DNA of 64,000 nt from Gammaproteobacteria bacterium (GTDB lineage Bacteria > Pseudomonadota > Gammaproteobacteria > QZLD01): positions 101,936 through 165,935 of the forward strand of contig JAWSVB010000022.1 in NCBI GenBank assembly GCA_033852135.1, in the 5' to 3' direction. Of the stretch, positions 1 through 64,000 are shown in pieces. The translations under genes and the position numbers were made by a program. The notes under the pieces were generated by a model. The model was not told where the DNA came from. It saw nothing but the letters and a program-made list of their open reading frames with translations, and did not search any database. Numbering within the stretch: position 1 is the first letter of the stretch; the number at the start of each line of letters is the position of its first letter.

Positions 1-2496
1 AAAATATTAGAGCCACAAAAAATTGGAGAGAATGGGTATTTTTTTATATTTAAAAGTGATGGGTATTTGTTGCTACACCCAGTGCTTGCAGGACAAAATG
101 GGAGTAAATTAATAAATCCTGTATCAGGTAACAGTATGTTAATTGATATGAAAAATGCAGCAATGTCTAATGAAAGACTATTGAAATATATATGGGATAG
201 GCCAGATGATAAGGGCAACTATCGTTATAAGAAAAAAGCTTTCCTAGCGTATTACCAGCCACTTGATTGGTATGTGGTGACCTCAGTTTACAATGATGAT
301 ATCGATTTATTAACATCAACTTTAGTTACAAGCGCTAAGGTAATTTTCTTTATTTCAATTTTAGTATCATTAATTCTTTCGCTACTTTTAATTAGAAGCA
401 TTACTAAACCCCTTAACGATTTAGTAGGAGCAATATCTGGTACTGACAATACAGGGGTTCCTACCGTTGAAATCCCAGAGGGAAACCTGGAAGAGATTAA
501 AGTTTTAAGTCGCACTATGAACTTAATGATATCAAGGATTAAAGAATATCAAATTAACTTTATAGATAGTGAATTAAAATTTAAGAGTTTGGTTGAATCT
601 GTAACAGATTTAATTTGGGAACTAGATAAAGATGGTAACTATGTATATATAAGCCCAAGAATTTATGATTTATTAGGCTATACACCTGAAGAAGTAATTG
701 GGAATAGCCCTATGATGTTTATGGATTCAGAAGAAACCCAAGCTATTTCTCCATTTTTAGAACAGATATTTGCAGATGGAAAAGGGTTTCAGAATTTAGA
801 AAGCAAATGTTTTCATAAGGATGGGACGCCGCGTACTATTGAAGTATCAGCTGCCCCATTTTTTAATGATAAAGGTGAATTACAGGGTTTAAGGGGGGTT
901 ACCCGCGATATAACAGAAAAAATAAAAGTTGCCAGAGAGCTACATGAAAGTGAGGAAAAGTTTAAGTTGCTTGCAGATCAAATGTTGCTCGGAATTCTAA
1001 TTGTTAAAGATGGGCTGTATAAATATTATAACGATGCGGTACTGGAGATATTTGGTACAACTAAACAACAAATGGACTCATTAGGCCCTTATGATCTTCA
1101 AACCTTAATTCACCCTGATGATAGGGCGTTTGTAATGGACCAGTTAAAGAAAAAGGAAAGAGGGCATAAAGACATAGTAATTAATTACGATTGGCGCCTT
1201 ATGTCTAGTAATGGCAAGACTAAATGGGTTGAGTCCTGGTCTAAAACTATAGATTTTGATGGAGAGACAGCTGATTTTGTACTTTTGTACGATATAACCG
1301 AGAGAAAAGACGCAGAGAATGAAGTTACACATTTAAGAAACTATCTCTCCAATGTGATTAACTCAATGCCATCGATATTAGTTGGAGTTGATGTTGAGGG
1401 TAAGATTACTCAGTGGAATAAAACAGCGGTAGACCGGACTAATTTGTGTGCTGAAAAAGTTATGGGTAAACATTTAAGCCAAGTATTGCCTAACTTAAAA
1501 CCAGTGTTTAAAAAGATAGAGCAGAGTATTAAAGCAAATAAATCAGTGCAGACAAAAATATCATATCAAACCAAAGAAAGTAACAGTGTGGTACAAGAGG
1601 TAACAGTATACCCGCTAGAAGCGGATGGAGTTGAAGGAGCCGTAATTCGTATTGACGATATTTCAGAAAAAGTACGTATGCAGGAGATGATGATACAAAG
1701 TGAAAAGATGCTCTCTATTGCCGGGCTTGCTGCAGGAATGGCTCATGAGATAAATAATCCTTTGGCAGGAATGATGCAAACTGCCAGTGTTATGTCTAAC
1801 CGCCTTATAAAAAAAGTAGATATGCCAGCAAATAATGATGCTGCAGAGCACGCAGGAACTACGGTTGATGCAATAAAGCAGTTTATGGATGAGCGTGATA
1901 TCCCTCGTATGATTAACGCAATAAACGAGTCGGGAAAAAGGGCTGCGATTATTGTTAATAATATGCTTAATTTTGCTCGCAAGGATGATGGTGGAGTAAT
2001 AGCTTCGCAAATAAATGAAATAATCCGTGTTTCGATTGAGCTGGCCGAAACAGATTACAACATGAAAAAACGTTATGATTTTAAGAAGGTATCTATAGAT
2101 ACTGAGTTCGGCCAAAATCTTCCTGATCTTTACTGTGACCAAGCTCAAATCCAGCAAGTGATTTTTAATCTTTTGCGTAATAGCGCTCAAGCAATGCAAG
2201 AAGCACAAATAGAATCACCACAAGTGCGCATTCGAACTAGCTTTAATAGTGACAACAACAAAGTGTTGATTGAACTATTTGATAATGGTCCAGGTATGGC
2301 AGAGGAGGTTCGTAAAAGAGTATTCGAACCTTTCTTTACCACTAAACCTACAGGTATCGGAACAGGGCTAGGTCTAAGCGTATCGTATTACATCATCGTC
2401 GAAGAGCATGGAGGGGAGATGTATTTAGACTCCGCACCAGGTGCTGGGACTAAATTCACAATAGCTTTACCGCTTGATAGAGGGGAAAGTTCATGA
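1..2496 (+). CDS. Sensor histidine kinase, 5'-truncated at window edge (Cache-like periplasmic end, TM, HAMP, 3x PAS, HisKA, HATPase)
   Basis: Frame 1 is open from nt 1 with no stop before the listed ORF at 67 ('KILEPQKIGENGYFFIFKSDGYLLLHP' is Cache-like), so the gene starts upstream of the window. TM segment 'VIFFISILVSLILSLLLI'; H-box 'SEKMLSIAGLAAGMAHEINNPLAGM'; G1/G2 ATPase motifs 'DNGPGM...GIGTGLGLS'. Confidence 0.85.
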   Translation, partial: KILEPQKIGENGYFFIFKSDGYLLLHPVLAGQNGSKLINPVSGNSMLIDMKNAAMSNERLLKYIWDRPDDKGNYRYKKKAFLAYYQPLDWYVVTSVYNDDIDLLTSTLVTSAKVIFFISILVSLILSLLLIRSITKPLNDLVGAISGTDNTGVPTVEIPEGNLEEIKVLSRTMNLMISRIKEYQINFIDSELKFKSLVESVTDLIWELDKDGNYVYISPRIYDLLGYTPEEVIGNSPMMFMDSEETQAISPFLEQIFADGKGFQNLESKCFHKDGTPRTIEVSAAPFFNDKGELQGLRGVTRDITEKIKVARELHESEEKFKLLADQMLLGILIVKDGLYKYYNDAVLEIFGTTKQQMDSLGPYDLQTLIHPDDRAFVMDQLKKKERGHKDIVINYDWRLMSSNGKTKWVESWSKTIDFDGETADFVLLYDITERKDAENEVTHLRNYLSNVINSMPSILVGVDVEGKITQWNKTAVDRTNLCAEKVMGKHLSQVLPNLKPVFKKIEQSIKANKSVQTKISYQTKESNSVVQEVTVYPLEADGVEGAVIRIDDISEKVRMQEMMIQSEKMLSIAGLAAGMAHEINNPLAGMMQTASVMSNRLIKKVDMPANNDAAEHAGTTVDAIKQFMDERDIPRMINAINESGKRAAIIVNNMLNFARKDDGGVIASQINEIIRVSIELAETDYNMKKRYDFKKVSIDTEFGQNLPDLYCDQAQIQQVIFNLLRNSAQAMQEAQIESPQVRIRTSFNSDNNKVLIELFDNGPGMAEEVRKRVFEPFFTTKPTGIGTGLGLSVSYYIIVEEHGGEMYLDSAPGAGTKFTIALPLDRGESS

Positions 2497-2511
2497 TGGG
2501 GCAGGCGCAGT

Positions 2512-2883
2512 ATGAATAATTCAATTTTAATTGTTGATGATGAACTTTTTATTCGGCAAAGTCTGAATGATTTTTTTAAAGATAGTCAATGGATTACATT
2601 CATAGCAAGCAGTGGAGAGGAAGCTTTAGAAATTCTTGAGCAGGAGAGCCCTTCTGCAGCAATTGTAGATATAAGAATGATGGGAATGAATGGTGATGAA
2701 TTTATTCGGCAAGCAAGAGATGTAAAACCGGAAATGTGTTTTGTGATATGTACAGGGTCACCTGAATATAAACCATCGTATGACCTTCTTCAGCTATCAC
2801 AAGTGTCAGAACAAATATATAGAAAACCGATTGATGATATGGAAAATCTGGAAAACCATATATCAAGTTTAATTAGTAATTAA
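2512..2883 (+). CDS. Single-domain response regulator (CheY-like receiver only)
   Basis: 'ILIVDDE' acidic pair, phospho-acceptor Asp in 'AIVDIRMMGMNG', 'CTGS' and 'YRKP' Lys. No output domain. Starts 16 nt after the HK1 stop. Confidence 0.85.
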   Translation: MNNSILIVDDELFIRQSLNDFFKDSQWITFIASSGEEALEILEQESPSAAIVDIRMMGMNGDEFIRQARDVKPEMCFVICTGSPEYKPSYDLLQLSQVSEQIYRKPIDDMENLENHISSLISN

Positions 2884-2910
2884 CATGAACAGTTATTAAG
2901 CCTTTTTATA

Positions 2911-2980
2911 GGTTAGATAGGTTAGATAGGTTAGATAGGTTGGATGGGTTAGATAGGTTGGATGGGTTAGATAGGTTAGA
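2911..2980. repeat. Tandem 9-bp repeat, about 7.8 copies (GGTTAGATA / GGTTGGATG variants)
   Basis: Direct reading gives GGTTAGATA x3, GGTTGGATG, GGTTAGATA, GGTTGGATG, GGTTAGATA, then a partial GGTTAGA. Lies between the receiver stop (2883) and the HK2 start (3003). Confidence 0.95.
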
Positions 2981-3002
2981 AGTTAAGTAGGTAAATTAAA
3001 AC

Positions 3003-5375
3003 ATGATTTTAAGGCGTAAAGTAAATATAAGGAACTCAGTAGCAACCAGGTTGTTAAAGGTTGTGTTCTGTTTTTATATTGCATTTGCTCTTTTAGTCAC
3101 TCTTTCCCACATGTTTATTGAATATAGCTATCAGAAAGGAGATGTAAATAAATCGTTAGTTGAATTCCAGCCAACTATCGAATCAACTCTTGCAATGAAT
3201 TTATGGCATATGGATGACCAATCACTTAAATCAACAATAGATAGCATCATTAAAATCCCTTTAATAGTTGGTATTAAGATAAAAGATGAATCAAAAAATA
3301 TAATTGCAGTTGATGGAGTAGTTTCTGAAGCTGATTTTTCTGGAAAGATTGAACAAGATATTGATTTTCTAGGGTTAAAGAGCAATATAAATGACTTACA
3401 AACTAATTCATATAATCTTGAAGTTTTCCAACATACATTTCCAATTTACTATAGATATAAAGGGCAACAAAGACTATTAGGTGAAGTAACACTCTTTTCT
3501 AACTCATCGGTTATTTTTGATAGAGTAAAAGTTCAGTTCTTACTTTTGGTAATAAATTCAGTACTTAAATCGTTAGCTCTGTGGGTGTTTTTCCTACTTA
3601 TATCAAACTATATATTGCGTCGCCCATTAGAATCAATTGCGGAGGCGGCTGAAAATATCAGTGTGGAAAACCTTAGTGATTTTAAAATTAAAATAAAGTC
3701 TGCAGGAAACGATGAATTAAGCGTTATAGAAAATTCATTTAATGAAATGATAAAAAAACTCTCAGATTCTATAAATAAACAGAAGGGGGCAGAACAAAAT
3801 TTAAGAGAAAATGAGATTAAATTTAGAACGCTTGTAGAGAATGTTCCCGGAGTAACTTATCGTTGTATTAATGATGAACCTTGGACAATGATATACCTAA
3901 GTGATGAGATAGAAAACTTATCAGGCTACCAACGTTCAGATTTTATAAATAATAATAAACGTACATTTGCATCAATAATTCATATTGAGGACACCACCTT
4001 CATTTCAAAAGCAGCAGAAAAAGCTATTAAGAATAGAACAACTTATTCATTTGAATATCGCATAGTTCGTGCAAATGGTGAAATTCGCTGGGTATATGAA
4101 AAGGGACAGCCAATATTTGATGAGAACGGTGAATTACAGTTTTTTGATGGTGTTATTATCGATATTACCGAAAGAAAACAAGCTGAAAGTGAGATAAGAA
4201 AACTACGAAAGTACCTTACAAACATTATTGACTCAATGCCTTCATCCTTAGTTGGTGTAGATGAAAGTCTAAAAATAACACAATGGAATAAAACCATTGA
4301 AGATACGACAGGGATTGCCGCAGTAGATGCATATGGAAAATCAATAGAAGATATTTTACCGCAAATGCAATCTGAGTTAGGGAAAATATCATGTAGCCTG
4401 CATACCCGAACAGTACAACGTAATCAGATAAAAAGAGGGGTAGATGAGACCGGCATATGTTATGAAGACGTCACCATTTATCCCTTAATTGCAAACGGGG
4501 TTAAGGGTGCAGTTATTCGCATAGATGACATTACCGAAAAAGTAAGGATGGAAGAGATACTGATTCAGAGTGAAAAAATGCTTTCAGTTGGAGGTTTAGC
4601 CGCAGGGATGGCTCATGAGATAAACAATCCATTAGCAGGCATGGTGCAAACAGTAAATGTGATGTCAAACAGGTTGATTGAAAAATCAGATATGCCAGCC
4701 AATATAGAAGCAGCTAAAGAAGCTGGAACAACCATAGAAGCAATCAATAAATTTATGCATATTCGTGATATTCCGCGGATGATTGCTACTATAAATGAAT
4801 CTGGCAAAAGAGCATCAGCCATAGTTAACAATATGCTCAGTTTTGCTCGCAAAGGGAGCAGTGAAAAAGCAACAGTGAACTACATAGAGTTAGTTGATAA
4901 TACGATTGATTTGGCAGTGACAGATTACAACCTTAAGAGTAACTATGACTTTAAACAAGTTGACGTTATTAGAGAATATAAAGATAAAACTGTATTTATT
5001 GAATGTGAACCATCACAGATTCAGCAAGTTATATTAAATCTAATTCGAAATGCTGCTCAAGCAATGCAGGATGCCAAAATACCATCTCCAAAATTGACCG
5101 TTCGTATCAGCCACGATAAAGACACAGCAATGGTTAAAACTGAGATAGAAGATAATGGACCAGGTATAGATAAAGAGACATTAAAACGGATCTTTGAACC
5201 TTTTTATACGACAAAACCAGTAGGTGTGGGAACAGGACTAGGGTTGAGCGTTTCATATTTCATCATAGCTGATAATCATAATGGAGAGATGCATGTTGAG
5301 TCTGTATCAGGCCAAGGTACGAGATTTACAATAAGTTTGCCTGTTAACAGCATAAAACAACAAATAGGTGTATAA
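3003..5375 (+). CDS. Sensor histidine kinase (2 TM periplasmic sensor, HAMP, PAS x2, HisKA, HATPase); paralog of HK1
   Basis: TM 'VVFCFYIAFALLVTLSHMFI' and 'LALWVFFLLISNYIL'. HAMP-like 'RRPLESIAEAAENIS'. H-box 'SEKMLSVGGLAAGMAHEINNPLAGMVQT'. 'DNGPGI...GVGTGLGLS'. Confidence 0.88.
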   Translation: MILRRKVNIRNSVATRLLKVVFCFYIAFALLVTLSHMFIEYSYQKGDVNKSLVEFQPTIESTLAMNLWHMDDQSLKSTIDSIIKIPLIVGIKIKDESKNIIAVDGVVSEADFSGKIEQDIDFLGLKSNINDLQTNSYNLEVFQHTFPIYYRYKGQQRLLGEVTLFSNSSVIFDRVKVQFLLLVINSVLKSLALWVFFLLISNYILRRPLESIAEAAENISVENLSDFKIKIKSAGNDELSVIENSFNEMIKKLSDSINKQKGAEQNLRENEIKFRTLVENVPGVTYRCINDEPWTMIYLSDEIENLSGYQRSDFINNNKRTFASIIHIEDTTFISKAAEKAIKNRTTYSFEYRIVRANGEIRWVYEKGQPIFDENGELQFFDGVIIDITERKQAESEIRKLRKYLTNIIDSMPSSLVGVDESLKITQWNKTIEDTTGIAAVDAYGKSIEDILPQMQSELGKISCSLHTRTVQRNQIKRGVDETGICYEDVTIYPLIANGVKGAVIRIDDITEKVRMEEILIQSEKMLSVGGLAAGMAHEINNPLAGMVQTVNVMSNRLIEKSDMPANIEAAKEAGTTIEAINKFMHIRDIPRMIATINESGKRASAIVNNMLSFARKGSSEKATVNYIELVDNTIDLAVTDYNLKSNYDFKQVDVIREYKDKTVFIECEPSQIQQVILNLIRNAAQAMQDAKIPSPKLTVRISHDKDTAMVKTEIEDNGPGIDKETLKRIFEPFYTTKPVGVGTGLGLSVSYFIIADNHNGEMHVESVSGQGTRFTISLPVNSIKQQIGV

Positions 5376-5408
5376 CATAAATAATGAGCATATATCTTTA
5401 AATATTCT

Positions 5409-5426
5409 ACAGTTATAACTGTAGGC
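5409..5426. promoter_or_regulatory. Perfect 18-bp palindrome CTACAGTTATAACTGTAG (candidate operator, or weak terminator without a T-run)
   Basis: Seen directly, 34 nt after the HK2 stop and about 135 nt upstream of the MEDS-like gene. Confidence 0.5.
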
Positions 5427-5563
5427 CTATTTGAGTTTTTAGTGTTGATGAATGGACAGGCACTAATGAAAGATTAACCGTTTAACTGTTGGTTAGTCGC
5501 TAGAGATACTGTGTATTTAATAGCAGCTGGTATGTGAACAGTTGCTATGTGGGAGGAGAGATT

Positions 5564-6184
5564 ATGAATGATAATCATCAAAAAATCTCACTGGGTTTTG
5601 TGAAAGAAAAAGTAGATGTAGGAACTCATCTATGTCTTGTATTTACCGATAAAAAGGAAAGAGTTGATTCTTTGTTAAAATTTATTTTAGCAGGGATGGC
5701 AGATAATGAGCGCACAGCATGTTTTTCTGAAGTTATAACTGAAGCAGAGATAACAGAGTTTTTTAAACTAAATAATATCTCCTACGATGAACGTAAATCC
5801 AAGCAAGCAATAACCTTTGGTCGTACTAGTGATGTCTATTTTCAAGACAATACTTTTGACCCAGAAAGAATGCTTGGAATCTTAGAACAATTCTATACAG
5901 ATGCGATAGAAATGGGGTTTAGCGCCTCAAGAGTAATTGGAGAGATGTCTCCGAAGATACAAGATGTCACTGGCGGTGAGAGATTGCTGGAATACGAATC
6001 AAGAGTTACTAAATTACTTGAAAAGAGCCCGATAACAGCTGTTTGCCAATATGATGCAAATCAATTTGATGGAGCGACGATTATGGATGTATTGAAAGTG
6101 CACCCAAAGATGATTGTTAATGGCGTAGTTGTTGAAAATCCATTTTTTATAAAACCCGATGAATTTCTTGAAAATATCAAGTAA
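5564..6184 (+). CDS. Small cytoplasmic sensory-domain protein, possibly MEDS family (DcmR-like)
   Basis: ATG at 5564 follows a strong RBS GGGAGGAGAG (the listed ORF starts at 5534 with no RBS). About 206 aa, no TM. The motifs 'HLCLVF' and 'AVCQYD' recall MEDS domains as I remember them. The protein sits directly upstream of the soluble kinase HK3. The family assignment is from memory and not verified. Confidence 0.4.
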   Translation: MNDNHQKISLGFVKEKVDVGTHLCLVFTDKKERVDSLLKFILAGMADNERTACFSEVITEAEITEFFKLNNISYDERKSKQAITFGRTSDVYFQDNTFDPERMLGILEQFYTDAIEMGFSASRVIGEMSPKIQDVTGGERLLEYESRVTKLLEKSPITAVCQYDANQFDGATIMDVLKVHPKMIVNGVVVENPFFIKPDEFLENIK

Positions 6185-6200
6185 AAGGCATAGTTAGCAT

Positions 6201-7898
6201 ATGAGCTTTGAGGATGGTCTTTCAGCTAAAGTAATTGGGCAGATTGCAATGATGCAAGGTGTTGTAGCACAGCTGCCAGATGAGGTTTCTGTACTTGGTT
6301 TTGTTGCTAAAGGGTTATCCGATATTCCAGGTGTGAAAAAGGTAGATTATGTCTTATTCAATGATGAAGAAACATCAGTATTAGAATATGAAACAGAAGA
6401 ACTAAGGCACATATTTCCAATTGAATATAAGCAATCAAAATACTCATCATTAATATTTCACCTATCTGATAGATCTAAATTTGACCTGTATGCCCCTTAT
6501 ATCGGTAATTTTACCAATGTACTAGCAGTACTGTTTGAGGAGAGGCGTCAGCGCAAATCTAATGAGGCATTGTTAGAAAATCTTGAAGAGTTGGTGGATG
6601 AAAGAACAAAAGAGTTAAAACAAGAGATTGCTGAACGTAAAAATGCAGAGGCTGAGTTAGAGAGAACAAAAGACTACATATCAAATGTAATCGACTCTAT
6701 GCCATCTGCTCTAATATCAGTAAATGAAAACCTTGAAGTAACGCAATGGAATTTAAAAGCGGAGGAGATTACAGGGGTGCCAGCCCCAGATGCTTTTGGG
6801 ATGAAGCTGGATGATGTTTTTCCGCGCATGGGAAAAGAGCTGGAATTAATATCAAACAGTATACAAAACAAAGAGATAAAATTTGAGCAGAAAACAGCAT
6901 ACGAAGCAGAATCAGGTGTAGGTTATGAAGATATAACAATTTACCCTTTAGTAGCGATTGGGATTCAAGGTGCTGTTTTACGTATAGATGATGTCACCAG
7001 TAAAGTGCGTATGGAAGAGATGCTGGTACAAAGTGAGAAGATGCTCTCAATCGGAGGGCTTGCCGCAGGAATGGCGCATGAAATTAACAATCCATTAGCT
7101 GGGATGATGCAAACAGCAAATGTAATGCAAAATCGTTTAGTCGATAATGTTGATATTCCAGCAAATAGAAGAGCGGCAGAGGAGATTGGTGTGGATCTTG
7201 AAGCGATTGTTGGCTTTATGTCGGCTAGAGGAATTCCGCGCATGATACACGCGATAAAAGAGTCTGGTGTAAGGGTAGCTTCAATAGTCAATAATATGCT
7301 GCATTTTGCACAACAATCAGATGATGAAATTAATACAAGTAAAATTGCAGATATAATCGAGAACACTATTGGTTTAGTTTCTACAGATTACAATCTAAAG
7401 AAACAGTACGATTTTAAAAAAATTAATATTATTCGGGAGTTTCAAGAAGATCTACCTGAAATTGAGTGCCACTCATCCAAAATTCAACAGGCCATGTTGA
7501 ATCTATTTAGCAATAGTGCACATGCACTGCAACAAGCTAAAATTGAAAATCCAAAAATAATAATAAGATTAGCGATAGATGAGAAGCAAGATGATAAAGA
7601 TGCAATGGTACGGGTTGAGATTGAAGATAATGGCCCAGGTATTTCCAGTAAGTTAATAGGTAGATTATTCGAACCATTTTATACAACAAAACCTACAGGT
7701 GAGGGAAAAGGGTTAGGTTTAAGTGTTGCATATTTCATAATTACTGAAACTCATAAAGGAAAGATGTGGGTAGAGTCTAATGAGGGGGTAGGCACTAAAT
7801 TCATAATATGTTTGCCAGTAAAGCAAAATGGTAGCGATATAAGTATCGATAGAAATGTAGATAAAAATTCTATAAATTCAATGGATAACAAAGGTTAA
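6201..7898 (+). CDS. Soluble (no TM) histidine kinase: N-terminal domain, coiled coil, PAS, HisKA, HATPase; paralog of HK1/2/4
   Basis: Coiled coil 'LEELVDERTKELKQEIAERKNAEAELERTKDY'. H-box 'SEKMLSIGGLAAGMAHEINNPLAGMMQT'. 'DNGPGIS...GEGKGLGLS'. Confidence 0.88.
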   Translation: MSFEDGLSAKVIGQIAMMQGVVAQLPDEVSVLGFVAKGLSDIPGVKKVDYVLFNDEETSVLEYETEELRHIFPIEYKQSKYSSLIFHLSDRSKFDLYAPYIGNFTNVLAVLFEERRQRKSNEALLENLEELVDERTKELKQEIAERKNAEAELERTKDYISNVIDSMPSALISVNENLEVTQWNLKAEEITGVPAPDAFGMKLDDVFPRMGKELELISNSIQNKEIKFEQKTAYEAESGVGYEDITIYPLVAIGIQGAVLRIDDVTSKVRMEEMLVQSEKMLSIGGLAAGMAHEINNPLAGMMQTANVMQNRLVDNVDIPANRRAAEEIGVDLEAIVGFMSARGIPRMIHAIKESGVRVASIVNNMLHFAQQSDDEINTSKIADIIENTIGLVSTDYNLKKQYDFKKINIIREFQEDLPEIECHSSKIQQAMLNLFSNSAHALQQAKIENPKIIIRLAIDEKQDDKDAMVRVEIEDNGPGISSKLIGRLFEPFYTTKPTGEGKGLGLSVAYFIITETHKGKMWVESNEGVGTKFIICLPVKQNGSDISIDRNVDKNSINSMDNKG

Positions 7899-7903
7899 GT
7901 TAT

Positions 7904-9058
7904 ATGATTAAACTATTTAAAATAATAGCTGTTTTATCATTGTTAGCATTAATCGTAATACTGAATATGCAATCTGCATCTACTGTAAAGATTGGATTAG
8001 TTGCAGATTTAAGTAGTAGAAAAGCCAACCTTGGTGATTCTGTAAGAAATGGGCTGATTCTCGCGATAAATGAGATAAATCAACAAGGCGGTATAAATGG
8101 TCACAAGGTTGAATTATTAGTTCGAGATGGTAAATCTAACGAAGCTATTACCCAGCAACAAGCAACTAATTTAGTTGATAACTGTGTAAATCTAATAGTT
8201 GGACCTGTGCACAGTGCAATGGCAAATTCAGTAATAGAAGCGACTAAAGAAGCAGGTATATTGGTTATAAGTCCAACAGTTTCAACTGATAACCTCTCCG
8301 AAATTGATGATAACTTTTTCCGCATAAATACCAAATCATCCATTCAAGGTAATGACCTTGCAAGAGCATCAAAACTTAGGGGCGATAAGAAAGTATTATT
8401 GGTAGTGGACCAAGATAATAGTGAGTATACCGGGTCAGTAGCTCATGGTTTTAGAGAGAGAGCAAAACTACTGGATTTAGAAGTCATCGGTGAAATAGCT
8501 TTTACTAAGGAGCACGATACTACTAAATTGGTAGATAAAATCATCCAATACAAGGCTGATGCATTAGTCTTTATAACTAATGGCAAAGATGCAGCAAAAA
8601 TTATCCAGCTATATAACAAAGTTAGCAAACTACCAAACTTATATGGTGATATGTGGGCGAAGTGGAGCAATGTTAAAGAGTTTGGAGGTAAAGCTGTAAA
8701 TGGGATGGTTTTAGTTGGCATTAATAAGAATAAACAGAGCCAAGATAAAGAGGTGCAATTTGCCTCATCCTATAAACAGCTTTTTGGTTCAGAGTATACG
8801 ATACCAGCGGTTTATGCGTATGAGGCTGTACAATTATATGCTTTAGGTGCACAAAATGCCTCTAGCTTGGATAGCGATAAAATTAAACAATATATTTTGA
8901 AAATAGAGCAAATAGATGGAGTGGTGGATAACTATAAACTTGATATGTATGGTGATGCAATTCGAGAGTTTTCATATTTCCAAATTAAAGATAATAGATA
9001 TGAAAAGATAAATTTACCCAAAGAGTTACCTATAAAAATAGATAGTGTTAAAGAGTAG
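7904..9058 (+). CDS. Periplasmic binding protein, LivK/Leu-Ile-Val-binding family (Peripla_BP_6-like), signal peptide
   Basis: Signal peptide 'MIKLFKIIAVLSLLALIVILN'. 'VKIGLVADLSSRK...GINGHKVELLVRDGKSN' is typical of type I PBPs. No ABC permease or ATPase genes nearby. Confidence 0.75.
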   Translation: MIKLFKIIAVLSLLALIVILNMQSASTVKIGLVADLSSRKANLGDSVRNGLILAINEINQQGGINGHKVELLVRDGKSNEAITQQQATNLVDNCVNLIVGPVHSAMANSVIEATKEAGILVISPTVSTDNLSEIDDNFFRINTKSSIQGNDLARASKLRGDKKVLLVVDQDNSEYTGSVAHGFRERAKLLDLEVIGEIAFTKEHDTTKLVDKIIQYKADALVFITNGKDAAKIIQLYNKVSKLPNLYGDMWAKWSNVKEFGGKAVNGMVLVGINKNKQSQDKEVQFASSYKQLFGSEYTIPAVYAYEAVQLYALGAQNASSLDSDKIKQYILKIEQIDGVVDNYKLDMYGDAIREFSYFQIKDNRYEKINLPKELPIKIDSVKE

Positions 9059-10222
9059 ATGGTTAAAAATATGAATAATTATAAAACAGGAACAAAAAGA
9101 TTAATCAGAGCTGGAGCAATAATTGTTTTGCTAGCATTGGTTACTTGGCTATTACTATCCCTACTAATTTTAAAAGAGCCGGTAAAAATAGGTTTTTTAG
9201 CAGATTTAAGTACCAGAAAATCGCAGCTAGGTGTTGTGGCAAGAAACGGTGTGATTATGGCCGTAGATGAATTAAATGACAGAGGTGGAATAAACGGTAG
9301 AAAAGTTGAGCTTATTATTAGAGATATAAAATCAAGTAAAGATGAGGCAAAGCTTCAAACGTTAAAATTAATTGAAGATGGGGTAGATGTGATAATCGGA
9401 GGGTTTGTTAGCTCAATGGCCGCTCCTGTTCTTGAAGCTACAAAGAATAGTAATATCTTGCTAATAAGTCCTACAGTTGCAGCTGATAGTTTGTCAGGAA
9501 TTGATGATAATTTTATTCGGATTACCCCACAAGCATCAAAACATGGTAGTTCGCTTGCTGAGGCAGCTGGGTATATGGGAATTAAAAAAGTTACTTTGAT
9601 TCGCGATATCAAAAATGAAGAGTACTCAGGGGCTGTAGTTGATGGGTTTAAGAAAAAATGTGAAGAACAATCTATTCAAGTTATTGGTGATCTAGAGTTT
9701 GAAACCAAGCAAGACTTCCCTCAACTTGTTGAGCAATTGTCTAAGCTGCAGTCAGATGCTTTGGTATTTATCACCAGTGGAATCGATGCCGGTGCGATTA
9801 TTCAGCAATATGCTAGAAATAATAATGTTCCACATCTATTTGGCAGCATGTGGACAAAAGTTACAAAAGTAAATGAGTATGGTGGAAAAGCAGTAAATGG
9901 AATGTTTCTGGTAGATGTTTTTGCGAATAAAAATCCAGAAGTTAAAGAAGTAGAGTTTAATAAATCTTTCAAAGAGCGTTTTGGAATGGGATCAAATATG
10001 CCATCAAGGTATACATATGAATCTGTAAAGCTATTTGCTCAAGCTGCTGAGAAAGCAAATAGTGTAAAAACTGAAAAAGTAAAAACTGAAATTATTAATA
10101 TGAACCCTGTTGAGGGGATAACAGATAACTATCAGATTGATAAATATGGTGATGTTATTCGTGAACTATCCCTTTATCAGATTAAAAATCACCAGTACGA
10201 GTTGACTAATAAAACGAACTAA
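9059..10222 (+). CDS. Second LivK-type periplasmic binding protein (tandem paralog), N-terminal membrane anchor or signal
   Basis: 'VKIGFLADLSTRKSQLGVVARNGVIMAVDELNDRGGINGRKVELIIRDIKSS' is parallel to the upstream PBP. Hydrophobic N-terminus 'AIIVLLALVTWLLLSLLIL'. Confidence 0.75.
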   Translation: MVKNMNNYKTGTKRLIRAGAIIVLLALVTWLLLSLLILKEPVKIGFLADLSTRKSQLGVVARNGVIMAVDELNDRGGINGRKVELIIRDIKSSKDEAKLQTLKLIEDGVDVIIGGFVSSMAAPVLEATKNSNILLISPTVAADSLSGIDDNFIRITPQASKHGSSLAEAAGYMGIKKVTLIRDIKNEEYSGAVVDGFKKKCEEQSIQVIGDLEFETKQDFPQLVEQLSKLQSDALVFITSGIDAGAIIQQYARNNNVPHLFGSMWTKVTKVNEYGGKAVNGMFLVDVFANKNPEVKEVEFNKSFKERFGMGSNMPSRYTYESVKLFAQAAEKANSVKTEKVKTEIINMNPVEGITDNYQIDKYGDVIRELSLYQIKNHQYELTNKTN

Positions 10223-10342
10223 TACAAATAGCTAATTAATAAAAAGTGCAATAAATAGGATATATGTAAATGCAGAAAAAAATCAGTAAAGAAATGAACC
10301 AACAATACAAAAAGGTTGCGTTTAAATAGCAGGTTTTATGTA

Positions 10343-12601
10343 ATGGTTAATTTCTTTCATAACATAAGCATTCAAAGGTTTTTCAAGATTTATCTCTTGA
10401 TTGCTGTGTTATTACCGTTATTGGTTCTTGGCTTGGTAGGATTGACAATATCATCAAGCTTATTAAGGCATGAGATATTAAACGCAGATCATAGGCAGGT
10501 ACACCTTGCTGAATATGCTATCGAGCAGCACCTCCAAAGACCACTTGAGGATCTTCAGGTTATATCAAGCCTAATTCATAATATTTCAAAATCACAGCCA
10601 TCAAGAATCCAGAGAATTATCGAAAAAACTCAAGATGCGCATAGATATTTTGCAGCTATTCAAGTTGTTGATATTGATGGTCGAGTAATTGCTATATCCC
10701 CATTAAATAAAGATTTGATGGGTATTGATGTATCAGGACACAGATACTTCAATAAAATTAAAAGTTTAAATACTCCGTATTGGGGGGCATCATTTATATC
10801 GGAGCAGTTAGAGTTACCACTCGCATCACTAAGTATAAAAACAGATTATGGCTTTATTATCACAGGTTTTCTCAGATTAGATGATATTAGTGAAATCGGT
10901 AAAGGTAGGAGACAAGAAGAAACTAGTAATAATGATATTGATTCACGATTGTTGTTTATCACAGACCAGAATGGGGTATTTATTGCACACCCAGACAAAC
11001 AAAAAGTTATGATTCGTGAATATGACCAACAATATGCAAAAAGTATTAAGCAGTGGAATAGTGATATTTTAGTTAGTGAGGCTGAATATAATGAGCGTGA
11101 ATTCTTAGTAAATACGGTTATTATGCCAGAGACAAAATGGAAAATATCACTATATACTCCACTTGAAAATATCACTTCTCCAATTATAAAAACGGCAGTT
11201 ATATTACTGCTTTTAACTCTAGCAGTTACCGTATTAGCAATTATTGGCGGAGCAAAACTCAGTAGTAAAATATCTGGCTCTTTCAGTGAGTTGCTTAAGT
11301 CAGTAGATGCTATCGGCAAAGGGAAGTATGAAGTACCAATATCTCAAAGTAATTATAGAGAGTTTAACCAGCTTGCTGATTCATTTGAACAGATGGCACA
11401 AGAGGTAAAAGCAAGGGAGAAAGACCTCAAGGAAGCAGAGAGCTATATCTCCAATATTATTAATTCCATGCCATCAATATTGGTAAGTGTGAACAGAGAT
11501 CTAATAATTACGCAGTGGAACATGACTGCAAAAGATAAAACAGGGGTTGAGGCAGAAGATGCAAAAGGGAAAAATCTAGTGGAGCTTTTGCCTAATTTGC
11601 AGTCAGAAATCAGTAAAATAGAGAGCAGCATAGAAAGTCGGCAAGTTAAATATAGCAGGAAAAAGCCACTTTATTCTGAGAGCAATGTAAGCTACGAGGA
11701 TATAACAATTTTTCCACTAATAGCTAACGGAGTACAAGGAGCTGTTATTCGTGTTGATGATGTTACGGATAAAGTTCGTCTTGAAGAGATGCTGGTACAA
11801 AATGAGAAAATGTTATCCATTGGTGGGTTGGCAGCTGGTATGGCGCATGAAATCAATAATCCGCTAGCAGGGATGATGCAAACAGCAGATGTTATTCAGA
11901 ATCGTTTAGTAAATAAAATTGATTTGCCAGCAAATAAAAAAGCAGCAGAAGAAGCAGGTATTACTATTGAAGGGGTTTCTAAATTTATACATGCCAGAGA
12001 TATTCCTCGTATGATTGAAACAATAAAAGAGTCTGGTAAACGTGCGGCTACTATCGTTAATAATATGCTCACATTTGCACGTAAGGCAGACCACAGTAAA
12101 TCAAAGGTAAATGTAGAGCGTTTATTAGAAGACACATTAGATCTAGCAATAACCGATTACAATTTAGAAAAAGAGCATGATTTTAAACAGATAAAAATCA
12201 TAAAAGAGTTTGAATCTAGCTTGCCATTATTGCTATGTGAAGAAACTAAAATTCAGCAGGTGATTTTAAATTTACTGCTCAACAGTGCCCAAGCAATATT
12301 TGGCAGCAGTATAAAAGCACCTGTAATTCATATCCGTACAAGTCTGTCTAAAGATAGCAAAATTATTAATATCGAGATTGAAGATAATGGCCCGGGGATG
12401 GATAACGAAACAAGTAAAAGAATATTTGAACCGTTTTTTACAACAAAAGATGTTGGTCAAGGGACAGGTTTAGGTTTAAGTGTTTCATATTTTATTGTTA
12501 CAGAGAATCATGGTGGTGAGATGAGTGTTACATCAAAGACAGGGGAAGGCACTAAGTTTTTAATATCCCTGCCAGTAGAAGGAAACAAAAATGAATACTA
12601 G
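10343..12601 (+). CDS. Sensor histidine kinase with ~250-aa Cache-like periplasmic domain, TM, HAMP, PAS, HisKA, HATPase (paralog HK4)
   Basis: ATG at 10343 (the listed ORF uses an in-frame TTG at 10316). TM1 'IYLLIAVLLPLLVLGLVGLTI', TM2 'AVILLLLTLAVTVLAIIGG'. H-box 'NEKMLSIGGLAAGMAHEINNPLAGMMQT'. 'DNGPGM...GQGTGLGLS'. Confidence 0.85.
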   Translation: MVNFFHNISIQRFFKIYLLIAVLLPLLVLGLVGLTISSSLLRHEILNADHRQVHLAEYAIEQHLQRPLEDLQVISSLIHNISKSQPSRIQRIIEKTQDAHRYFAAIQVVDIDGRVIAISPLNKDLMGIDVSGHRYFNKIKSLNTPYWGASFISEQLELPLASLSIKTDYGFIITGFLRLDDISEIGKGRRQEETSNNDIDSRLLFITDQNGVFIAHPDKQKVMIREYDQQYAKSIKQWNSDILVSEAEYNEREFLVNTVIMPETKWKISLYTPLENITSPIIKTAVILLLLTLAVTVLAIIGGAKLSSKISGSFSELLKSVDAIGKGKYEVPISQSNYREFNQLADSFEQMAQEVKAREKDLKEAESYISNIINSMPSILVSVNRDLIITQWNMTAKDKTGVEAEDAKGKNLVELLPNLQSEISKIESSIESRQVKYSRKKPLYSESNVSYEDITIFPLIANGVQGAVIRVDDVTDKVRLEEMLVQNEKMLSIGGLAAGMAHEINNPLAGMMQTADVIQNRLVNKIDLPANKKAAEEAGITIEGVSKFIHARDIPRMIETIKESGKRAATIVNNMLTFARKADHSKSKVNVERLLEDTLDLAITDYNLEKEHDFKQIKIIKEFESSLPLLLCEETKIQQVILNLLLNSAQAIFGSSIKAPVIHIRTSLSKDSKIINIEIEDNGPGMDNETSKRIFEPFFTTKDVGQGTGLGLSVSYFIVTENHGGEMSVTSKTGEGTKFLISLPVEGNKNEY

Positions 12602-12968
12602 TAATAAAAGCGTTTTGATTTTAGATGATGAACCGTTTGTAAGGGATAGTCTTGTAGATTATTTTGAAGATTGCCTTTGGACCGTATTTTGTTCTGGGCA
12701 GGAGGATGAGGCGCTAGATATTATAAAAAACTATAAAATAGATTGTGCCATAGTGGATATTCGAATGGCAGGTATTGGTGGGGACCAATTTATTCGTGAA
12801 GCGAATAAACTGCCCAATAAAATTGGATTTGTAGTTTGTACCGGTTCTCCTGAGTATGAAATTCCAGCTGATTTAGCCGCATTAGAAAATGTTTCAAATA
12901 CTATTTTTAGTAAACCTGTGACAGAGCTAAATAAATTAGAGCAAGAATTACTGAAGTTAGCAGGATAA
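12591..12968 (+). CDS. Single-domain response regulator (receiver only), translationally coupled to HK4
   Basis: ATG overlaps the HK4 stop (ATGAATACTAG). 'VLILDDEP', 'AIVDIRMAGIGG', 'CTGS', 'FSKP'. Paralog of the receiver at 2512. Confidence 0.85.
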   Translation: MNTSNKSVLILDDEPFVRDSLVDYFEDCLWTVFCSGQEDEALDIIKNYKIDCAIVDIRMAGIGGDQFIREANKLPNKIGFVVCTGSPEYEIPADLAALENVSNTIFSKPVTELNKLEQELLKLAG

Positions 12969-13044
12969 ATGTCAGTTTTTCTAATAAACTTAAATATATA
13001 TGATTATTACTATTCATAAAAAGTATATCGAGTAACGGTGGGTC

Positions 13045-14352
13045 ATGAGTGATACTCAAATTACAGTGCTAGCAATTGATGATGATGAATACATCAGGCA
13101 AAGTTATATCGATTGTTTGGAAGACTATGAATACAAAGTATTTATAGCTGAAAATGGCAGAGTTGGTTTAGAGCTTTTTGAACAGCACATTGATGAAATT
13201 GATATCGTAATTGTTGACCTAAGAATGCCAGAGGTTGATGGCTTTCAAGTAGTTGCACATGTGAAAAAAAGTAAGCCAGAGCTACCAATAATTGTAGTTT
13301 CCGGTAATGGAGTAATAAGTGATGCAGTTGAGGCTCTTCATCAAGGAGCGTGGGATTACTTGCTAAAACCGATAGAAGATTTTTCTGTATTGATTCACTC
13401 TGTAAATAGCTGCTTGGATAAGGCGCGTCTTATTAATGAGAATGCAGAGTATCAACTCCATCTGGAAAGTATGGTTGCAGATAGAACTAATGAATTATTT
13501 GAAGCAAATATTGAGCTGAAAAGGCATAAAAGTCACCTGCAAGAGCTGGTTGAAGAGAGAACATCAAAATTAAATGAATCATTAGAAAATCTAAATAATA
13601 CAAAAGATTATTTAATCCAATCTGAAAAAATGGCAGCCCTAGGTGGTTTGGTTGCTGGTGTTGCGCATGAGATTAATACTCCAGTTGGGATTGGTGTAAC
13701 GGCTGCCTCACACCTCGAAGGTGAGACCAGAAAGTTTACTAAAGCCTATGAAAACGGCGAACTAACCAGAAAGGCGTTAGATAGCTATGTGAAAATAGTA
13801 AATGAAAGTTGTGGAATGATTCTGTCCAATATGAATCGTGCTGCAGACTTAATCCATAGCTTCAAGCAAGTTGCAGTTGACCAATCTAGCCAAGAAAATC
13901 GTGAGTTTAATGTTAAAAAGTATTTGCATGAGATCTTTGCAAGCCTGAATCCAAAGTTTAAGAATACCAGTTTAACTATCAATGTAGAGTGCGCAGATGA
14001 CCTGACCATTAACTCCTACCCTGGGACTATGTCTCAGATTATCACCAACCTTGCCTTAAACTCCCTTATCCATGGCTTTGAAGATAAAGAAAATGGAACT
14101 ATAGATTTAAAAGTTGTGAAAGAAAATGGAAATATTAAGATAAATTATTCAGATACCGGCCACGGAATATCAGAAGAAAATTTAACTAAAATATTCGACC
14201 CATTTTTCACAACTAAGAGGGGTTATGGGGGGAGTGGACTTGGCTTACATATAGTTTTCAATTTGGTCACCCAAACCCTTGGTGGAAGTATTGAATGCAA
14301 TTCGAAAGAGGGTGAAGGGGCTGAGTTCATTATTGAATTTCCATACTCTTAG
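13045..14352 (+). CDS. Hybrid response regulator-histidine kinase (N-terminal receiver, coiled coil, HisKA of a different subfamily, HATPase)
   Basis: Receiver 'VLAIDDDEYIRQ...IVIVDLRMPEVDG...VVSGNG...LLKP'. H-box 'SEKMAALGGLVAGVAHEINTPVGIG'. 'DTGHGI...GGSGLGLHIV'. Confidence 0.85.
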   Translation: MSDTQITVLAIDDDEYIRQSYIDCLEDYEYKVFIAENGRVGLELFEQHIDEIDIVIVDLRMPEVDGFQVVAHVKKSKPELPIIVVSGNGVISDAVEALHQGAWDYLLKPIEDFSVLIHSVNSCLDKARLINENAEYQLHLESMVADRTNELFEANIELKRHKSHLQELVEERTSKLNESLENLNNTKDYLIQSEKMAALGGLVAGVAHEINTPVGIGVTAASHLEGETRKFTKAYENGELTRKALDSYVKIVNESCGMILSNMNRAADLIHSFKQVAVDQSSQENREFNVKKYLHEIFASLNPKFKNTSLTINVECADDLTINSYPGTMSQIITNLALNSLIHGFEDKENGTIDLKVVKENGNIKINYSDTGHGISEENLTKIFDPFFTTKRGYGGSGLGLHIVFNLVTQTLGGSIECNSKEGEGAEFIIEFPYS

Positions 14353-14442
14353 TACCCGCCAGAACATATAAAAAAATCAACCTTGTATTCTCGATTTAAA
14401 TAGCTAATTTTAAGGTTAAAACTACTAAGTAGAGTAAATATT

Positions 14443-15165
14443 GTGTGGAGTCAGACAAATTTAGGTAGATACATAATAGATCTTGAATCCGAAAAGATTA
14501 ATCAAATTATTAATCGAGTTCCTGGTGTTAACATACTACAGCTGGGTACATTAAGAGGGACAAAGTGGCTAAATCTAAATCGTAAATTTCAAAGCTATAT
14601 TCTAGATACCCCCGCTCGATGTGGCTCAGATTGTAATGTCTTTGGGGAGTTAGAATCATTACCTTTCTCTTCTGAAAGCATGGATGTGGTTATTCTCAGG
14701 CACACACTTGAAGCAACAACAAACCCGCAAACTGTTCTGCATGAGGCAGAACGAATACTATCTCCAGATGGTTATTTAGTTATTTTAGGTTTTAACCCTT
14801 ATAGTTTTTTTGGGGCGCTACGCTTTGCAGAAAAGTATACAGAAACCGGGGAGTGGGAAGGGGAATCACTCTCAATAGGACGGATTAAAGATTGGTTTGC
14901 AGTTCTAGGTTTGGATGTAACAGAAGAGGAAAAGGTAAAACTTAGCCATAGAGTGATAAAGGAAGAATATGGGAAAAAATTTGAATTTCTAGGAGAGCTG
15001 GCAGATTACAGCCTGCATATTCAATCAGGAGTTTATATCCTGATGGCAAGAAAGAGGATAATCCCCTTATCCCGTGTAAAAAATGGCTGGCGTGAAAAAG
15101 GTAATAGGGTAAGTTCACCAATTCAGGCAAGCCCAAAAGTAAACCGAAAACTATTTAAGGAATAA
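14443..15165 (+). CDS. Class I SAM-dependent methyltransferase (conserved neighbour of rnhA in many gammaproteobacteria)
   Basis: GTG start. 'DTPARCGSD...MDVVILRHTLEATTNPQTVLHEAERILSPDGYLVILGFNP' is a Methyltransf_11-like core. Position immediately upstream of rnhA. Confidence 0.65.
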   Translation: MWSQTNLGRYIIDLESEKINQIINRVPGVNILQLGTLRGTKWLNLNRKFQSYILDTPARCGSDCNVFGELESLPFSSESMDVVILRHTLEATTNPQTVLHEAERILSPDGYLVILGFNPYSFFGALRFAEKYTETGEWEGESLSIGRIKDWFAVLGLDVTEEEKVKLSHRVIKEEYGKKFEFLGELADYSLHIQSGVYILMARKRIIPLSRVKNGWREKGNRVSSPIQASPKVNRKLFKE

Positions 15166-15387
15166 TTTTTCTTAACCCTTAGCTCGCCAATAGAACTTAA
15201 AAATTTAAGCTTTTAAATAGGAGTTATCTTTCTGTATAAGGGTTGTATAGCGATGTTTTTAGGTGCTTTGCAATATTACCTATAGTCAGTATGGATCGTG
15301 TTTAATCACAGATAACATTGCTTGCATGATGGAATTCATTACAATGACTATGCTTGAAAATTTAGTTTTCTGTGGAATGGTAAATAA

Positions 15388-15831
15388 ATGACAAATACTG
15401 TAGAAATTTTCGCTGATGGTGCATGTAGAGGTAACCCAGGTCCTGGTGGCTGGGGTGCATTATTACGTTTTAATGATAATGAAAAAGAGCTCTATGGAGC
15501 AGAAGCAGATACAACCAATAACCGTATGGAATTAACTGCTGTAATCAAGTCGCTAGAGTCCTTAACGAGGCCTTGTGAGATAGTTGTTACCTTAGATTCA
15601 AAATATGTTCTGGATGGAATACAAAGCTGGATAGAGAACTGGAAGAAGCGTGGTTGGAAAACAGCGGCAAAGAAACCAGTAAAAAATGAAGATCTATGGA
15701 GGCAGCTTGATGCTCTAAAACAGGAGCATAAAATCACCTGGAACTGGGTAAAAGGTCATAGTGGACATGATGAAAATGAGAGGGCTGACCAACTAGCTAA
15801 TAAAGGGATAGACGAGATGCTAGGCTCGTAA
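15388..15831 (+). CDS. rnhA: Ribonuclease HI
   Basis: '[22 protein letters not shown]...[17 protein letters not shown]...[14 protein letters not shown]' are canonical RNase H motifs. Confidence 0.95.
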
Positions 15832-15915
15832 ATAGTATTGCATCCAAATTTCGACAAGTTAACAAGCAGCAGTTAGAATATTCGTAATAAATTAAAATAG
15901 GCAAACTCAGTAACC

Positions 15916-16629
15916 ATGAGACAAATCGTACTAGATACAGAAACTACCGGGCTTGAGCCATCTGAAGGGCATAGAATCATTGAGATTGGTTGTGTCGAAA
16001 TGTTGAGTCGCCGCGTTACTGGTAATAACTTTCACGTTTATATAAATCCACAGCGTGAAGTTGAGCAAGAGGCGATAGAGGTTCATGGAATAACAAATGA
16101 GTTTCTGAACGATAAGCCATTATTTGCCGATATTGCTGATGAGTTTATCGAGTTTATAGATGGTGCTCAGTTAATTATCCATAATGCACCATTTGATGTT
16201 GGTTTTATCAACCACGAGTTCAACCTATTAAATTCTGGTAAAGGTGTAGTTGAAGATTATTCAACCGTACTCGATACACTAGCAATGGCTAGAAAAAAAT
16301 TCCCAGGGCAAAAAAATAACCTAGACGCCCTATGTCGTCGCTACGAGATAGATAATTCAAGGCGGACACTTCATGGAGCGTTACTTGATTCGGAGATTCT
16401 AGCCGACGTATATTTGATAATGACTGGCGGCCAAGTGAGTTTGTCGCTAGCATCTGATGGCTCTGATGAGAACGAAGATGGTGAACATGTTGAAAATTAC
16501 ACCCCAATAAACCGCGAAGGGCGCAGTTTTGCAAAAGTTAGCGCAACAGCATCAGAGTTAGAACTGCATGAAACAAACTTAGATTTAATTGCTAAAAAAT
16601 GTAATGGAACGCCAGTCTGGAGAAGGTAG
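15916..16629 (+). CDS. dnaQ: DNA polymerase III epsilon subunit (3'-5' proofreading exonuclease)
   Basis: Exo I 'IVLDTETTGL', Exo II 'LIIHNAPFDVGFIN', Exo III 'HGALLDSEILADVYL'. Confidence 0.95.
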   Translation: MRQIVLDTETTGLEPSEGHRIIEIGCVEMLSRRVTGNNFHVYINPQREVEQEAIEVHGITNEFLNDKPLFADIADEFIEFIDGAQLIIHNAPFDVGFINHEFNLLNSGKGVVEDYSTVLDTLAMARKKFPGQKNNLDALCRRYEIDNSRRTLHGALLDSEILADVYLIMTGGQVSLSLASDGSDENEDGEHVENYTPINREGRSFAKVSATASELELHETNLDLIAKKCNGTPVWRR

Positions 16630-16799
16630 TTTATACCGCTGTTTTGCATAAAATTGCATGTTTTTCAGCTATATAACTTCAAAATATCTCTGCATAAAAC
16701 TACTATTAAAAAATTACAATACTCAAAAATTTAGTTTCGCATAATAAGTGCAATTTTCCTGGACTATACTTTTAATATAGTAATGGATGGAATGGTCTT

Positions 16800-17135
16800 A
16801 TGTGGCGGAAAATTAATCAAGTATATAAAAGGCTTAGTGAGCTTTTTGCTGAGCAAATGGATACATATTGGTCAAGTCTTTCGCTTGCAACAAATCTTCT
16901 TATCATATTGAATATAAGTTTATTTTTTGTAACAGAACTGGTGACAACGCAAGGCTATTATTATACTTTTTACTCATTATTTTGCTTGTTATTTGTTCAG
17001 CTTGGTTTGATACTTCCACTTGGAATGTTAAACCGGCTTTGGTATTACTCTATCTTTTGTTTTGCAGAACTTATTGCTATATATTTTTTAGTAAGCAGTG
17101 TATGGTTTTGGGTTGAAACCAATAAAGTTGTCTAA
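16800..17135 (+). CDS. Hypothetical small membrane protein (doubtful)
   Basis: ORF only. Hydrophobic stretches, AT-rich region, no recognisable motif. Confidence 0.2.
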   Translation: MWRKINQVYKRLSELFAEQMDTYWSSLSLATNLLIILNISLFFVTELVTTQGYYYTFYSLFCLLFVQLGLILPLGMLNRLWYYSIFCFAELIAIYFLVSSVWFWVETNKVV

Positions 17136-17296
17136 TTAAGTATTATTTACTATTTAAGTTTCGGTTAAGTATGGGTTTGGTTTGGCTTTAAAACGTGAAT
17201 AATATAATAAGCAAAAAATTTTAAAAGCGCGCACGGCAAGTTTATCCGAAATAGTTCAGTCGGATTGAGAAAGGCAATAAATATTCAGATGAAGTC

Positions 17297-17327
17297 AAAA
17301 GGGGAAACCATAACTGCTTTTCCCCTA
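17297..17327 (-). terminator. Rho-independent terminator of the csp gene
   Basis: The minus strand reads GGGGAAA-loop-TTTCCCC followed by TTTT, about 35 nt downstream of the csp stop. Confidence 0.8.
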
Positions 17328-17359
17328 AGTACTAGACTCGAATTATGGTGATGGTTCAG

Positions 17360-17584
17360 CTATGCCGGTGCAGGCGCTGATGCTGCTACATCTTCTGCTA
17401 ATAGACCTTTTGGGCCATTTGTTATGCAAAACTCAACAGGCTGTCCATCTTTTAAAGACTTATGACCTTCGCCTCTTATAGCTTTATAGTGCACAAAAAT
17501 ATCATCGTGCCCCTCTTTAACAATAAACCCATATCCCTTGGCGTTGTCGAACCATTTAACTGTTCCAAATACACGATCAGACAT
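17360..17584 (-). CDS. Cold-shock protein, CspA family
   Basis: '[15 protein letters not shown]...DIFVHYKAI' carries the RNP1/RNP2 motifs of the cold-shock domain. Confidence 0.93.
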
Positions 17585-18027
17585 AATAACTCCCTAGCTC
17601 TTAAACAATATAAAAACATAGTAAAATTTCTAGGTAGGAATTGATTAAGCAAACTGCCTAATGTAGACAATTTAAAAATAACAACAAAAAACATTCACAA
17701 AATGTGATGCTGTTTTTTCAGTTTGTTAACAAATCCCTTTTGCCCATTAATCCTTTACTATAAAAACTAGCATACATTGTTATGTCGCTAACAACAAATA
17801 TATATTAGTAAATAATATTTAATGAAAATATTATGTTTAAAGTAAAAAGTATCGTAACTGATTGATTTGTATTGCTCTAAGCTGTTTTATCTCTTTGTTA
17901 ATCTATTGAAGATTAAGTGTATTTTTGTGTTATATCTGAGTGCATAAAATGCAGCATATAACTACAAAAAGTGTTATACGCTGCTGATTTCTATAATGTT
18001 AATTTATTACAGTTTTATATGAATGCT

Positions 18028-19302
18028 TTAGTCACACTCAGCAATTGCTTGCTCTATATCTGCAATAATATCATCTATGTGTTCTATACCTACTGATATC
18101 CGAACTAGATCGTTACTAACTCCTGCTGATTTAAGCTCATCATCATTTAGTTGCCTGTGAGTTGTGGAGGCAGGGTGGCAAGCAAGTGATTTAGCATCAC
18201 CAATATTTACCAACCTTGTTATCAGTTTTAGAGCATCGATAAATTTAGCGCCGTTCTCAACTGCTCCTTTCAGACCAAAGCTTAAAATCCCGCTGGCTTT
18301 ACCATTTGTTATTTTCCCAACCAAACTGTTATCTGGGTGAGATTCTAACCCTGCATAGCTAACCCATGAAACTTTTGGATGATTTTTAAGGTATTCAGCT
18401 ACCTTTTGCGCATTATCACAATGCCTTTCCATCCTAAGTGGTAGAGTTTCAATCCCTTGCAATATAAGAAAAGCATTAAAAGGTGATAACGCTGCACCAG
18501 TATTTCTCAGTGGAACAGTTCTGCAACGTCCTATAAATGCAGCAGGGCCAAACTGTTTTGTGTAAACAACATCATGGTAGGAAGGGTCAGGGTTATTTAG
18601 TGTAGGAAAACGCTCTTTATGTTCTGCCCAAGGGAACTTACCAGAGTCGACAACAACTCCACCAATTGTCGTACCGTGTCCACCCATGTATTTAGTAAGT
18701 GAGTGGATGACGATATCTGCACCTAGTTCAATAGGTCTGCATAGGTATGGGCTGGCAACAGTGTTATCTACGATTACAGGTACACCTTTTGCACGTGCAG
18801 CTTTTGCTAACGCAGCGATATCAGTGATGTTTCCAGCAGGGTTTCCGATCGATTCACAGAAGATAGCTTTGGTTTTATCATCAATTTTACTTATCATCGC
18901 CTCAACATCATTATAAGGGGCGAATCTAACCTCAATACCCTGTTTAGGTAGTGTATGAGCGAATAAGTTATAAGTTCCACCATATAACTTACTTGAGCTG
19001 ATAATATTATCTCCAGCTTCAGCAATTGTTTCTATTGCATAAGTGATTGCAGCCATGCCTGATGCAACAGCTAAACCACCGATGCCACCTTCCATATCCG
19101 CAACCCTTTCTTCCAATACTGCATTGGTTGGATTCATAATCCTGGTATAGATATTCCCAGCTACATCTAAATTAAATAGATCTGCACCATGTTGAGTGTT
19201 ATCGAATGCATAGGATGCTGTTTGGTATATCGGTACAGCAACAGCTTTAGTTGTTTCTTCTACTGAATATCCCGAGTGGATAGATTTAGTTTCGATTTTC
19301 AT
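18028..19302 (-). CDS. metY: O-acetylhomoserine/O-acetylserine sulfhydrylase (PLP-dependent Cys/Met metabolism enzyme)
   Basis: 'TKSIHSGY...AVPIYQTASYAF...HSLTKYMGGHGT' (PLP-Lys region); 424 aa. Confidence 0.88.
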   Translation of the reverse strand: MKIETKSIHSGYSVEETTKAVAVPIYQTASYAFDNTQHGADLFNLDVAGNIYTRIMNPTNAVLEERVADMEGGIGGLAVASGMAAITYAIETIAEAGDNIISSSKLYGGTYNLFAHTLPKQGIEVRFAPYNDVEAMISKIDDKTKAIFCESIGNPAGNITDIAALAKAARAKGVPVIVDNTVASPYLCRPIELGADIVIHSLTKYMGGHGTTIGGVVVDSGKFPWAEHKERFPTLNNPDPSYHDVVYTKQFGPAAFIGRCRTVPLRNTGAALSPFNAFLILQGIETLPLRMERHCDNAQKVAEYLKNHPKVSWVSYAGLESHPDNSLVGKITNGKASGILSFGLKGAVENGAKFIDALKLITRLVNIGDAKSLACHPASTTHRQLNDDELKSAGVSNDLVRISVGIEHIDDIIADIEQAIAECD

Positions 19303-19557
19303 ATGGATTTATCCTAAGTTTTTCACCGAATTTTGAAACTGCGATGCAAGGCCGGTGTCAATCAAGTGGGTAGTTTGTTGTTGTAGTTGATGTTAACAGA
19401 TTTTTTTTGGGATTAAAGGTTTATAACTTTATATACAAATAGCCCAATCAAAAGTTATGATGTCAACGGATTATTGTCTAATATCGTTATATAGAATTAC
19501 CTAACTTAAGTTCTTCTCAGAGCATTGATATATCTTATATACAGGGCTACAAATACC

Positions 19558-20814
19558 ATGAAACCTGATTTGCAAAAGAAACTAATTCTTCCTCTAATTG
19601 TACTAGTAATAAGCTCAATTATTATTGTAATACTTGTAATACTGCGCCCAGATCCTCCGAAAAAACATAAAAAGACAACTGAATATGGTGTCTTAGTGAT
19701 TGATGCTGTAAAAGGCGATTTTCAGCCCTATATACCCCTTTATGGCTTTGTTGAATCGCCTATGAACGCGCAGATTACCGCAGCAATATCCTCCGATGTT
19801 GAAAAAGTGATTGTTAGTGAGGGTGATTTTGTTGAGAAGGGACAGTTATTAATTCAGTTAGACCAGATAGATTATCAACTAAATCTGCATGATCGTGAGG
19901 CAGATTTAACTGATATTATCGCGCAAATTAAGACCGAGCAGCTGCAGTATGAGAATAATAAAGAAGCGATATTACATGAAAAGAGTCTGCTAGAACTTGC
20001 TAAAGGGGAGCTTAAAAGAGCAACAAAATTATATAAAAAGAAGCTTGGTTCTGAAAGCTCACTTGAGCAGGCAAAAAGCTCTGTAGAAAAACAGGAGCTT
20101 TCTTACAATTCTCGCAAGCTAGCTTTGGATCTGTATGACCTTAGGTTACAGCAGTTGCAGGCTAAAAAAATTCGGGGAGAGGCAGCGGTAGAGAGGGCAA
20201 AGCGTGATCTTGCCAGGGCATCAATTTTAGCTCCATTCTCAGGTAGGGTTGCTTCAGTTTATGTGGCTAATGGTGACAGAGTAAGCCCTGGTGCAAAAAT
20301 TATCTCAGTATATTCATTAGAGCAACTTGAGGTAAGAGCAGATATAAACTCAGTTGATATAACAACTATTAGAACTGAGTTAGCTCAAGGTAACTTGTTA
20401 AGTGCTTCTGGAACTATTGAAGGGGAAAGCATCAAATTGCAACTTGACCGTCTTTCTGGAAAAACTGAAAAGGGAAGAACTGGCGTAGCTGGATTATTTA
20501 AGATTACTGATGGTGGTGACAGGTTAACACTGGGAAGATTTATTGAGTTTGGCTTAGAGCTTCCACAGGTATCAGATCTATTCTCAATACCTTTACAGGC
20601 AATTTATGGAAAACAGCGTATCTATATAGCTAAAGATGGAGTAATGCAGCTGATAAATATAGATAAAGTTGGCCAGCATAAGCTACCAAGCGGTGAGGTC
20701 AGAGCATTGGTTAAATCTGAGCAGCTAAGCCAAGGTGATAAGATAATTGTTACCCAAATTCCAAATGCGATCCAAGGATTGCGCATTAAGATTATTAGTT
20801 CTTCTGAGCAGTAA
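19558..20814 (+). CDS. RND efflux periplasmic adaptor (membrane fusion protein, HlyD family)
   Basis: ATG at 19558 (the listed ORF starts at an upstream TTG). N-terminal TM, long coiled-coil region, beta-barrel and lipoyl-like segments. Directly upstream of an RND permease. Confidence 0.8.
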   Translation: MKPDLQKKLILPLIVLVISSIIIVILVILRPDPPKKHKKTTEYGVLVIDAVKGDFQPYIPLYGFVESPMNAQITAAISSDVEKVIVSEGDFVEKGQLLIQLDQIDYQLNLHDREADLTDIIAQIKTEQLQYENNKEAILHEKSLLELAKGELKRATKLYKKKLGSESSLEQAKSSVEKQELSYNSRKLALDLYDLRLQQLQAKKIRGEAAVERAKRDLARASILAPFSGRVASVYVANGDRVSPGAKIISVYSLEQLEVRADINSVDITTIRTELAQGNLLSASGTIEGESIKLQLDRLSGKTEKGRTGVAGLFKITDGGDRLTLGRFIEFGLELPQVSDLFSIPLQAIYGKQRIYIAKDGVMQLINIDKVGQHKLPSGEVRALVKSEQLSQGDKIIVTQIPNAIQGLRIKIISSSEQ

Positions 20815-20832
20815 CGGATTAGGTGACACAAC

Positions 20833-23800
20833 ATGGAAACAAATAAAAACAATTTAATAACGATGTTCGTACAACATCGTGTTGCTCCAAATCTGTTGAT
20901 GATTATTTTGATTCTTGCTGGAGCATGGGGTTTAAATAAACTTCGTACCCAGTTTTTTCCATCTTTTGAGACTGGATATATTGTTGTTTCAGTAATTTGG
21001 ACTGGAGCAAGCTCCGAAGATATCGAAGAGGGTATTACAGTTCCGTTAGAGCAGGAGCTAAGAACAGTTGATGACCTATATGAGATAAAGTCATCTTCTT
21101 CTGATGGAGCTTCAGTTATATCGCTTCAGTTTGAAGAAGGGATAGATATGGCAATGGCGCTGGATAATGTGAAGGATGCCGTTGATACGGTTACAACTCT
21201 TCCAGAATCAGCTGAAACTCCCCGGGTAAAACGGGCTATCCATTATGATTTGATCTCTAAACTAATGATAACTGGCGATGTAGATATTGATGAGTTACGC
21301 CATTGGGCACGAGATATAGAAACTGATTTACTCTCGCGCGGAATAGCTAAGATAGAGATCTCAGGTATGCCGGAAGAGGAGATATCAATTGAGGTTCCCA
21401 ACTCAAAGTTAAAAGAGCTGAATATGACATTGGCTCAGGTATCGCAAAGAATTTCAGATCAAAGTAAAGACGTACCAGTTGGAAAAATTGGTGGTGACCA
21501 GGTTTCAAAGCAGATTCGTGGCCTTTCTCAAAAAAGGAAAGAGACTGAATTTGCGCAAATACCATTAGTTGCAAACCCATCGGGTGAATTTGTTTTACTA
21601 GGAGATGTTGCACAGGTAGAGCGGAAAAATAAGCGCAAAGAGATAACAACTTTTTATAAAGGTAATCCAGCAATATCGCTACGCCTTCTTAGATCGGATA
21701 AATCTGATTCCCTTGAAGGGGCAAGAATTCTTCAAGATTGGCTGCAAGAGTATCAAGTAAAACTACCAGATGGTGTTGAGCTGATTGTATATCAAAAGCA
21801 ATGGGAACTGATTGAAGATAGGATATCAATCTTATTAGAGAACGGTATTCAAGGGATTATCTTAATCATTATAGTGCTATTTCTATTCTTAAACGGAAGA
21901 GTAGCTTTCTGGGTGATGATGGGAGTTCCTGTATCGTTTTTAGCTGCACTAGCCATATTGTATTTTTTTGGCGGAACTATAAATATGCTCAGTTTGTTTG
22001 GGCTTATTATGTCGCTGGGGATCATAGTCGATGATGCAATTGTTGTGGGGGAGGATGCTCAAACTCACTATGACCGAGGTGAGAGCGGTTTAACTGCTGC
22101 TAATGGTGGCGCACTTAGGATGCTTGCGCCGGTTGTTGCATCATCAATGACCACAATGGCAGCCTTCTTTCCTTTAATGATGATTAGCGGAATTATGGGA
22201 AAAATCTTATTTGATATTCCTATGGTCGTTATCTGTGTGATATTGGCTTCTTTGGTTGAATGTTTCTTGGTTCTACCGGGTCATTTAAAGCACTCATTTG
22301 ATGGTTTGCATCATGCAAGGCAAAGTCGTATCAGAGATTATCTAGATAACAAATTTAATCACTTTAAAGATAATATTTTTAAACCATTAGTTACTAATGC
22401 AGTTGCTTATCGCTGGACAACAATATTTGCAGCTATAGCTTTGTTAGTAGTTGTAATGTCTTATTGGATATTAGGTTATATGTCGTTTTCTTTTTTCCCA
22501 TCACCAGAAGGAAAGAGGTTGTATGCAGACGTTTCTTTTGTTGCGGGTACTCCAAAAAACACCGTGATAAATTTTGCTAGCGATGTTGAAAAAGCATTGT
22601 ATAAAACAGATAAGGATCTTGGTGGTGGGTTAGTTACCACTGCAGTTTTATCTCTTGGAAGAACCTCATCATCTAATGATGGCAATTATTCTATAGGTGA
22701 TGAAAGCTTTTGGCTTGAGGTGGAGTTGCTTGAGTCAGATAAAAGAGAGGTCAATAATGCGCAGTTTTTACGTGAATGGCAGAGTAATGTTGTAAAAGTT
22801 TCTGGTATAGAAAAATTTGCATTGTATGCACCAAGAAGAGGTCCTCCGGGGAAAGATCTAGATGCAAAGATTACAGGGCAACCGCTTAATATATTAAAAG
22901 CAGCAGCTGAAGAGATAGCCGAAAACATGCAATCATACCCCGGTGTGAGTGGAGTTGCTGATAACCTCCCTTATGGAAATGAGCAGATAATCTTTCGTAT
23001 AAATGCCCAGGGGCAGGTCTTAGGACTTACTTCGCAAGAGATAGGAAGACAGCTTCGAGGTGCTTTTGATGGCTATCTAGTTCAAACATTCCAAGATGGT
23101 ATAGAAAAGGTTGAAGTGAGAGTAAGTCTTCCTGAAATTGAAAGAGATAGGCTGGCTACTTTATCTGAGTTTGCCATTGTGCTGCCTGATGGTAATACCG
23201 CATCATTAGCAACTGTGGTTGATCTAGATAATGATAGAGGTTATGAAAAAATCCAGCATAGTGCTGGTGAGAGAGCAGTGCATGTGACTGCTGATGTAGA
23301 TTCTGCACTTAATAATAGTAATAAGTTAATCGATGCTATGAAATTGGACGTTGTTCCAGCAATTGCAGAAAAGTATGGAGTAACTATCGCTTTTGAGGGC
23401 AAAGCTCGTGAACAGAATGAAGCTTTGGCTGATATGCAAATTGCATTGGTTTTATCACTGATTGTGATTTATATCATTCTAGCCTGGGTATTTGGCTCGT
23501 ATGGATGGCCGCTTGTTGTTATGTGCGCAATCCCATTTGGTCTTATTGGAGCTGTTTCTGGGCATATCTTTATGGGAATTGATATGACTATCCTTTCCTT
23601 GTTTGGCATGTTTGGCCTTACAGGTATTGTGGTTAATGACTCTATTATCCTCGTAGTCTTTTATAAAGAGCTGCGGCAGAAAGGAGTGCCCATTGATAGA
23701 GCTATAGTTGAAGCTGCTTGTCAGCGTCTAAGAGCAGTTATATTGACATCATTAACCACTATTGGTGGCTTGATATTCTTGGTGTTTGAAACATCTCTAC

Positions 23801-24000
23801 AAGCTCAGTTTTTGATTCCAATGGCTGTATCAATGGCATTTGGGTTAGCTTCAGCAACATTCTTGGTTCTTTTGGTTATCCCAGCGATGTTATCAGTGCA
23901 AGAATCAGCCAATATTCTAAGTAGAAAGATCATAGGGGCAGGTGTTGATGGAATAAAAACTGGGGTTAAGGCTTGGTTGCCAAAACCTGATGACAAATAA
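20833..24000 (+). CDS. RND family efflux permease (AcrB/HAE1-like, 12 TM)
   Basis: 1055 aa, two large periplasmic loops, 'GLIMSLGIIVDDAIVVGE' is the conserved TM4 motif. No outer-membrane factor gene adjacent. Confidence 0.88.
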   Translation: METNKNNLITMFVQHRVAPNLLMIILILAGAWGLNKLRTQFFPSFETGYIVVSVIWTGASSEDIEEGITVPLEQELRTVDDLYEIKSSSSDGASVISLQFEEGIDMAMALDNVKDAVDTVTTLPESAETPRVKRAIHYDLISKLMITGDVDIDELRHWARDIETDLLSRGIAKIEISGMPEEEISIEVPNSKLKELNMTLAQVSQRISDQSKDVPVGKIGGDQVSKQIRGLSQKRKETEFAQIPLVANPSGEFVLLGDVAQVERKNKRKEITTFYKGNPAISLRLLRSDKSDSLEGARILQDWLQEYQVKLPDGVELIVYQKQWELIEDRISILLENGIQGIILIIIVLFLFLNGRVAFWVMMGVPVSFLAALAILYFFGGTINMLSLFGLIMSLGIIVDDAIVVGEDAQTHYDRGESGLTAANGGALRMLAPVVASSMTTMAAFFPLMMISGIMGKILFDIPMVVICVILASLVECFLVLPGHLKHSFDGLHHARQSRIRDYLDNKFNHFKDNIFKPLVTNAVAYRWTTIFAAIALLVVVMSYWILGYMSFSFFPSPEGKRLYADVSFVAGTPKNTVINFASDVEKALYKTDKDLGGGLVTTAVLSLGRTSSSNDGNYSIGDESFWLEVELLESDKREVNNAQFLREWQSNVVKVSGIEKFALYAPRRGPPGKDLDAKITGQPLNILKAAAEEIAENMQSYPGVSGVADNLPYGNEQIIFRINAQGQVLGLTSQEIGRQLRGAFDGYLVQTFQDGIEKVEVRVSLPEIERDRLATLSEFAIVLPDGNTASLATVVDLDNDRGYEKIQHSAGERAVHVTADVDSALNNSNKLIDAMKLDVVPAIAEKYGVTIAFEGKAREQNEALADMQIALVLSLIVIYIILAWVFGSYGWPLVVMCAIPFGLIGAVSGHIFMGIDMTILSLFGMFGLTGIVVNDSIILVVFYKELRQKGVPIDRAIVEAACQRLRAVILTSLTTIGGLIFLVFETSLQAQFLIPMAVSMAFGLASATFLVLLVIPAMLSVQESANILSRKIIGAGVDGIKTGVKAWLPKPDDK

Positions 24001-24047
24001 AAGAAGTAATATTTAGTTGTATTTATTAATTTTGGTTTTATTAAATA

Positions 24048-24082
24048 TTAAGGGCGCAATATGTAATATGTTGCGCCCTTAA
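24048..24082. terminator. Bidirectional intrinsic terminator between converging RND and HD-GYP genes
   Basis: AGGGCGCAA-loop-TTGCGCCCT hairpin flanked by A/T runs. Confidence 0.75.
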
Positions 24083-24111
24083 TTATCAGAATGGATTTTA
24101 CCTATTACAAA

Positions 24112-25278
24112 CTAAGCTTTTGCAACCTGTTCACGCTTATTTTTGTTCAGCATGACGGCATTAAAATGCTCTACCCATTTATCAGAAAACTGAGTGCCTG
24201 AACATGCATTTATCTCAGATATACCTCTGATATATGTACGCTTGTGATCTCGGTCAGATCTATTATTTGTCATGGAGTAAAAAGCATCAACAATAGCCAT
24301 TATCTTGGCTCCATCAGAGATGCTAGCGCTTTTTAGTCCCTCTGGATAACCTTTCCCATCTGGTCTTTCATGGTGTTGTTGCACTATGGTGCCAGTATCA
24401 TTCCAATTTATTAACCTTTTAGTGATAGATGCACCCTGCGATGTATGGCGGTTGATTAGATTAACTTCATCTTTGCTTAGTTTGCCCTTTTTAAACATTA
24501 CATGGTTGGGTATAAATGCCATGCCGATATCATGCAAGCAAACAGCAGCTGTTAGTTTACTTGGGTCTAGTGGATTTCCGGCAGATTCATTTATGCTAAG
24601 TGCAAGCTCGATTAACTGCTGCGTTCTACCTTCCCAAGCGGGATTCTTTTTATCAATTTTGGCTGCAAGCATCCGGAAAAATTTTAAATCATCCCGCATC
24701 CCTTGGGTTAACGAAACATCATTTGCTTCAATAGATTCTTGGTTTTTATTCCTCTTAGGTTTGATATCTTTTTCAGGTTCTGGTGCAGTAGTTGTTTCAG
24801 CTGGTACAGGGTTAAATCTACCAGTGATAAGGGTGATAAGTTTTTCAGCTTCATCAGTATATTCAGCATCTTTTGCTTTTGAAATCTTAGTTAATAGAGT
24901 TTGAATCTCTTCACGTTGAAATTCAGCAATAGACTTGTGATTAATTACTGCATAGATAACCTCTTTTAAACGATCAAGAGAGATTAGTACTACATCGCAT
25001 AAAGTATCATTGAATTGGATTTTTTTGGTTTTGATCGAGTAAATTACATCTTCAATTGCTTGGCTTAAAGATACAATTGGGTCAAGTTCACATACAGTAG
25101 CATTGGATTTGACTGAATGAATAGCTCGGAAACAGTCATCAATAAGAAACTGGTCATCAGGTTGACTAATTAGAGTTGATAAGTTTGTTTCGATAGTTGC
25201 ATAACTTTCAGAAAAGTTATCAAGCAGGTCCTGAATTAATTCTTCTTCAACATTGTGGATATAGATTTCTTCAGACAT
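24112..25278 (-). CDS. HPt-like domain fused to HD-GYP c-di-GMP phosphodiesterase
   Basis: C-terminus: 'HDIGMAFIP...HHERPDGKGYPEGL' (HD and GYP motifs). N-terminus: 'CFRAIHSVKSNATVCELDPIVSLSQAIEDV' resembles the CheA-P1/HPt consensus 'FRAAHSIKGGAGTFG'. Pro/Thr/Glu-rich linker between them. Confidence 0.7.
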   Translation of the reverse strand: MSEEIYIHNVEEELIQDLLDNFSESYATIETNLSTLISQPDDQFLIDDCFRAIHSVKSNATVCELDPIVSLSQAIEDVIYSIKTKKIQFNDTLCDVVLISLDRLKEVIYAVINHKSIAEFQREEIQTLLTKISKAKDAEYTDEAEKLITLITGRFNPVPAETTTAPEPEKDIKPKRNKNQESIEANDVSLTQGMRDDLKFFRMLAAKIDKKNPAWEGRTQQLIELALSINESAGNPLDPSKLTAAVCLHDIGMAFIPNHVMFKKGKLSKDEVNLINRHTSQGASITKRLINWNDTGTIVQQHHERPDGKGYPEGLKSASISDGAKIMAIVDAFYSMTNNRSDRDHKRTYIRGISEINACSGTQFSDKWVEHFNAVMLNKNKREQVAKA

Positions 25279-25427
25279 TTTAATTCACACTAAATTAACA
25301 ACACACATTAATGAATATAGCTAATTTTTGAAGTAAATCTGTATAGAGGTTCAAAAATGGATAGGATAATAGTTCGAATGTTTCACAATAATAACAAAAG
25401 ATGAAAAATTACCCCTAGAGGTAGGAA

Positions 25428-26294
25428 CTATGGAGATATCTTCTCTTTAGATATTATCCCTTCAAGCCACTGTATTGCTTCATTAACAGTTTGAACCCTG
25501 GTACGAGGGTCAGGTCTGAGCATTTGGGCAATTAGTTGTGATAGTTGAGACCCTACAAGCGGGGATATGAACTGGTCCGGGAGAGAGCAAACATTTTTTG
25601 CATTGAGGATTTGTTCAGCAGTTGAAGAGCCGGTATTCCACTTTTTTCCTGTAACAAGCTCATAAAAAATAACTCCAACTTGAAATATATCGCTTTGTTC
25701 CAGCCATTGTTCTCCTTGGGCTTGCTCAGGACTCAGATACTCAGTAGAACATTGGGCTGTAGTATGCATTACTTTATGTTTTTTAAAGAAAGCAGAAGCA
25801 AAATCCACAAGGTAAACATGTCCTTTTTTACCGAGAATAATATTTTCTGGAGTGATATTGCCATGAATTACAGGCTCTTTGCATAGGTGGAGGTATTTGA
25901 GTGCTCCGAGTATTTGCGATACAACGCCAACTGCAAAGCGAGGGTTCTTATAAATCTGTGCTGGCTTTTCAGCGCACAGCGCTTTTAGCGACATACCTTT
26001 AACGTAATTATATGCAATATAATGGATGTCATTGACTTTGCCGTGCTCAGTATATTTAGGAAACTGTTTGCCTTTGAGAAGGTTTAAGATTTTTCCTTCA
26101 AGTTGGAATTGCTTAATTGCTTTTTCATTTGTAGAAAGTTTTGAATCTAAAAATTTAATATAAAGTGGTGCCTTATCCTTTTTTTCAGCCACGCCAATAG
26201 CGGCTCTATAAAAAGAATCTTTTTTAAGTGGTCTGAGAAAATAGTTTCCTGTACGAAAAGGAAACGGAGTTGCACTACCTTGTTGTGTGTTCAT
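25428..26294 (-). CDS. Protein-kinase-like protein (Ser/Thr kinase fold) with substituted catalytic loop; probable pseudokinase
   Basis: Kinase landmarks are present: 'YIKFLD' (VAIK Lys), 'EGKIL' (alpha-C Glu), 'YLSPE' (APE). The HRD catalytic loop reads 'HGNITPEN' (no Asp) and DFG reads 'DFA'. Confidence 0.6.
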   Translation of the reverse strand: MNTQQGSATPFPFRTGNYFLRPLKKDSFYRAAIGVAEKKDKAPLYIKFLDSKLSTNEKAIKQFQLEGKILNLLKGKQFPKYTEHGKVNDIHYIAYNYVKGMSLKALCAEKPAQIYKNPRFAVGVVSQILGALKYLHLCKEPVIHGNITPENIILGKKGHVYLVDFASAFFKKHKVMHTTAQCSTEYLSPEQAQGEQWLEQSDIFQVGVIFYELVTGKKWNTGSSTAEQILNAKNVCSLPDQFISPLVGSQLSQLIAQMLRPDPRTRVQTVNEAIQWLEGIISKEKISP

Positions 26295-26681
26295 AACTGC
26301 TACCGCTCATCTATTCCTTGTTATAGTTATTTAGATGTCTGCCATCATTTTTTTATAATTAATCTGGCAACTTGGGTAATCTTTTTTGATTTACCTATGC
26401 AGCCAATAATGTATATAACATCATATTTTTACTGACTCGGCAAGATAATTGTTTCTACTCTACTATTTTGATTTGTAAGAATATTATTCTATATAACTAA
26501 TTGAATATTGATTTCAAAAAAACTGTTATCTGCGTCACAAAAATTGATTTTATAGTGTGGGTGGTTTCAAGAGTAATAATGACCTGAAAAAGAACGGTAA
26601 CAGAGCTTATATAGAGTGTACGCCACCTGGAATATTCCCTATAATGCACAAATTGAAATGTAAACAGATGAGCTGAGAATT

Positions 26682-27527
26682 ATGAACAAGATGAAAAACG
26701 TCCTTCCTAATGATATTAAACAGATTGTAGATGTAGCTTTAAAAGAGGATGTTGGCGCTGGAGATTTAACTGCTAGCCTAGTGCCACAAACATCAGCAAA
26801 AGCTGCTGTTATTTGTCGTGAATCAGCTGTTATTTCTGGTCAGGAATGGTTTGATGAGGTTTTTCGCCAGCTAAGTTCAGATATTGATATCAATTGGCAT
26901 GTGGCTGATGGAGATGCTGTTAAGCCGGGAACTCTATTATGTGAATTATCAGGGGACGCTCAAGTTCTTCTGACAGGTGAAAGAACAGCTCTCAATTTTC
27001 TGCAATCTCTTTCTGGTGTGGCTACAATTACAGCTCATTATGTTTCACTATTAAAAGGTACTAAAACCAATATCTTAGATACAAGAAAAACAATCCCAGG
27101 TTTGAGAACAGCTCAGAAATATGCAGTTAAATGCGGTGGTGGTATGAACCACCGTATGGGATTATTTGATGCTATTTTAATCAAAGAGAATCACATCATG
27201 GCTGCAGGTACAATTGAAAATGCTGTTGCCAATGCACGCAAATTATATCCAGAGACCCCAATAGAGGTTGAAGTTGAGAGCCTTGATGAGCTAAAACAGG
27301 TTTTAAATACTGAAGCTAATTCAGTTTTATTGGATAATTTTTCCAGAGGAGATCTACGTACAGCGGTATCTTGGTGTGAGGGAAAGCTTAAAACAGAAGC
27401 ATCTGGTGGAATTGAAGAGGACACTATTCGGGAAATAGCTGAATGTGGAGTAGATTTTATTTCGGTAGGGGCTTTGACAAAGAATGTACGGGCGTTAGAC
27501 CTATCGATGCGCTTTGAAATTAGTTAA
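26682..27527 (+). CDS. nadC: Nicotinate-nucleotide pyrophosphorylase (quinolinate phosphoribosyltransferase)
   Basis: 'LKEDVGAGDLTA', 'LTGERTALNFLQ', 'ILDTRKTIPGLR', 'MLDNF', 'EASGGI' are canonical NadC motifs. Confidence 0.92.
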   Translation: MNKMKNVLPNDIKQIVDVALKEDVGAGDLTASLVPQTSAKAAVICRESAVISGQEWFDEVFRQLSSDIDINWHVADGDAVKPGTLLCELSGDAQVLLTGERTALNFLQSLSGVATITAHYVSLLKGTKTNILDTRKTIPGLRTAQKYAVKCGGGMNHRMGLFDAILIKENHIMAAGTIENAVANARKLYPETPIEVEVESLDELKQVLNTEANSVLLDNFSRGDLRTAVSWCEGKLKTEASGGIEEDTIREIAECGVDFISVGALTKNVRALDLSMRFEIS

Positions 27528-27707
27528 ATCAACAGGCCTAAATGCCTAATTGTCATGTTATTAGGATTTTTTAAGAGAATAAACATGGGGCACCCATTTA
27601 AAATGCATAATAACTGAACTAGTATTAGTTTATATAAATAGATTTTGTATATCCTGTATATACAGCAAATTTTTTAATTATTAGTTTAATTCGGTGTTAA
27701 TTAGGTA

Positions 27708-28703
27708 ATGGTTGTAAGATCAAGGCGTAGGAAGCAAAAGAAAGATGTAGAGCAGGGAAGTAATCCACTTCAGGAACTTATCGATCTTAAAGATGAGTAC
27801 TCATCGATAAAGGATGATTTTCTTGAGGAGGAGAGTGGCTCATATTCTGAAAAAATTCTTGATATATCTAAACGTTTGCAGCAGATGTGCGATGCGGATA
27901 CCGATTTGCTTTTGGCCTATTTTCAGTTAAACCGTGAAGATGACTATGATGTGATTCAACCTTTATATTCTGGTGTCATTTGTGAAGTTATTAGCGCCAA
28001 AAAAGTTAAAGATCCAGATGAAAGGTTAATGATTATAGCTGCTGCATTAACTCATGATATTGGAATGCACACCCTAAAAGATATAATTCAAAATCGAGCA
28101 GTACCACTCACTCCAGATCAGCTGGCCGACCTTAAGCTACATCCAATTAGATCTATAAAATATCTACGCAAGTCAGGTGTTAAAAGTGATATATGGATAA
28201 AGTCTGTACAGCAACATCACGAAAGGCTAGATGGTTCAGGTTATCCACATGGCATAAGCAATGACGATATATCGCTTGGAGCTAAAATCATCGCAATATC
28301 AGATGTCTTTATAGCAATGACTAAACCTCATGCTAATAGAGAAGGGGCGATTGCAAAACATGCTCTTACCGAGTTATTTACCAGTCGTGGGGATAAAGTT
28401 GATAATGAATTAACTCAGCTGTTTATTCGTGAGATGGGGTTTTTTCCACCAGGATCGATAGTAAAACTGATTAATGGTGATATTGCTCTGGTAACCCATA
28501 GAGGGCAAACAGCAACTCAACCAATTGTTCAAAGTATCATTGGACCTCGTGGGGCTCCATTTGAAAAGCCAATTCCGCGTAAAACATCGCATGAGGCTTT
28601 TGCTATAAAAGATCTGGAAGCTGGTGATGAATATCGCAAAATGGCCTTTAAATTGGCTGTTCAGCTTTGGAAGAGTGACAAGATTCATTTTTTAAGTAGT
28701 TAG
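27708..28703 (+). CDS. HD-GYP domain c-di-GMP phosphodiesterase with unassigned ~100-aa N-terminal domain
   Basis: 'HDIGMHTL...HHERLDGSGYPHG...ISDVFIAMT'. Confidence 0.82.
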   Translation: MVVRSRRRKQKKDVEQGSNPLQELIDLKDEYSSIKDDFLEEESGSYSEKILDISKRLQQMCDADTDLLLAYFQLNREDDYDVIQPLYSGVICEVISAKKVKDPDERLMIIAAALTHDIGMHTLKDIIQNRAVPLTPDQLADLKLHPIRSIKYLRKSGVKSDIWIKSVQQHHERLDGSGYPHGISNDDISLGAKIIAISDVFIAMTKPHANREGAIAKHALTELFTSRGDKVDNELTQLFIREMGFFPPGSIVKLINGDIALVTHRGQTATQPIVQSIIGPRGAPFEKPIPRKTSHEAFAIKDLEAGDEYRKMAFKLAVQLWKSDKIHFLSS

Positions 28704-28902
28704 TTCTAAAATTATTATTTGATGTAATTCCCCTCTATCTTATTGTGACTATTATCGTTACTATGGCTAACTATGAAAACATACTGTTTTCTTGGAAGAT
28801 TTTGCATATGTAAGTGCATTTTTTATGGGTAAAAATTGTAATTTTTAGATCGTTTTTATATAAAAACAGCGTAATTTATTGAAGTATAAGGGGTATATTA
28901 TT

Positions 28903-29475
28903 ATGAAAAGACTTATTGTTTTGATGTTTTCTGTGGTTTTGTCCCAGTCAGTTTTGGCTGATGAGGTATCTGATGCTATTTCAGCGGCTTTAGATAGTTA
29001 TAAAGCAGGGGATACTTCGGCAGCTATAACAAGCCTTGATTTTGCAAGTTTAAAATTACGTAATTTAAAAAGTGAATCAATTGCAAAGCTAATGCCTGAA
29101 GCTTTAGAAGGTTGGACTGTAATTGAAACAAATAAAGAATCTCATGCTGCTTCAGCTTATGGTGGAATGGTGCTTGCTGGTAAGAGTTATGAGAAGACAG
29201 GAAGTGATTTAAGTATTGTTGTAATGACTGATAGCCCTTTAGTGCAATCTACCGCAATGATGTTTGCTAATCCAATGATGGTCAAGCTTAGTGGAGATAA
29301 AATACTTGATATTAATGGCCAGAAAGCAATTCTTCACTTAATTGATGGAGTTGGGAGCATTCATATTTTGCTTGATAGTAGAATACTTGTCACAGTTGAT
29401 GGGAACAATGTTAAGCAAGAAGAGCTAGAAAAGTATGCTTCAGGTATAAATTTTGAAGAGTTGATTAAGTTGTAA
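28903..29475 (+). CDS. Secreted/periplasmic hypothetical protein
   Basis: ATG at 28903 after RBS AAGGGG. Signal peptide 'MKRLIVLMFSVVLSQSVLA'. No motif recognised. Confidence 0.5.
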   Translation: MKRLIVLMFSVVLSQSVLADEVSDAISAALDSYKAGDTSAAITSLDFASLKLRNLKSESIAKLMPEALEGWTVIETNKESHAASAYGGMVLAGKSYEKTGSDLSIVVMTDSPLVQSTAMMFANPMMVKLSGDKILDINGQKAILHLIDGVGSIHILLDSRILVTVDGNNVKQEELEKYASGINFEELIKL

Positions 29476-29502
29476 TAATAGAATGTTTTAAGCTTGAATA
29501 TT

Positions 29503-29537
29503 AAAAAGCCTACCTAATAAAATTAGGTAGGCTTTTT
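29503..29537. terminator. Bidirectional intrinsic terminator
   Basis: AAAAAGCCTACCTAAT-loop-ATTAGGTAGGCTTTTT, between converging genes. Confidence 0.85.
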
Positions 29538-29564
29538 GCTTTTTAGGCAAGTCCTAAGTAAAAA

Positions 29565-29927
29565 TTAAAACTGGTCAGTACTCAAAAGAACTAAAGTGCA
29601 TGCCTCTTCATATGCAATACCGTTGTCTTTTAAAGCTACTTCGAGTTTTTGATTTTCTGTCCCTGGATTAAAAATTACTCTGCCAGGATTTAGGGCAATA
29701 ATCTCTTCGATCATCGCGGAAGATATATTCGCATTTACATACATGGTGAGTGTATCGACAGATTCTTTAACGGAGCTAAGATCGGGCTTGACAGGCGTAC
29801 CGTTGATCTCTTTTAACTTAGGGCTTATCAAAACCACTTCGTGCCCATGTTCTTGCAGCATTAGCTGCGCACGGTGTGCATACCTATCAGGTTTATCGCT
29901 TGCTCCAAGAATCGCTACTGTTTCCAT
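29565..29927 (-). CDS. CoA-binding domain protein (YccU-like)
   Basis: 'VAILGASDKPDRYAHRA...GHEVVLISPK' is the Rossmann-like CoA_binding_2 signature; 120 aa. Confidence 0.7.
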   Translation of the reverse strand: METVAILGASDKPDRYAHRAQLMLQEHGHEVVLISPKLKEINGTPVKPDLSSVKESVDTLTMYVNANISSAMIEEIIALNPGRVIFNPGTENQKLEVALKDNGIAYEEACTLVLLSTDQF

Positions 29928-29938
29928 AATTTATTACT

Positions 29939-30208
29939 CTACTTTTTCTTTCTAAGAGGGTGGGTGGCGACAAAATGTTTTAATATTTTGCGTAGTTTAT
30001 CTGCATGTTCTGTATCACCTGATTCTTCAGCATCTTTAATATCATCCAAAATGATCTTTTTTATTTTAGGTATACCATTGTCGCAGTTGACTAGGTATTC
30101 ACCCATCTCCATCGCTGCTATTTCAGGAATGTGTTCATGTTCTGCGATTGCCCTAATTTCATCTTCAGTTAGGTCACAAATGCCTAAACAATCTTCATAA
30201 GTTAACAT
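29939..30208 (-). CDS. Hypothetical small acidic protein
   Basis: ORF only, 89 aa. Tightly spaced (11 nt) with the CoA-binding gene on the same strand. Confidence 0.35.
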   Translation of the reverse strand: MLTYEDCLGICDLTEDEIRAIAEHEHIPEIAAMEMGEYLVNCDNGIPKIKKIILDDIKDAEESGDTEHADKLRKILKHFVATHPLRKKK

Positions 30209-30316
30209 ATGGGGATCCCCTTTTAATGATGATACTACTATTATAAAAAATAGGTCATAAGAGCTTGGTAAGCAATGTTTAGAAGAAGATTTTTATAAAG
30301 AATTTGCCTATAAAGG

Positions 30317-31240
30317 TTATTTTATTTTACGGTATTTTGAGTTTAAATACTCTAAAGAGCGACTAGCCATATCATCGCCGCCATCTATCCAGTGAATTTC
30401 ATTGCCATGTTTTTCTAAACGGCGAAAAAAAGTTTCTTGTTTTTTAGCAAATCTTTTTATTGCTGAGTTAAGTTTTTGAAACATATCATTTCGCGTTATT
30501 TGTTTTTGTAGGTATTGTGCTACAAATCTATATTCCAGTCCGTAGAAATCGAGAGTTTCATAACTTACCCCAGTGTCTATTAATCCTTTAACCTCATCAA
30601 TCATACCCATAGCAATTCGAGCTTTTAAACGCTCAGTTATTCTTGCATGCAGTTGATGGCGTTCCCACTTAATCCCTAATATTATTGGGCGTAATTCAGG
30701 AAAATCTGGTTCTTCTGGAGAATTTTTTTCTGCTAAAGCTATCTCAATTGCTCTAATTGTTCTGTTTCTATCGGTAAGATCGGTTGTGTTATGGGTATTG
30801 GGTATCAATTCTAGAAGGTATTTTTGTAATTTGGCTTCATCGTACTCAGCTAACTTATCTCGTAGCTGTTTGTTTTCTGAAGCATAAGCAAAATGATATT
30901 TTTCAATAACTGCTTGTATATATAACCCAGTACCGCCTGCTAAGATGGGAGTTTTATTGCGCGAAGAGATGTCGCTAAAACAGTCAAAAAATCTTTTTTG
31001 ATATTCGTATACATTAAATTCGTATCCTGGGTCTAAAATATCGATTAAGTGATAATTTATATCACCATACTCATCAAGATCTTTTCCGGTTCCAATATCC
31101 ATCCCTCTATAGACCTGCCTGGAGTCGGCAGAAATAATTTCCCCATCTAAATTATTTGCAATATCAACTGCTAATTTAGTTTTTCCGGTAGCTGTAGCTC
31201 CGAGGATAACTATTAAATTGGGATTGTTGCTTTGTTGCAT
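30317..31240 (-). CDS. miaA: tRNA dimethylallyltransferase
   Basis: P-loop 'GATATGKTKLAVDIA' and 'ISADSRQVYRGMDIGTGK', matching E. coli MiaA 'GPTASGKT...ISVDSALIYKGMDIGTAK'. Confidence 0.9.
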   Translation of the reverse strand: MQQSNNPNLIVILGATATGKTKLAVDIANNLDGEIISADSRQVYRGMDIGTGKDLDEYGDINYHLIDILDPGYEFNVYEYQKRFFDCFSDISSRNKTPILAGGTGLYIQAVIEKYHFAYASENKQLRDKLAEYDEAKLQKYLLELIPNTHNTTDLTDRNRTIRAIEIALAEKNSPEEPDFPELRPIILGIKWERHQLHARITERLKARIAMGMIDEVKGLIDTGVSYETLDFYGLEYRFVAQYLQKQITRNDMFQKLNSAIKRFAKKQETFFRRLEKHGNEIHWIDGGDDMASRSLEYLNSKYRKIK

Positions 31241-31459
31241 ATCGGTCCAGGTTGAAGGCAGTAATAGGCGCCAATCATCTCATTTTTAGGAATTAAATCC
31301 AATTAAGCCCTATAAATAGTTCTTAATAACTAAAAAAACAGGACTCAGGTAACATTACAGCAAAAGATTTACAGTAATTAATGGTAACTAAACTATTATT
31401 TTAGTAATTAGTATAAATGTAATTTATCTATTGATGGTTGGTAGTTGTCGGAATGTTTA

Positions 31460-33292
31460 ATGAAAGTAGATAGAGAGTTATTAAAACTTAATATTCTCAT
31501 AATAGATGATCAGCAAATAAATCATGATTGTATCAATGAAATATTGATTGCTTCAGGGTTTGAGCAGATTATCAATGTAACAGATTCCAGAAAGGCGATA
31601 GGGGTCTATCGCACCTTATCACCTGATTTAATCATTATTGATTTGAAAATGCCATTTCAAGATGGAACCTCTCTTTATCAAGATATGATTGATGTATCTG
31701 GTGGACATAAGCCAAATGTATTGGCTCTTGCACATAGAGATGATAGTGACTTAGTAAAAGAGGCTCTTGAAGCTGGTATATCCGATATTATTTACAAACC
31801 TCTAGTTGAAATAGAAATTATTCCTAGAGTAATAAATCAATTAAAAATTTGTAGCTTATATAAAGAAGTAATAGATTTTAAAAAAATTAAACATCAATAT
31901 GGCAATAAAAACATAGATAATCTTCAGCTTGAAACAGAGAAACGCCAGGCTGTTGAAGATAAGCTATTGCATATGGCTATGCATGATCCACGTACCAATT
32001 TTCCCAATAGAATGATGCTTCAACATAGGGTTGGAGAGCTGGTAGAGTTGGAAAAAATAAAACAATTTTATGTAATAGTGGTTTATCTAAAGCATTATGA
32101 TGATATAAACCATGCTCTTGGTTACCATAATGGCGATAAAATCCTTATGCAGGTTGCAGTAAGATTAGGCGATTTAGCTAAGCTCGTTGATGGTGCTATC
32201 CAAATTGACTCACATGGTGGGAGTGAAGATTACCTTTCAGTTCTTGAAGGTGTAAATTTTGCTTTTTTAGTTGATGCTTCAAAAATCAGCGTTGATATTA
32301 ATGATATAGCTTTGTCAGTCTTATCTGATATGCAAAGGCCATTCGATTTTCATGGCATGTCTTTGGATATTGGAGCATATATTGGGATTTCTTCTTACCC
32401 TGAACACGGGAAAAACTCCAATATCCTGATGCAACATGCGCATATAGCTATGGAGATGGCACATAATAATGTTGAGCACTATGCCATTTATTCACCTGGT
32501 GAAGATCCATACAGTGCAAGGCGTTTGATGTTAATGGTTGAGTTACGTGCAGCCATTGAAAATAATAATCTAAAACTTTTTTATCAACCACAAATGTCAC
32601 TTCTAAATGAAGAAGTTGTAGGTGTGGAAGCCTTAATTCGCTGGATTCATCCTAAACTGGGGTTCATACCGCCTGATGAGTTTATCCCAATTGCGGAGCA
32701 AACAGGGATCATAAAGCAATTAACTCGCTGGGTTATAAGGGAAGCAATTAAAAAATGCTATTACTTTTTTGCAAAGGATGAGCCTTTGCGAATGAGTATT
32801 AATATCTCACCTAAAAATATTCAAGAGCCAGATTTAGCAGATTTTATAATTGAGTCACTAGCAGATTATAGTTTGCCTAATGATCTACTAATGCTCGAAT
32901 TAACCGAGAATATTAATTTTGCTAGTAATGGGATTGCTAAAAATAATTTAGATTCGCTGCACTCTAAAAATATTAAATTTTCAGTAGATGATTTTGGTAC
33001 GGGGTATTCTTCACTTTCATACCTAAAGCAACTTCCATTGGCTGAGCTGAAAATTGATAGATCTTTTGTTATGGAGTTAATGGATAATCCTGATGACATT
33101 ATGATTGTACATACAACTATTGAGATGGGGCATAACCTGGGGCTAGAGATTGTAGCAGAGGGTGTGGAAGATGAGCGCTCATGGAATATGCTGCGTGATT
33201 TGGGATGCGATGTAGTGCAAGGGTACTATCTAGGTAGACCAATGCCAGAGGATGATCTGGATAAGTGGTTGGCTAATGGTGGAGTCTTGTAG
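31460..33292 (+). CDS. Response regulator receiver, degenerate GGDEF, and EAL c-di-GMP phosphodiesterase
   Basis: ATG at 31460 (the listed ORF starts at a TTG at 31445). Receiver 'ILIIDDQQ...IIIDLKMPFQDG'. GGDEF-like region 'HDPRTNFPNRMML...' with the signature replaced by 'HGGSEDY'. EAL motifs are intact: 'EALIRW', 'DDFGTGYSSLSYL', 'KIDRSFV'. Confidence 0.82.
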   Translation: MKVDRELLKLNILIIDDQQINHDCINEILIASGFEQIINVTDSRKAIGVYRTLSPDLIIIDLKMPFQDGTSLYQDMIDVSGGHKPNVLALAHRDDSDLVKEALEAGISDIIYKPLVEIEIIPRVINQLKICSLYKEVIDFKKIKHQYGNKNIDNLQLETEKRQAVEDKLLHMAMHDPRTNFPNRMMLQHRVGELVELEKIKQFYVIVVYLKHYDDINHALGYHNGDKILMQVAVRLGDLAKLVDGAIQIDSHGGSEDYLSVLEGVNFAFLVDASKISVDINDIALSVLSDMQRPFDFHGMSLDIGAYIGISSYPEHGKNSNILMQHAHIAMEMAHNNVEHYAIYSPGEDPYSARRLMLMVELRAAIENNNLKLFYQPQMSLLNEEVVGVEALIRWIHPKLGFIPPDEFIPIAEQTGIIKQLTRWVIREAIKKCYYFFAKDEPLRMSINISPKNIQEPDLADFIIESLADYSLPNDLLMLELTENINFASNGIAKNNLDSLHSKNIKFSVDDFGTGYSSLSYLKQLPLAELKIDRSFVMELMDNPDDIMIVHTTIEMGHNLGLEIVAEGVEDERSWNMLRDLGCDVVQGYYLGRPMPEDDLDKWLANGGVL

Positions 33293-33325
33293 GTATTTAT
33301 TTATTGTAGAATAAATATTTAAATT

Positions 33326-33352
33326 AAAAAAAGCCCCAAAAAGGGGCTTTTT
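33326..33352. terminator. Bidirectional intrinsic terminator
   Basis: AAAAAAAGCCCC-AAAAA-GGGGCTTTTT. Confidence 0.85.
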
Positions 33353-33372
33353 AGCATCAATCACAATTGTAA

Positions 33373-34947
33373 TTATTCAGTTGCTTCTTTAACCATCTCT
33401 TCGGTTTCAGCAGCTACTTCTTTAACCGCTTCAACAGTATCTTCAGCAGCTTCTTGCACTTGCTCAGATATTTCTGCTTCTGCAGTTTCAATTTTCTCTG
33501 CCGTAGTTTCAGCTGTAGGTTGATCTGTTTCTACAGCCTTAACAGGGGCTGTTTCTTTTGCTTCAGTAGCCATTGTGGTTTGGGCTTGCTCAACAGGAGC
33601 GTGAATCGCAGTTGCCTCTTCAGCGTGCGCTTCACCCATAGGGATGCTAGGAATAACTTGGAAGCAGATCATCGCAACAATCGTTGGAAGGGCTGCACCA
33701 GCAAGAATTCCAAGAGGGCTGATGCCATCTTCGCCGAATGACTTTTTCAAAATACCAAAACCAGCAGGGTTTGGAGCGTTCGCAATAACTGTTAAACCGC
33801 CACCAGCAACAGCACCAGCAACCAAGCCATATTTTTGACCATCAGTAAGATCAACTAGTGAACCTAAGTAGGTTAAGGCTGCATTGTCAGTGATAGCTGT
33901 TAGACCCGTAGCACCTAAGAATAGAGTGAAATCCCCAAGCTTTGTCAGTACTTCTTGTAGCCACCATTGTTGCATTGTGCCTAAAGTAACCAGACCAGCA
34001 AGGAAGAAACCAACAAGTAGTGATTCTTTTAACTTTAGTTCGTCTTGATACTCTTTGGTAACAGCAACAAAACCAAGGAAAAACATGAATAGACCCATGA
34101 AGAACACCATGTGATGTGCAGTGTATACAACAAGAGCAAGGAATATAAGATGGATCATAGTTATCCACCAAGTTGGAGTCATTGTGTTTTCATGACCCTG
34201 CTTATCTTCTAGTTTGCCAATAAGTTCATTTTTAAAGGCAAATGCTACAGCGAATGTACAAATAACAACAGAGACAGCAGCTTTAAAACCAAAGTTGGTT
34301 ATCATGTGCATGATGCCCCAATGCCATTTACCCGCAACCATTAATACTGGTGGTGCCGCAAAGTGGGTCAGGGTTCCGCCAATCGAAATATTTACAAACA
34401 ATAGACCAATTGTTGCGTACATGAATTTTTTCGACATCTTATTGCTGTAGAAGTATTCAAGCAAAATAAGAGCAGTAACAGTCATAGCCGCAGGCTCAGT
34501 AATAAAAGAACCAAGTAGAGGACCAAGGATAAGAGCTGAGATATAAAATGCCATTCTACCCGGGAATGGTAAAACCTTAGCAGCAGTTTTAATCATCTTT
34601 TCAGCAAGCAGAATGACAGGCCTAGTACCAGCCATACACATAATTACAAATACAAACATAGGTTCGGTGTAATTTTGACTATTAAGATAGTGGATCGCTC
34701 CACCAACTACATTATGTGCATCATCATAAACAACGAAGCCGTTGGTAAATGAATAAAAGATAAGGAATACAGCGGCCCACATTCCAAATACAGCTTCAAC
34801 TTCACCTAAGAAGTGAAATAGATTTTCACCAATAGATCCGTGAGGGTATTTGTGGGATATCTCTTCAAATTTTTTCACCATAAAGGTGTGTATAACAGCA
34901 CAGGCAAAAAGGACTGTACCAATTATTTGAATGGTTGTTGGATTCAT
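33373..34947 (-). CDS. Polytopic inner-membrane transporter-like protein with acidic low-complexity C-terminal tail
   Basis: At least 10 hydrophobic helices. The C-terminal ~90 aa is Ala/Glu/Thr/Val-rich ('TAETTAEKIETAEAEISEQVQEAAEDTVEAVKEVAAETEEMVKEATE'). Family not recognised (a Na+/H+ antiporter-like fold is only a guess). Confidence 0.55.
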   Translation of the reverse strand: MNPTTIQIIGTVLFACAVIHTFMVKKFEEISHKYPHGSIGENLFHFLGEVEAVFGMWAAVFLIFYSFTNGFVVYDDAHNVVGGAIHYLNSQNYTEPMFVFVIMCMAGTRPVILLAEKMIKTAAKVLPFPGRMAFYISALILGPLLGSFITEPAAMTVTALILLEYFYSNKMSKKFMYATIGLLFVNISIGGTLTHFAAPPVLMVAGKWHWGIMHMITNFGFKAAVSVVICTFAVAFAFKNELIGKLEDKQGHENTMTPTWWITMIHLIFLALVVYTAHHMVFFMGLFMFFLGFVAVTKEYQDELKLKESLLVGFFLAGLVTLGTMQQWWLQEVLTKLGDFTLFLGATGLTAITDNAALTYLGSLVDLTDGQKYGLVAGAVAGGGLTVIANAPNPAGFGILKKSFGEDGISPLGILAGAALPTIVAMICFQVIPSIPMGEAHAEEATAIHAPVEQAQTTMATEAKETAPVKAVETDQPTAETTAEKIETAEAEISEQVQEAAEDTVEAVKEVAAETEEMVKEATE

Positions 34948-35298
34948 ATTTTCCTACCTAACTTAAATTTAAAAAAAGCATGCGTACTAGGCCGTGTGTA
35001 TCTTAGCAATACTAGTTCAATTTTTATATCAGTTATATGCAAAAGAGAAAAAAACAGCTAAGAAACTGTAATTTTATTACGGTAAGTAAAAATCTATAAC
35101 AAAAAAAATAGCCAGCGATGGGGATCACTGGCTAAAGCTACGTATATCAGGAGGAAATACTTAATGTTTATAATAACTGTCTAGTACATAATTGCTGTGA
35201 GCAAAGTGACAGGTCATATGTGAATTTGTCCACAGTAGCATGGTAAAGTTCAAATTTATTTAAAAATACTGAAGTAATGAAACAATTAATAACTGTAC

Positions 35299-35844
35299 TT
35301 ATAGTTCTAGAGACATCATTAAGTCATCCTCTTTCGAACCATCAAGATTAAGGATTCTATTTTTTAGTTGCCCCTCGATTTGGAATCCAAGCTTTTGGTA
35401 GAGTTTTGTTGCTTTTGAATTGCTAGCGCGCACCATAAGTTCTATACGAGTTACTTTTGGTTTTTCTGCTTTTATTTGTTTAATGAACTGTTTAAAGATT
35501 TTATAGCCAAGGCCCTGAGCTTGGTAATCTGGGGATACAACAACTGTTAAGCCAGCTATAACATGTGAAAAACAATATATGTTGGCTGTGTAGCCGTGTA
35601 TCTCAGCGATTACTTCATTTGAAGATGTATCTCGGGCAATTAGGCAAACCCCATGGTTTATAGCTGAGTTGATGTTGTCGCGAATATAATCAAGGTCTAT
35701 CTCACTATCAAGGCGTGCAAGCGAACCTGGTTGTGCAGCTACTTTCTTATATAGAGTGAAAATATCATTTATATCTTCTATTTTGCCTGGGTAAATCATT
35801 AGGTAGTCAACTGTTGTTAGTGTTTTATTGAGTGGGGCAATCAA
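35299..35844 (-). CDS. GNAT family N-acetyltransferase
   Basis: 'QGLGYKIFKQF...' and 'ATKLYQKLGF' are acetyl-CoA binding motifs A and B. Confidence 0.75.
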   Translation of the reverse strand: MIAPLNKTLTTVDYLMIYPGKIEDINDIFTLYKKVAAQPGSLARLDSEIDLDYIRDNINSAINHGVCLIARDTSSNEVIAEIHGYTANIYCFSHVIAGLTVVVSPDYQAQGLGYKIFKQFIKQIKAEKPKVTRIELMVRASNSKATKLYQKLGFQIEGQLKNRILNLDGSKEDDLMMSLEL

Positions 35845-35959
35845 TCATATGGTGTATAATAATTCTACTTTATCATGGAATATATGATGGCCCATATCAT
35901 AATCAAGCGGGTTAACAGATAAATATTAGATGAAAAAATATTAGATGGAACTTAACTAG

Positions 35960-38900
35960 ATGCCACTCAAACTATATCAAAGCGATAAGTTAGAAATTTT
36001 GTTAGAACATCTTGCAGATTCTATGCAATCTGATCGCTGTGGTGATCCATTAGCTCCTGAAACAGTTATAGTTCAAAATAATGGCATGGCGCAATGGGTT
36101 GCACAAAACTTAGCTGAAAAAATTGGCATTGTAGCAAACGTTAATTTCATTCTTCCAACAGGTTTTACTTGGGATTTAATTCGTAAGTTTATTGATGCTC
36201 CGCAAAGGGCTGATTTAGAAAAAGATGAATTGGTATGGAGGATATTTGCAGCACTTTATGGGCATGAGGTAGTAGCTCCAGAGATTGAAAATTATATTGC
36301 AGAGCCAAATGGTGAGATAAAGTGTTTTCAATTAGCTAATCAGTTAGCTGATATCTATGACCAATACCAAATGTTTCGCCAGGATTGGATTTTAGATTGG
36401 GATGATACTGGATGTACTGATGAACATTGGCAAGTTAAACTTTGGCAGCACCTTTCTGACTTTGGTTTAAAGCAGCATCGATCGAAGTTATTAAAGCAGT
36501 TTTTTGATCTATCTAGCACTAATTACCTCGATATAGAAAAGCTCCCTAAAAAAATAGCTATATTTGGTATAGATACGATGCCACCAGCTTATCTGTCGAT
36601 ATTCTCACTATTATCTGCTTACATAGATATCTCTATATATACATTTAATCCATGTGCTGAATATTGGGGGGATATCGCTTCTGAAAAGTATCAAGCAAAT
36701 TTGCGTTTAACAAATAAAGACCCTCAAACTACAGAATATATGGATTCAGGTAACTTGCTGCTGTCTTCAATGGGAAAGGTGGGAAGAGACTATCATGAGA
36801 TTATTCTAGAGTTAGATTCACATATTCAAGACTATGAAGAGTTCCAATGCTTTAGCTCGATTAACACCCCCACAAATTTATTAGGATCTGTGCAACAGGA
36901 TATATTACTCCTGCGTAATGGTAACAGTAATTCTGCGGTAGAAAATGACAATACGATTCAGCTCCATAATTGCCATACGCGATTGCGTGAAGTTGAAGTA
37001 TTGTATGACCAGCTTCTAGATGTTTTTAATCAGGAGTCGACTATAGAGCCGCAAGAAATTGTGGTGATGGCTCCAGATATCAATAAATATGCACCATTTA
37101 TTGAAGCAGTTTTTGGTCGGAACGGGTTAAAAAAGCAAGAATCATTCGATGAGCAATATTCAAAATACATACCTTGGTCAATTGCGGATAGAACCTCAGT
37201 AAGTGAAACACCTGTATTGCAGGCATTTATGCAGATTATTGGCTTGTATAGTAGCAGGGTAACAGCAGCTGATATTATCCGACTTATAAAAGTGGAAGCT
37301 ATAGCCAATAAGTTTGATCTCAGTGAATTGGATATCCAAAATATCCAGCAGTGGATTGAAGAAAGTGGAATACGCTGGGGATTAGATGCGCACTTTCGTA
37401 AAAGATTTGATTTGCCAGAGGTGGAGATCAATAGCTGGAAATTTGGTCTTGAACGGATGTTATTGGGGTATTCAGTAGCATCTGAAGAGGTTTTATTTGA
37501 TGATAAGTTACCGTATTTAGAGATAGAGGGGAGCAATGCAGAATCGGCAGGTAAGTTAACCCACTTTATCTATAAAATATCTGATTTAATTGAGGTGTTT
37601 TCTCAAAAACATAGCGCAATAGAGTGGCAAGATATAATTAATAGTTTGCTGGAAACTTTTTTTACCCCTGAAGATGATGATGAATCAATCTTGCAAAACA
37701 TACGTAACTGTATCGGTGATTTCGTTGATATAGCTGAAGAGCAGGAGTTTTATCAGGGCAGGGTATTAAGCGTAGCCATTATTAATGAGTACCTTACCAA
37801 TGCATTGATGAACCAGATGGATAGTGGACGCTTTTTAGCTGGCAAAGTTACATTTTGTACATTACAGCCAATGCGTGCGATACCTTTTAAAGTGGTTTGT
37901 TTGCTTGGTATGAATGATGATGAGTTTCCGCGCCAGCAGAAAAAATCCTCGCTAGATTTAATTACCCAAAATGCAGCAAAATTAGGCGATAGAAATAGGC
38001 GTGATGATGACAGGTACCTGTTTTTGCAGGCCATACTATCTGCACGCCAATATCTATACATCAGTTACATTGGCCGCAGTGTGATTGATAACTCTAAAAC
38101 TTTACCATCTGCACTTGTGAGCGAACTATATGATTATCTAGAGCGATTTTATGCAATCATGCCGCAGCAGATAACAACACAGCATCCATTGCAGCCATTT
38201 GATAAGAAATATTTCTCAGATAACGGGGAGCTATTTAGTTATGCAGAGGAATGGCTTCCTGCTTCTAGCGCTATCAAAAGCTTAACTGCTGAAAATCCTT
38301 TTTTTACTTCAATGCTGGAGGAACCAGATAGCACATTAAAGGTTCTCACCATAAGTGATTTAGTAAGCTTTTTTGCGAAACCAGCCCGCTATTTACTGCG
38401 CCAAAGAATGGGGGTTAACTTTGATCTTCAAATAGATGAAGTTGAAGAGGATGAACCGTTTTATCTGACCAGTCTTGATGATTATAAGATTAAAGAAAAA
38501 TTACTTGATTGCTGCCTTTTTGAGCATGATGAAACAAATTTTTATAAGAAGTTGTGTTTGTCAGGAACCATCCCTCATGGACACATAGGTGAGAAATCCT
38601 ACAACAATATTGCTGCAGAGGTTGATACATTGGCGGCAAAGGTTAAGCCCTACCTTGAGGGTGATATAGAAAACTATAGTGGAACCATCAATATAAGCGA
38701 TTTTGAGGTTTCTGCTTCTATAACCAATATAACTGCTGATGGAATGCTTTTATATCGGGTAGGTAAATTAAGACCAATAGACAGAGTAGAGCTAAGAGTT
38801 AAGCATCTTTTTTTACAGGTAGCCTTTGGTTTTAGTCTGCCAGCTATTTTTATTGCTCAAGACCAGACTTTAATAATTCAACCAGTAGATGATCCAGGTG

Positions 38901-39193
38901 CAGAGTTATCTGCAATATTTAAACAATATTGGCAGGGGTTGTATTCACCACTGCACTTTTTCCCTTATACATCATTTGAATTCGCCTCTACTTTGTATAA
39001 ATCGGAAGATCAAGATTACGCACTTACCAAGGCTGAGGCTAAATGGTATGGCGGATTTAATAGCCAATTTGCAGATGCAAGTGACCAATACAATTCAGTT
39101 CTCTACCGCGGTGTATTGCCACTTGATCAAGAGTTTGCTGAAGTTGCACAGGTGATGTTCACCCCTGAATTATTTGGATATGTTGATGAATAA
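35960..39193 (+). CDS. recC: Exodeoxyribonuclease V gamma subunit
   Basis: 1077 aa. The N-terminus 'LKLYQSDKLEILLEHL' is parallel to E. coli RecC 'LRVYHSNRLDVL'. Overlaps recB by ~14 nt. Confidence 0.9.
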   Translation: MPLKLYQSDKLEILLEHLADSMQSDRCGDPLAPETVIVQNNGMAQWVAQNLAEKIGIVANVNFILPTGFTWDLIRKFIDAPQRADLEKDELVWRIFAALYGHEVVAPEIENYIAEPNGEIKCFQLANQLADIYDQYQMFRQDWILDWDDTGCTDEHWQVKLWQHLSDFGLKQHRSKLLKQFFDLSSTNYLDIEKLPKKIAIFGIDTMPPAYLSIFSLLSAYIDISIYTFNPCAEYWGDIASEKYQANLRLTNKDPQTTEYMDSGNLLLSSMGKVGRDYHEIILELDSHIQDYEEFQCFSSINTPTNLLGSVQQDILLLRNGNSNSAVENDNTIQLHNCHTRLREVEVLYDQLLDVFNQESTIEPQEIVVMAPDINKYAPFIEAVFGRNGLKKQESFDEQYSKYIPWSIADRTSVSETPVLQAFMQIIGLYSSRVTAADIIRLIKVEAIANKFDLSELDIQNIQQWIEESGIRWGLDAHFRKRFDLPEVEINSWKFGLERMLLGYSVASEEVLFDDKLPYLEIEGSNAESAGKLTHFIYKISDLIEVFSQKHSAIEWQDIINSLLETFFTPEDDDESILQNIRNCIGDFVDIAEEQEFYQGRVLSVAIINEYLTNALMNQMDSGRFLAGKVTFCTLQPMRAIPFKVVCLLGMNDDEFPRQQKKSSLDLITQNAAKLGDRNRRDDDRYLFLQAILSARQYLYISYIGRSVIDNSKTLPSALVSELYDYLERFYAIMPQQITTQHPLQPFDKKYFSDNGELFSYAEEWLPASSAIKSLTAENPFFTSMLEEPDSTLKVLTISDLVSFFAKPARYLLRQRMGVNFDLQIDEVEEDEPFYLTSLDDYKIKEKLLDCCLFEHDETNFYKKLCLSGTIPHGHIGEKSYNNIAAEVDTLAAKVKPYLEGDIENYSGTINISDFEVSASITNITADGMLLYRVGKLRPIDRVELRVKHLFLQVAFGFSLPAIFIAQDQTLIIQPVDDPGAELSAIFKQYWQGLYSPLHFFPYTSFEFASTLYKSEDQDYALTKAEAKWYGGFNSQFADASDQYNSVLYRGVLPLDQEFAEVAQVMFTPELFGYVDE

Positions 39194-42100
39194 GCTTGAT
39201 CTACTCACATTTCCTCTAGAGGGGCGTAACCTTATCGAGGCTAGTGCTGGTACTGGTAAAACATACACTATCGCAGCTCTTTATTTGCGTGTTTTGATTG
39301 AGCAACGTTGTCATCCGCAGCAGATATTGGTTGTTACTTTTACTAAGGCCGCAACCCATGAACTACGTGAGAGAATTCGTGAGCTAATAAAGCAGGCGCT
39401 TAAATATTTGCAACAGTTAGAATTAAAAGAACTAAAAGCAAATGAGCAAGAAACAGAAGATATTGTAAAGCAGATATTGGCAAAATACCCTCAAGATACT
39501 TTAATCGAGATAAGGCAGCATCTGCAGGATAGTATTATTGCAATGGATGAATCTGCGATATTCACTATTCATGGTTTTGTGCAGCGGATGTTAGCAGAAA
39601 ACGCTTTTGAGAGTGGAAACCTGTTTGATATGCAGTTGATTGAGGATGATAGTAAGTTTCTTCAAGGAGCATGTAATGATTATTGGCGTAAGCTACAAAC
39701 ATCGCTTGATAATGCTGATCTTGATCTTTTAACTCAAAATTGGGGTACACCAGAGCAGCTTAAGTACGAGGTTGCATCTATATTACGACGTAGTGACCTT
39801 GCCATTATCCCTGAGAGAGTTACATATGCAGCGGTTAAGCGGGAATTTAAAGAGTTATATATTCATGGCCAAAGGCTGTGGAATGATGCTGCAGAAGCTA
39901 TTTCAGGAAAAATAGCCGAATCATTAAATAGCGGACATTGTAAAAAGAACTATAAACCTGAACTATTTCAGCTTGCAACTGAAGAGTTAGACATCTTTTT
40001 TAATTCAAAAGAGTGTAGTTTGGATATTCCAAACAATATTAACTATTACTCTCAATCCCATATAGCCAAAAATATTCTAAAAAAATATGTAGATCAAACT
40101 CCAGAGCATCCATTTTATTCAATCTGTGAACAGCTGTTGGAGCAGTCTTGTTTGCTGAAGAGTAATTTCAAGATCAAAATGCTATTAGATGCCGTGGATT
40201 GTTGTCGCACCATATTTTCACAATTAAAACAGGATAATAAAGTTATATCTTACGATGATATTTTGCATGACATGCAGGATATGCTGCAAGGAAAGTCTGG
40301 AGTTCAAATTGCAACAGCTATACGTGATAAATATCCTATTGCAATGATCGATGAATTTCAGGATACAGACCCTGTGCAGTACCAAGTATTCAGCAAGATC
40401 TACCCTGAAAATTCAAATATGCTAATGATTGGTGATCCGAAGCAAGCTATCTATAGTTTTAGAGGGGCTGATATTTTCACCTATCTTGAAGCGAAACAAA
40501 GCACTGTATCTACAAATCAGTATACGCTTGATACCAATTGGCGTTCAGCTTCACTGCTGGTTAATGCAGTAAACACATTGTTTGAAAATACTGCAGATCC
40601 ATTTATCTTTTCTGGTATAGATTTTAATCCGGTTAAGGCATCTAAAAATGCTGATAAGACACCATTAAAATTTAGTGGCAAGAAGAAACCACCTCTGACT
40701 ATTTGGCACATAAATATTACAGAGGAAAATTTGGGTAAATCCCCTAAAGGATTTATCAAAAAAGAGTTAGCAAAATTAGATGTAGCGCATAGCACAGCAA
40801 ACGAGATAGCTAATTTATTGCAGCCGCATAATAAGGTGAAAATTGGTGATGAGGCTATTCAGCCAGCTGATATCACGGTATTAATTCGTGATAGGTTTCA
40901 AGCAGAGCTTATCATTAATGCGCTAGCCAAAAATGGCTTATCTTGCGCCTATCAAGGACGAGACAGCGTTTTTGCTACAGAGCAGGCTTATGAGATGAAT
41001 ATAATCCTGCATGCTCTTGCAAATCCAAATGATGATTCTCTCTTGGTTGCAGCACTCACCACTAACATTATTGGTAAAACATCAGATCAGATAGTTAAAC
41101 TGCAGAATGATTCAAATAGTTGGGAGAATCTATCTAAGCAGGTTATTGAGTTCAACCACATGTGGCAGTCTGGTCATTTTATCCAAATGATTTATCAGTT
41201 CATGCACACCATGCAAATTCCTGCTGGGTGTTTACAAAAAAGTGATGGGGAAAGGTTATTGACCAACCTTTTGCATTTGATAGAGCTTTTACAGCATGCA
41301 ACTAAAACTACCCATGGAGTTAATGGCCTTATTAACTGGTATCAGGAGCAGCTACTAGATACATCCTCATCTGAGGAACAGCTTTTACGACTAGAAAGTG
41401 ATAGCAACCTGATAAATATTACTACTATTCATCGTAGTAAAGGTTTGCAATACCCAATTGTTTTTGCCCCTTTCCTTTGGGAAACGCGTAGCCAAGCAAA
41501 TTGTGATATTGTTTTCCATAAGGATAATAAGATCATTCGTGATATCGGATCAAATGACTTAGAAAATAATAAAACTATAGCAAGACGGGAAGAGCTAGCA
41601 GAGAATATCCGCTTGCTATACGTTGCACTAACAAGAGCCGTGCATAAGTGCTACATAAGTTGGGGGAAAATAGCTGGTGCTGATAACTCAGCTATTGGAT
41701 ATCTTTTAAAAAGTGGTATTGAACTAAAAGAGCAGCAAGATATTGATATTAAGGAAAACTTAATAAATCTGTCTTTAAAGGGTGATAAGTCAATTGAGGT
41801 TGCTCAACTTCCAATAGAATCAATTTTCGCACAACAAAATATTGAGTTAGAACCAAATCTTATTTGCAGAAAGATGGTGCGCTCTATAGATACGACTTAT
41901 TCAGTTTCGAGTTTTACATCATTAGCTGCCACAGTACTGCACTTGCACGATAATCATATCAAGGTTCCAGTGGATGAAAATAAAAGTTTGGAGTCAGTAT
42001 TTGGATTCCCCAAAGGGGCAAAAGCTGGATTGTTCTTTCACTACCTATTTGAAAATATAGATTTTAAGCAGCCAGATTCTGAAACAACTGATTTATTGAT

Positions 42101-42686
42101 TAAAAAAGCGTTACGCAAATATGGATTTGATCAAAAATGGCTCCAAGTAGTTAAAGAAAGCCTGTTGAATGTAATTGTGTGTGACCTTGATGGTAATGGA
42201 TTAAGCCTAGCTGCAATCGATGATCAAGATAGAGTTAATGAGATGGAGTTTCTTTTAAAGCACGACAGAGTATCCTCCATCAATCTAAACACATTACTAA
42301 ATAAGTTTGAAAAATATAATCGCCGTGAACGTCCACTATCGTTTACTAAAATAAATGGACTTATTAAAGGTTTCGTTGATTTAACGTTTAGGCATAATAA
42401 TAAGTACTATATTGTAGATTATAAGACTAACCACTTAGGAAGTGACCTCTCTGCATATAACAATGATGAGCTGCAGCAAGAGATAAGAAAGCATGACTAT
42501 GATCTGCAATACTTAATTTACACGGCTGCTTTGCATAGGTATCTACAAACTATTGATCCAGATTACTCATACGAAAATAATTTTGGCGGGGTTTACTATT
42601 TATTCATTCGCGGCATTAGTATCGCTAAGAGTGGAGGGGTGTATTTTGATAAACCTCCGCAAGATCTAATCGATGAATTATTCTAA
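39180..42686 (+). CDS. recB: Exodeoxyribonuclease V beta subunit (helicase-nuclease)
   Basis: 'LIEASAGTGKTYTIAALYLRVL' (helicase motif I, same as E. coli 'LIEASAGTGKT'). C-terminal PD-(D/E)xK nuclease 'GFVDLTFRHNNKYYIVDYKTN'. First ATG at 39180 (the listed ORF starts at a TTG at 39174). Confidence 0.92.
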   Translation: MLMNKLDLLTFPLEGRNLIEASAGTGKTYTIAALYLRVLIEQRCHPQQILVVTFTKAATHELRERIRELIKQALKYLQQLELKELKANEQETEDIVKQILAKYPQDTLIEIRQHLQDSIIAMDESAIFTIHGFVQRMLAENAFESGNLFDMQLIEDDSKFLQGACNDYWRKLQTSLDNADLDLLTQNWGTPEQLKYEVASILRRSDLAIIPERVTYAAVKREFKELYIHGQRLWNDAAEAISGKIAESLNSGHCKKNYKPELFQLATEELDIFFNSKECSLDIPNNINYYSQSHIAKNILKKYVDQTPEHPFYSICEQLLEQSCLLKSNFKIKMLLDAVDCCRTIFSQLKQDNKVISYDDILHDMQDMLQGKSGVQIATAIRDKYPIAMIDEFQDTDPVQYQVFSKIYPENSNMLMIGDPKQAIYSFRGADIFTYLEAKQSTVSTNQYTLDTNWRSASLLVNAVNTLFENTADPFIFSGIDFNPVKASKNADKTPLKFSGKKKPPLTIWHINITEENLGKSPKGFIKKELAKLDVAHSTANEIANLLQPHNKVKIGDEAIQPADITVLIRDRFQAELIINALAKNGLSCAYQGRDSVFATEQAYEMNIILHALANPNDDSLLVAALTTNIIGKTSDQIVKLQNDSNSWENLSKQVIEFNHMWQSGHFIQMIYQFMHTMQIPAGCLQKSDGERLLTNLLHLIELLQHATKTTHGVNGLINWYQEQLLDTSSSEEQLLRLESDSNLINITTIHRSKGLQYPIVFAPFLWETRSQANCDIVFHKDNKIIRDIGSNDLENNKTIARREELAENIRLLYVALTRAVHKCYISWGKIAGADNSAIGYLLKSGIELKEQQDIDIKENLINLSLKGDKSIEVAQLPIESIFAQQNIELEPNLICRKMVRSIDTTYSVSSFTSLAATVLHLHDNHIKVPVDENKSLESVFGFPKGAKAGLFFHYLFENIDFKQPDSETTDLLIKKALRKYGFDQKWLQVVKESLLNVIVCDLDGNGLSLAAIDDQDRVNEMEFLLKHDRVSSINLNTLLNKFEKYNRRERPLSFTKINGLIKGFVDLTFRHNNKYYIVDYKTNHLGSDLSAYNNDELQQEIRKHDYDLQYLIYTAALHRYLQTIDPDYSYENNFGGVYYLFIRGISIAKSGGVYFDKPPQDLIDELF

Positions 42687-42974
42687 TATTAGGCAGTTAA
42701 AGTAATAATTTTAGAAGTAAGTCTTGGTTCGCAAAATAATTGAGTACCTCTTAGCTATTTTGTCAAAAAAAATTCTAAGTGGGAAAAAATAAACTATAAT
42801 TTAAATTACATACTAAGCCGATTGTAGTCAAATGCGGTGATTACTGGCTCTAGTATTAATCATGCGGTAGTTATGCGCCATTAAATAGGTCTGTTTGTGT
42901 AAAGACAAGGTTTTGCTGTGTAAAAAATAATTACACAGCATGTATTCTAGTTTTTATGGTTGGGGTAAGGCTAG

Positions 42975-45900
42975 GTGGATAGAAAAGCAAATACTATTAA
43001 GGGTGATATATCCAGATTATTTCTGTTTATATCTGCAGTAATATCGGTCTCCATCATCTCTATTACTTATTACAGCATAAGTATGTCTGTTGAAGAGCAT
43101 GTTATCAATGACTTGCAAACCATGTCTAAAGCCAAGGCAGATTTAATTGAGTCTGAATTAAAGCACGGGGTTGATATAGCAGCTCACATTACATCAGGTA
43201 TCCAGTTACGTAAGCATATGCTGGATCTGCAAAAAAATTGGGAAGACCAAGAGCATATAAAATCAGTTGCAAAAGAGTTGGAAAAAGAGATTCATGCGAG
43301 TACACAACCATCTGTAGATATAGCATGGATCGATATTTATGATACCAACTCAATGCTTATTTCAGAGATAAGCCGTCAAGAAAAAGAAAGGGAAGGGCAT
43401 ACATACACTCCAAAAGATTTTTTTGGAATAAAAGAGCCAAAGGTTGGAATGTATTATTTAAGTGATGGGGAGGTGTTTCATAATATATTCGTACCAATTT
43501 TTCATCCTAAAAGAGATTTTCAGATAGTTGGGTATGCTGTATTTGCAATGTATTGCTCTTGTTTGTCCAGTGGGTTTGATAGTTTTTTGAATATTGGTTT
43601 ATCTGGTGAATTTATTGTTGCAAAAAAAGATGGCTTAAGTGCAACTATTTTATCAACTTTAAAAGGTAAGGATACCGAACCTCTTAGCTTGAAAATTCCT
43701 TTAGACTCACCTGAAGCAAATCTTTTACGCCCTGCATTTTTGGGTAATGCTGGTGATTTGATTGATATAGATTATAGGGGTAAAAAAGTCATTGCCGCCT
43801 ATAGATATATTTCTGCATACGATATAGGTGTAGTCGCTAAGATAGATAGTGATGAGGTGTTAAGCCCATTAAATCAGTTGTTTGTAAAAATAACTGTAAT
43901 TGTCCTAATAGCTATTTTTATAGCTTATTACTTTATAGCCAGGAAGTTAGATAAATCATTATTATCAGTTCATGAGCTAGAACATGGGGCTAGAAGATTT
44001 GCCAATGGTGATTTGAATTATCGAATACCAATACTAGGAAATACAGAACTGAGCAGACTAACTCGTGTTTTTAATAATATGGCAGAAAAGCTTGCTCAAG
44101 TAACATCCTCTAGAGAAGAGTTAAATGAGCAAGTCAATAAGCAGCTAAAAATAGAACAACAGCTAAATGCAGAAAGAGCAAAGCTTGAGGCGATATTTGA
44201 ATCCACAGATGATTGTATTATGGTTTGGGATAAAGATTATGTTCATATTTATGTAAATCAAGCAGCATCTGAAGTTATTGGTTTAACTAAAAGAAATATT
44301 CTTGGCAAAACAATTGCTGAAGTGTATAGCTCACGTCCAGAGTTTGCTAAACACTGGGTAGACAGAATAGATAAAGTATTTACTGATGGTGAAATACTAA
44401 AAGTAAATGATAAGTTTGAAGTTAAAGGGGAGATGATTTTTAGTGAATCAGTAATATCCCCTATTGTTAATGATAAAGATGAAATTTTTGCTGTAGGGGT
44501 TGTTTATAGAGATGTAACAAATAGAAAGTACGCCGAAGACTCTGCATATTCATCATGGCAAATGCTGCAACAGATTCTTAATAGTGTACCAGTGCGTGTT
44601 TTTTGGAAAGATACTAAAGGTGTTTTTTTAGGTTCAAATATGAACTTTGCTAAAGATGCAGGCCTTGATAGCCCAGAAGATATTATGGGCAAAACTGATA
44701 AAGATATGGTTTGGTCCGATTTTGCAGATTCATACCGTGCTGATGATCAATCTATAATTGAAACAGGAAAAAGCTTATTAGATTTTGAAGAAAAATTTGT
44801 TGGTACCGGCGGTAAACCGCAGGTTGTAAAAACTAGTAAGGTGCCGTTATTAAGAAGCGATGGATCAATCTATGGGATTTTAGGGTGCTATGAAGATGTT
44901 ACAGAAAGACATGAATTTGTAGAAAAACTTAAAAATGCCCAGCGTGAGGCAGAGATAGCCAATAAGGCAAAAAGTGACTTTTTAGCGTCAATGAGCCATG
45001 AGGTAAGGACCCCTATCAACGCTATAATCGGAATGGCAGATGTTCTGCTTAGTAGTAAGATAACTTCAGAGCACAAAGAGTATGTAAGGATTTTAAAGGC
45101 TGCAGGTGAAAACCTATCTCACCTGGTAGGTAATATTTTAGATTTTACTAAGCTAGAAGCCGGTAAGTTAGAACAGAATAACTGTGAATTCTCACTTGGT
45201 GATGTATTAAGTGATACTGTGAATTTAGTTATTCTCAAAACGCATGAAAAGAATTTATATTTAAACCTGCATGTTGATGATGAAGTTCAGCTTCAGCTAT
45301 ATGGAGATTCGGGAAAATTAAGACAAATTTTACTCAACCTATTAAATAATGCGGCTAAGTTTACTTATGGCGGTGGAATCGATCTAAGGGTTTCTGAGTG
45401 GCGCGATGCCACTCCTGGTAAATATACTCTACTGTTTGAGGTTAAGGATACAGGCAGGGGTATACCAAAGGATAGACTAGAAAGTATTTTTGACAGGTTT
45501 GTACAGGTTAAAGAGTTTGAAGGGCAGGTTGGAACAGGTCTTGGGCTCTCTATATGTAAAGAGCTAACGCAGATGCTTGATGGTGATATTTGGGTAGAAA
45601 GTGATGTAGATGAAGGGAGTAAATTTAGTTTCACAGCAACCTTTAAGCCTTTAGATGCTATGAAAAATGGAAAATACCATTCATCCAGTAAGCTTTCACT
45701 TAGAGGGACTAAAGCTCAGGTTGTATGTGATAACAAAGGGCTGACTGAGCAGATGCAACATACTCTTAAAGAGTGGAAGATAAGCAGTAATGGCTTTACA
45801 GAGTTTAGTGAAACTGTATTTGCAGAGGAAAGTGATTTTATTATTCTCATGCCGGGTGAAGCTATGGCTGCAGCGATAGTTGATAAATATAAGAAAATAG

Positions 45901-46508
45901 CAAAAAAGAAAGATAATCTAATTGATAAAATTATTGGAAAAACGATTTTGATTCATCAAAATCTAAACGACGATATTATGGGGAAATTAGCAGGTTTTGG
46001 CGTTAACTATAAGTTGACACAACCAGTAGTTAGAAAAGAGCTCTATGGTTGTTTAAACACCATTTATAACTTAAATGGGAATGCAAAGGCAGTTGTGAAA
46101 AAAGAGGCAAAATTTTCTTGGTATGATCCAGCTAAGATAAATATATTAATAGCTGAAGATGACCCAATAACCAAAAAGGTGATGCGTCTAGCATTTCAAA
46201 ACTTAGGGTATCGTTTAGATATAGCAAATAACGGTGTAGAAGTATTAGAGCAATTAAAAAAAGATACATACGATATTATATTTATGGATACTAATATGCC
46301 TGATCTAGATGGAAATGAAACTACGAAAAAAATACGGGAACTAGAAAAAAGTAGTGATACCAGAATCCCAATTGTGGCAGTTACTGCTCGTGTATTTGAT
46401 GATGACCGTAAAGAGGCATTCGACTCCGGAATAGATTGGTTCTTACCCAAGCCAGTGATTGTAGAGCAGATGGTCGAGGCAATTAATAAGCTAGTTAAGC
46501 TTGGCTGA
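42975..46508 (+). CDS. Hybrid sensor histidine kinase (TM, Cache-like periplasmic domain, TM, HAMP, 2x PAS, HisKA, HATPase, pseudo-receiver, C-terminal receiver)
   Basis: GTG start. H-box 'SMSHEVRTPINAIIGMADVL'. 'NNAAKF...DTGRGI...GTGLGLSI'. C-terminal receiver 'ILIAEDDPITKKV...IIFMDTNMPDLDG...AVTA...LPKP'. Confidence 0.85.
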   Translation: MDRKANTIKGDISRLFLFISAVISVSIISITYYSISMSVEEHVINDLQTMSKAKADLIESELKHGVDIAAHITSGIQLRKHMLDLQKNWEDQEHIKSVAKELEKEIHASTQPSVDIAWIDIYDTNSMLISEISRQEKEREGHTYTPKDFFGIKEPKVGMYYLSDGEVFHNIFVPIFHPKRDFQIVGYAVFAMYCSCLSSGFDSFLNIGLSGEFIVAKKDGLSATILSTLKGKDTEPLSLKIPLDSPEANLLRPAFLGNAGDLIDIDYRGKKVIAAYRYISAYDIGVVAKIDSDEVLSPLNQLFVKITVIVLIAIFIAYYFIARKLDKSLLSVHELEHGARRFANGDLNYRIPILGNTELSRLTRVFNNMAEKLAQVTSSREELNEQVNKQLKIEQQLNAERAKLEAIFESTDDCIMVWDKDYVHIYVNQAASEVIGLTKRNILGKTIAEVYSSRPEFAKHWVDRIDKVFTDGEILKVNDKFEVKGEMIFSESVISPIVNDKDEIFAVGVVYRDVTNRKYAEDSAYSSWQMLQQILNSVPVRVFWKDTKGVFLGSNMNFAKDAGLDSPEDIMGKTDKDMVWSDFADSYRADDQSIIETGKSLLDFEEKFVGTGGKPQVVKTSKVPLLRSDGSIYGILGCYEDVTERHEFVEKLKNAQREAEIANKAKSDFLASMSHEVRTPINAIIGMADVLLSSKITSEHKEYVRILKAAGENLSHLVGNILDFTKLEAGKLEQNNCEFSLGDVLSDTVNLVILKTHEKNLYLNLHVDDEVQLQLYGDSGKLRQILLNLLNNAAKFTYGGGIDLRVSEWRDATPGKYTLLFEVKDTGRGIPKDRLESIFDRFVQVKEFEGQVGTGLGLSICKELTQMLDGDIWVESDVDEGSKFSFTATFKPLDAMKNGKYHSSSKLSLRGTKAQVVCDNKGLTEQMQHTLKEWKISSNGFTEFSETVFAEESDFIILMPGEAMAAAIVDKYKKIAKKKDNLIDKIIGKTILIHQNLNDDIMGKLAGFGVNYKLTQPVVRKELYGCLNTIYNLNGNAKAVVKKEAKFSWYDPAKINILIAEDDPITKKVMRLAFQNLGYRLDIANNGVEVLEQLKKDTYDIIFMDTNMPDLDGNETTKKIRELEKSSDTRIPIVAVTARVFDDDRKEAFDSGIDWFLPKPVIVEQMVEAINKLVKLG

Positions 46509-46585
46509 TATTAGCTAAGTCTAGGTGCTTGGTAATTAGGTGCTAGTTATTGGGTGCGAATGTAAACAGCTGAACATTAAATAGA

Positions 46586-48253
46586 TTAAAACTCGGTCCT
46601 GTTTCTTCCATTTTCTTTAGCGTCATATAACTTAGCATCAGCCTTTGAAATACAGGCTCGAGAGTTACAAGTAGAGTCGCAGAGAGAGCACCCTAGGCTT
46701 ATAGTTATATTCACCTCTTTCTCAAAAATAATAACTGGAGTACTTTCAATTTTAGCTCTGACTCTTTCTGCAAATTGGACTGCACCATCAATTTCGCAGT
46801 CAGGTAATATAATAATGAATTCTTCACCACCATATCTGCATACAACATCAGCACCTCTAGCTAAATCGCTTATGATATTAGCAACTTGCTTTAGAGCGAT
46901 GTTTCCAGCTTCATGACCATATGAATCGTTAAAACTCTTAAAGTGATCTATATCTGCCATAACCAAGCAGATAGATTCAAACTGTCGATTTCTGCGATTA
47001 TTTTTTTGGAGCATATTTCCAAGAACAGATTGGAAGTGTCCAAAATTATATAATCCAGTTAAGTAATCATGTGTTGCAATTTGTTGCAGCTTGACCACCT
47101 TCTTGCTTAATTTGCTATTAAGGTCTTCAATCTGTTCTTTTTGAGATTCAATCTCTTCGTACATTCTGGTGTTTTCAAGAGCTATCCCAAGGTAAGAAGC
47201 CACTGCTTCAAGCATCTCTTTATCGCTATAATTGAGGTGTGCTGATTTTTTTATCGAACCAAGCCAAACCACACCAATAGCTTGCTCTTTCTGTCTGAGG
47301 GGGATGAATATAGTACTTTTTATCCCTTTGATTTGATTTAAAGCATTTTTATCATGCTCAGCCATTGGTAAAGACTTAACTTTTGAAATATCAGGGATAT
47401 AAATAAGAGAGTCATTTTCAAAGCAGGATGACATTGCACCATTATTTGATGAAAGGCTACAAAGATTATTTTCAGCCCATATCTTTAGTTGTGCTATTTG
47501 ATGTTCATAGTCAGGAGTGATAGTGCTCCAATGAGTAGGAATTAAGAACCCTTTTTCATTGGTGAAAATACCTCCAAAATGAAAACCATAATGGGAGATA
47601 AGTTCTGATAAAACAGTATCGAATAGCTCTTGGCAGCAATTAATTCCACCAAGTCGATTAATAAGGGTAATTACTTGTTGGTGCTTTTCACCAGATTCAT
47701 CTAAGGCATCTTTTAGTCGAATAAAAGATTCATATTTATAGCATGAGTATAAATATGGAGTGATCGTTGTGATGCTTTCTTTGATCTTGTTTATTTCAGC
47801 GGAGGTAAAGTTACTTTCATGAGATATTGCCTGGAATGTGCCGACAACCTCATTGTTGAAGATAATTGGTATTGCAACCATTTGTTTTATAGACCAAGCA
47901 TCAAATATTGTTTTTACATGCGGATCATATTTTCCGATATCTTCTTTGTTTAATTTGATTGAAGATCTTTTATGGATGGCATCAATGTCAGGTGTATTTC
48001 TGTTTATATCAATATGGTAGCCCATTATTGATCTTTCTAATGCTGATAGATCGCCTTTAAGGCTTAAAGACTCAACATTAAGATATTCTTTCTCATAATT
48101 AAGGAAATAAAAAACGCAACTCTCGCATGCAGTCTGCTCGATTATAATTCTTTTTGCTAATTCAAGAGATCGTTCAAGGTTTACTTCTCCCGCAAAGGTT
48201 TCATATAGATATTTCTTTGTAACTTTTATTGTCAAAATATCACCTAGAATCAT
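46586..48253 (-). CDS. GAF-domain diguanylate cyclase (tandem GAF + GGDEF with intact GGEEF site)
   Basis: 'ATHDYLTGLYNFGHFQ...MADIDHFKSFNDSYGHEAGNIAL...RYGGEEFIIILPD'. Confidence 0.85.
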   Translation of the reverse strand: MILGDILTIKVTKKYLYETFAGEVNLERSLELAKRIIIEQTACESCVFYFLNYEKEYLNVESLSLKGDLSALERSIMGYHIDINRNTPDIDAIHKRSSIKLNKEDIGKYDPHVKTIFDAWSIKQMVAIPIIFNNEVVGTFQAISHESNFTSAEINKIKESITTITPYLYSCYKYESFIRLKDALDESGEKHQQVITLINRLGGINCCQELFDTVLSELISHYGFHFGGIFTNEKGFLIPTHWSTITPDYEHQIAQLKIWAENNLCSLSSNNGAMSSCFENDSLIYIPDISKVKSLPMAEHDKNALNQIKGIKSTIFIPLRQKEQAIGVVWLGSIKKSAHLNYSDKEMLEAVASYLGIALENTRMYEEIESQKEQIEDLNSKLSKKVVKLQQIATHDYLTGLYNFGHFQSVLGNMLQKNNRRNRQFESICLVMADIDHFKSFNDSYGHEAGNIALKQVANIISDLARGADVVCRYGGEEFIIILPDCEIDGAVQFAERVRAKIESTPVIIFEKEVNITISLGCSLCDSTCNSRACISKADAKLYDAKENGRNRTEF

Positions 48254-48467
48254 AATAATTATTAACTAATATAATGCCATTTTTAATCTAATAATCAAAT
48301 AATAAGATCACAAAACTCTATGAAATTATCTAACTATCATTTGCCTAACGATAATGAACTAGTTTCATTAATTATTTGTACCCATAAGTAGAGATTGGTA
48401 GTACAGTTGTTTTTTTATATTAACTATGAAATATTCACTCAGAATATATTGTCTTTAAGGAGTTAAA

Positions 48468-49868
48468 ATGGCCCACCTGGAAATATCAAAAATTTGGCAA
48501 GGGGAAATCAAATTAGGTGATAAAATCTCAATTAAAGGTTGGGTTAGGACTAGGCGTGATTCAAAGGCTGGTTTGTCATTTTTAGCTATCCACGATGGCT
48601 CCTGTTTTGACACAGTTCAAGTTGTTGCCTTAAATACTTTATCCAACTATGAAAACGATATAAAACGCTTAACTGCTGGGTGCTCAGTTGCAATAGATGG
48701 TGTTATCAAAGAGTCAGAGGGAAGTGGGCAGCAATACGAGATTGAGGCAGAAAAAATTGAGGTTATTGGTTGGGTGGAAAACCCAGATACATACCCTGTT
48801 TCTGCAAAACGTCATACACTTGAATACCTCAGGGAATATGCGCACCTAAGACCACGAACTAACATAATCGGTGCAGTTACAAGAGTTAGACATTGCCTAT
48901 CACAGGCGATACATAGCTTTTTCCATGAGAATGGGTTCTATTGGGTGCATACGCCTATAGTTACAGCAAGTGACTGTGAAGGTGCTGGGGAGATGTTTCA
49001 GGTCAGTACTTTAGATATAAATAATCCAGCAAGAACTGATTCCGGAGAAATTGACTATAGCAAAGATTTTTTTGGTAAAGAGGCATATCTAACAGTATCA
49101 GGTCAGTTAAACGTTGAGACGTATTGTTGTGCAATGTCAAAGGTGTATACATTTGGCCCAACATTTAGAGCTGAAAACTCAAATACAAGCAGGCATCTAT
49201 CTGAGTTTTGGATGATAGAACCAGAAGTTGCCTTTGCAGATCTTGATGATGTCGCTAAATTAGCTGAGCAAATGCTTAAGTATATTGCAGAAAGAGTATT
49301 AAAAGAGCGCAGAGATGATATGGAGTTTTTTGCGCAAAGGGTTGATAAAGAAGCTATTTCAAGGCTTGAAAAGTTGCTTAATTCTGACTTTGTTGAAATT
49401 GACTACAGCGAAGCAATAGATATTTTAGAAAAGTCAGAACAAGATTTTGAGTACGAGGTAAAGTGGGGAATTGATCTTCAGTCAGAGCATGAAAGGTATC
49501 TATGTGAGCAACACTTTGATGCTCCAGTGATAGTGAAAAACTATCCAAGGGATATAAAAGCATTTTACATGCGCCAAAATGATGATGGTAAAACCGTAGC
49601 AGCAATGGATGTCATAGCTCCTGGAATAGGCGAAATAATAGGTGGAAGCCAGCGAGAAGAGCGTTTAGATAAATTCGATGCCAGGCTTGATGAGATGGGG
49701 CTGAGTAAAGATGATTATTGGTGGTACCGAGATCTTAGGCGTTATGGAACTGTTCCGCATGCTGGGTTTGGGTTAGGGTTTGAGCGTTTGATCTCTTATG
49801 TTACTGGGGTGAAGAATGTGCGTGATGTTATTCCGTTTCCTAGAACTCCAGGCCACGCCAACTTCTAA
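48468..49868 (+). CDS. asnS: Asparagine--tRNA ligase
   Basis: N-terminal OB fold; class II motifs '[19 protein letters not shown]' and '[15 protein letters not shown]'; 466 aa. Confidence 0.93.
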
Positions 49869-50039
49869 ATTCTTGTTTATTTTCCCAATATCTGTGTTGC
49901 AACTCTGCCTTAGGTTGGTCATTTACTAGAAGTAAACTCCCACCCTAAGTGCTCGTTGCGCCTTGATCTTGAAAAAATATCCTGCGAATTAAAGTTCTTT
50001 ATTATTGTTTTTTACTTCACCATTTAATGGTGTTTCCTA

Positions 50040-50420
50040 ATCCACGATTCCGGTTGGTTTACACAGCCATTATCCTTCCTACGTAGAATAACGTCATATA
50101 TGGACTTGATCCGGGATCCAGCAAACGAACGTTTGCCGCGCAAAGCGCGAATCGCACATGAATTTCAAAAAACTAATTTCCCCCGGACAGCAGTGAGTTA
50201 AAGCAGGGACATGGATAACGCATGTGCCAAAGATACTAAAGAAAAGTATCTCGCCTATTGGTGCGAGAACCAAGTAAACAAAAAAATGTTTCTCGTTCCC
50301 ACGGTCTCCGTGGGAATGCATATTTCGTCTAGTGATAACCATGGTGGCAAGCCTATCTGTTTTCCCGATCTAATAACTAAAACATTTTCCACACGTGTGG
50401 AAAATTCATTCCTGATCGTA
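50040..50420. other. GC-rich, hairpin-dense non-coding island of unknown nature (possible structured ncRNA or degraded foreign element)
   Basis: No convincing ORF. At least five perfect or near-perfect stem-loops: CGCGCAAAGCGCG, GATACT-aaagaaa-AGTATC, CTCGC-ctattggtg-GCGAG, TTCCCACGG-tct-CCGTGGGAA, TTTTCCACACGTGTGGAAAA. Local GC is visibly higher than the flanks. Confidence 0.4.
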
Positions 50421-50643
50421 CCTGTGTAGTCTTAAAACAAACCAAACGGCATTTTAAAATGTGACAATATACCCATATTTGTCATGCGCTGTTTGGTAAA
50501 AGTGACAAAAAAAGTAACTCATTGTGATAACTGGTAATTGTTGACAGACAAAAGGGGGTAAAAGTCGTAAATTGGTTGGCACATATATTGATGACATATT
50601 TATTTATATAGTAAAAATCTCCGGAATAAAATTGGGGGCAGTT

Positions 50644-51099
50644 ATGAGTATGGATATGCAATACAGTACAAGTGTTAACTGTAAGAAAGAGAAAAAACTT
50701 GAAGCTGATTTTCAGCTTGCTTGCTGCTATCAATATGGGATAGACGGTGATGTATCCTTAAGTAAAGCCTTCTCACGTTATATGAAATGTGCCATGAGTG
50801 GTTACGCTCCAGCACAGAATGCCCTTGGTTTTTTATACCTTTCTGGAGAAGGGGTTGTAAAGGATGAGAAGCTTGCATTTAAATGGTTTCGATCAGCTGC
50901 AGATCAGAACTATCCTGCTGCGCTATTGAATATCAGTTATATGTATATCGATGGGGTTGGAACTGATATAGATATTCAGAAAGGACTAAACTGCATTTAT
51001 GCTGCAGCAAAAGGCGGGTGTGATGATGCCCGTATGACGCTTGAAAATAAAATTGCAGAGTGCATGAATATCGATATTGAAGCTATTTTTCATGGTTGA
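50644..51099 (+). CDS. Sel1-like repeat (TPR-family) protein
   Basis: ATG at 50644 after GGGGGCAGTT. Repeats 'AQNALGFLYLSGEGVVKDEKLAFKWFRSAADQNYPAALLNISYMY' are the Sel1 consensus. Confidence 0.7.
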   Translation: MSMDMQYSTSVNCKKEKKLEADFQLACCYQYGIDGDVSLSKAFSRYMKCAMSGYAPAQNALGFLYLSGEGVVKDEKLAFKWFRSAADQNYPAALLNISYMYIDGVGTDIDIQKGLNCIYAAAKGGCDDARMTLENKIAECMNIDIEAIFHG

Positions 51100-51117
51100 A
51101 ATATTGTGCGGTAAGTT

Positions 51118-51717
51118 TTAGCTTTCAGCGCTTGTGCCAAAGCAAATGGTCTCGTATCTCTCAACGTAAATATTATCTGACCAATAATTATGTGGCAGAC
51201 CTGCTTTCAACAATAGGTTTTGTAGGAACTCCTCTTTTTCTGGCAGTGACTCCCAGACAGATGGTAGAAATGTCCCACGCTTGAATCCTTCAGAAAGAAT
51301 TAGTCCATCAACTCCTGGCCTTATTTGTTCCAATAAATTTGCTCTATCTTTAAATATTATTGGCTCTGGTGGAGTAAGAATCGATATATCTATTTCAAGT
51401 TGGTTTAGCTCTTCTGCCTTTAGTTGTGGGAACCGTGGGTCGTTAAAAGCTGATGAGTAGGCGTTTTCTGCGATATCTATTACAAGTGGATGGTGGGCAA
51501 TAAGGGAACCGATACACCCTCTTAGTTGCTTATTTTTATGTAGAGTTACAAAAGTTGCTAATTGTTCTGTTAGTTTATCGTTATAACTATCTAAATTAAC
51601 CTGAAATGGTTTTCCAAGTTCTAACCCATTTTCTATAGATTGTTTTGCAAGATTAAGTAGCCTGCTTTTTTCATCATCAGTGTAATTATTCAAAGGTATA
51701 TGCTCCATATCCAACAA
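51118..51717 (-). CDS. AMMECR1 domain protein (AmmeMemoRadiSam system protein A)
   Basis: 'LRGCIGSL' is the hallmark AMMECR1 motif; 199 aa. Overlaps the upstream MEMO1-like gene by ~30 nt. Confidence 0.85.
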   Translation of the reverse strand: MLDMEHIPLNNYTDDEKSRLLNLAKQSIENGLELGKPFQVNLDSYNDKLTEQLATFVTLHKNKQLRGCIGSLIAHHPLVIDIAENAYSSAFNDPRFPQLKAEELNQLEIDISILTPPEPIIFKDRANLLEQIRPGVDGLILSEGFKRGTFLPSVWESLPEKEEFLQNLLLKAGLPHNYWSDNIYVERYETICFGTSAES

Positions 51718-52474
51718 CGCTATCTTTAGTTCCTGATGTATCGCCCGAGTTGTTTATTTGAATTTTTTTTGCAGTCCAATTTCGCTGCCTTGCTACTTCT
51801 AATAACACATTTATTGCATGGCATCCGCAGGCTTCTTTTCCGGCTATAGCTGATTTGTTTAAAGATAATATTTTTTCACTGGTGCAATTGTCTATTTCAA
51901 CTGCTTCATCATAACTGTGAAAATGGCTTAGATCAGAACTTACGATTGTTATCGTATTTTTATCATCAATTATTCTGGATAGTGCGTTTGCAGCACTAAC
52001 ATAGTCGGTATCACTTATTAGGATAGGAATTATTGAGAACTCTTTATTGGTGATACTTTGTAAAAATGGCAATTGGGTTTCTAGGCTATGTTCGTGTAGA
52101 TGAGCTGCATCATTAAAGTTGAAATCTGGTATGGAGCATAATTGATTTATTGTTTGCTTATCTAATGGGATATTTCCTAGGGGGGTATTAAAAAAATCTG
52201 CATGACTTAATGCCATACCGTTAAATCCAACCCTGTGCGTTGGGCCGAGTAATAAAACTCTAGAAAATGGAATGTCATTAAGTATTGAGTATACAGAGGC
52301 TGCAACTTCCCCTGAATAAATGTAGCCAGCGTGTGGTGCGATGATGGCTTTAGGGTGGGGTGGATTAGTATCTTTGTTGGTTCTTTGTAGTAGCTTTTTA
52401 ATGAGTAACTCAAGTTCTAATTTTGAGCTTGGATAAAAGCTACCAGATACTGCAGGAACTCTAATTATTGGCAT
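51686..52474 (-). CDS. MEMO1 family protein (AmmeMemoRadiSam system protein B)
   Basis: 'IIAPHAGYIYSGEVAASVYS' and 'LLLGPTH' are MEMO1/extradiol-dioxygenase-class-III-like motifs; 262 aa. Confidence 0.82.
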   Translation of the reverse strand: MPIIRVPAVSGSFYPSSKLELELLIKKLLQRTNKDTNPPHPKAIIAPHAGYIYSGEVAASVYSILNDIPFSRVLLLGPTHRVGFNGMALSHADFFNTPLGNIPLDKQTINQLCSIPDFNFNDAAHLHEHSLETQLPFLQSITNKEFSIIPILISDTDYVSAANALSRIIDDKNTITIVSSDLSHFHSYDEAVEIDNCTSEKILSLNKSAIAGKEACGCHAINVLLEVARQRNWTAKKIQINNSGDTSGTKDSVVGYGAYTFE

Positions 52475-52637
52475 AATATATATGTCCTAGCTGAATTTTT
52501 CGTATTTAAGAAGTATAGTTTTATTATTGAGGTATTCAAATAATGCCCTCAGTATGGACAACTGGTGAGATAAAAAATAAATTCGCACTATTCTTATATG
52601 AATGGATTCATAGTTTTATGTGTCAGGAGGATTGTTT

Positions 52638-53693
52638 GTGCAGACTAAATATTGGCATAAAAGGGATGATGGTAAAGTTTGTTGTGATCTTTGTCCGCGA
52701 TATTGTGTATTAAAAACTGGTCAACGTGGGTTTTGCTTTATACGGGAGAATATAAACTCGGAAATGGTTTTAACCTCTTATGGTAAATCAACAGGGTTCT
52801 GTATCGATCCAGTAGAGAAAAAACCACTGAATCATTTTTTCCCAGGAACTCCAGTTTTATCCTTTGGGACAGCCGGTTGTAATTTGGGTTGTAAGTTTTG
52901 TCAAAATTGGGATATCAGTAAATCGCATGAAGAATTGATTCTTTCAGCTAAAGCATCTCCTGAGGAGATTGCTCACGTTGCAAAAGGGTATAAGTGTAAG
53001 AGTGTAGCTTTTACTTATAATGATCCGGTGATATTTCATGAGTATGCTGTAGATACTGCAATAGCTTGTAGGGAGAATGGAGTAAAGGCAATAGCCGTTA
53101 CCGCAGGGTATATTAACCCTGAACCACGTAAAGATTTTTTTGCTGCTATGGATGCTGCAAATATCGATCTTAAGGGGTTTACAGATGAATTTTATAAAAA
53201 CTATACAAACGCTCACTTAGCAAATGTGCTCGATACTTTGCAATATGTAAAACATGAAACCAATACTTGGTTAGAAATTACTAACTTATTGATACCCGAT
53301 GCCAATGATTCTTCAGCTGAAATAGAGCAAATGACAAAATGGATATATGAAAATTTGGGGGGGGATGTGCCGCTTCATTTTTCTGCATTTCACCCTGCAT
53401 TTCAAATGATGGACGGCCAGCGTACTCCACCATCCACCTTGTTTAAAGCAAGGGATATTGCGTTAAAGAATGGGATTAAATATGTATATACAGGCAATAT
53501 AGCTGATACAGCTAGTACCAGTACATATTGTGATAATTGTGGCGAGTTGTTAATAGAAAGAGAGTCTTATGAGATAAGTAAATGGTCTATGATGTCTGGG
53601 GCAAGATGTTCAAAATGTAATAATGAAATTCCAGGGTATTTTGAAGATAGACCAGGAAAGTGGGGGAATAAAAGCGCGCCGATTAAGTTTTGA
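52638..53693 (+). CDS. AmmeMemoRadiSam system radical SAM enzyme (PFL-activase-like)
   Basis: GTG at 52638 sits 7 nt after a perfect AGGAGG (the listed ORF starts at an upstream GTG at 52620). CxxxCxxC 'CNLGCKFC'. N-terminal Cys cluster 'CCDLCPRYC' and C-terminal 'CDNCG...CSKC'. Confidence 0.85.
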   Translation: MQTKYWHKRDDGKVCCDLCPRYCVLKTGQRGFCFIRENINSEMVLTSYGKSTGFCIDPVEKKPLNHFFPGTPVLSFGTAGCNLGCKFCQNWDISKSHEELILSAKASPEEIAHVAKGYKCKSVAFTYNDPVIFHEYAVDTAIACRENGVKAIAVTAGYINPEPRKDFFAAMDAANIDLKGFTDEFYKNYTNAHLANVLDTLQYVKHETNTWLEITNLLIPDANDSSAEIEQMTKWIYENLGGDVPLHFSAFHPAFQMMDGQRTPPSTLFKARDIALKNGIKYVYTGNIADTASTSTYCDNCGELLIERESYEISKWSMMSGARCSKCNNEIPGYFEDRPGKWGNKSAPIKF

Positions 53694-53794
53694 ATTTCAA
53701 GGTGATAAATATTGATTAATATTTAAGCCGTTAGCACTGAAAATTATTTAAACTAATAATTATCGGAGTGTGAACGGCTTAAATGATATTTCGC

Positions 53795-54013
53795 TTAAAC
53801 TGACTCTACAGATTCAACTTCAGGTACCATCTCTTTTACAACTCTTTCAACACCGTTTTTAAGTGTTACGTTAGCCATAGGGCAGCATGAACAAGCGCCT
53901 TGAAGTCTAACTTTTACAATATTGCCATCAATTTCAACCAGCTCAACATCACCGCCGTCTGCTTGTAGGCTTGGTCTAATTTTCTCTAAAGCTTCTTCAA
54001 CTCTTTCTTTCAT
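53795..54013 (-). CDS. NifU C-terminal-domain (Nfu-type) Fe-S cluster carrier protein
   Basis: 72 aa; 'ADGGDVELVEIDGNIVKVRLQGACSCCPMA' carries the Nfu CxxC motif. Confidence 0.8.
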   Translation of the reverse strand: MKERVEEALEKIRPSLQADGGDVELVEIDGNIVKVRLQGACSCCPMANVTLKNGVERVVKEMVPEVESVESV

Positions 54014-54150
54014 CGATAATTACCTAATAGTTGACTAATATAGTGAGGATTATATTTTAAAAAATCATAAAATGCTATTTATTGCTTAAAAATGCAATAT
54101 TCTCTATTCTTCAAAGCCACTAAATATTCAAAGCATATTAAGAGGTATCT

Positions 54151-55332
54151 ATGGTTACTATCGGCACACCACTTTCAAAGACAGCTACTAAAGTAATGAT
54201 GCTTGGTTCGGGAGAGCTAGGTAAAGAGGTAGTCATTGAGCTACAGCGTTTAGGTGTTGAGGTGATTGCAGTCGATAGATATGAAAATGCACCAGCTATG
54301 CAGGTTGCTCATAAATCATATGTGGTCTCTATGCTTGATGGTGGGGCAATACGCGAGATTATTGAGAAAGAGCAGCCAGCTTTTATTGTCCCAGAGATTG
54401 AGGCAATAGCGACTGATACCCTGGTAGAGCTTGAAAACGAGGGATTTAATGTTATTCCAACTGCGCGAGCAGCACAGCTTACAATGAATCGTGAGGGGAT
54501 TAGGAGGTTAGCTGCAGAAGAACTTGGTTTAACCACGTCCCCATATAAATTTGCTGTAAGTAAAGAAGAGTATGTAAACGCTGTAGATGAAGTTGGAATA
54601 CCTTGTGTGGTAAAACCAATAATGAGTTCCTCGGGTAAAGGGCAGTCGGTTATTAAAACAGCTGCTGATATTGATAAATCGTGGGAATATGCTCAAGAGG
54701 GGGGGAGAGCAGGAAAAGGGAAGGTTATCGTTGAAGGGTTTGTTGACTTTGACTATGAGATTACCTTATTAACAGTAAGACATGCTTCCGGTATCTCATT
54801 TTGCGATCCTATTGGGCATGTGCAGGAATCCGGGGATTATCAACAATCATGGCAGCCTCAGCCTATGAGTGATAAAGCTTTAACTGCAGCAAAAGATATG
54901 GCTGCTAAAGTAACTGATAGTTTAGGTGGAAGAGGAATATTTGGAGTTGAGTTTTTTGTTAAAGATGACGATGTGTTTTTTAGTGAGATATCTCCTCGTC
55001 CACATGACACAGGTATGGTTACTCTAATCTCGCAAAACTTATCTGAATTTGCATTACATGCTAGAGCAATACTGGGACTACCTATTCCTACAATAAAAGT
55101 GCACTCTCCATCCGCATCAAGTGTGATACTGGTTGAAGGTAATAGTACCAGCCCTGAATTTTCTAATTTGCAAGAAGCTATTTCTGAACCAGATACAGAT
55201 TTTAGACTGTTTGGTAAGCCAGAAATCCCAGGAAAGAGACGGATGGGAGTGGTGTTAGCAAGTGATAGCAGTATTGCAAAAGCACTAGAAAAAGCTAAAC
55301 GAGGTTCATCTAAAGTGGTTGTTAAACTGTAA
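54151..55332 (+). CDS. purT: Formate-dependent phosphoribosylglycinamide formyltransferase (GAR transformylase 2)
   Basis: ATP-grasp with the PurT N-terminus '[32 protein letters not shown]'; 393 aa. Confidence 0.9.
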
Positions 55333-55549
55333 TCAAGGTTTTACTATTTTCTTATCTCTAGATAAATTGGTGTATTGAGGGTATTCTTCTGATACGGTGA
55401 TTTATGTGGTTTATATTAGCACTATCTGTTATTGTGTTTTGCAACTTCATCAATGGTCGATGATATCTGTCTTTATTCATGATTTCTGAGTAAATCCTGC
55501 TATTCTTTAGATAGATTTATGGGTAATTAAATTGTGGTAATATTTTTTT

Positions 55550-56191
55550 ATGATTAAAGTTCTATTGGTAGATGATCATCAGCTGGTCAGATCAGGGATT
55601 AATAGAATTCTTCAAGATGCTGAAGGTATTAGCGTAATTGGAGAAGCTAGTAGTGGCGAAGAAGCAATTACTATTACCAGGGAGATTGGCCCTGATGTAG
55701 TGTTGATGGATGTTAGTATGCCAGGTATAGGTGGTATTGAAGCAACCAGAAAATTACTACGAGTTAATGAGAAAATAAAAATTATTGCATTGACCGTTTA
55801 TGCAGGTGAACCATACCCAACTAGTCTTTTAGAAGCAGGAGCATCAGGTTACTTGACCAAAGGGTGTGACGTTTCTGAAATTGTTAATGCAATTAATACC
55901 GTGATGCGTGGAGAGCGCTACCTTGGTAAAGATGTTGCGCAGCAAATGGCTCTTTCCGCACTTCCTGGTGGTAAAAAGAATCCTTTTGATAAGCTGTCTC
56001 AGCGTGAAGTACAAGTTATGCTGATGATAACTCAAGGAAAGAAGCTGCAGGATATCTCTGATAAGCTGTGCTTAAGTCCAAAAACAGTTAGCACCTATCG
56101 TTACAGGATTTATGAAAAGCTTGATGTAGATAATGATGTTGAGCTTACCCATTTGGCTATTCGTCATGGAATGGTCGATAACATTCAGTAA
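55550..56191 (+). CDS. uvrY: GacA/UvrY-type response regulator (receiver + LuxR HTH)
   Basis: 'IKVLLVDDHQLVRSG...VVLMDVSMPG'. C-terminal HTH 'LSQREVQVMLMITQGKKLQDISDKLCLSPKTVSTYRYRIYEKL'. Position immediately upstream of uvrC. Confidence 0.9.
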   Translation: MIKVLLVDDHQLVRSGINRILQDAEGISVIGEASSGEEAITITREIGPDVVLMDVSMPGIGGIEATRKLLRVNEKIKIIALTVYAGEPYPTSLLEAGASGYLTKGCDVSEIVNAINTVMRGERYLGKDVAQQMALSALPGGKKNPFDKLSQREVQVMLMITQGKKLQDISDKLCLSPKTVSTYRYRIYEKLDVDNDVELTHLAIRHGMVDNIQ

Positions 56192-56450
56192 CCAGCCATT
56201 TTTTCTATCCCAATAATGTTTTCTATGGCTTGCCTCTTTGGTGGTTAGGCAGTGTTTTGCCTATAGTATTGGTATCTTAATGCTTCTTTGTTTAGGTTGT
56301 GCGTTAGAAATTAATGCTTTATTAGCCTGCAAAAATTTTTAATCTATTTGAAAAGAATAATGGCTGTTCCTAAAAATTTGGAATGCAGCGTTTTGTCCGC
56401 TATTTTTTCGGAGTATAGTATTAAAATTATTGAAATAAGGTAGTAGATAA

Positions 56451-58262
56451 TTGTTCGATTCTAAAGAGTTTCTTAATCGCGTAACCGAGCTTCCTGGCGT
56501 ATACCGTATGCTTGATGCAAAAGGTAAGGTTATCTATGTAGGTAAGGCAAAAAACCTTAAGAAACGTCTTTCAAGCTATTTTTCTAATGCAAATATCCCG
56601 ATAAAAACTAGATCTCTGGTAGCTAATCTTGCCGATATTAAAGTTATTACAACTAATACCGAGAATGAAGCTTTAATTCTTGAGAACAGACTCATTAAAG
56701 AGCTTAGGCCGCGTTATAATATCTTGCTTCGAGATGACAAAAGTTATCCTTATATCCATTTAACTGCACATGAATTTCCACGTTTAGTTTATCACCGGGG
56801 TGGTAAAAAAGGCGGGGGGCAATTCTTTGGTCCTTTTTCTAGTCCAAAGGCAGTTTCAGAAACATTGAGACATCTGCAAAGGATTTTTAAAAACAGGCAG
56901 TGTTCAGACTCATATTTTGCTAACCGTTCCCGCCCATGTTTACAGTTTCAAATTAATCGCTGCAGCGCTCCTTGCGTTGGAAATATCGATAAAGAGAAGT
57001 ATCAAGTAAATATTGATAATGCAGTTTTATTTCTACAGGGAAAGAATAATGAGTTAATTGATAAGCTGGTTGTTGAGATGGAGCAGGCTTCAAAAAACCT
57101 AGATTTCGAGGCTGCAGCTCATGCTAGAGATACAATATCCTTGCTGCGCCACGTTTTAGAAAAACAGGTTGTTGAGGGGGAGAAAGGTGATTTAGATGTT
57201 ATTGCTCTTGAGCGTACTCCAGAGCTGTCTGTAGTTGAGGTGTTTTTTATCAGAGCTGGTCAAAATCAAGGTAATAGATCATTTACCCCAAAGGTACCAC
57301 CAGAAACTGATGATGCAGAGTTGATGGCATCATTTATTTCGCAGTTTTATCTAGAAAAAGATGTTCCTGCTGAGATTGTTGTCTCCCATATACCAGAAGA
57401 CAAAGGATTGCTTGAGTCTGTTCTTTCAGAAACGCGAGGGAAAGATGTTTCAATTGTTACTAATGTGAGGGGGCAGAGAAGGGAGTGGTTGGATTTCACT
57501 GTTAAGAATGCAAGAAATGCCTTAGATAGCCATATAAATAGTAAAGCAAATATGGAAGCAAGGTACCAGTCACTGGTTGAAGAGCTTGGGTTAGATAGAT
57601 CCCCTAGCAGGATAGAGTGTTTTGATATAAGTCATTCACTGGGAGAAGATACTGTAGCGTCTTGTGTTGTTTTTGATTCAAGTGGCCCTTTGAATAGTGC
57701 TTATCGAAAATTTAATATCGAGGGTATAACTGCTGGTGATGATTACGCTGCGATGGAGCAGGCTATACGTAGAAGATATTCAAGAGTAGTAAAAGAGAAT
57801 GGAGTGTTACCTGATATTTTACTTATTGATGGTGGAAAAGGGCAGTTAGGTAGGGCTATTGAGGTTATTGATGAACTGAATATTAAAGATGTTCTAATTG
57901 TTGGAATAGCGAAAGGCGAGGGGCGTAGGCCAGGATTGGAGAAAATTATTATTCCCAGTAAAAACAGAGAATTTATGCTACCATCCTCTACGCTGGCTTT
58001 ACATTTATTGCAGCATGTTAGGGATGAGGCGCATAGATTTGCACTAGCAGGTCATAGAAATCGAATCGGTAAGAAGAAGTCTCGCTCAGTTCTAGAGGAT
58101 ATTCCTGGCTTAGGCCCTAAAAGGCGCCAAATGTTGTTAAAACAGTTTGGTGGAATACAAGGGCTTTCTAAGGCTGGAGTGGCAGATATTCAAAAAATTA
58201 AAGGTGTTAGTAAGGCGATGGCTCAGGAAATATATGTAATGTTTCATAGTGAGGTTAAGTGA
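56451..58262 (+). CDS. uvrC: Excinuclease ABC subunit C
   Basis: GIY-YIG 'PGVYRMLDAKGKVIYVGKAKNLKKRLSSYF' (near-identical to E. coli). C-terminal HhH. TTG start at 56451. Confidence 0.93.
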   Translation: MFDSKEFLNRVTELPGVYRMLDAKGKVIYVGKAKNLKKRLSSYFSNANIPIKTRSLVANLADIKVITTNTENEALILENRLIKELRPRYNILLRDDKSYPYIHLTAHEFPRLVYHRGGKKGGGQFFGPFSSPKAVSETLRHLQRIFKNRQCSDSYFANRSRPCLQFQINRCSAPCVGNIDKEKYQVNIDNAVLFLQGKNNELIDKLVVEMEQASKNLDFEAAAHARDTISLLRHVLEKQVVEGEKGDLDVIALERTPELSVVEVFFIRAGQNQGNRSFTPKVPPETDDAELMASFISQFYLEKDVPAEIVVSHIPEDKGLLESVLSETRGKDVSIVTNVRGQRREWLDFTVKNARNALDSHINSKANMEARYQSLVEELGLDRSPSRIECFDISHSLGEDTVASCVVFDSSGPLNSAYRKFNIEGITAGDDYAAMEQAIRRRYSRVVKENGVLPDILLIDGGKGQLGRAIEVIDELNIKDVLIVGIAKGEGRRPGLEKIIIPSKNREFMLPSSTLALHLLQHVRDEAHRFALAGHRNRIGKKKSRSVLEDIPGLGPKRRQMLLKQFGGIQGLSKAGVADIQKIKGVSKAMAQEIYVMFHSEVK

Positions 58263-58861
58263 TGCAGTGGAATATACCAAATACACTGACAGTTATTAGG
58301 ATAGTATTAATACCGTTTCTGATGGTGAGTTTTTTTGCTCTTCCACATCCCTGGTCTAATTGGGTCAGCTTTGGGATTTTTTGGTTTGCTTCGGTTACGG
58401 ATTGGTTTGATGGGTATTTAGCGCGTAAATTGAATCAGACATCTCCATTTGGAGCATTTCTTGATCCAGTTGCTGATAAGTTAATGGTTGCTGTAGCATT
58501 GATCTGTGTAGTGATTCAGTCACCTAGTGTATATTTTGCTATTCCAGCAGCGATTATTATCGGTAGAGAGATCACCATATCAGCTTTAAGAGAGTGGATG
58601 GCTGGTTTGGGAATGAGCAATAAGGTTGCAGTTTCTATCCTGGGTAAAATTAAAACCTCTGTGCAGATGCTTTCAATAATGTTTCTTCTTTTTAACTACC
58701 AGCTATTTTCTCTTACTCAGGAACAGGTCTATATAGTAGGTACTGTACTATTATATATCGCAGCAGTGTTAACTATTGTATCAATGCTCTCATATTTGAG
58801 AGCAGCTTTTGCAATCGATTTTACAAAAACTGAAACTGATGGCGATATATCAGGTAAATGA
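58262..58861 (+). CDS. pgsA: CDP-diacylglycerol--glycerol-3-phosphate 3-phosphatidyltransferase
   Basis: 'MQWNIPNTLTVIRIVLIPF' is parallel to E. coli 'MQFNIPTLLTLFRVILIPF'. CDP-alcohol motif 'DWFDGYLAR...GAFLDPVADK'. ATG overlaps the uvrC stop. Confidence 0.92.
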   Translation: MQWNIPNTLTVIRIVLIPFLMVSFFALPHPWSNWVSFGIFWFASVTDWFDGYLARKLNQTSPFGAFLDPVADKLMVAVALICVVIQSPSVYFAIPAAIIIGREITISALREWMAGLGMSNKVAVSILGKIKTSVQMLSIMFLLFNYQLFSLTQEQVYIVGTVLLYIAAVLTIVSMLSYLRAAFAIDFTKTETDGDISGK

Positions 58862-58996
58862 AAGATTCTGAGTAAACAAACAGTTGTAAAACTTTTGTAA
58901 CAATAGGGTTGCTTCAAAGGAAAAAATTATAAAATAATGGTGTTGAAAAGCTTGACACAAAGGCGATTCTGACTAAAATACACCACATGAATTGAC

Positions 58997-59072
<76 letters not shown>

Positions 59073-59153
59073 ATATTCAAAGGCCCTGGTAAATCCAGGG
59101 TTTTTTAGTATAGAAGTTTATTTAAGGTTTATACTGAAACTGCACCAACTCAA

Positions 59154-59227
59154 GGCTAGGTAGCAAAGTGGTTATGCAGCGGCCTGCAAAGCCGTAGACG
59201 CCGGTTCGATTCCGGCTCTAGCCTCCA
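59154..59227 (+). tRNA. tRNA-Cys (anticodon GCA)
   Basis: GGCTAGGTAGCAAAGTGG...CCTGCAAAG...GGTTCGATTCCGGCTCTAGCCTCCA. Confidence 0.9.
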
Positions 59228-59232
59228 AATTC

Positions 59233-59320
59233 GGGGATGTGGTGGAATTGGTAGACACGAGAGACTTAAAATCTCTTGGCTATTGCGGCCGTGCCGGTTC
59301 GATTCCGGCCATCCCCACCA
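59233..59320 (+). tRNA. tRNA-Leu (anticodon TAA), class II with long variable arm
   Basis: GGGGATGTGGTGGAATTGGTAGACAC...CTTAAAAT...GGTTCGATTCCGGCCATCCCCACCA. Confidence 0.9.
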
Positions 59321-59348
59321 TTAGTAAAGCTTTTCTCTACAGAGAAAA

Positions 59349-59388
59349 GACATAAAAAAACCAGCTGATTTGCTGGTTTTTTTATGTC
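59349..59388. terminator. Strong bidirectional intrinsic terminator (17-bp perfect inverted repeat)
   Basis: GACATAAAAAAACCAGC-tgattt-GCTGGTTTTTTTATGTC, between the tRNA operon end and the converging ligase gene. Confidence 0.9.
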
Positions 59389-59473
59389 TGAATTTTATGG
59401 GTAAGCTGCGTGAGTTTTCCAGTCTCGTGGGTTTTCCATAGATGGTTGTTAGAGAAAAAAGGTACTTACCGAT

Positions 59474-61033
59474 TTAAGATTTTTTATGCTCTTTTATTAC
59501 CGCATTGCGGTCTAGTTTATTTGCACCTGTCTTGGGAATCTCTTCTACAAAGAAAATATCTCGAGGTAGTTTGAATTTAGCTAGATGCTTAGAGCAGAAT
59601 TGTAGTAATTCATCTTTATTGGTGTTGGAGCCTTTCTTTATTACGACATTGGCGATAGGTACTTGTCCCCATTTAGTATCATCTATACCGATGCAAACGG
59701 CCTCATCAACCTCTTTATGTTTTAAAAGGGCATCTTCAATCTCTTCTGGTGAGATATTTTCTCCACCACTGATAAACATGTTATCTGAGCGACCGATTAT
59801 TGAAACAAAGCCATCATCTGAAGCTATTGCTAAATCACCAGAAATAATCCACCCATCCTTTGTAGTGATGGTTGAAGTTCTCTCGTCATCATTTAGGTAG
59901 CCATCAAAATTATGTAAGCTACGCAGGTATAGAATTCCAGCTTTTCCAGGCGGTACTTCTTCGCCAGTTTCAGACATGATTTTATAATCACAGTGAAACA
60001 TTGGCAGGCCGATAGTATCTGATTTATCCTTTACAAGGTCCATGCGATCTTCAGCTGGGATAAATATGAAATTTGATGGTCCAGCTTCAGTGAGGCCATA
60101 AGATTGGGCTGTTTGAATACCCTTATCCCAAAATGGCTGCATAATTTCAGGTTGGCATTTTGATCCACCGGTAAATACAATATCAACTGATTCAAATGAG
60201 CATGAATCGAAATCTGGATGATTGCTCAACATAAGAGCCATTGGTGTTGCAAGGGGAAGAATTTTTACCTTCTCTTGGTTAATTAGTTCGATAACCTCTT
60301 TGGGGTCAAAGCTTCTAATTAAAATTGCATAACCACCAAAGTGAATATGAGGGACAAAGATGTTCCAGCCACCAATATGAAAGAATGGAAGTGTAATAAT
60401 TTCAGATGTTGAACAAATTCTGCTTGATGAACTTGCAGCAAGTTCAACAGAGTTCCATATCACTTGCTGGTGAGAAACTTTGCATATTTTAGGGGTAGAG
60501 GTTGTGCCGCCAGTGTGAATAAGTAAAAAGGTATCACTTATTTTTAATGGGGTGTTGGCTTCATTGTCTGAATGTATTAAAACCTTGGTATAGAATTCAT
60601 TGGTGCTGTCATCAGTCAGTTTTATTACTGTAGTAACTGATTTAGGAATGTTTAAGGAGTTAAAAAGATCTTGGAAAAAGTCTTCAAAGAATATAGCTTT
60701 AGGCTGTATTCTATCAATCAGATCATTAATTTCGGTTGCTGCTAAGCGGTAGCTAATTGGTGATAAAACTGCGCCAGTTTTACCAGCAGCAAAGAAAAGA
60801 TCTACAATTTCAATACGATTTCGTGAAATAACACAAACTTTATCCCCTTTATTTATATTGTTTTCAAGGAGAAAGTTGCTTGTCTTATTTGCTCTTGAGT
60901 TTAGCTCTTTAAAAGTGAATTTTTGATTGCAGCCTTTATCAAAGATACCAATAGTATCTGGTGAAATAGAGGCTCTTTTACCTATCCAGTTGCCGACCCA
61001 TTGCATTTCCATCTGCTCAGAACTGCAGAACAT
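59474..61033 (-). CDS. AMP-dependent synthetase/ligase (acyl-CoA synthetase-like adenylate-forming enzyme)
   Basis: AMP-binding motif 'LIHTGGTTSTPK', 'YGLTEAGP', 'GDLAIASDDGFVSIIGRSDNMFISGGENI'; 519 aa. Alternative in-frame starts lie 21-27 nt downstream. Confidence 0.8.
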   Translation of the reverse strand: MFCSSEQMEMQWVGNWIGKRASISPDTIGIFDKGCNQKFTFKELNSRANKTSNFLLENNINKGDKVCVISRNRIEIVDLFFAAGKTGAVLSPISYRLAATEINDLIDRIQPKAIFFEDFFQDLFNSLNIPKSVTTVIKLTDDSTNEFYTKVLIHSDNEANTPLKISDTFLLIHTGGTTSTPKICKVSHQQVIWNSVELAASSSSRICSTSEIITLPFFHIGGWNIFVPHIHFGGYAILIRSFDPKEVIELINQEKVKILPLATPMALMLSNHPDFDSCSFESVDIVFTGGSKCQPEIMQPFWDKGIQTAQSYGLTEAGPSNFIFIPAEDRMDLVKDKSDTIGLPMFHCDYKIMSETGEEVPPGKAGILYLRSLHNFDGYLNDDERTSTITTKDGWIISGDLAIASDDGFVSIIGRSDNMFISGGENISPEEIEDALLKHKEVDEAVCIGIDDTKWGQVPIANVVIKKGSNTNKDELLQFCSKHLAKFKLPRDIFFVEEIPKTGANKLDRNAVIKEHKKS

Positions 61034-61220
61034 ATTAAATATTTCCCGTAAACCATTCCTAGCTTAAGGTTATTGCATAAAATGCCTATAAGCAAGGCTA
61101 TGGGCTTATAAATTTGCTGAAATTTACTAATCACCATTTAGCATGAAAAATATAGCTGGATTATTGAGGGTATTGGCTAAATAGCTTTGGATTAGAACTA
61201 AGGATATTTGTTACTTAATT

Positions 61221-61250
61221 AAAAAACCCCCTCCTTAATAAGGAGGGGGT
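61221..61250 (-). terminator. Minus-strand intrinsic terminator in the leader of the ligase gene (attenuator, or 3' end of an sRNA)
   Basis: The minus strand reads CCCCCTCCTTATTAAGGAGGGGG followed by TTTTTT. A second GC hairpin (GGCGACG...CGTCGCC, 61259-61287) lies immediately upstream on the same strand. Confidence 0.6.
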
Positions 61251-61711
61251 AAAGTAAGGGGCGACGTAGCTAGGATTGTCGTCGCCACTTGGAGGAGCTG
61301 GTAAATTCATTATTGCAGTTACGCCAAATGCTGCAAAGCAACATACTAGTCGCATCAACCTTCTCAGTCAAGTTGTTTTTGGGTATGAAAATTTATTAAA
61401 TCGTAAGAGTCGCTAAGCGGTTGTGACTATACGCTATAAATTATGAGTAAAAGGGTAAAGCCCATAAGTATAGGTCGTTCATTAAATTGTCCATAGGCAC
61501 ATTATACATTTAAAATTAGTTTGATCAAAATATTAATAGAAATTAATAGTGTAGGTGCAGGTTGAGATACAGCTTAGTAGGACGGAATAAATTAGCTATG
61601 AATTATTAGCCGGAGTATAAAATCGAATTAATTACGATTGAAATATCTGCATAAAGATATATGATCACAATTAGTGTTAGTTTACCCACCTTTTTATACC
61701 TGTCGGGAGAT

Positions 61712-62044
61712 ATGATGAAGTTTATTTTTCTGGTTATTGCTTCAATAGTTTTAATTGTGCTTGGGATGAGTTTTTACATGCTTAATAATGAAGCTGTTAA
61801 TGTTGATTTATATTTTTGGAAACCAGAGGAGCCCACACAGTTGGCGTTAGTTATGTTAATAACACTTGCTGTTGGTGTCTTAATTGGTTTTTTTGCTTCA
61901 TTGAGTATGGTCTTTACAAATAAGAGCGAAATTAGAAGATTGAAAAAAATTCAAAAATCTAATGAAGAAGAACTAACTAATTTAAGAAATATGCCATTAA
62001 AAGATAGTGGTATTAGTTCAGATGTAATAGAAGCGGGCAGCTGA
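61712..62044 (+). CDS. lapA: Lipopolysaccharide assembly protein A (YciS/DUF1049)
   Basis: Two TM helices 'FIFLVIASIVLIVLGMSFYML' and 'LALVMLITLAVGVLIGFFA'. Directly precedes lapB and pyrF as in E. coli. The listed ORF is extended upstream to 61661. Confidence 0.8.
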   Translation: MMKFIFLVIASIVLIVLGMSFYMLNNEAVNVDLYFWKPEEPTQLALVMLITLAVGVLIGFFASLSMVFTNKSEIRRLKKIQKSNEEELTNLRNMPLKDSGISSDVIEAGS

Positions 62045-62055
62045 GTGAATATCTA

Positions 62056-63210
62056 ATGGGGATTGCCGAATTAATACTAGCTCCACTATTGCCGCTTGCG
62101 GCATTAACTGGCTGGTATTGCGCATCGAAATTTTATAAAAATAAAGGAAAAAGTGGCGGTGTCGGTAAATCTGCAAATAATTATTTTCGTGGTTTAAATT
62201 ATTTATTACAGGATCAGCCTGATAAGGCAATTGAAGTACTGGTTAAGCTGGTTGAGGTTGATAGCGATACTGTTGAAACACATTTAGCGTTGGGGAGTTT
62301 GTTTCGTCAGAGGGGGGAGGTTGATAGAGCTATTCGAATCCATCAAAATATTATTGCTCGCCCAACTCTATCTAAAGAGCAGAATTCAAATGCAGTTTTT
62401 GAGCTGGCAACTGATTTCTTAAGGGCTGGTTTTTTTGATAGAGCGGAGCAACTGTACTTGCAGTTGGTTGGGGATAAATCTTTCAATAAGCAAGCGCTTA
62501 ATCAACTTATATATATTTATCAGCAAGGTAAAGAGTGGGAAAAAGCTGTAGATTATAGTATTAAGCTCTTAAAATCTGGTGAGCAAAATATAGCTTTAAA
62601 TCTATCTAATTATTTATGCGAGCAAGCAGATGAGTTTGAGAAAAATGGTGAGTTACGTTTGGCTCGCAGTGCATTGCTAAAATCACTTGAATATGATTCA
62701 AAGTCGATTCGAGCTGAAGTGAGATTGGCCTCTATTGCATTTGGATTAGGAAAAGTTAAAGAGGGTATTAAAAGATTAGATGTTGCACTTACTAAGGACC
62801 GGGAATTTATCCCTCTTTATATTCAAGTAATCGAAAAATTTAGTTTTAGTCAGATTTCTAATGAAATAGCGCAAGGATTTGTGGATAGGTGTCTTGATAT
62901 AGATCCAACTAATTCATCTGCTGCAATTAAAAAAGCTAATTTATTGGCTTTATCAGGGTGTTACGTTGAAGCAAAAGACTTTTTGACAGATTTTGTTGAA
63001 CAGGCCCCGTCCATTAGCGTAATACTTGAGTTGCTAAGATGTGATGATTCTAATGGGGCAGAAGTGGATATTGTGTCTCTTCTTGATAGAAGTGTTTCTA
63101 GTGAGAGCAGTTTTTCTTGTGTTAAGTGTGGTTACCAAACTTCTCATATAGAGTGGAAATGTCCAAGTTGTCAAAATTGGAGTTGTATTAAACCGAGCAA
63201 TAATATTTAA
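62056..63210 (+). CDS. lapB: Lipopolysaccharide assembly protein B (YciM; TPR repeats + C-terminal rubredoxin-like zinc site)
   Basis: 'VETHLALGSLFRQRGEVDRAIRIHQNI' is near-identical to E. coli 'VEAHLTLGNLFRSRGEVDRAIRIHQTL'. C-terminus 'CVKCGYQ...WKCPSCQNW'. Confidence 0.92.
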   Translation: MGIAELILAPLLPLAALTGWYCASKFYKNKGKSGGVGKSANNYFRGLNYLLQDQPDKAIEVLVKLVEVDSDTVETHLALGSLFRQRGEVDRAIRIHQNIIARPTLSKEQNSNAVFELATDFLRAGFFDRAEQLYLQLVGDKSFNKQALNQLIYIYQQGKEWEKAVDYSIKLLKSGEQNIALNLSNYLCEQADEFEKNGELRLARSALLKSLEYDSKSIRAEVRLASIAFGLGKVKEGIKRLDVALTKDREFIPLYIQVIEKFSFSQISNEIAQGFVDRCLDIDPTNSSAAIKKANLLALSGCYVEAKDFLTDFVEQAPSISVILELLRCDDSNGAEVDIVSLLDRSVSSESSFSCVKCGYQTSHIEWKCPSCQNWSCIKPSNNI

Positions 63211-63252
63211 TTCCGCTCTGGTAGATATTGAGTTTAATGAAGAGAGATAAGT

Positions 63253-63960
63253 ATGAGTACAGATATTGAAAAATGTGTAATTGTTGCCTTGGATTACCCA
63301 AATCCATCTTTAGCTCTTGAGTTTGTTGAAAGGCTATCTCCTTCATTGTGTCGCCTTAAAATTGGTAAAGAGTTATTTACATTGGCTGGCCCTCAGTTTG
63401 TCCGTCAAATAGTAGATAAAGGTTTTGATGTTTTTTTAGATCTAAAATTTCACGATATACCGAATACTGTTGCTGCTGCATGTAAGGCAGCAGCAGATTT
63501 AGGTGTATGGATGATGAATGTTCATGCTAGTGGTGGATCTAAGATGATGGATGCTGCGCGTCTGGCTATTAACAGCTCTGGTACAGATACAAAGTTAATT
63601 GCAGTTACTGTTCTTACAAGCATGGGAGATGAGGATCTTCTTGGGATAGGGGTGACTGATGGAGCTCAAACTCAAGTTTTAAGGCTGGCTCAGCTATCTT
63701 CAGATTCAGGAATGGATGGCGTAGTGTGTTCAGCTCAGGAAGCTACCATCATAAAAGAAAGCGTTGGCTCTAGCTTTCTAACCGTTACACCAGGGATTCG
63801 TTTGGCCGGTGGAGATGCAGGAGACCAAAAAAGAATTATGACTCCAGTTGCTGCTATACAAAATGGTGCTGATTATCTGGTTATTGGTAGATCAATAACC
63901 AAGTCTGAAGACCCAAATGAAACTCTTAGAAACATAATTGGTGAAATTGATTCTATCTAG
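63253..63960 (+). CDS. pyrF: Orotidine 5'-phosphate decarboxylase
   Basis: 'IVALDYP', 'LKIGKELF', '[13 protein letters not shown]', and 'VIGRSIT' is the C-terminal phosphate-binding loop. Confidence 0.92.
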
Positions 63961-64000
63961 ATAACTTTGTAATTAAGTATCTTTAATTAAGTAAATCTAT

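What the first reader, a model, noticed from the sequence alone, without database searches (positions are those of the whole stretch)
51118..54013. Complete AmmeMemoRadiSam trio (AMMECR1 + MEMO1 + radical SAM) with an adjacent Nfu Fe-S carrier
The AMMECR1 gene (with 'LRGCIGSL') overlaps the MEMO1 gene ('APHAGYIYSG'). The pair is divergently paired with a radical SAM enzyme that has 'CNLGCKFC' plus extra N- and C-terminal Cys clusters. This three-gene association is conserved from archaea to bacteria, and two members have human orthologs, yet its substrate and chemistry are unknown. A NifU-C-terminal/Nfu gene ('GACSCCPMA') lies 100 nt downstream on the opposite strand and could feed clusters to the radical SAM partner. 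A Sel1-repeat protein converges on the other side.
Basis: partly seen in the sequence, partly recalled or inferred. Interest (0 to 1): 0.7.

Follow-up and report, generated by a model that had tools for sequence, protein, structure and literature searches.

The report
Known AMMECR1–Memo–radical SAM gene trio
This is a complete, textbook copy of a widespread three-gene system (AMMECR1-like, Memo-like and a radical SAM enzyme) whose job is still unknown; it is already catalogued under that name, and the neighbouring Nfu iron-sulfur gene is a bystander, not a fourth member.

Summary
All four ORFs are at the stated coordinates, and the three core proteins pass the curated NCBIfam models far above cutoff: TIGR04335 at 210 bits against 99, TIGR04336 at 250 against 26, and TIGR04337 at 595 against 220. 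PflA proper fails at 56 bits against 232.

The layout (ammA and memoB on the minus strand, diverging from the rSAM gene) recurs in 41 of 60 fully flanked homologous loci from many phyla. B–A fusions occur in 7 of those loci. At least 120 protein clusters, mostly Planctomycetota where named, encode a single rSAM–AMMECR1–Memo polypeptide, so the three act as one unit. All signature residues are intact.

The Nfu link is not supported:
- Nfu is next to the rSAM only inside this narrow clade (1 of 80 diverse loci).
- It stays with purT when a 705-aa gene separates it from the rSAM in one relative.
- It is conserved like a housekeeping gene.

Sel1 is missing even from a 99%-identical strain.

The association has been in the literature since 2007, and I found no functional characterisation. 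This is an ordinary new instance of a known system of unknown function.

The parts
51118..51717 (-). ammA: AmmeMemoRadiSam system protein A (AMMECR1 family). The ORF is 199 aa from the TTG at 51717; the likely real start is the ATG at 51708, giving 196 aa. The RGCxG motif (R66-G67-C68-G70) and the DxRF motif (D93-R95-F96) are both intact.
   Evidence: TIGR04335 scores 209.9 bits against a cutoff of 99. PF01871 has E=9e-50. The motifs are at least 97% conserved in 48 homologs and match the active-site signatures described in PMC2034487. PDB relatives are PH0010 (1VAJ), ST0229 (1WSC) and MM0484 (1ZQ7).
51686..52474 (-). memoB: AmmeMemoRadiSam system protein B (Memo family, extradiol-dioxygenase-like fold), 262 aa. 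Its 3' end overlaps the ammA start by 23-32 nt, which suggests translational coupling in a memoB-ammA operon. The metal-site residues H48, H80, D181, H184 and C216 are present.
   Evidence: TIGR04336 scores 249.9 bits against a cutoff of 26. PF01875 has E=2e-55. H48, H80, D181 and H184 are at least 98% conserved and C216 is 93% conserved in 59 homologs. H48 and H80 align to human MEMO1 His49 and His81, which together with Cys244 coordinate metal in PDB 7L5C (PMC9477392).
52475..52619 (.). AT-rich divergent intergenic region of 145 nt, presumed to hold promoters for memoB-ammA (minus strand) and for the rSAM gene (plus strand). An AGTATAGTTT block is conserved across the clade.
   Evidence: Sigma-70-like matches are TTGAAT-16-TATACT on the minus strand (52539..52512) and TGGACA-17-TAAATT on the plus strand (52555..52583). 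The number of such matches is not above the shuffle expectation. The conserved block shows in the 5-sequence alignment. This is inference only.
52620..53693 (+). AmmeMemoRadiSam system radical SAM enzyme. The ORF is 357 aa from the GTG at 52620; the likely start is the GTG at 52638, which follows an AGGAGG Shine-Dalgarno sequence and gives 351 aa. It has a CX3CX2C SAM cluster (C87/C91/C94), an N-terminal CX2CX3CX9C motif (C22/25/29/39) and a C-terminal CX2C-X22-CX2C motif (C304/307/330/333).
53795..54013 (-). Neighbour, not part of the system: a stand-alone NifU C-terminal (Nfu-type) domain protein of 72 aa with CxxC at C41/C44. It is convergent with the rSAM gene and divergent from purT.
   Evidence: PF01106 scores 105 bits. 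Nfu is adjacent to the rSAM in only 1 of 80 diverse loci. It stays with purT when separated from the rSAM in L082.
50572..51099 (+). Neighbour, not part of the system: a small Sel1-repeat protein convergent with ammA. The likely start is internal, giving about 150 aa.
   Evidence: PF08238 has E=1.4e-18. A homolog is present in L084/L085 but absent from L081 (a 99%-identical strain), L001 and L082, and from all 80 diverse loci.

Best explanation
The locus is a genuine, complete AmmeMemoRadiSam system. A memoB-ammA operon with overlapping, translationally coupled genes is transcribed divergently from the gene for a PflA-like radical SAM enzyme.

Shown here:
- All three proteins belong to the curated families.
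- All catalytic signatures are intact.
- The gene arrangement is the commonest one in the 80 related loci sampled.
- In other lineages the three proteins are fused (B-A, or rSAM-A-B), so they work together as one physical and functional unit.

Inferred mechanism:
- The rSAM enzyme uses its CX3CX2C [4Fe-4S] cluster and SAM to make a 5'-deoxyadenosyl radical.
- It is assisted by a fully Cys-ligated auxiliary cluster at the N-terminal four-Cys motif, probably for electron transfer, and by a zinc-ribbon or rubredoxin-like C-terminal four-Cys site.
- The radical starts an oxygen-independent modification of a substrate that is not encoded in the locus.
- The rSAM is extremely conserved (about 60% identity across phyla) and no other neighbour is conserved. 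The substrate is therefore most likely a universal cellular molecule. A nucleotide or RNA base was the 2007 proposal of Balaji and Aravind (read here). A nucleotide base or an isoprenoid is how I recall the 2019 paper of Burroughs and co-authors, which I could not read.
- AMMECR1 would hold the substrate, or a covalent intermediate, in its cleft at the invariant Cys68.
- Memo's His/His/Asp/His/Cys metal centre would carry out a follow-up redox or ring-chemistry step.

Nfu and Sel1 are unrelated neighbours.

Confidence by layer: identity as the trio about 0.97; the three acting as one unit about 0.9; the specific mechanism about 0.35. The overall figure of 0.45 is weighted toward the mechanistic claim.
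For: - Family membership: the HMM scores are.
- Arrangement: memoB is divergent upstream of the rSAM gene in 41 of 60 fully flanked loci. AmmA is also present in 40 of them. There are 7 B-A fusions and 1 triple fusion.
- Fusions: at least 120 clusters (at 90% identity) of rSAM-AMMECR1-Memo proteins of about 1070 aa were listed. The source-named ones are Planctomycetota, and they include the isolate Fuerstiella marisgermanici. The same residues are invariant in the fused forms.
- Invariant Cys, His and Asp residues.
- No other gene is conserved beside the trio. Apart from the trio itself, a spurious antisense cluster and a generic regulator cluster, no gene cluster occurs in more than 5 of 80 loci.
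- rSAM identity is 57-63% across Gammaproteobacteria, Gemmatimonadota, Acidobacteriota, Planctomycetota, Nitrospirota and a Bathyarchaeota MAG.
- AMMECR1 is the strongest Pfam marker of anaerobes, present in 50.7% of anaerobes and 3.4% of aerobes (PMC13386939). This fits O2-independent radical chemistry.
- The prior neighbourhood and fusion inference, and the catalytic-Cys proposal, are in PMC2034487.
Against: - No substrate, product or activity is known. I found no experimental paper in six literature searches.
- 17 of 60 fully flanked loci carry the rSAM without A or B within 6 kb. Linkage is therefore not obligatory, or A and B lie elsewhere in those genomes.
- Eukaryotes keep AMMECR1 and Memo without the rSAM (my own knowledge). 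A and B can therefore work without it.
- The closest structural and HMM relatives of the rSAM are protein-directed activases. This favours the rival in which the substrate is a protein.
- AF2 of a natural triple fusion gave pTM 0.59, with a disordered 30-residue linker between the rSAM and the A-B part. No defined rSAM/A-B interface was obtained.
- The metal content of the extra Cys motifs is inferred, not shown.
Confidence: 0.45

Rival explanations
1. The rSAM is a protein-directed activase. Like PFL-AE acting on PFL, it would abstract a hydrogen from, or otherwise modify, a residue of AmmA or MemoB. A candidate site is within the invariant RGCxG strand of AMMECR1. This would create a radical or modified cofactor that the A/B pair then uses catalytically.
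Against: AMMECR1 and Memo function in aerobic eukaryotes that lack the rSAM (my own knowledge). No RVxG[FWY]-type glycyl-radical motif is present; the conserved Gly residues sit in a beta-strand according to PMC2034487. 17 of 60 loci have the rSAM with no adjacent A or B. The family-specific four-Cys extensions are absent from PFL-AE; only 221 of 357 residues align.
Confidence: 0.2
2. One reading: the adjacent Nfu gene is a dedicated Fe-S cluster donor for this multi-cluster rSAM, which would make the system four genes.
For: Nfu lies 101 nt from the rSAM stop codon. The adjacency holds in the window, L081, L001 and L084. Nfu-type carriers are known to supply clusters to radical SAM enzymes such as LipA and MiaB (my own knowledge). 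The rSAM probably binds two or three metal clusters.
Against: Nfu is absent from 79 of 80 diverse loci within 6 kb. In L082 a 705-aa gene separates the rSAM from Nfu, while Nfu stays adjacent to and divergent from purT. Nfu is 91-96% identical across the clade, like purT (88-95%) and uvrY (91-97%), whereas the rSAM is 78-92% and A and B are 64-88%. The genes are convergent, so they are separate transcription units.
Confidence: 0.07
3. The rSAM is an ordinary pyruvate formate-lyase (or other glycyl radical enzyme) activase, and its position next to AMMECR1 and Memo is coincidental.
For: JGI automatic annotation calls many homologs 'pyruvate formate lyase activating enzyme'. The fold is similar to PFL-AE.
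Against: TIGR02493 scores 56.4 bits against a cutoff of 231.75, and every other activase model is far below its cutoff, while TIGR04337 scores 594.6 against 220. None of the ORFs of 700 aa or more in the window is a glycyl radical enzyme. The fusions with A and B and the recurrent adjacency exclude coincidence.
Confidence: 0.01
4. The trio is a RiPP or natural-product maturation cassette acting on a locally encoded peptide.
For: Related rSAM domains occur in peptide-processing systems (PMC7159879). The rSAM carries extra Cys clusters, as many peptide maturases do.
Confidence: 0.03

Closest known systems
AmmeMemoRadiSam system (NCBIfam/TIGRFAMs TIGR04335, TIGR04336, TIGR04337), described as the AMMECR1 / radical SAM / ring-opening-dioxygenase neighbourhood by Balaji & Aravind 2007 and as 'Memo-Ammecr1 systems' by Burroughs et al. 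2019
   Same: All three models are passed far above cutoff. The gene order and orientation are the commonest ones in the 80 loci sampled. All signature residues are present. NCBI and JGI already give homologs exactly this name.
   Different: Nothing of substance differs. The instance sits in a low-GC (about 37%) uncultured gammaproteobacterial lineage, and the proteins are separate rather than fused.
Pyruvate formate-lyase activating enzyme and other glycyl-radical-enzyme activases (PDB 3C8F; TIGR02493 and TIGR02494)
   Different: Identity is only 16%, and the HMM scores are far below the family cutoffs. The trio rSAM has an N-terminal beta-rich domain of about 75 aa with CX2CX3CX9C and a C-terminal part of about 60 aa with CX2C-X22-CX2C, both absent from PFL-AE. 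There is no glycyl radical enzyme partner in the window.
Human MEMO1 (PDB 3BCZ, 7KQ8, 7L5C) and human AMMECR1 / archaeal PH0010 (1VAJ)
   Same: They belong to the same Pfam families. MemoB H48 and H80 align with the MEMO1 metal ligands His49 and His81. AmmA keeps the RGCxG and DxRF motifs.
   Different: Eukaryotes have no rSAM partner. MEMO1 is described as a copper- or iron-binding signalling and redox protein, and no enzymatic activity has been established for either family.
Nfu / NfuA-type Fe-S cluster carriers (NifU C-terminal domain, PF01106)
   Same: The 72-aa neighbour is a full NifU domain with the CxxC pair.
   Different: It is not linked to the trio outside this clade and it co-segregates with purT. 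It is most likely a general housekeeping carrier.

Membership tests
AmmeMemoRadiSam system | Protein A matches TIGR04335 above the curated cutoff | tested here: met
   209.9 bits against a cutoff of 99, E=1.7e-62, covering model positions 2-174 of 175
AmmeMemoRadiSam system | Protein B matches TIGR04336 above the curated cutoff | tested here: met
   249.9 bits against a cutoff of 26, E=2.5e-74, full model length
AmmeMemoRadiSam system | The radical SAM enzyme matches TIGR04337 above the curated cutoff and carries CX3CX2C | tested here: met
   594.6 bits against a cutoff of 220, E=4.8e-179, model positions 1-348 of 349. C87/C91/C94 are invariant.
AmmeMemoRadiSam system | The three genes are co-located | tested here: met
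   The three genes are contiguous at 51118-53693. A and B overlap, and the rSAM gene is divergent across a 145-nt spacer. The same layout occurs in 41 of 60 fully flanked homologous loci.
AmmeMemoRadiSam system | AMMECR1 active-site motifs RGChG and DxRa (Balaji & Aravind 2007) | tested here: met
   R66-G67-C68-I69-G70 and D93-P94-R95-F96 are present, and the motif residues R66, G67, C68, G70, D93, R95 and F96 are at least 97% conserved in 48 homologs.
AmmeMemoRadiSam system | Memo metal-site residues (His, His, Asp, His, Cys) | tested here: met
   H48, H80, D181 and H184 are at least 98% conserved and C216 is 93% conserved. H48 and H80 align to MEMO1 His49 and His81.
AmmeMemoRadiSam system | The three proteins form a complex or act in one pathway | not testable with these tools
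   Supported indirectly by natural B-A and rSAM-A-B fusions. AF2 of a triple fusion gave pTM 0.59 with a flexible rSAM linker, so no interface was resolved.
PFL-activating enzyme / glycyl-radical-enzyme activases | HMM score above the curated cutoff for an activase equivalog | tested here: not met
   TIGR02493 scores 56.4 against 231.75, TIGR02494 47.2 against 174.35, NrdG2 36.6 against 131.15, and all others are lower.
PFL-activating enzyme / glycyl-radical-enzyme activases | Cognate glycyl radical enzyme encoded nearby | tested here: not met
   All ORFs of 700 aa or more in the window are sensor kinases, AcrB, RecC or RecB. None is a glycyl radical enzyme. The rest of the genome was not available.
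PFL-activating enzyme / glycyl-radical-enzyme activases | PFL-AE-like partial TIM-barrel fold | tested here: met
Dedicated Fe-S carrier of the trio (Nfu as fourth member) | Conserved genomic linkage of a NifU-domain gene to the trio | tested here: not met
   Linkage is seen in 1 of 80 diverse loci. In L082 Nfu is uncoupled from the rSAM but remains with purT.
RiPP / peptide-maturation cassette | Conserved precursor peptide, transporter or protease neighbour | tested here: not met
   Apart from the trio itself, a spurious antisense cluster and a generic regulator cluster, no gene cluster occurs in more than 5 of 80 loci.

The most novel reading that the evidence does not exclude
The most novel reading my evidence does not exclude: the PflA-like rSAM is an activase that installs a radical or covalent modification on the invariant RGCxG segment of AMMECR1, or on Memo. 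That would make AMMECR1/Memo a new class of radical or modified-cofactor enzyme in anaerobes, with the eukaryotic (human disease-linked) orthologs as rSAM-independent descendants. This reading applies to the whole family and is not special to this window.
Probability: 0.18. Interest if true: 0.8.

Novelty: already known. Interest (0 to 1): 0.25.

Why it matters
The trio's chemistry is a real open problem. It is ancient and extremely conserved, it is the strongest Pfam marker of anaerobes, and two of its members have human orthologs linked to disease (AMMECR1 in the AMME contiguous-deletion syndrome, MEMO1 in cancer cell motility). This window adds nothing beyond one more canonical instance in an uncultured gammaproteobacterium. 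Better experimental entry points exist in cultured carriers such as Hahella, Methylobacter, Methylomonas and Fuerstiella. The useful outcomes of this check are negative. Nfu and Sel1 should not be counted as system components. The comparative data (fusions, invariant four-Cys motifs, lack of any other conserved neighbour) narrow the hypotheses to either a universal small-molecule or RNA substrate, or self-modification of A or B.

Tried and rejected
- **Literature.** Six full-text searches (AmmeMemoRadiSam; AMMECR1 with Memo and radical SAM; AMMECR1 with MEMO1; AMMECR1 with radical; the TIGR accession numbers; Memo with radical SAM and dioxygenase) found no functional study. The key 2019 JBC paper by Burroughs and co-authors is not held, so its proposals are cited from memory and from a secondary mention.
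- **Plasmid origin.** There was no megablast match.
- **Neighbourhood clustering.** The only apparently conserved extra neighbour (cluster 1, 15 loci) turned out to be spurious antisense ORFs overlapping the rSAM gene in high-GC genomes. It was rejected.
- **Regulatory RNA or riboswitch in 49.8-54.2 kb.** Only a chance miRNA-model hit far below gathering score was found.
- **Promoter scan.** Hits were not above shuffle expectation. A TTGA-N5-TCAA palindrome in the divergent spacer has the wrong spacing for FNR/CRP and is not conserved in L082 or L084. It was rejected as an FNR box.
- **AF2 of a natural triple fusion, to obtain complex geometry.** The result was pTM 0.59 with a disordered linker. 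The tools do not expose coordinates, so I could not measure Cys-cluster geometry or inter-domain contacts.
- **PflA proper.** Rejected on HMM scores.
Full report

Yes. The six-frame ORF list shows:
- a 199-aa ORF at 51118-51717 (-) containing LRGCIGSL;
- a 262-aa ORF at 51686-52474 (-) containing APHAGYIYSG;
- a 357-aa ORF at 52620-53693 (+) containing CNLGCKFC;
- a 72-aa ORF at 53795-54013 (-) containing GACSCCPMA;
- a 175-aa ORF at 50572-51099 (+).

The A and B genes overlap by 32 nt from the TTG start. From the more probable ATG at 51708 the overlap is 23 nt. The 99%-identical database protein P0121 is annotated from that ATG, with 196 aa.

The rSAM ORF opens at the GTG at 52620. An AGGAGG lies at 52625-52630, with a GTG at 52638 seven nucleotides downstream. 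The nearest homologs are 351 aa. The true start is therefore probably 52638.

The rSAM and Nfu genes are convergent with a 101-nt gap. Sel1 and AmmA are convergent with an 18-nt gap.

**2. What are the proteins?**

Against NCBIfam:

| Protein | Model | Bits | Cutoff |
|---|---|---|---|
| AmmA | TIGR04335 | 209.9 | 99 |
| MemoB | TIGR04336 | 249.9 | 26 |
| rSAM | TIGR04337 | 594.6 | 220 |
| rSAM | PflA TIGR02493 | 56.4 | 231.75 |

The first three matches cover essentially the full models. Every other activase model also falls far below its cutoff for the rSAM.

Pfam agrees: AMMECR1, Memo, Radical_SAM, NifU and Sel1.

Against the PDB by sequence:
- AmmA matches the archaeal AMMECR1 homologs PH0010, ST0229 and MM0484.
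- MemoB matches human MEMO1.
- The rSAM matches only PFL-AE, weakly.

**3. Residue-level integrity**

I extracted homologs from 80 related genomic loci and aligned them.

*rSAM.* Invariant in 81 of 81 sequences:
- the SAM-cluster triad C87/C91/C94;
- an N-terminal CX2CX3CX9C motif (C22, C25, C29, C39);
- a C-terminal CX2C-X22-CX2C motif (C304, C307, C330, C333);
- H253 and H258.

C150 is conserved in 99%.

*AmmA.* It keeps R66-G67-C68-x-G70 and D93-x-R95-F96. These are the two signatures that Balaji and Aravind mapped to the cleft, with the Cys thiol exposed (PMC2034487).

*MemoB.* It keeps H48, H80, D181 and H184 (at least 98% conserved) and C216 (93%). H48 and H80 align with MEMO1 His49 and His81. 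Together with Cys244, those residues coordinate the metal in PDB 7L5C (PMC9477392).

**4. Structure of the rSAM**

Only the core barrel aligns. About 75 N-terminal residues, which form a beta-rich module carrying the first four-Cys motif, have no counterpart in PFL-AE. The same is true of about 60 C-terminal residues, which form a beta-hairpin or ribbon carrying the second four-Cys motif.

I infer, but cannot show, that the N-terminal motif binds a fully ligated auxiliary [4Fe-4S] cluster. I likewise infer that the C-terminal motif is a zinc-ribbon or rubredoxin-like site.

**5. Comparative genomics of the trio**

A scan of one genome per species found at least 596 species with a relative of the rSAM. 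The best 80 loci were fetched. They span Gammaproteobacteria, Alphaproteobacteria, Gemmatimonadota, Acidobacteriota, Planctomycetota, Nitrospirota, Chloroflexota and a Bathyarchaeota MAG. All are 57-63% identical to the query except one close relative at 92%.

Profile searches of the six-frame translations gave the following for the 60 loci with at least 1.7 kb on both sides:
- 41 have memoB divergent immediately upstream of the rSAM gene, exactly as in the window.
- 40 also have ammA.
- 7 have B and A in a single reading frame.
- 1 (L043) has rSAM, A and B in one ORF.
- 17 have the rSAM with no A or B within 6 kb.

A protein-database search with the L043 ORF returned at least 120 clusters of rSAM-AMMECR1-Memo proteins of about 1070 aa. 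Those with source names are Planctomycetota, including the isolate Fuerstiella marisgermanici. The same catalytic residues are invariant in them.

This is strong 'Rosetta stone' evidence that the three act together. It extends what was already inferred in 2007 from neighbourhoods and A-B fusions.

Clustering all neighbouring ORFs found nothing else conserved. The one apparent extra cluster was antisense noise in high-GC genomes.

AF2 of a natural triple fusion gave high confidence for the A-middle-B part. A disordered linker of about 30 residues follows the rSAM domain, and overall pTM was 0.59. The rSAM seems flexibly tethered. No interface could be derived, and coordinates are not exposed by the tools.

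**6. Nfu and Sel1**

Nfu appears next to the rSAM in only one of the 80 diverse loci. That locus is L001, the syntenic close relative.

Within the narrow clade:
- The window, L081 (98.5-100% identical proteins, so the same species; GCA_041156805.1), L001 and L084 share the order rSAM-Nfu-purT-uvrY.
- In L082 a 705-aa gene lies between the rSAM and Nfu, while Nfu stays next to and divergent from purT.

Identity to the window across the clade:

| Protein | Identity |
|---|---|
| Nfu | 91-96% |
| PurT | 88-95% |
| UvrY | 91-97% |
| rSAM | 78-92% |
| MemoB | 64-88% |
| AmmA | 64-85% |

Nfu therefore behaves as a housekeeping gene of the purT-uvrY-uvrC block, not as a trio component. A general Nfu carrier may well load this rSAM along with many others, but adjacency here is not evidence for that.

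The Sel1 gene has a homolog in L084/L085. It is replaced by an unrelated 135-aa ORF in the same-species strain L081 and in L082, and it is absent from all diverse loci. It is a bystander at a synteny breakpoint.

**7. Regulation**

The 145-nt AT-rich divergent spacer contains sigma-70-like matches in both directions. It also holds a block (AGTATAGTTT) conserved across the clade. Promoter-like hits are no more frequent than in shuffled sequence, so this is only a plausible assignment.

No Rfam element is present.

The rSAM-Nfu spacer has an 8-bp inverted repeat with a long loop, conserved in L001. L084 has a canonical GC-rich bidirectional terminator there instead.

**8. How it probably works**

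Shown: there are three enzymes with intact active sites, they are obligately associated in many lineages, and no substrate gene is co-conserved.

Inferred: the PflA-like rSAM generates a 5'-deoxyadenosyl radical. This initiates an oxygen-independent transformation that the AMMECR1 cleft (Cys68) and the Memo metal centre complete.

Three points suggest a universal cellular substrate:
- the unusually high cross-phylum conservation of the rSAM;
- the absence of any precursor or transport gene;
- the status of AMMECR1 as the top Pfam marker of anaerobes, present in 50.7% of anaerobes and 3.4% of aerobes (PMC13386939).

A nucleotide or RNA base was proposed in 2007. As I recall it, the 2019 paper proposed a nucleotide base or an isoprenoid.

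The main rival is that the rSAM modifies AmmA or MemoB itself. This is suggested by its PFL-AE-like fold and its activase-like HMM neighbours. I put it at about 0.2.

I rate the small-molecule or RNA pathway model at about 0.35-0.45, the Nfu-dedicated model below 0.1, and 'PflA proper' at about 0.01.

**9. Novelty and verdict**

The association was published in 2007, codified as TIGR04335, TIGR04336 and TIGR04337, and revisited in 2019. NCBI and JGI already annotate homologs with the system name.

I found no experimental characterisation in the held library. The 'function unknown' statement therefore stands as far as I can tell.

The window's copy is canonical in every respect. It is a correct identification of an already known, still enigmatic system. 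The Nfu and Sel1 additions are not supported.

Interest for this specific finding is low to moderate (0.25). The family-wide question remains interesting, but this locus does not make it more tractable.

Noticed in passing
window 55550-59320: The gene order uvrY, uvrC, pgsA (CDP-alcohol phosphatidyltransferase, 58259-58861), then tRNA-Gly(gcc), tRNA-Cys(gca) and tRNA-Leu(taa) matches the E. coli block uvrYC-pgsA-glyW-cysT-leuZ (the E. coli order is from memory). It is a deeply conserved gammaproteobacterial synteny block.
   Followed up: no
window 49869-50571: A stretch of about 700 bp between asnS and the Sel1 gene has no convincing ORF. It contains several terminator-like hairpins, including a perfect 11-bp stem at 50294-50318 that is single-copy in the window. 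It coincides with a synteny breakpoint: the same-species strain L081 has a 135-aa ORF, an O-methyltransferase, MipA and aryl-polyene-like ketosynthase and reductase genes beyond ammA instead.
   Followed up: partly
window 1-15165: A dense array of PAS/Cache/HAMP sensor histidine kinases lies together with a MEDS-domain protein (5534-6184), two Peripla_BP_6 solute-binding proteins (7904-10222) and a receiver-HATPase protein (13045-14352). It may be a multi-kinase sensory network of the DcmR/MEDS type.
   Followed up: no
window 35960-46508: recC (35960-39193) and recB (39174-42686) overlap, but they are followed by a hybrid PAS histidine kinase rather than recD.
   Followed up: no
L084/L085 1-2804: In the relative with 79% rSAM identity, an [FeFe]-hydrogenase large subunit and a HydG-like (Radical_SAM + BATS) maturase lie immediately beside the Sel1-trio block. 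At least part of this clade therefore has an anaerobic or fermentative lifestyle, in line with the anaerobe bias of AMMECR1.
   Followed up: no
L043 5905-9186 and proteins P0241-P0360: The listed rSAM-AMMECR1-Memo triple-fusion proteins, which are Planctomycetota where a source names them, carry an extra, confidently folded domain of about 180 aa between AMMECR1 and Memo (residues about 610-800 of P0261, pLDDT above 85). It has no Pfam hit and is absent from the window's separate proteins. It might hold a clue to the substrate.
   Followed up: partly
L044 4091-5341 (-): A Gemmatimonadota chromosome (CP070815) has a second TIGR04337-like rSAM paralog (E=5e-131) next to the first, with no AMMECR1 or Memo gene within 6 kb.
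   Followed up: no
window 24112-28703: This stretch holds an Hpt + HD_5 (HD-GYP-like) protein (24112-25278, -), a eukaryote-type Ser/Thr protein kinase (25428-26294, -), nadC (26682-27527) and a second HD_5 protein (27708-28703). Together with the GGDEF/EAL proteins at 31445-33292 and 46586-48253, it shows a heavy investment in c-di-GMP signalling.
   Followed up: no

Follow-up and report, generated by a model that had tools for sequence, protein, structure and literature searches.

A near-invariant candidate small RNA gene in the lapA/ligase spacer of a marine gammaproteobacterial lineage

Between lapA and a divergently transcribed acyl-CoA-ligase-like gene, a gammaproteobacterial genome carries a spacer of 672 nt (61034-61705) in which an intrinsic terminator, accompanied by a second GC-rich hairpin, faces the ligase gene. 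The initial annotation of the 64,000-nt stretch of DNA analysed here (the window) left two readings for this arrangement: either a riboswitch or attenuator in the 5' leader of the ligase gene, or a small RNA (sRNA) of about 100-250 nt that is transcribed from approximately 61300-61500 and ends at the terminator. What kind of element does the spacer hold, and from which strand is it read? The ligase-like protein matches the Pfam families AMP-binding and AMP-binding_C but scores under every NCBIfam equivalog cut-off. Elsewhere the window encodes a uvrY/gacA-like gene, uvrC, pgsA and tRNAs for Gly, Cys and Leu.

Both structures are present on the minus strand. The terminator lies within one base of the coordinates first given for it and reads, as DNA, ACCCCCTCCTT-ATT-AAGGAGGGGGT (61250-61226), followed by TTTTTT ending at 61221; the corresponding RNA is ACCCCCUCCUU-AUU-AAGGAGGGGGU and then U6, with a hairpin free energy of -20.3 kcal/mol. 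With a GC-rich stem-loop and a U-run on the transcribed strand, this is an intrinsic terminator. A terminator scan of 58800-62100 returned 7 terminator-like sites, compared with 1.9 +/- 1.4 in shuffled sequences, and the site at 61221-61250 was the strongest among them. Its distance to the ATG of the ligase gene at 61033 is 188 nt, close to the 190 nt estimated earlier. The perfect hairpin originally placed at 61259-61287 spans 61286-61260 and has the form GGCGACG-13 nt-CGTCGCC, which an AAG/CUU extension can lengthen to 10 pairs. Its 27-nt core is identical across 16 fetched loci; with up to 3 mismatches tolerated, the window still contains a single occurrence, where chance would give 0.

To place these structures in an evolutionary context, related loci were collected. 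A scan of GTDB species representatives with LapB found one relative, the metagenome-assembled genome (MAG) 'Gammaproteobacteria bacterium BHT14_PHBH_gam1' (L001), whose LapB is 83% identical. Exact-protein look-ups of ligase and LapB homologues gathered 10 distinct orthologous loci, all of them from MAGs or metagenome contigs, and the gene order pyrF-lapB-lapA <- spacer -> ligase is kept in every one (10/10). LapB identities in the subclade of the window are 98, 86, 83, 77 and 71%, those in a distant subclade 55-57% and all others at most 40%. In the nearest outgroup, the usual cmk-rpsA-ihfB genes precede lapA, and a covariance model of the RNA (R1) has no match there. The lineage that carries the RNA is an isolated, little-sampled one among marine Gammaproteobacteria.

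The coding sequences of these loci have diverged so far that fourfold-degenerate sites of the ligase gene are identical at 65% to L001, at 47% to L003 and at 28-43% to the distant subclade, which implies saturation of neutral sites. Across the same loci, a block of about 80 nt that comprises the CU-rich segment CUCCUCCAAGU, the hairpin, the U-rich linker and the terminator is conserved at 86-99%, and conservation elsewhere in the spacer alternates between promoter-like peaks and troughs (Table 1). Variation within this 3' module amounts to a 1-nt C indel, one stem-closing pair (L021), one linker base (L023) and the register of the terminator. A terminator with A/U and U5-6 is found in 10/10 orthologues, at free energies of -17.3 to -20.4 kcal/mol.

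Table 1. Features of the lapA/ligase spacer and its flanking genes, in window coordinates, with conservation among orthologues where available
Feature	Position	Strand	Conservation	Remarks
AMP-binding acyl-CoA-ligase-like gene	59474-61033	minus		ATG at 61033
Putative ligase promoter-like block, TTGCTT-17 nt-TAACCT	61067..61095	minus	0.78-0.82	
Ligase block, conservation segment	61097-61058		0.78-0.82	
Spacer from terminator to ligase block	61098..61220	minus	0.34-0.56	outside the RNA
Trough below terminator	61217-61118		0.34-0.56	
3' module and terminator	61297-61218		0.86-0.99	
Intrinsic terminator	61221..61250	minus		11-bp stem (7 G-C), 3-nt loop, U6; terminator scan
U-rich linker ACUUU, hairpin to terminator	61251..61255	minus		possible Hfq-type site; AUUUU in L023
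GC hairpin, AAG-U-GGCGACG / loop ACAAUCCUAGCUA / CGUCGCC-C-CUU	61256..61290, core 61286-61260	minus		
CU-rich segment CUCCUCCAAGU	61287..61297	minus	invariant in 10/10 orthologues	anti-Shine-Dalgarno-like, candidate seed
Variable linker	61298..61327	minus		30-31 nt in window subclade, 58-108 nt in distant subclade
Hairpin/palindrome ATGTTGC-TTT-GCAGCAT	61328..61344	minus		over P2 -10 box and start
P2 -10 box and hairpin	61357-61338		0.89	
Promoter-like P2, TTGACT-17 nt-TAGTAT	61343..61371	minus		predicted start ~61336-61334
5' extension	61337..61494	minus	0.55-0.70	long (P1) isoform only
P1, conservation segment	61537-61498		0.78-0.85	
Promoter-like P1, TTGATC-16 nt-TATAAT	61501..61528	minus		predicted start ~61494 (A of ATGGAC)
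AT-rich block ATTAATTTCTATTAATATT	61529..61547	minus	near-invariant, 10 orthologues	UP-element-like, abuts P1 -35 box
Trough beyond lapA promoter	61637-61558		0.38-0.52	
lapA promoter	61677-61638		0.81-0.88	
lapA, then lapB and pyrF	lapA probable start 61706	plus		divergent from ligase

Two of the conserved peaks correspond to promoter-like sites. A promoter scanner called P1 (61528-61501) and P2 (61371-61343) on the minus strand of the window and, independently, both sites in L006. P1 matches the consensus at 10/12 positions; its hexamers are invariant while the sequence of its spacer varies, and the spacer measures 17 nt in L021. In P2, the -35 box does not vary, the -10 box is conserved only as TA(G/T)NAT (TAGTAT, TAGGAT, TAGCAT or TATCAT), and the spacer is constantly 17 nt long, with its first 10 nt unconserved. 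Invariant hexamers combined with variable spacers are what real promoters, rather than RNA helices, would be expected to show. Judged from its position, the AT-rich block ATTAATTTCTATTAATATT may have an UP-element-like role at P1. If both promoters fire as predicted, RNAs of ~274 nt (from P1) and ~115 nt (from P2) would result in the window, and RNAs of 301-351 nt and 144-193 nt in the distant subclade. The 5' extension of the long isoform has conserved spots at its 5' end, (A/G)TGGAC, and at 61430-61423, ATAGTCAC; for a possible helix ATAGTCA/TGACTAT covariation is uninformative, since the helix is almost invariant. The palindrome at P2, invariant save for a U-G to C-G change in L001 and L021, could act either in the long isoform, as an RNA hairpin, or in the DNA, as an operator. 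Inspection by eye revealed no GacA/UvrY box (TGTAAG-N6-CTTACA) upstream of P1 or P2.

Folding energy cannot by itself assign the strand, because both strands fold alike: minus-strand RNAs of 116 and 281 nt are more stably folded than shuffled sequences (z = -3.7 and -4.4), and so is the plus strand (z = -4.25). A plus-strand element, for instance a CsrA-binding RNA rich in GGA or a segment of an extended lapA leader, would accord with this equal folding and with the GGA motifs on that strand, which include an AGGA in the hairpin loop. However, no conserved promoter lies upstream of such an element, where 61100-61220 forms the least conserved part of the region, and the conserved lapA promoter (61638-61665) is situated downstream of it. 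On the plus strand, moreover, an A-run precedes the hairpin and neither hairpin has a U-run behind it, and the wobble pairs of the minus-strand RNA (U-G in H2; G-U in a species-specific hairpin of L009) turn into A-C mismatches. We consider a plus-strand element highly improbable. A CsrA sponge of the CsrB/RsmY/RsmZ type was likewise rejected, in that the GGA motifs are on the promoterless and terminatorless strand and the transcribed strand reads UCC. Taken together, the predicted promoters, the U-run, the wobble pairs and the promoterless plus-strand upstream region indicate that the element is on the minus strand.

Selection at the level of the RNA is indicated by changes in two places. The L021 terminator reads CCCCCCUUU/AAAGGGGGG where the window reads CCCCCUCCUU/AAGGAGGGGG, and in this single variant lineage the stem (9-10 bp) is preserved by two compensatory double changes plus one wobble. 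In the distant subclade, an additional hairpin occurs just upstream of CUCCUCC, and its position is shared among species that each have their own stem sequence (AGACAUU/AAUGUCU, AGGCAUC/GAUGCUU, AGGCAG/CUGCCU and GGUAU/AUGCC). Structural support is confined to the L021 terminator and this species-specific hairpin, because the other helices are invariant. For the same reason, near-invariance of the helices in the 3' module, a formal covariation count over the three conserved helices is uninformative, with 246/500 shuffles reaching the observed score.

Could the conservation reflect a protein rather than an RNA? The initial annotation had stated that no minus-strand open reading frame (ORF) lies upstream of the terminator. 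Strictly, two exist mechanically, of 47 codons (61358-61215) and 33 codons (61371-61270), and a GAGAAGG motif immediately precedes one of them; the statement holds in that neither is conserved in frame. Translation of one of them as a small protein or type I toxin, with coding constraint as the source of conservation, would suit the hydrophobic N-terminus of the 47-codon ORF, MRLVCCFAAF. However, the frame that joins the two conserved blocks changes among orthologues: the linkers between them measure 30, 31, 58, 59, 60 and 108 nt and so take all three residues modulo 3, and a 1-nt indel (CCCC versus CCC) falls within the invariant block. These frame-breaking differences leave no conserved reading frame, and L001 fuses the N-terminus of one ORF to the C-terminus of the other. 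The 47-aa product has no Pfam match, and its ORF would cross its own terminator hairpin. A mini-ORF beginning at the 5' (A/G)TGGAC was also discarded: its length is 4 codons in one subclade but 10-17 in the second, and every substitution in it is non-synonymous. The frame analysis effectively refutes a coding function, to which we assign only a marginal probability. An ARAGORN search of the region for tmRNA and tRNA genes found none.

There remains the choice between a leader of the ligase gene and a gene in its own right. In a cis leader, transcripts from P1 and P2 would extend into the ligase gene only if the terminator were overcome, and the conserved 3' block would act as the sensor, whether of a riboswitch, of protein- or sRNA-mediated anti-termination or of a processive read-through signal. 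Several features agree with such an arrangement: the ligase gene lies downstream on the same strand in 10/10 loci with the RNA, so that coupling by read-through is conceivable; the conserved element immediately adjoins the terminator, the position that an expression platform would take; and the -10 box of the ligase gene's own promoter-like block is weak (TAACCT, or TAATCT in the distant subclade), and the block scores under the threshold of the promoter scan. The co-occurrence of RNA and ligase carries little weight, as the whole order uvrC-pgsA-tRNA-ligase-RNA-lapAB-pyrF is frozen across the clade. In the sole ligase relative found elsewhere, a homologue of 53% identity that has metH upstream, the RNA is absent.

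Further evidence against a cis leader comes from the search for a switch. Rfam searches covered the entire window at the gathering score, and the region and L006 at E <= 10. At the gathering score, only tRNAs were returned from the window, and no cis-regulatory family; the remaining, sub-threshold matches are driven by the terminator. These include the best cis-regulatory matches, PyrR at 19-23 bits (gathering score 54) and the Phe leader at 20.6 bits (gathering score 55), neither of which attains even half its gathering score. We also sought an anti-terminator helix in transcripts of the 10 orthologues cut before the 3' arm of the terminator. In 10/10 cases the 5' arm is left essentially free, with a mean pairing probability of 0.02-0.23 and nothing sequestering it, and the energy gained on completing the transcript equals that of the terminator; there is thus no anti-terminator. 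Moreover, between the terminator and the ligase block lies an unconserved spacer of 45-125 nt that varies in length, with a far shorter form in the distant subclade and large gaps there in the alignment. Downstream of the terminator, the ligase gene has a putative promoter of its own, a -35/-10-like block with a fixed 17-nt spacing (TTGATA-17-TAATCT in the distant subclade).

On these grounds a leader of the ligase gene is unlikely, and the riboswitch or attenuator put forward initially is not favoured. The alternative from the same annotation fares better: conserved promoter-like sites at 61528-61501 and 61371-61343, a near-invariant 3' domain and a conserved terminator all favour the sRNA proposed there. 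We consider it likely that the spacer contains a stand-alone, non-coding sRNA gene on the minus strand, served by its own predicted promoters.

How might such an RNA act? The segment CUCCUCCAAGU is predicted to be unpaired in the short isoform, with probabilities of 0.72-0.98, and its CUCCUCC is complementary to the Shine-Dalgarno sequence GGAGGAG. The 13-nt hairpin loop ACAAUCCUAGCUA is predicted to be unpaired at 0.95. The U-rich linker, conserved in all orthologues, is predicted to be unpaired at 0.82-0.98. In sRNAs of the enterobacterial type, a U-rich linker, a terminator and a U-tail are the usual arrangement for chaperone binding, and by analogy the linker may serve Hfq. From these properties a mechanism can be proposed. 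Two tandem sigma-70-type promoters, P1 (~61494) and P2 (~61335), would give rise to transcripts that both end at the intrinsic terminator at 61221, and the functional part would be the near-invariant 3' module of ~80 nt with CUCCUCCAAGU, the 10-bp hairpin, the ACAAUCCUAGCUA loop, the linker and the terminator. The exposed CU-rich segments would pair in trans with GGAG-type ribosome-binding sites (RBS) of target mRNAs, a chaperone such as Hfq probably sitting on the U-rich linker and the 3' U-tail, and pairing at the RBS would block the initiation of translation. This anti-RBS mechanism is tentative, its prospects falling a little short of even. A precedent exists in short sRNAs built of hairpins and a terminator, whose unpaired CU-rich stretches are complementary to RBS (PMC5688073, PMC4615179). 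An sRNA gene with two promoters and pairing to RBS in trans is the best explanation to hand, and one towards which we lean slightly. Among the 45 genes of the window, the best predicted target interaction (-13.9 kcal/mol) is no better than the mean of shuffled seeds (-14.1 kcal/mol), and exact complementary 9-10-mers gave generic Shine-Dalgarno-like matches only.

Invariance over 60 nt, stems included, exceeds what a simple seed model calls for and may reflect a protein partner or several overlapping constraints. The RNA might accordingly be a structural one whose invariant 60-80 nt are held by a translational regulator or RNA chaperone, or else a sponge for another RNA, such as the GGA-rich RNAs of Csr/Rsm type that are complementary to its UCC motifs. 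Constraint on stems, loop and linker alike, beyond a short seed, would be explained in this way, and GGA occurs four or five times in the complement of the module, once within the hairpin loop. The window also encodes a regulator of the UvrY/GacA family, from which a Csr/Rsm circuit probably exists. On the other side, no known protein-binding RNA family matches, and the transcribed strand lacks GGA outside the terminator, so that the RNA is not itself a sponge for CsrA. Highly conserved base-pairing sRNAs exist, and invariance is therefore not decisive for a protein partner. Taken jointly, protein binding and sponging appear distinctly unlikely.

A broader variant starts from the observation that CUCCUCC, the UCCU of the loop and the terminator arm CCCCUCCUUA each resemble the 3' end of 16S rRNA. 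As a multi-site anti-Shine-Dalgarno RNA, the transcript could compete throughout the genome for GGA/GGAG sites, either with the 3' end of 16S rRNA or with CsrA; alternatively, it could titrate GGA-rich Csr/Rsm RNAs. In both cases its tandem promoters would be regulated differently, and partial read-through of the terminator would couple it to the ligase. As a whole this combination is improbable. If it is true, the RNA would be a global regulator of translation that defines its lineage, an uncultured and deep branch of the Gammaproteobacteria.

Among the collections searched, the RNA is so far restricted to one clade. Pattern scans of JGI metagenome contigs, run with the hairpin stem free and with the loop free, gave 0 matches, as did a pattern scan of IMG/VR; blastn against plasmid and phage collections and a full-text literature search for the sequence returned nothing. 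Model R1 detected no further copy in either the window or the fetched loci, and neither the outgroup loci nor those of the 53% ligase homologue gave a match. Most likely, as far as sequence comparison can tell, the spacer holds a previously undescribed sRNA gene whose conservation is unusual but whose functional type is familiar. If expressed, it would define a new sRNA family characteristic of a deep and uncultured branch of the Gammaproteobacteria from marine-bioplastic biofilms, and would extend to Gammaproteobacteria an anti-RBS CU-rich design mainly documented in Beta- and Alphaproteobacteria and in Firmicutes. The 3' module is far better conserved than the genes around it, a contrast that as a rule points to a central role in regulation. 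For annotation, the implication is that a seemingly 'empty' lapA/ligase spacer of ~670 nt probably harbours a gene, for whose detection the covariance model is supplied. No concept is overturned by this; the kind of element is familiar.

That familiarity is apparent from comparison with known systems. Gammaproteobacterial sRNA genes of the Hfq type are free-standing and combine a sigma-70 promoter, a single-stranded seed, a U-rich stretch by the terminator and a U-tail. The gene described here resembles them in its intergenic location, sigma-70-like sites, conserved seed candidate, U-rich stretch and 3' U-tail; it differs in matching no family and in the unusual length, 60-80 nt, over which it is nearly invariant across very divergent genomes.

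Closer parallels in design exist outside the Gammaproteobacteria. The double-hairpin or toxic sRNAs of Burkholderia (Rfam RF02278; ncS03, ncS05, ncS27 and ncS62 of B. cenocepacia) and anti-hemB have CU-rich unpaired stretches complementary to ribosome-binding sites, and growth is attenuated by overexpression of ncS27 and increased by its silencing (PMC5688073). The likeness to RF02278 is one of design only: CUCCUCCAAGU lies 5' of the first hairpin and UCCU in its loop, each predicted to remain single-stranded, and the terminator provides the second hairpin. The RF02278 consensus starts with UGUCUCCUCCA, and L006 has UGUCUCCUCCA at the equivalent place. Scores of 21.8 bits for the window and 19.0 bits for L006, against a gathering score of 50, nevertheless place the RNA outside the family. 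Moreover, the present RNA belongs to Gamma- rather than Betaproteobacteria and has a longer module (13-nt loop, ~80 nt), tandem predicted promoters and a 5' extension. Burkholderia genomes have 3-5 copies of RF02278, whereas one copy per locus is found here, over the 64 kb of the window and the short flanks of its relatives.

Anti-hemB (RF02837, ncS04) gives the best Rfam E-value for the region (0.019 in the window, 0.0097 in L006) and shares with it the succession of a UCUCCUCC(C) motif, a hairpin and an intrinsic terminator. Its scores of 21.2 and 21.1 bits stay far from the gathering score of 49.5, and in the model the CU motif is in the loop of a first hairpin that does not form here; a hemB gene turned up neither in the window nor among the fetched loci. 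In Alphaproteobacteria, the cuckoo/CcsR RNAs (RSs0680) likewise expose unpaired, anti-Shine-Dalgarno-like CU-rich motifs, for which occlusion of the RBS has been proposed; they consist of 2-4 adjacent hairpins with CCUCCUCCC in each loop and highly variable stems (PMC4615179). The present RNA shares the exposed CU-rich motif, but its CUCCUCC lies outside the hairpin, its loop reads ACAAUCCUAGCUA and its stems are invariant, which sets it apart from that family. On this comparison, the RNA is best described as analogous to the Burkholderia and cuckoo/CcsR families and as a member of none of them.

The proposed minus-strand small RNA between lapA and the acyl-CoA-ligase-like gene lies in a neighbourhood that has itself been rearranged. 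The nearest outgroup (L029/L030, 3498-7182; LapB 37% identical) carries cmk-rpsA-ihfB upstream of lapA; in the window lineage (window 59474-63210 compared), this place is taken by uvrC-pgsA-tRNAs-ligase together with the RNA. The rearrangement adjoining lapAB is specific to the window lineage. Sequence features of the region are collected in the table.

Sequence features of the RNA locus and its surroundings
Feature	Window position	Strand	Description
UvrY/SirA/GacA-family response regulator	55550-56191	+	NF007018
Palindromic hairpin	59348-59389		perfect, 18 bp; A-run on one flank, T-run on the other; terminator scan
Near-palindrome TGTTGC-TTT-GCAGCA	61328-61342		15 bp; spans the predicted P2 start site; invariant
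lapA promoter-like site TTGAAA-16-TATGAT	61638-61665	+	strongly conserved

The near-palindrome at the predicted start of the short RNA isoform has TTT as its middle triplet in the window and TAT in most orthologues. Repeats occur in other orthologous loci: in L023 (1464-1814), a GC(T/A)(A/T)(T/A)GCAGCAAT-like motif occurs three times in tandem, and L006 (3700-3760) and L009 contain two to three UGCAGC repeats. The near-palindrome may act as an operator, or it may be an RNA motif that recurs.

Where the long isoform is predicted to begin (window 61489-61494), all ten orthologues read (A/G)TGG(A/G)C. This sequence opens a mini-ORF of 4 codons in the distant subclade (MD[T/A][F/I]-stop) and an ORF of 10-17 codons in the window subclade. 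A translated peptide was considered, but since every substitution in the mini-ORF is non-synonymous, it is probably not translated.

On the opposite strand, the ATG at 61661, which begins the longest lapA ORF, falls within the lapA promoter-like site. A true lapA start at ~61706 is indicated instead by an ATG preceded by a conserved Shine-Dalgarno sequence, GGAG, which reads GGGAG in the window. The perfect hairpin downstream of the ligase gene looks like a bidirectional intrinsic terminator, seemingly shared by the tRNA-Gly/Cys/Leu cluster on the plus strand and the ligase 3' end on the minus strand.

Three Logan unitigs from different species (L002, L007 and L008; positions 3-29) each terminate 2 nt short of the GGCGACG hairpin of the RNA. 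Probably, the invariant block, being common to co-occurring species, breaks the assembly graph here and, as a practical caution, the RNA should therefore often be expected at contig ends.

The response regulator scores 313.7 bits against a cut-off of 280 for NF007018, and uvrC-pgsA-tRNAs follow immediately downstream of its gene. This arrangement is the gacA-uvrC-pgsA gene order known from other Gammaproteobacteria. A regulator of this family implies that the organism probably has a Gac/Csr-type circuit.
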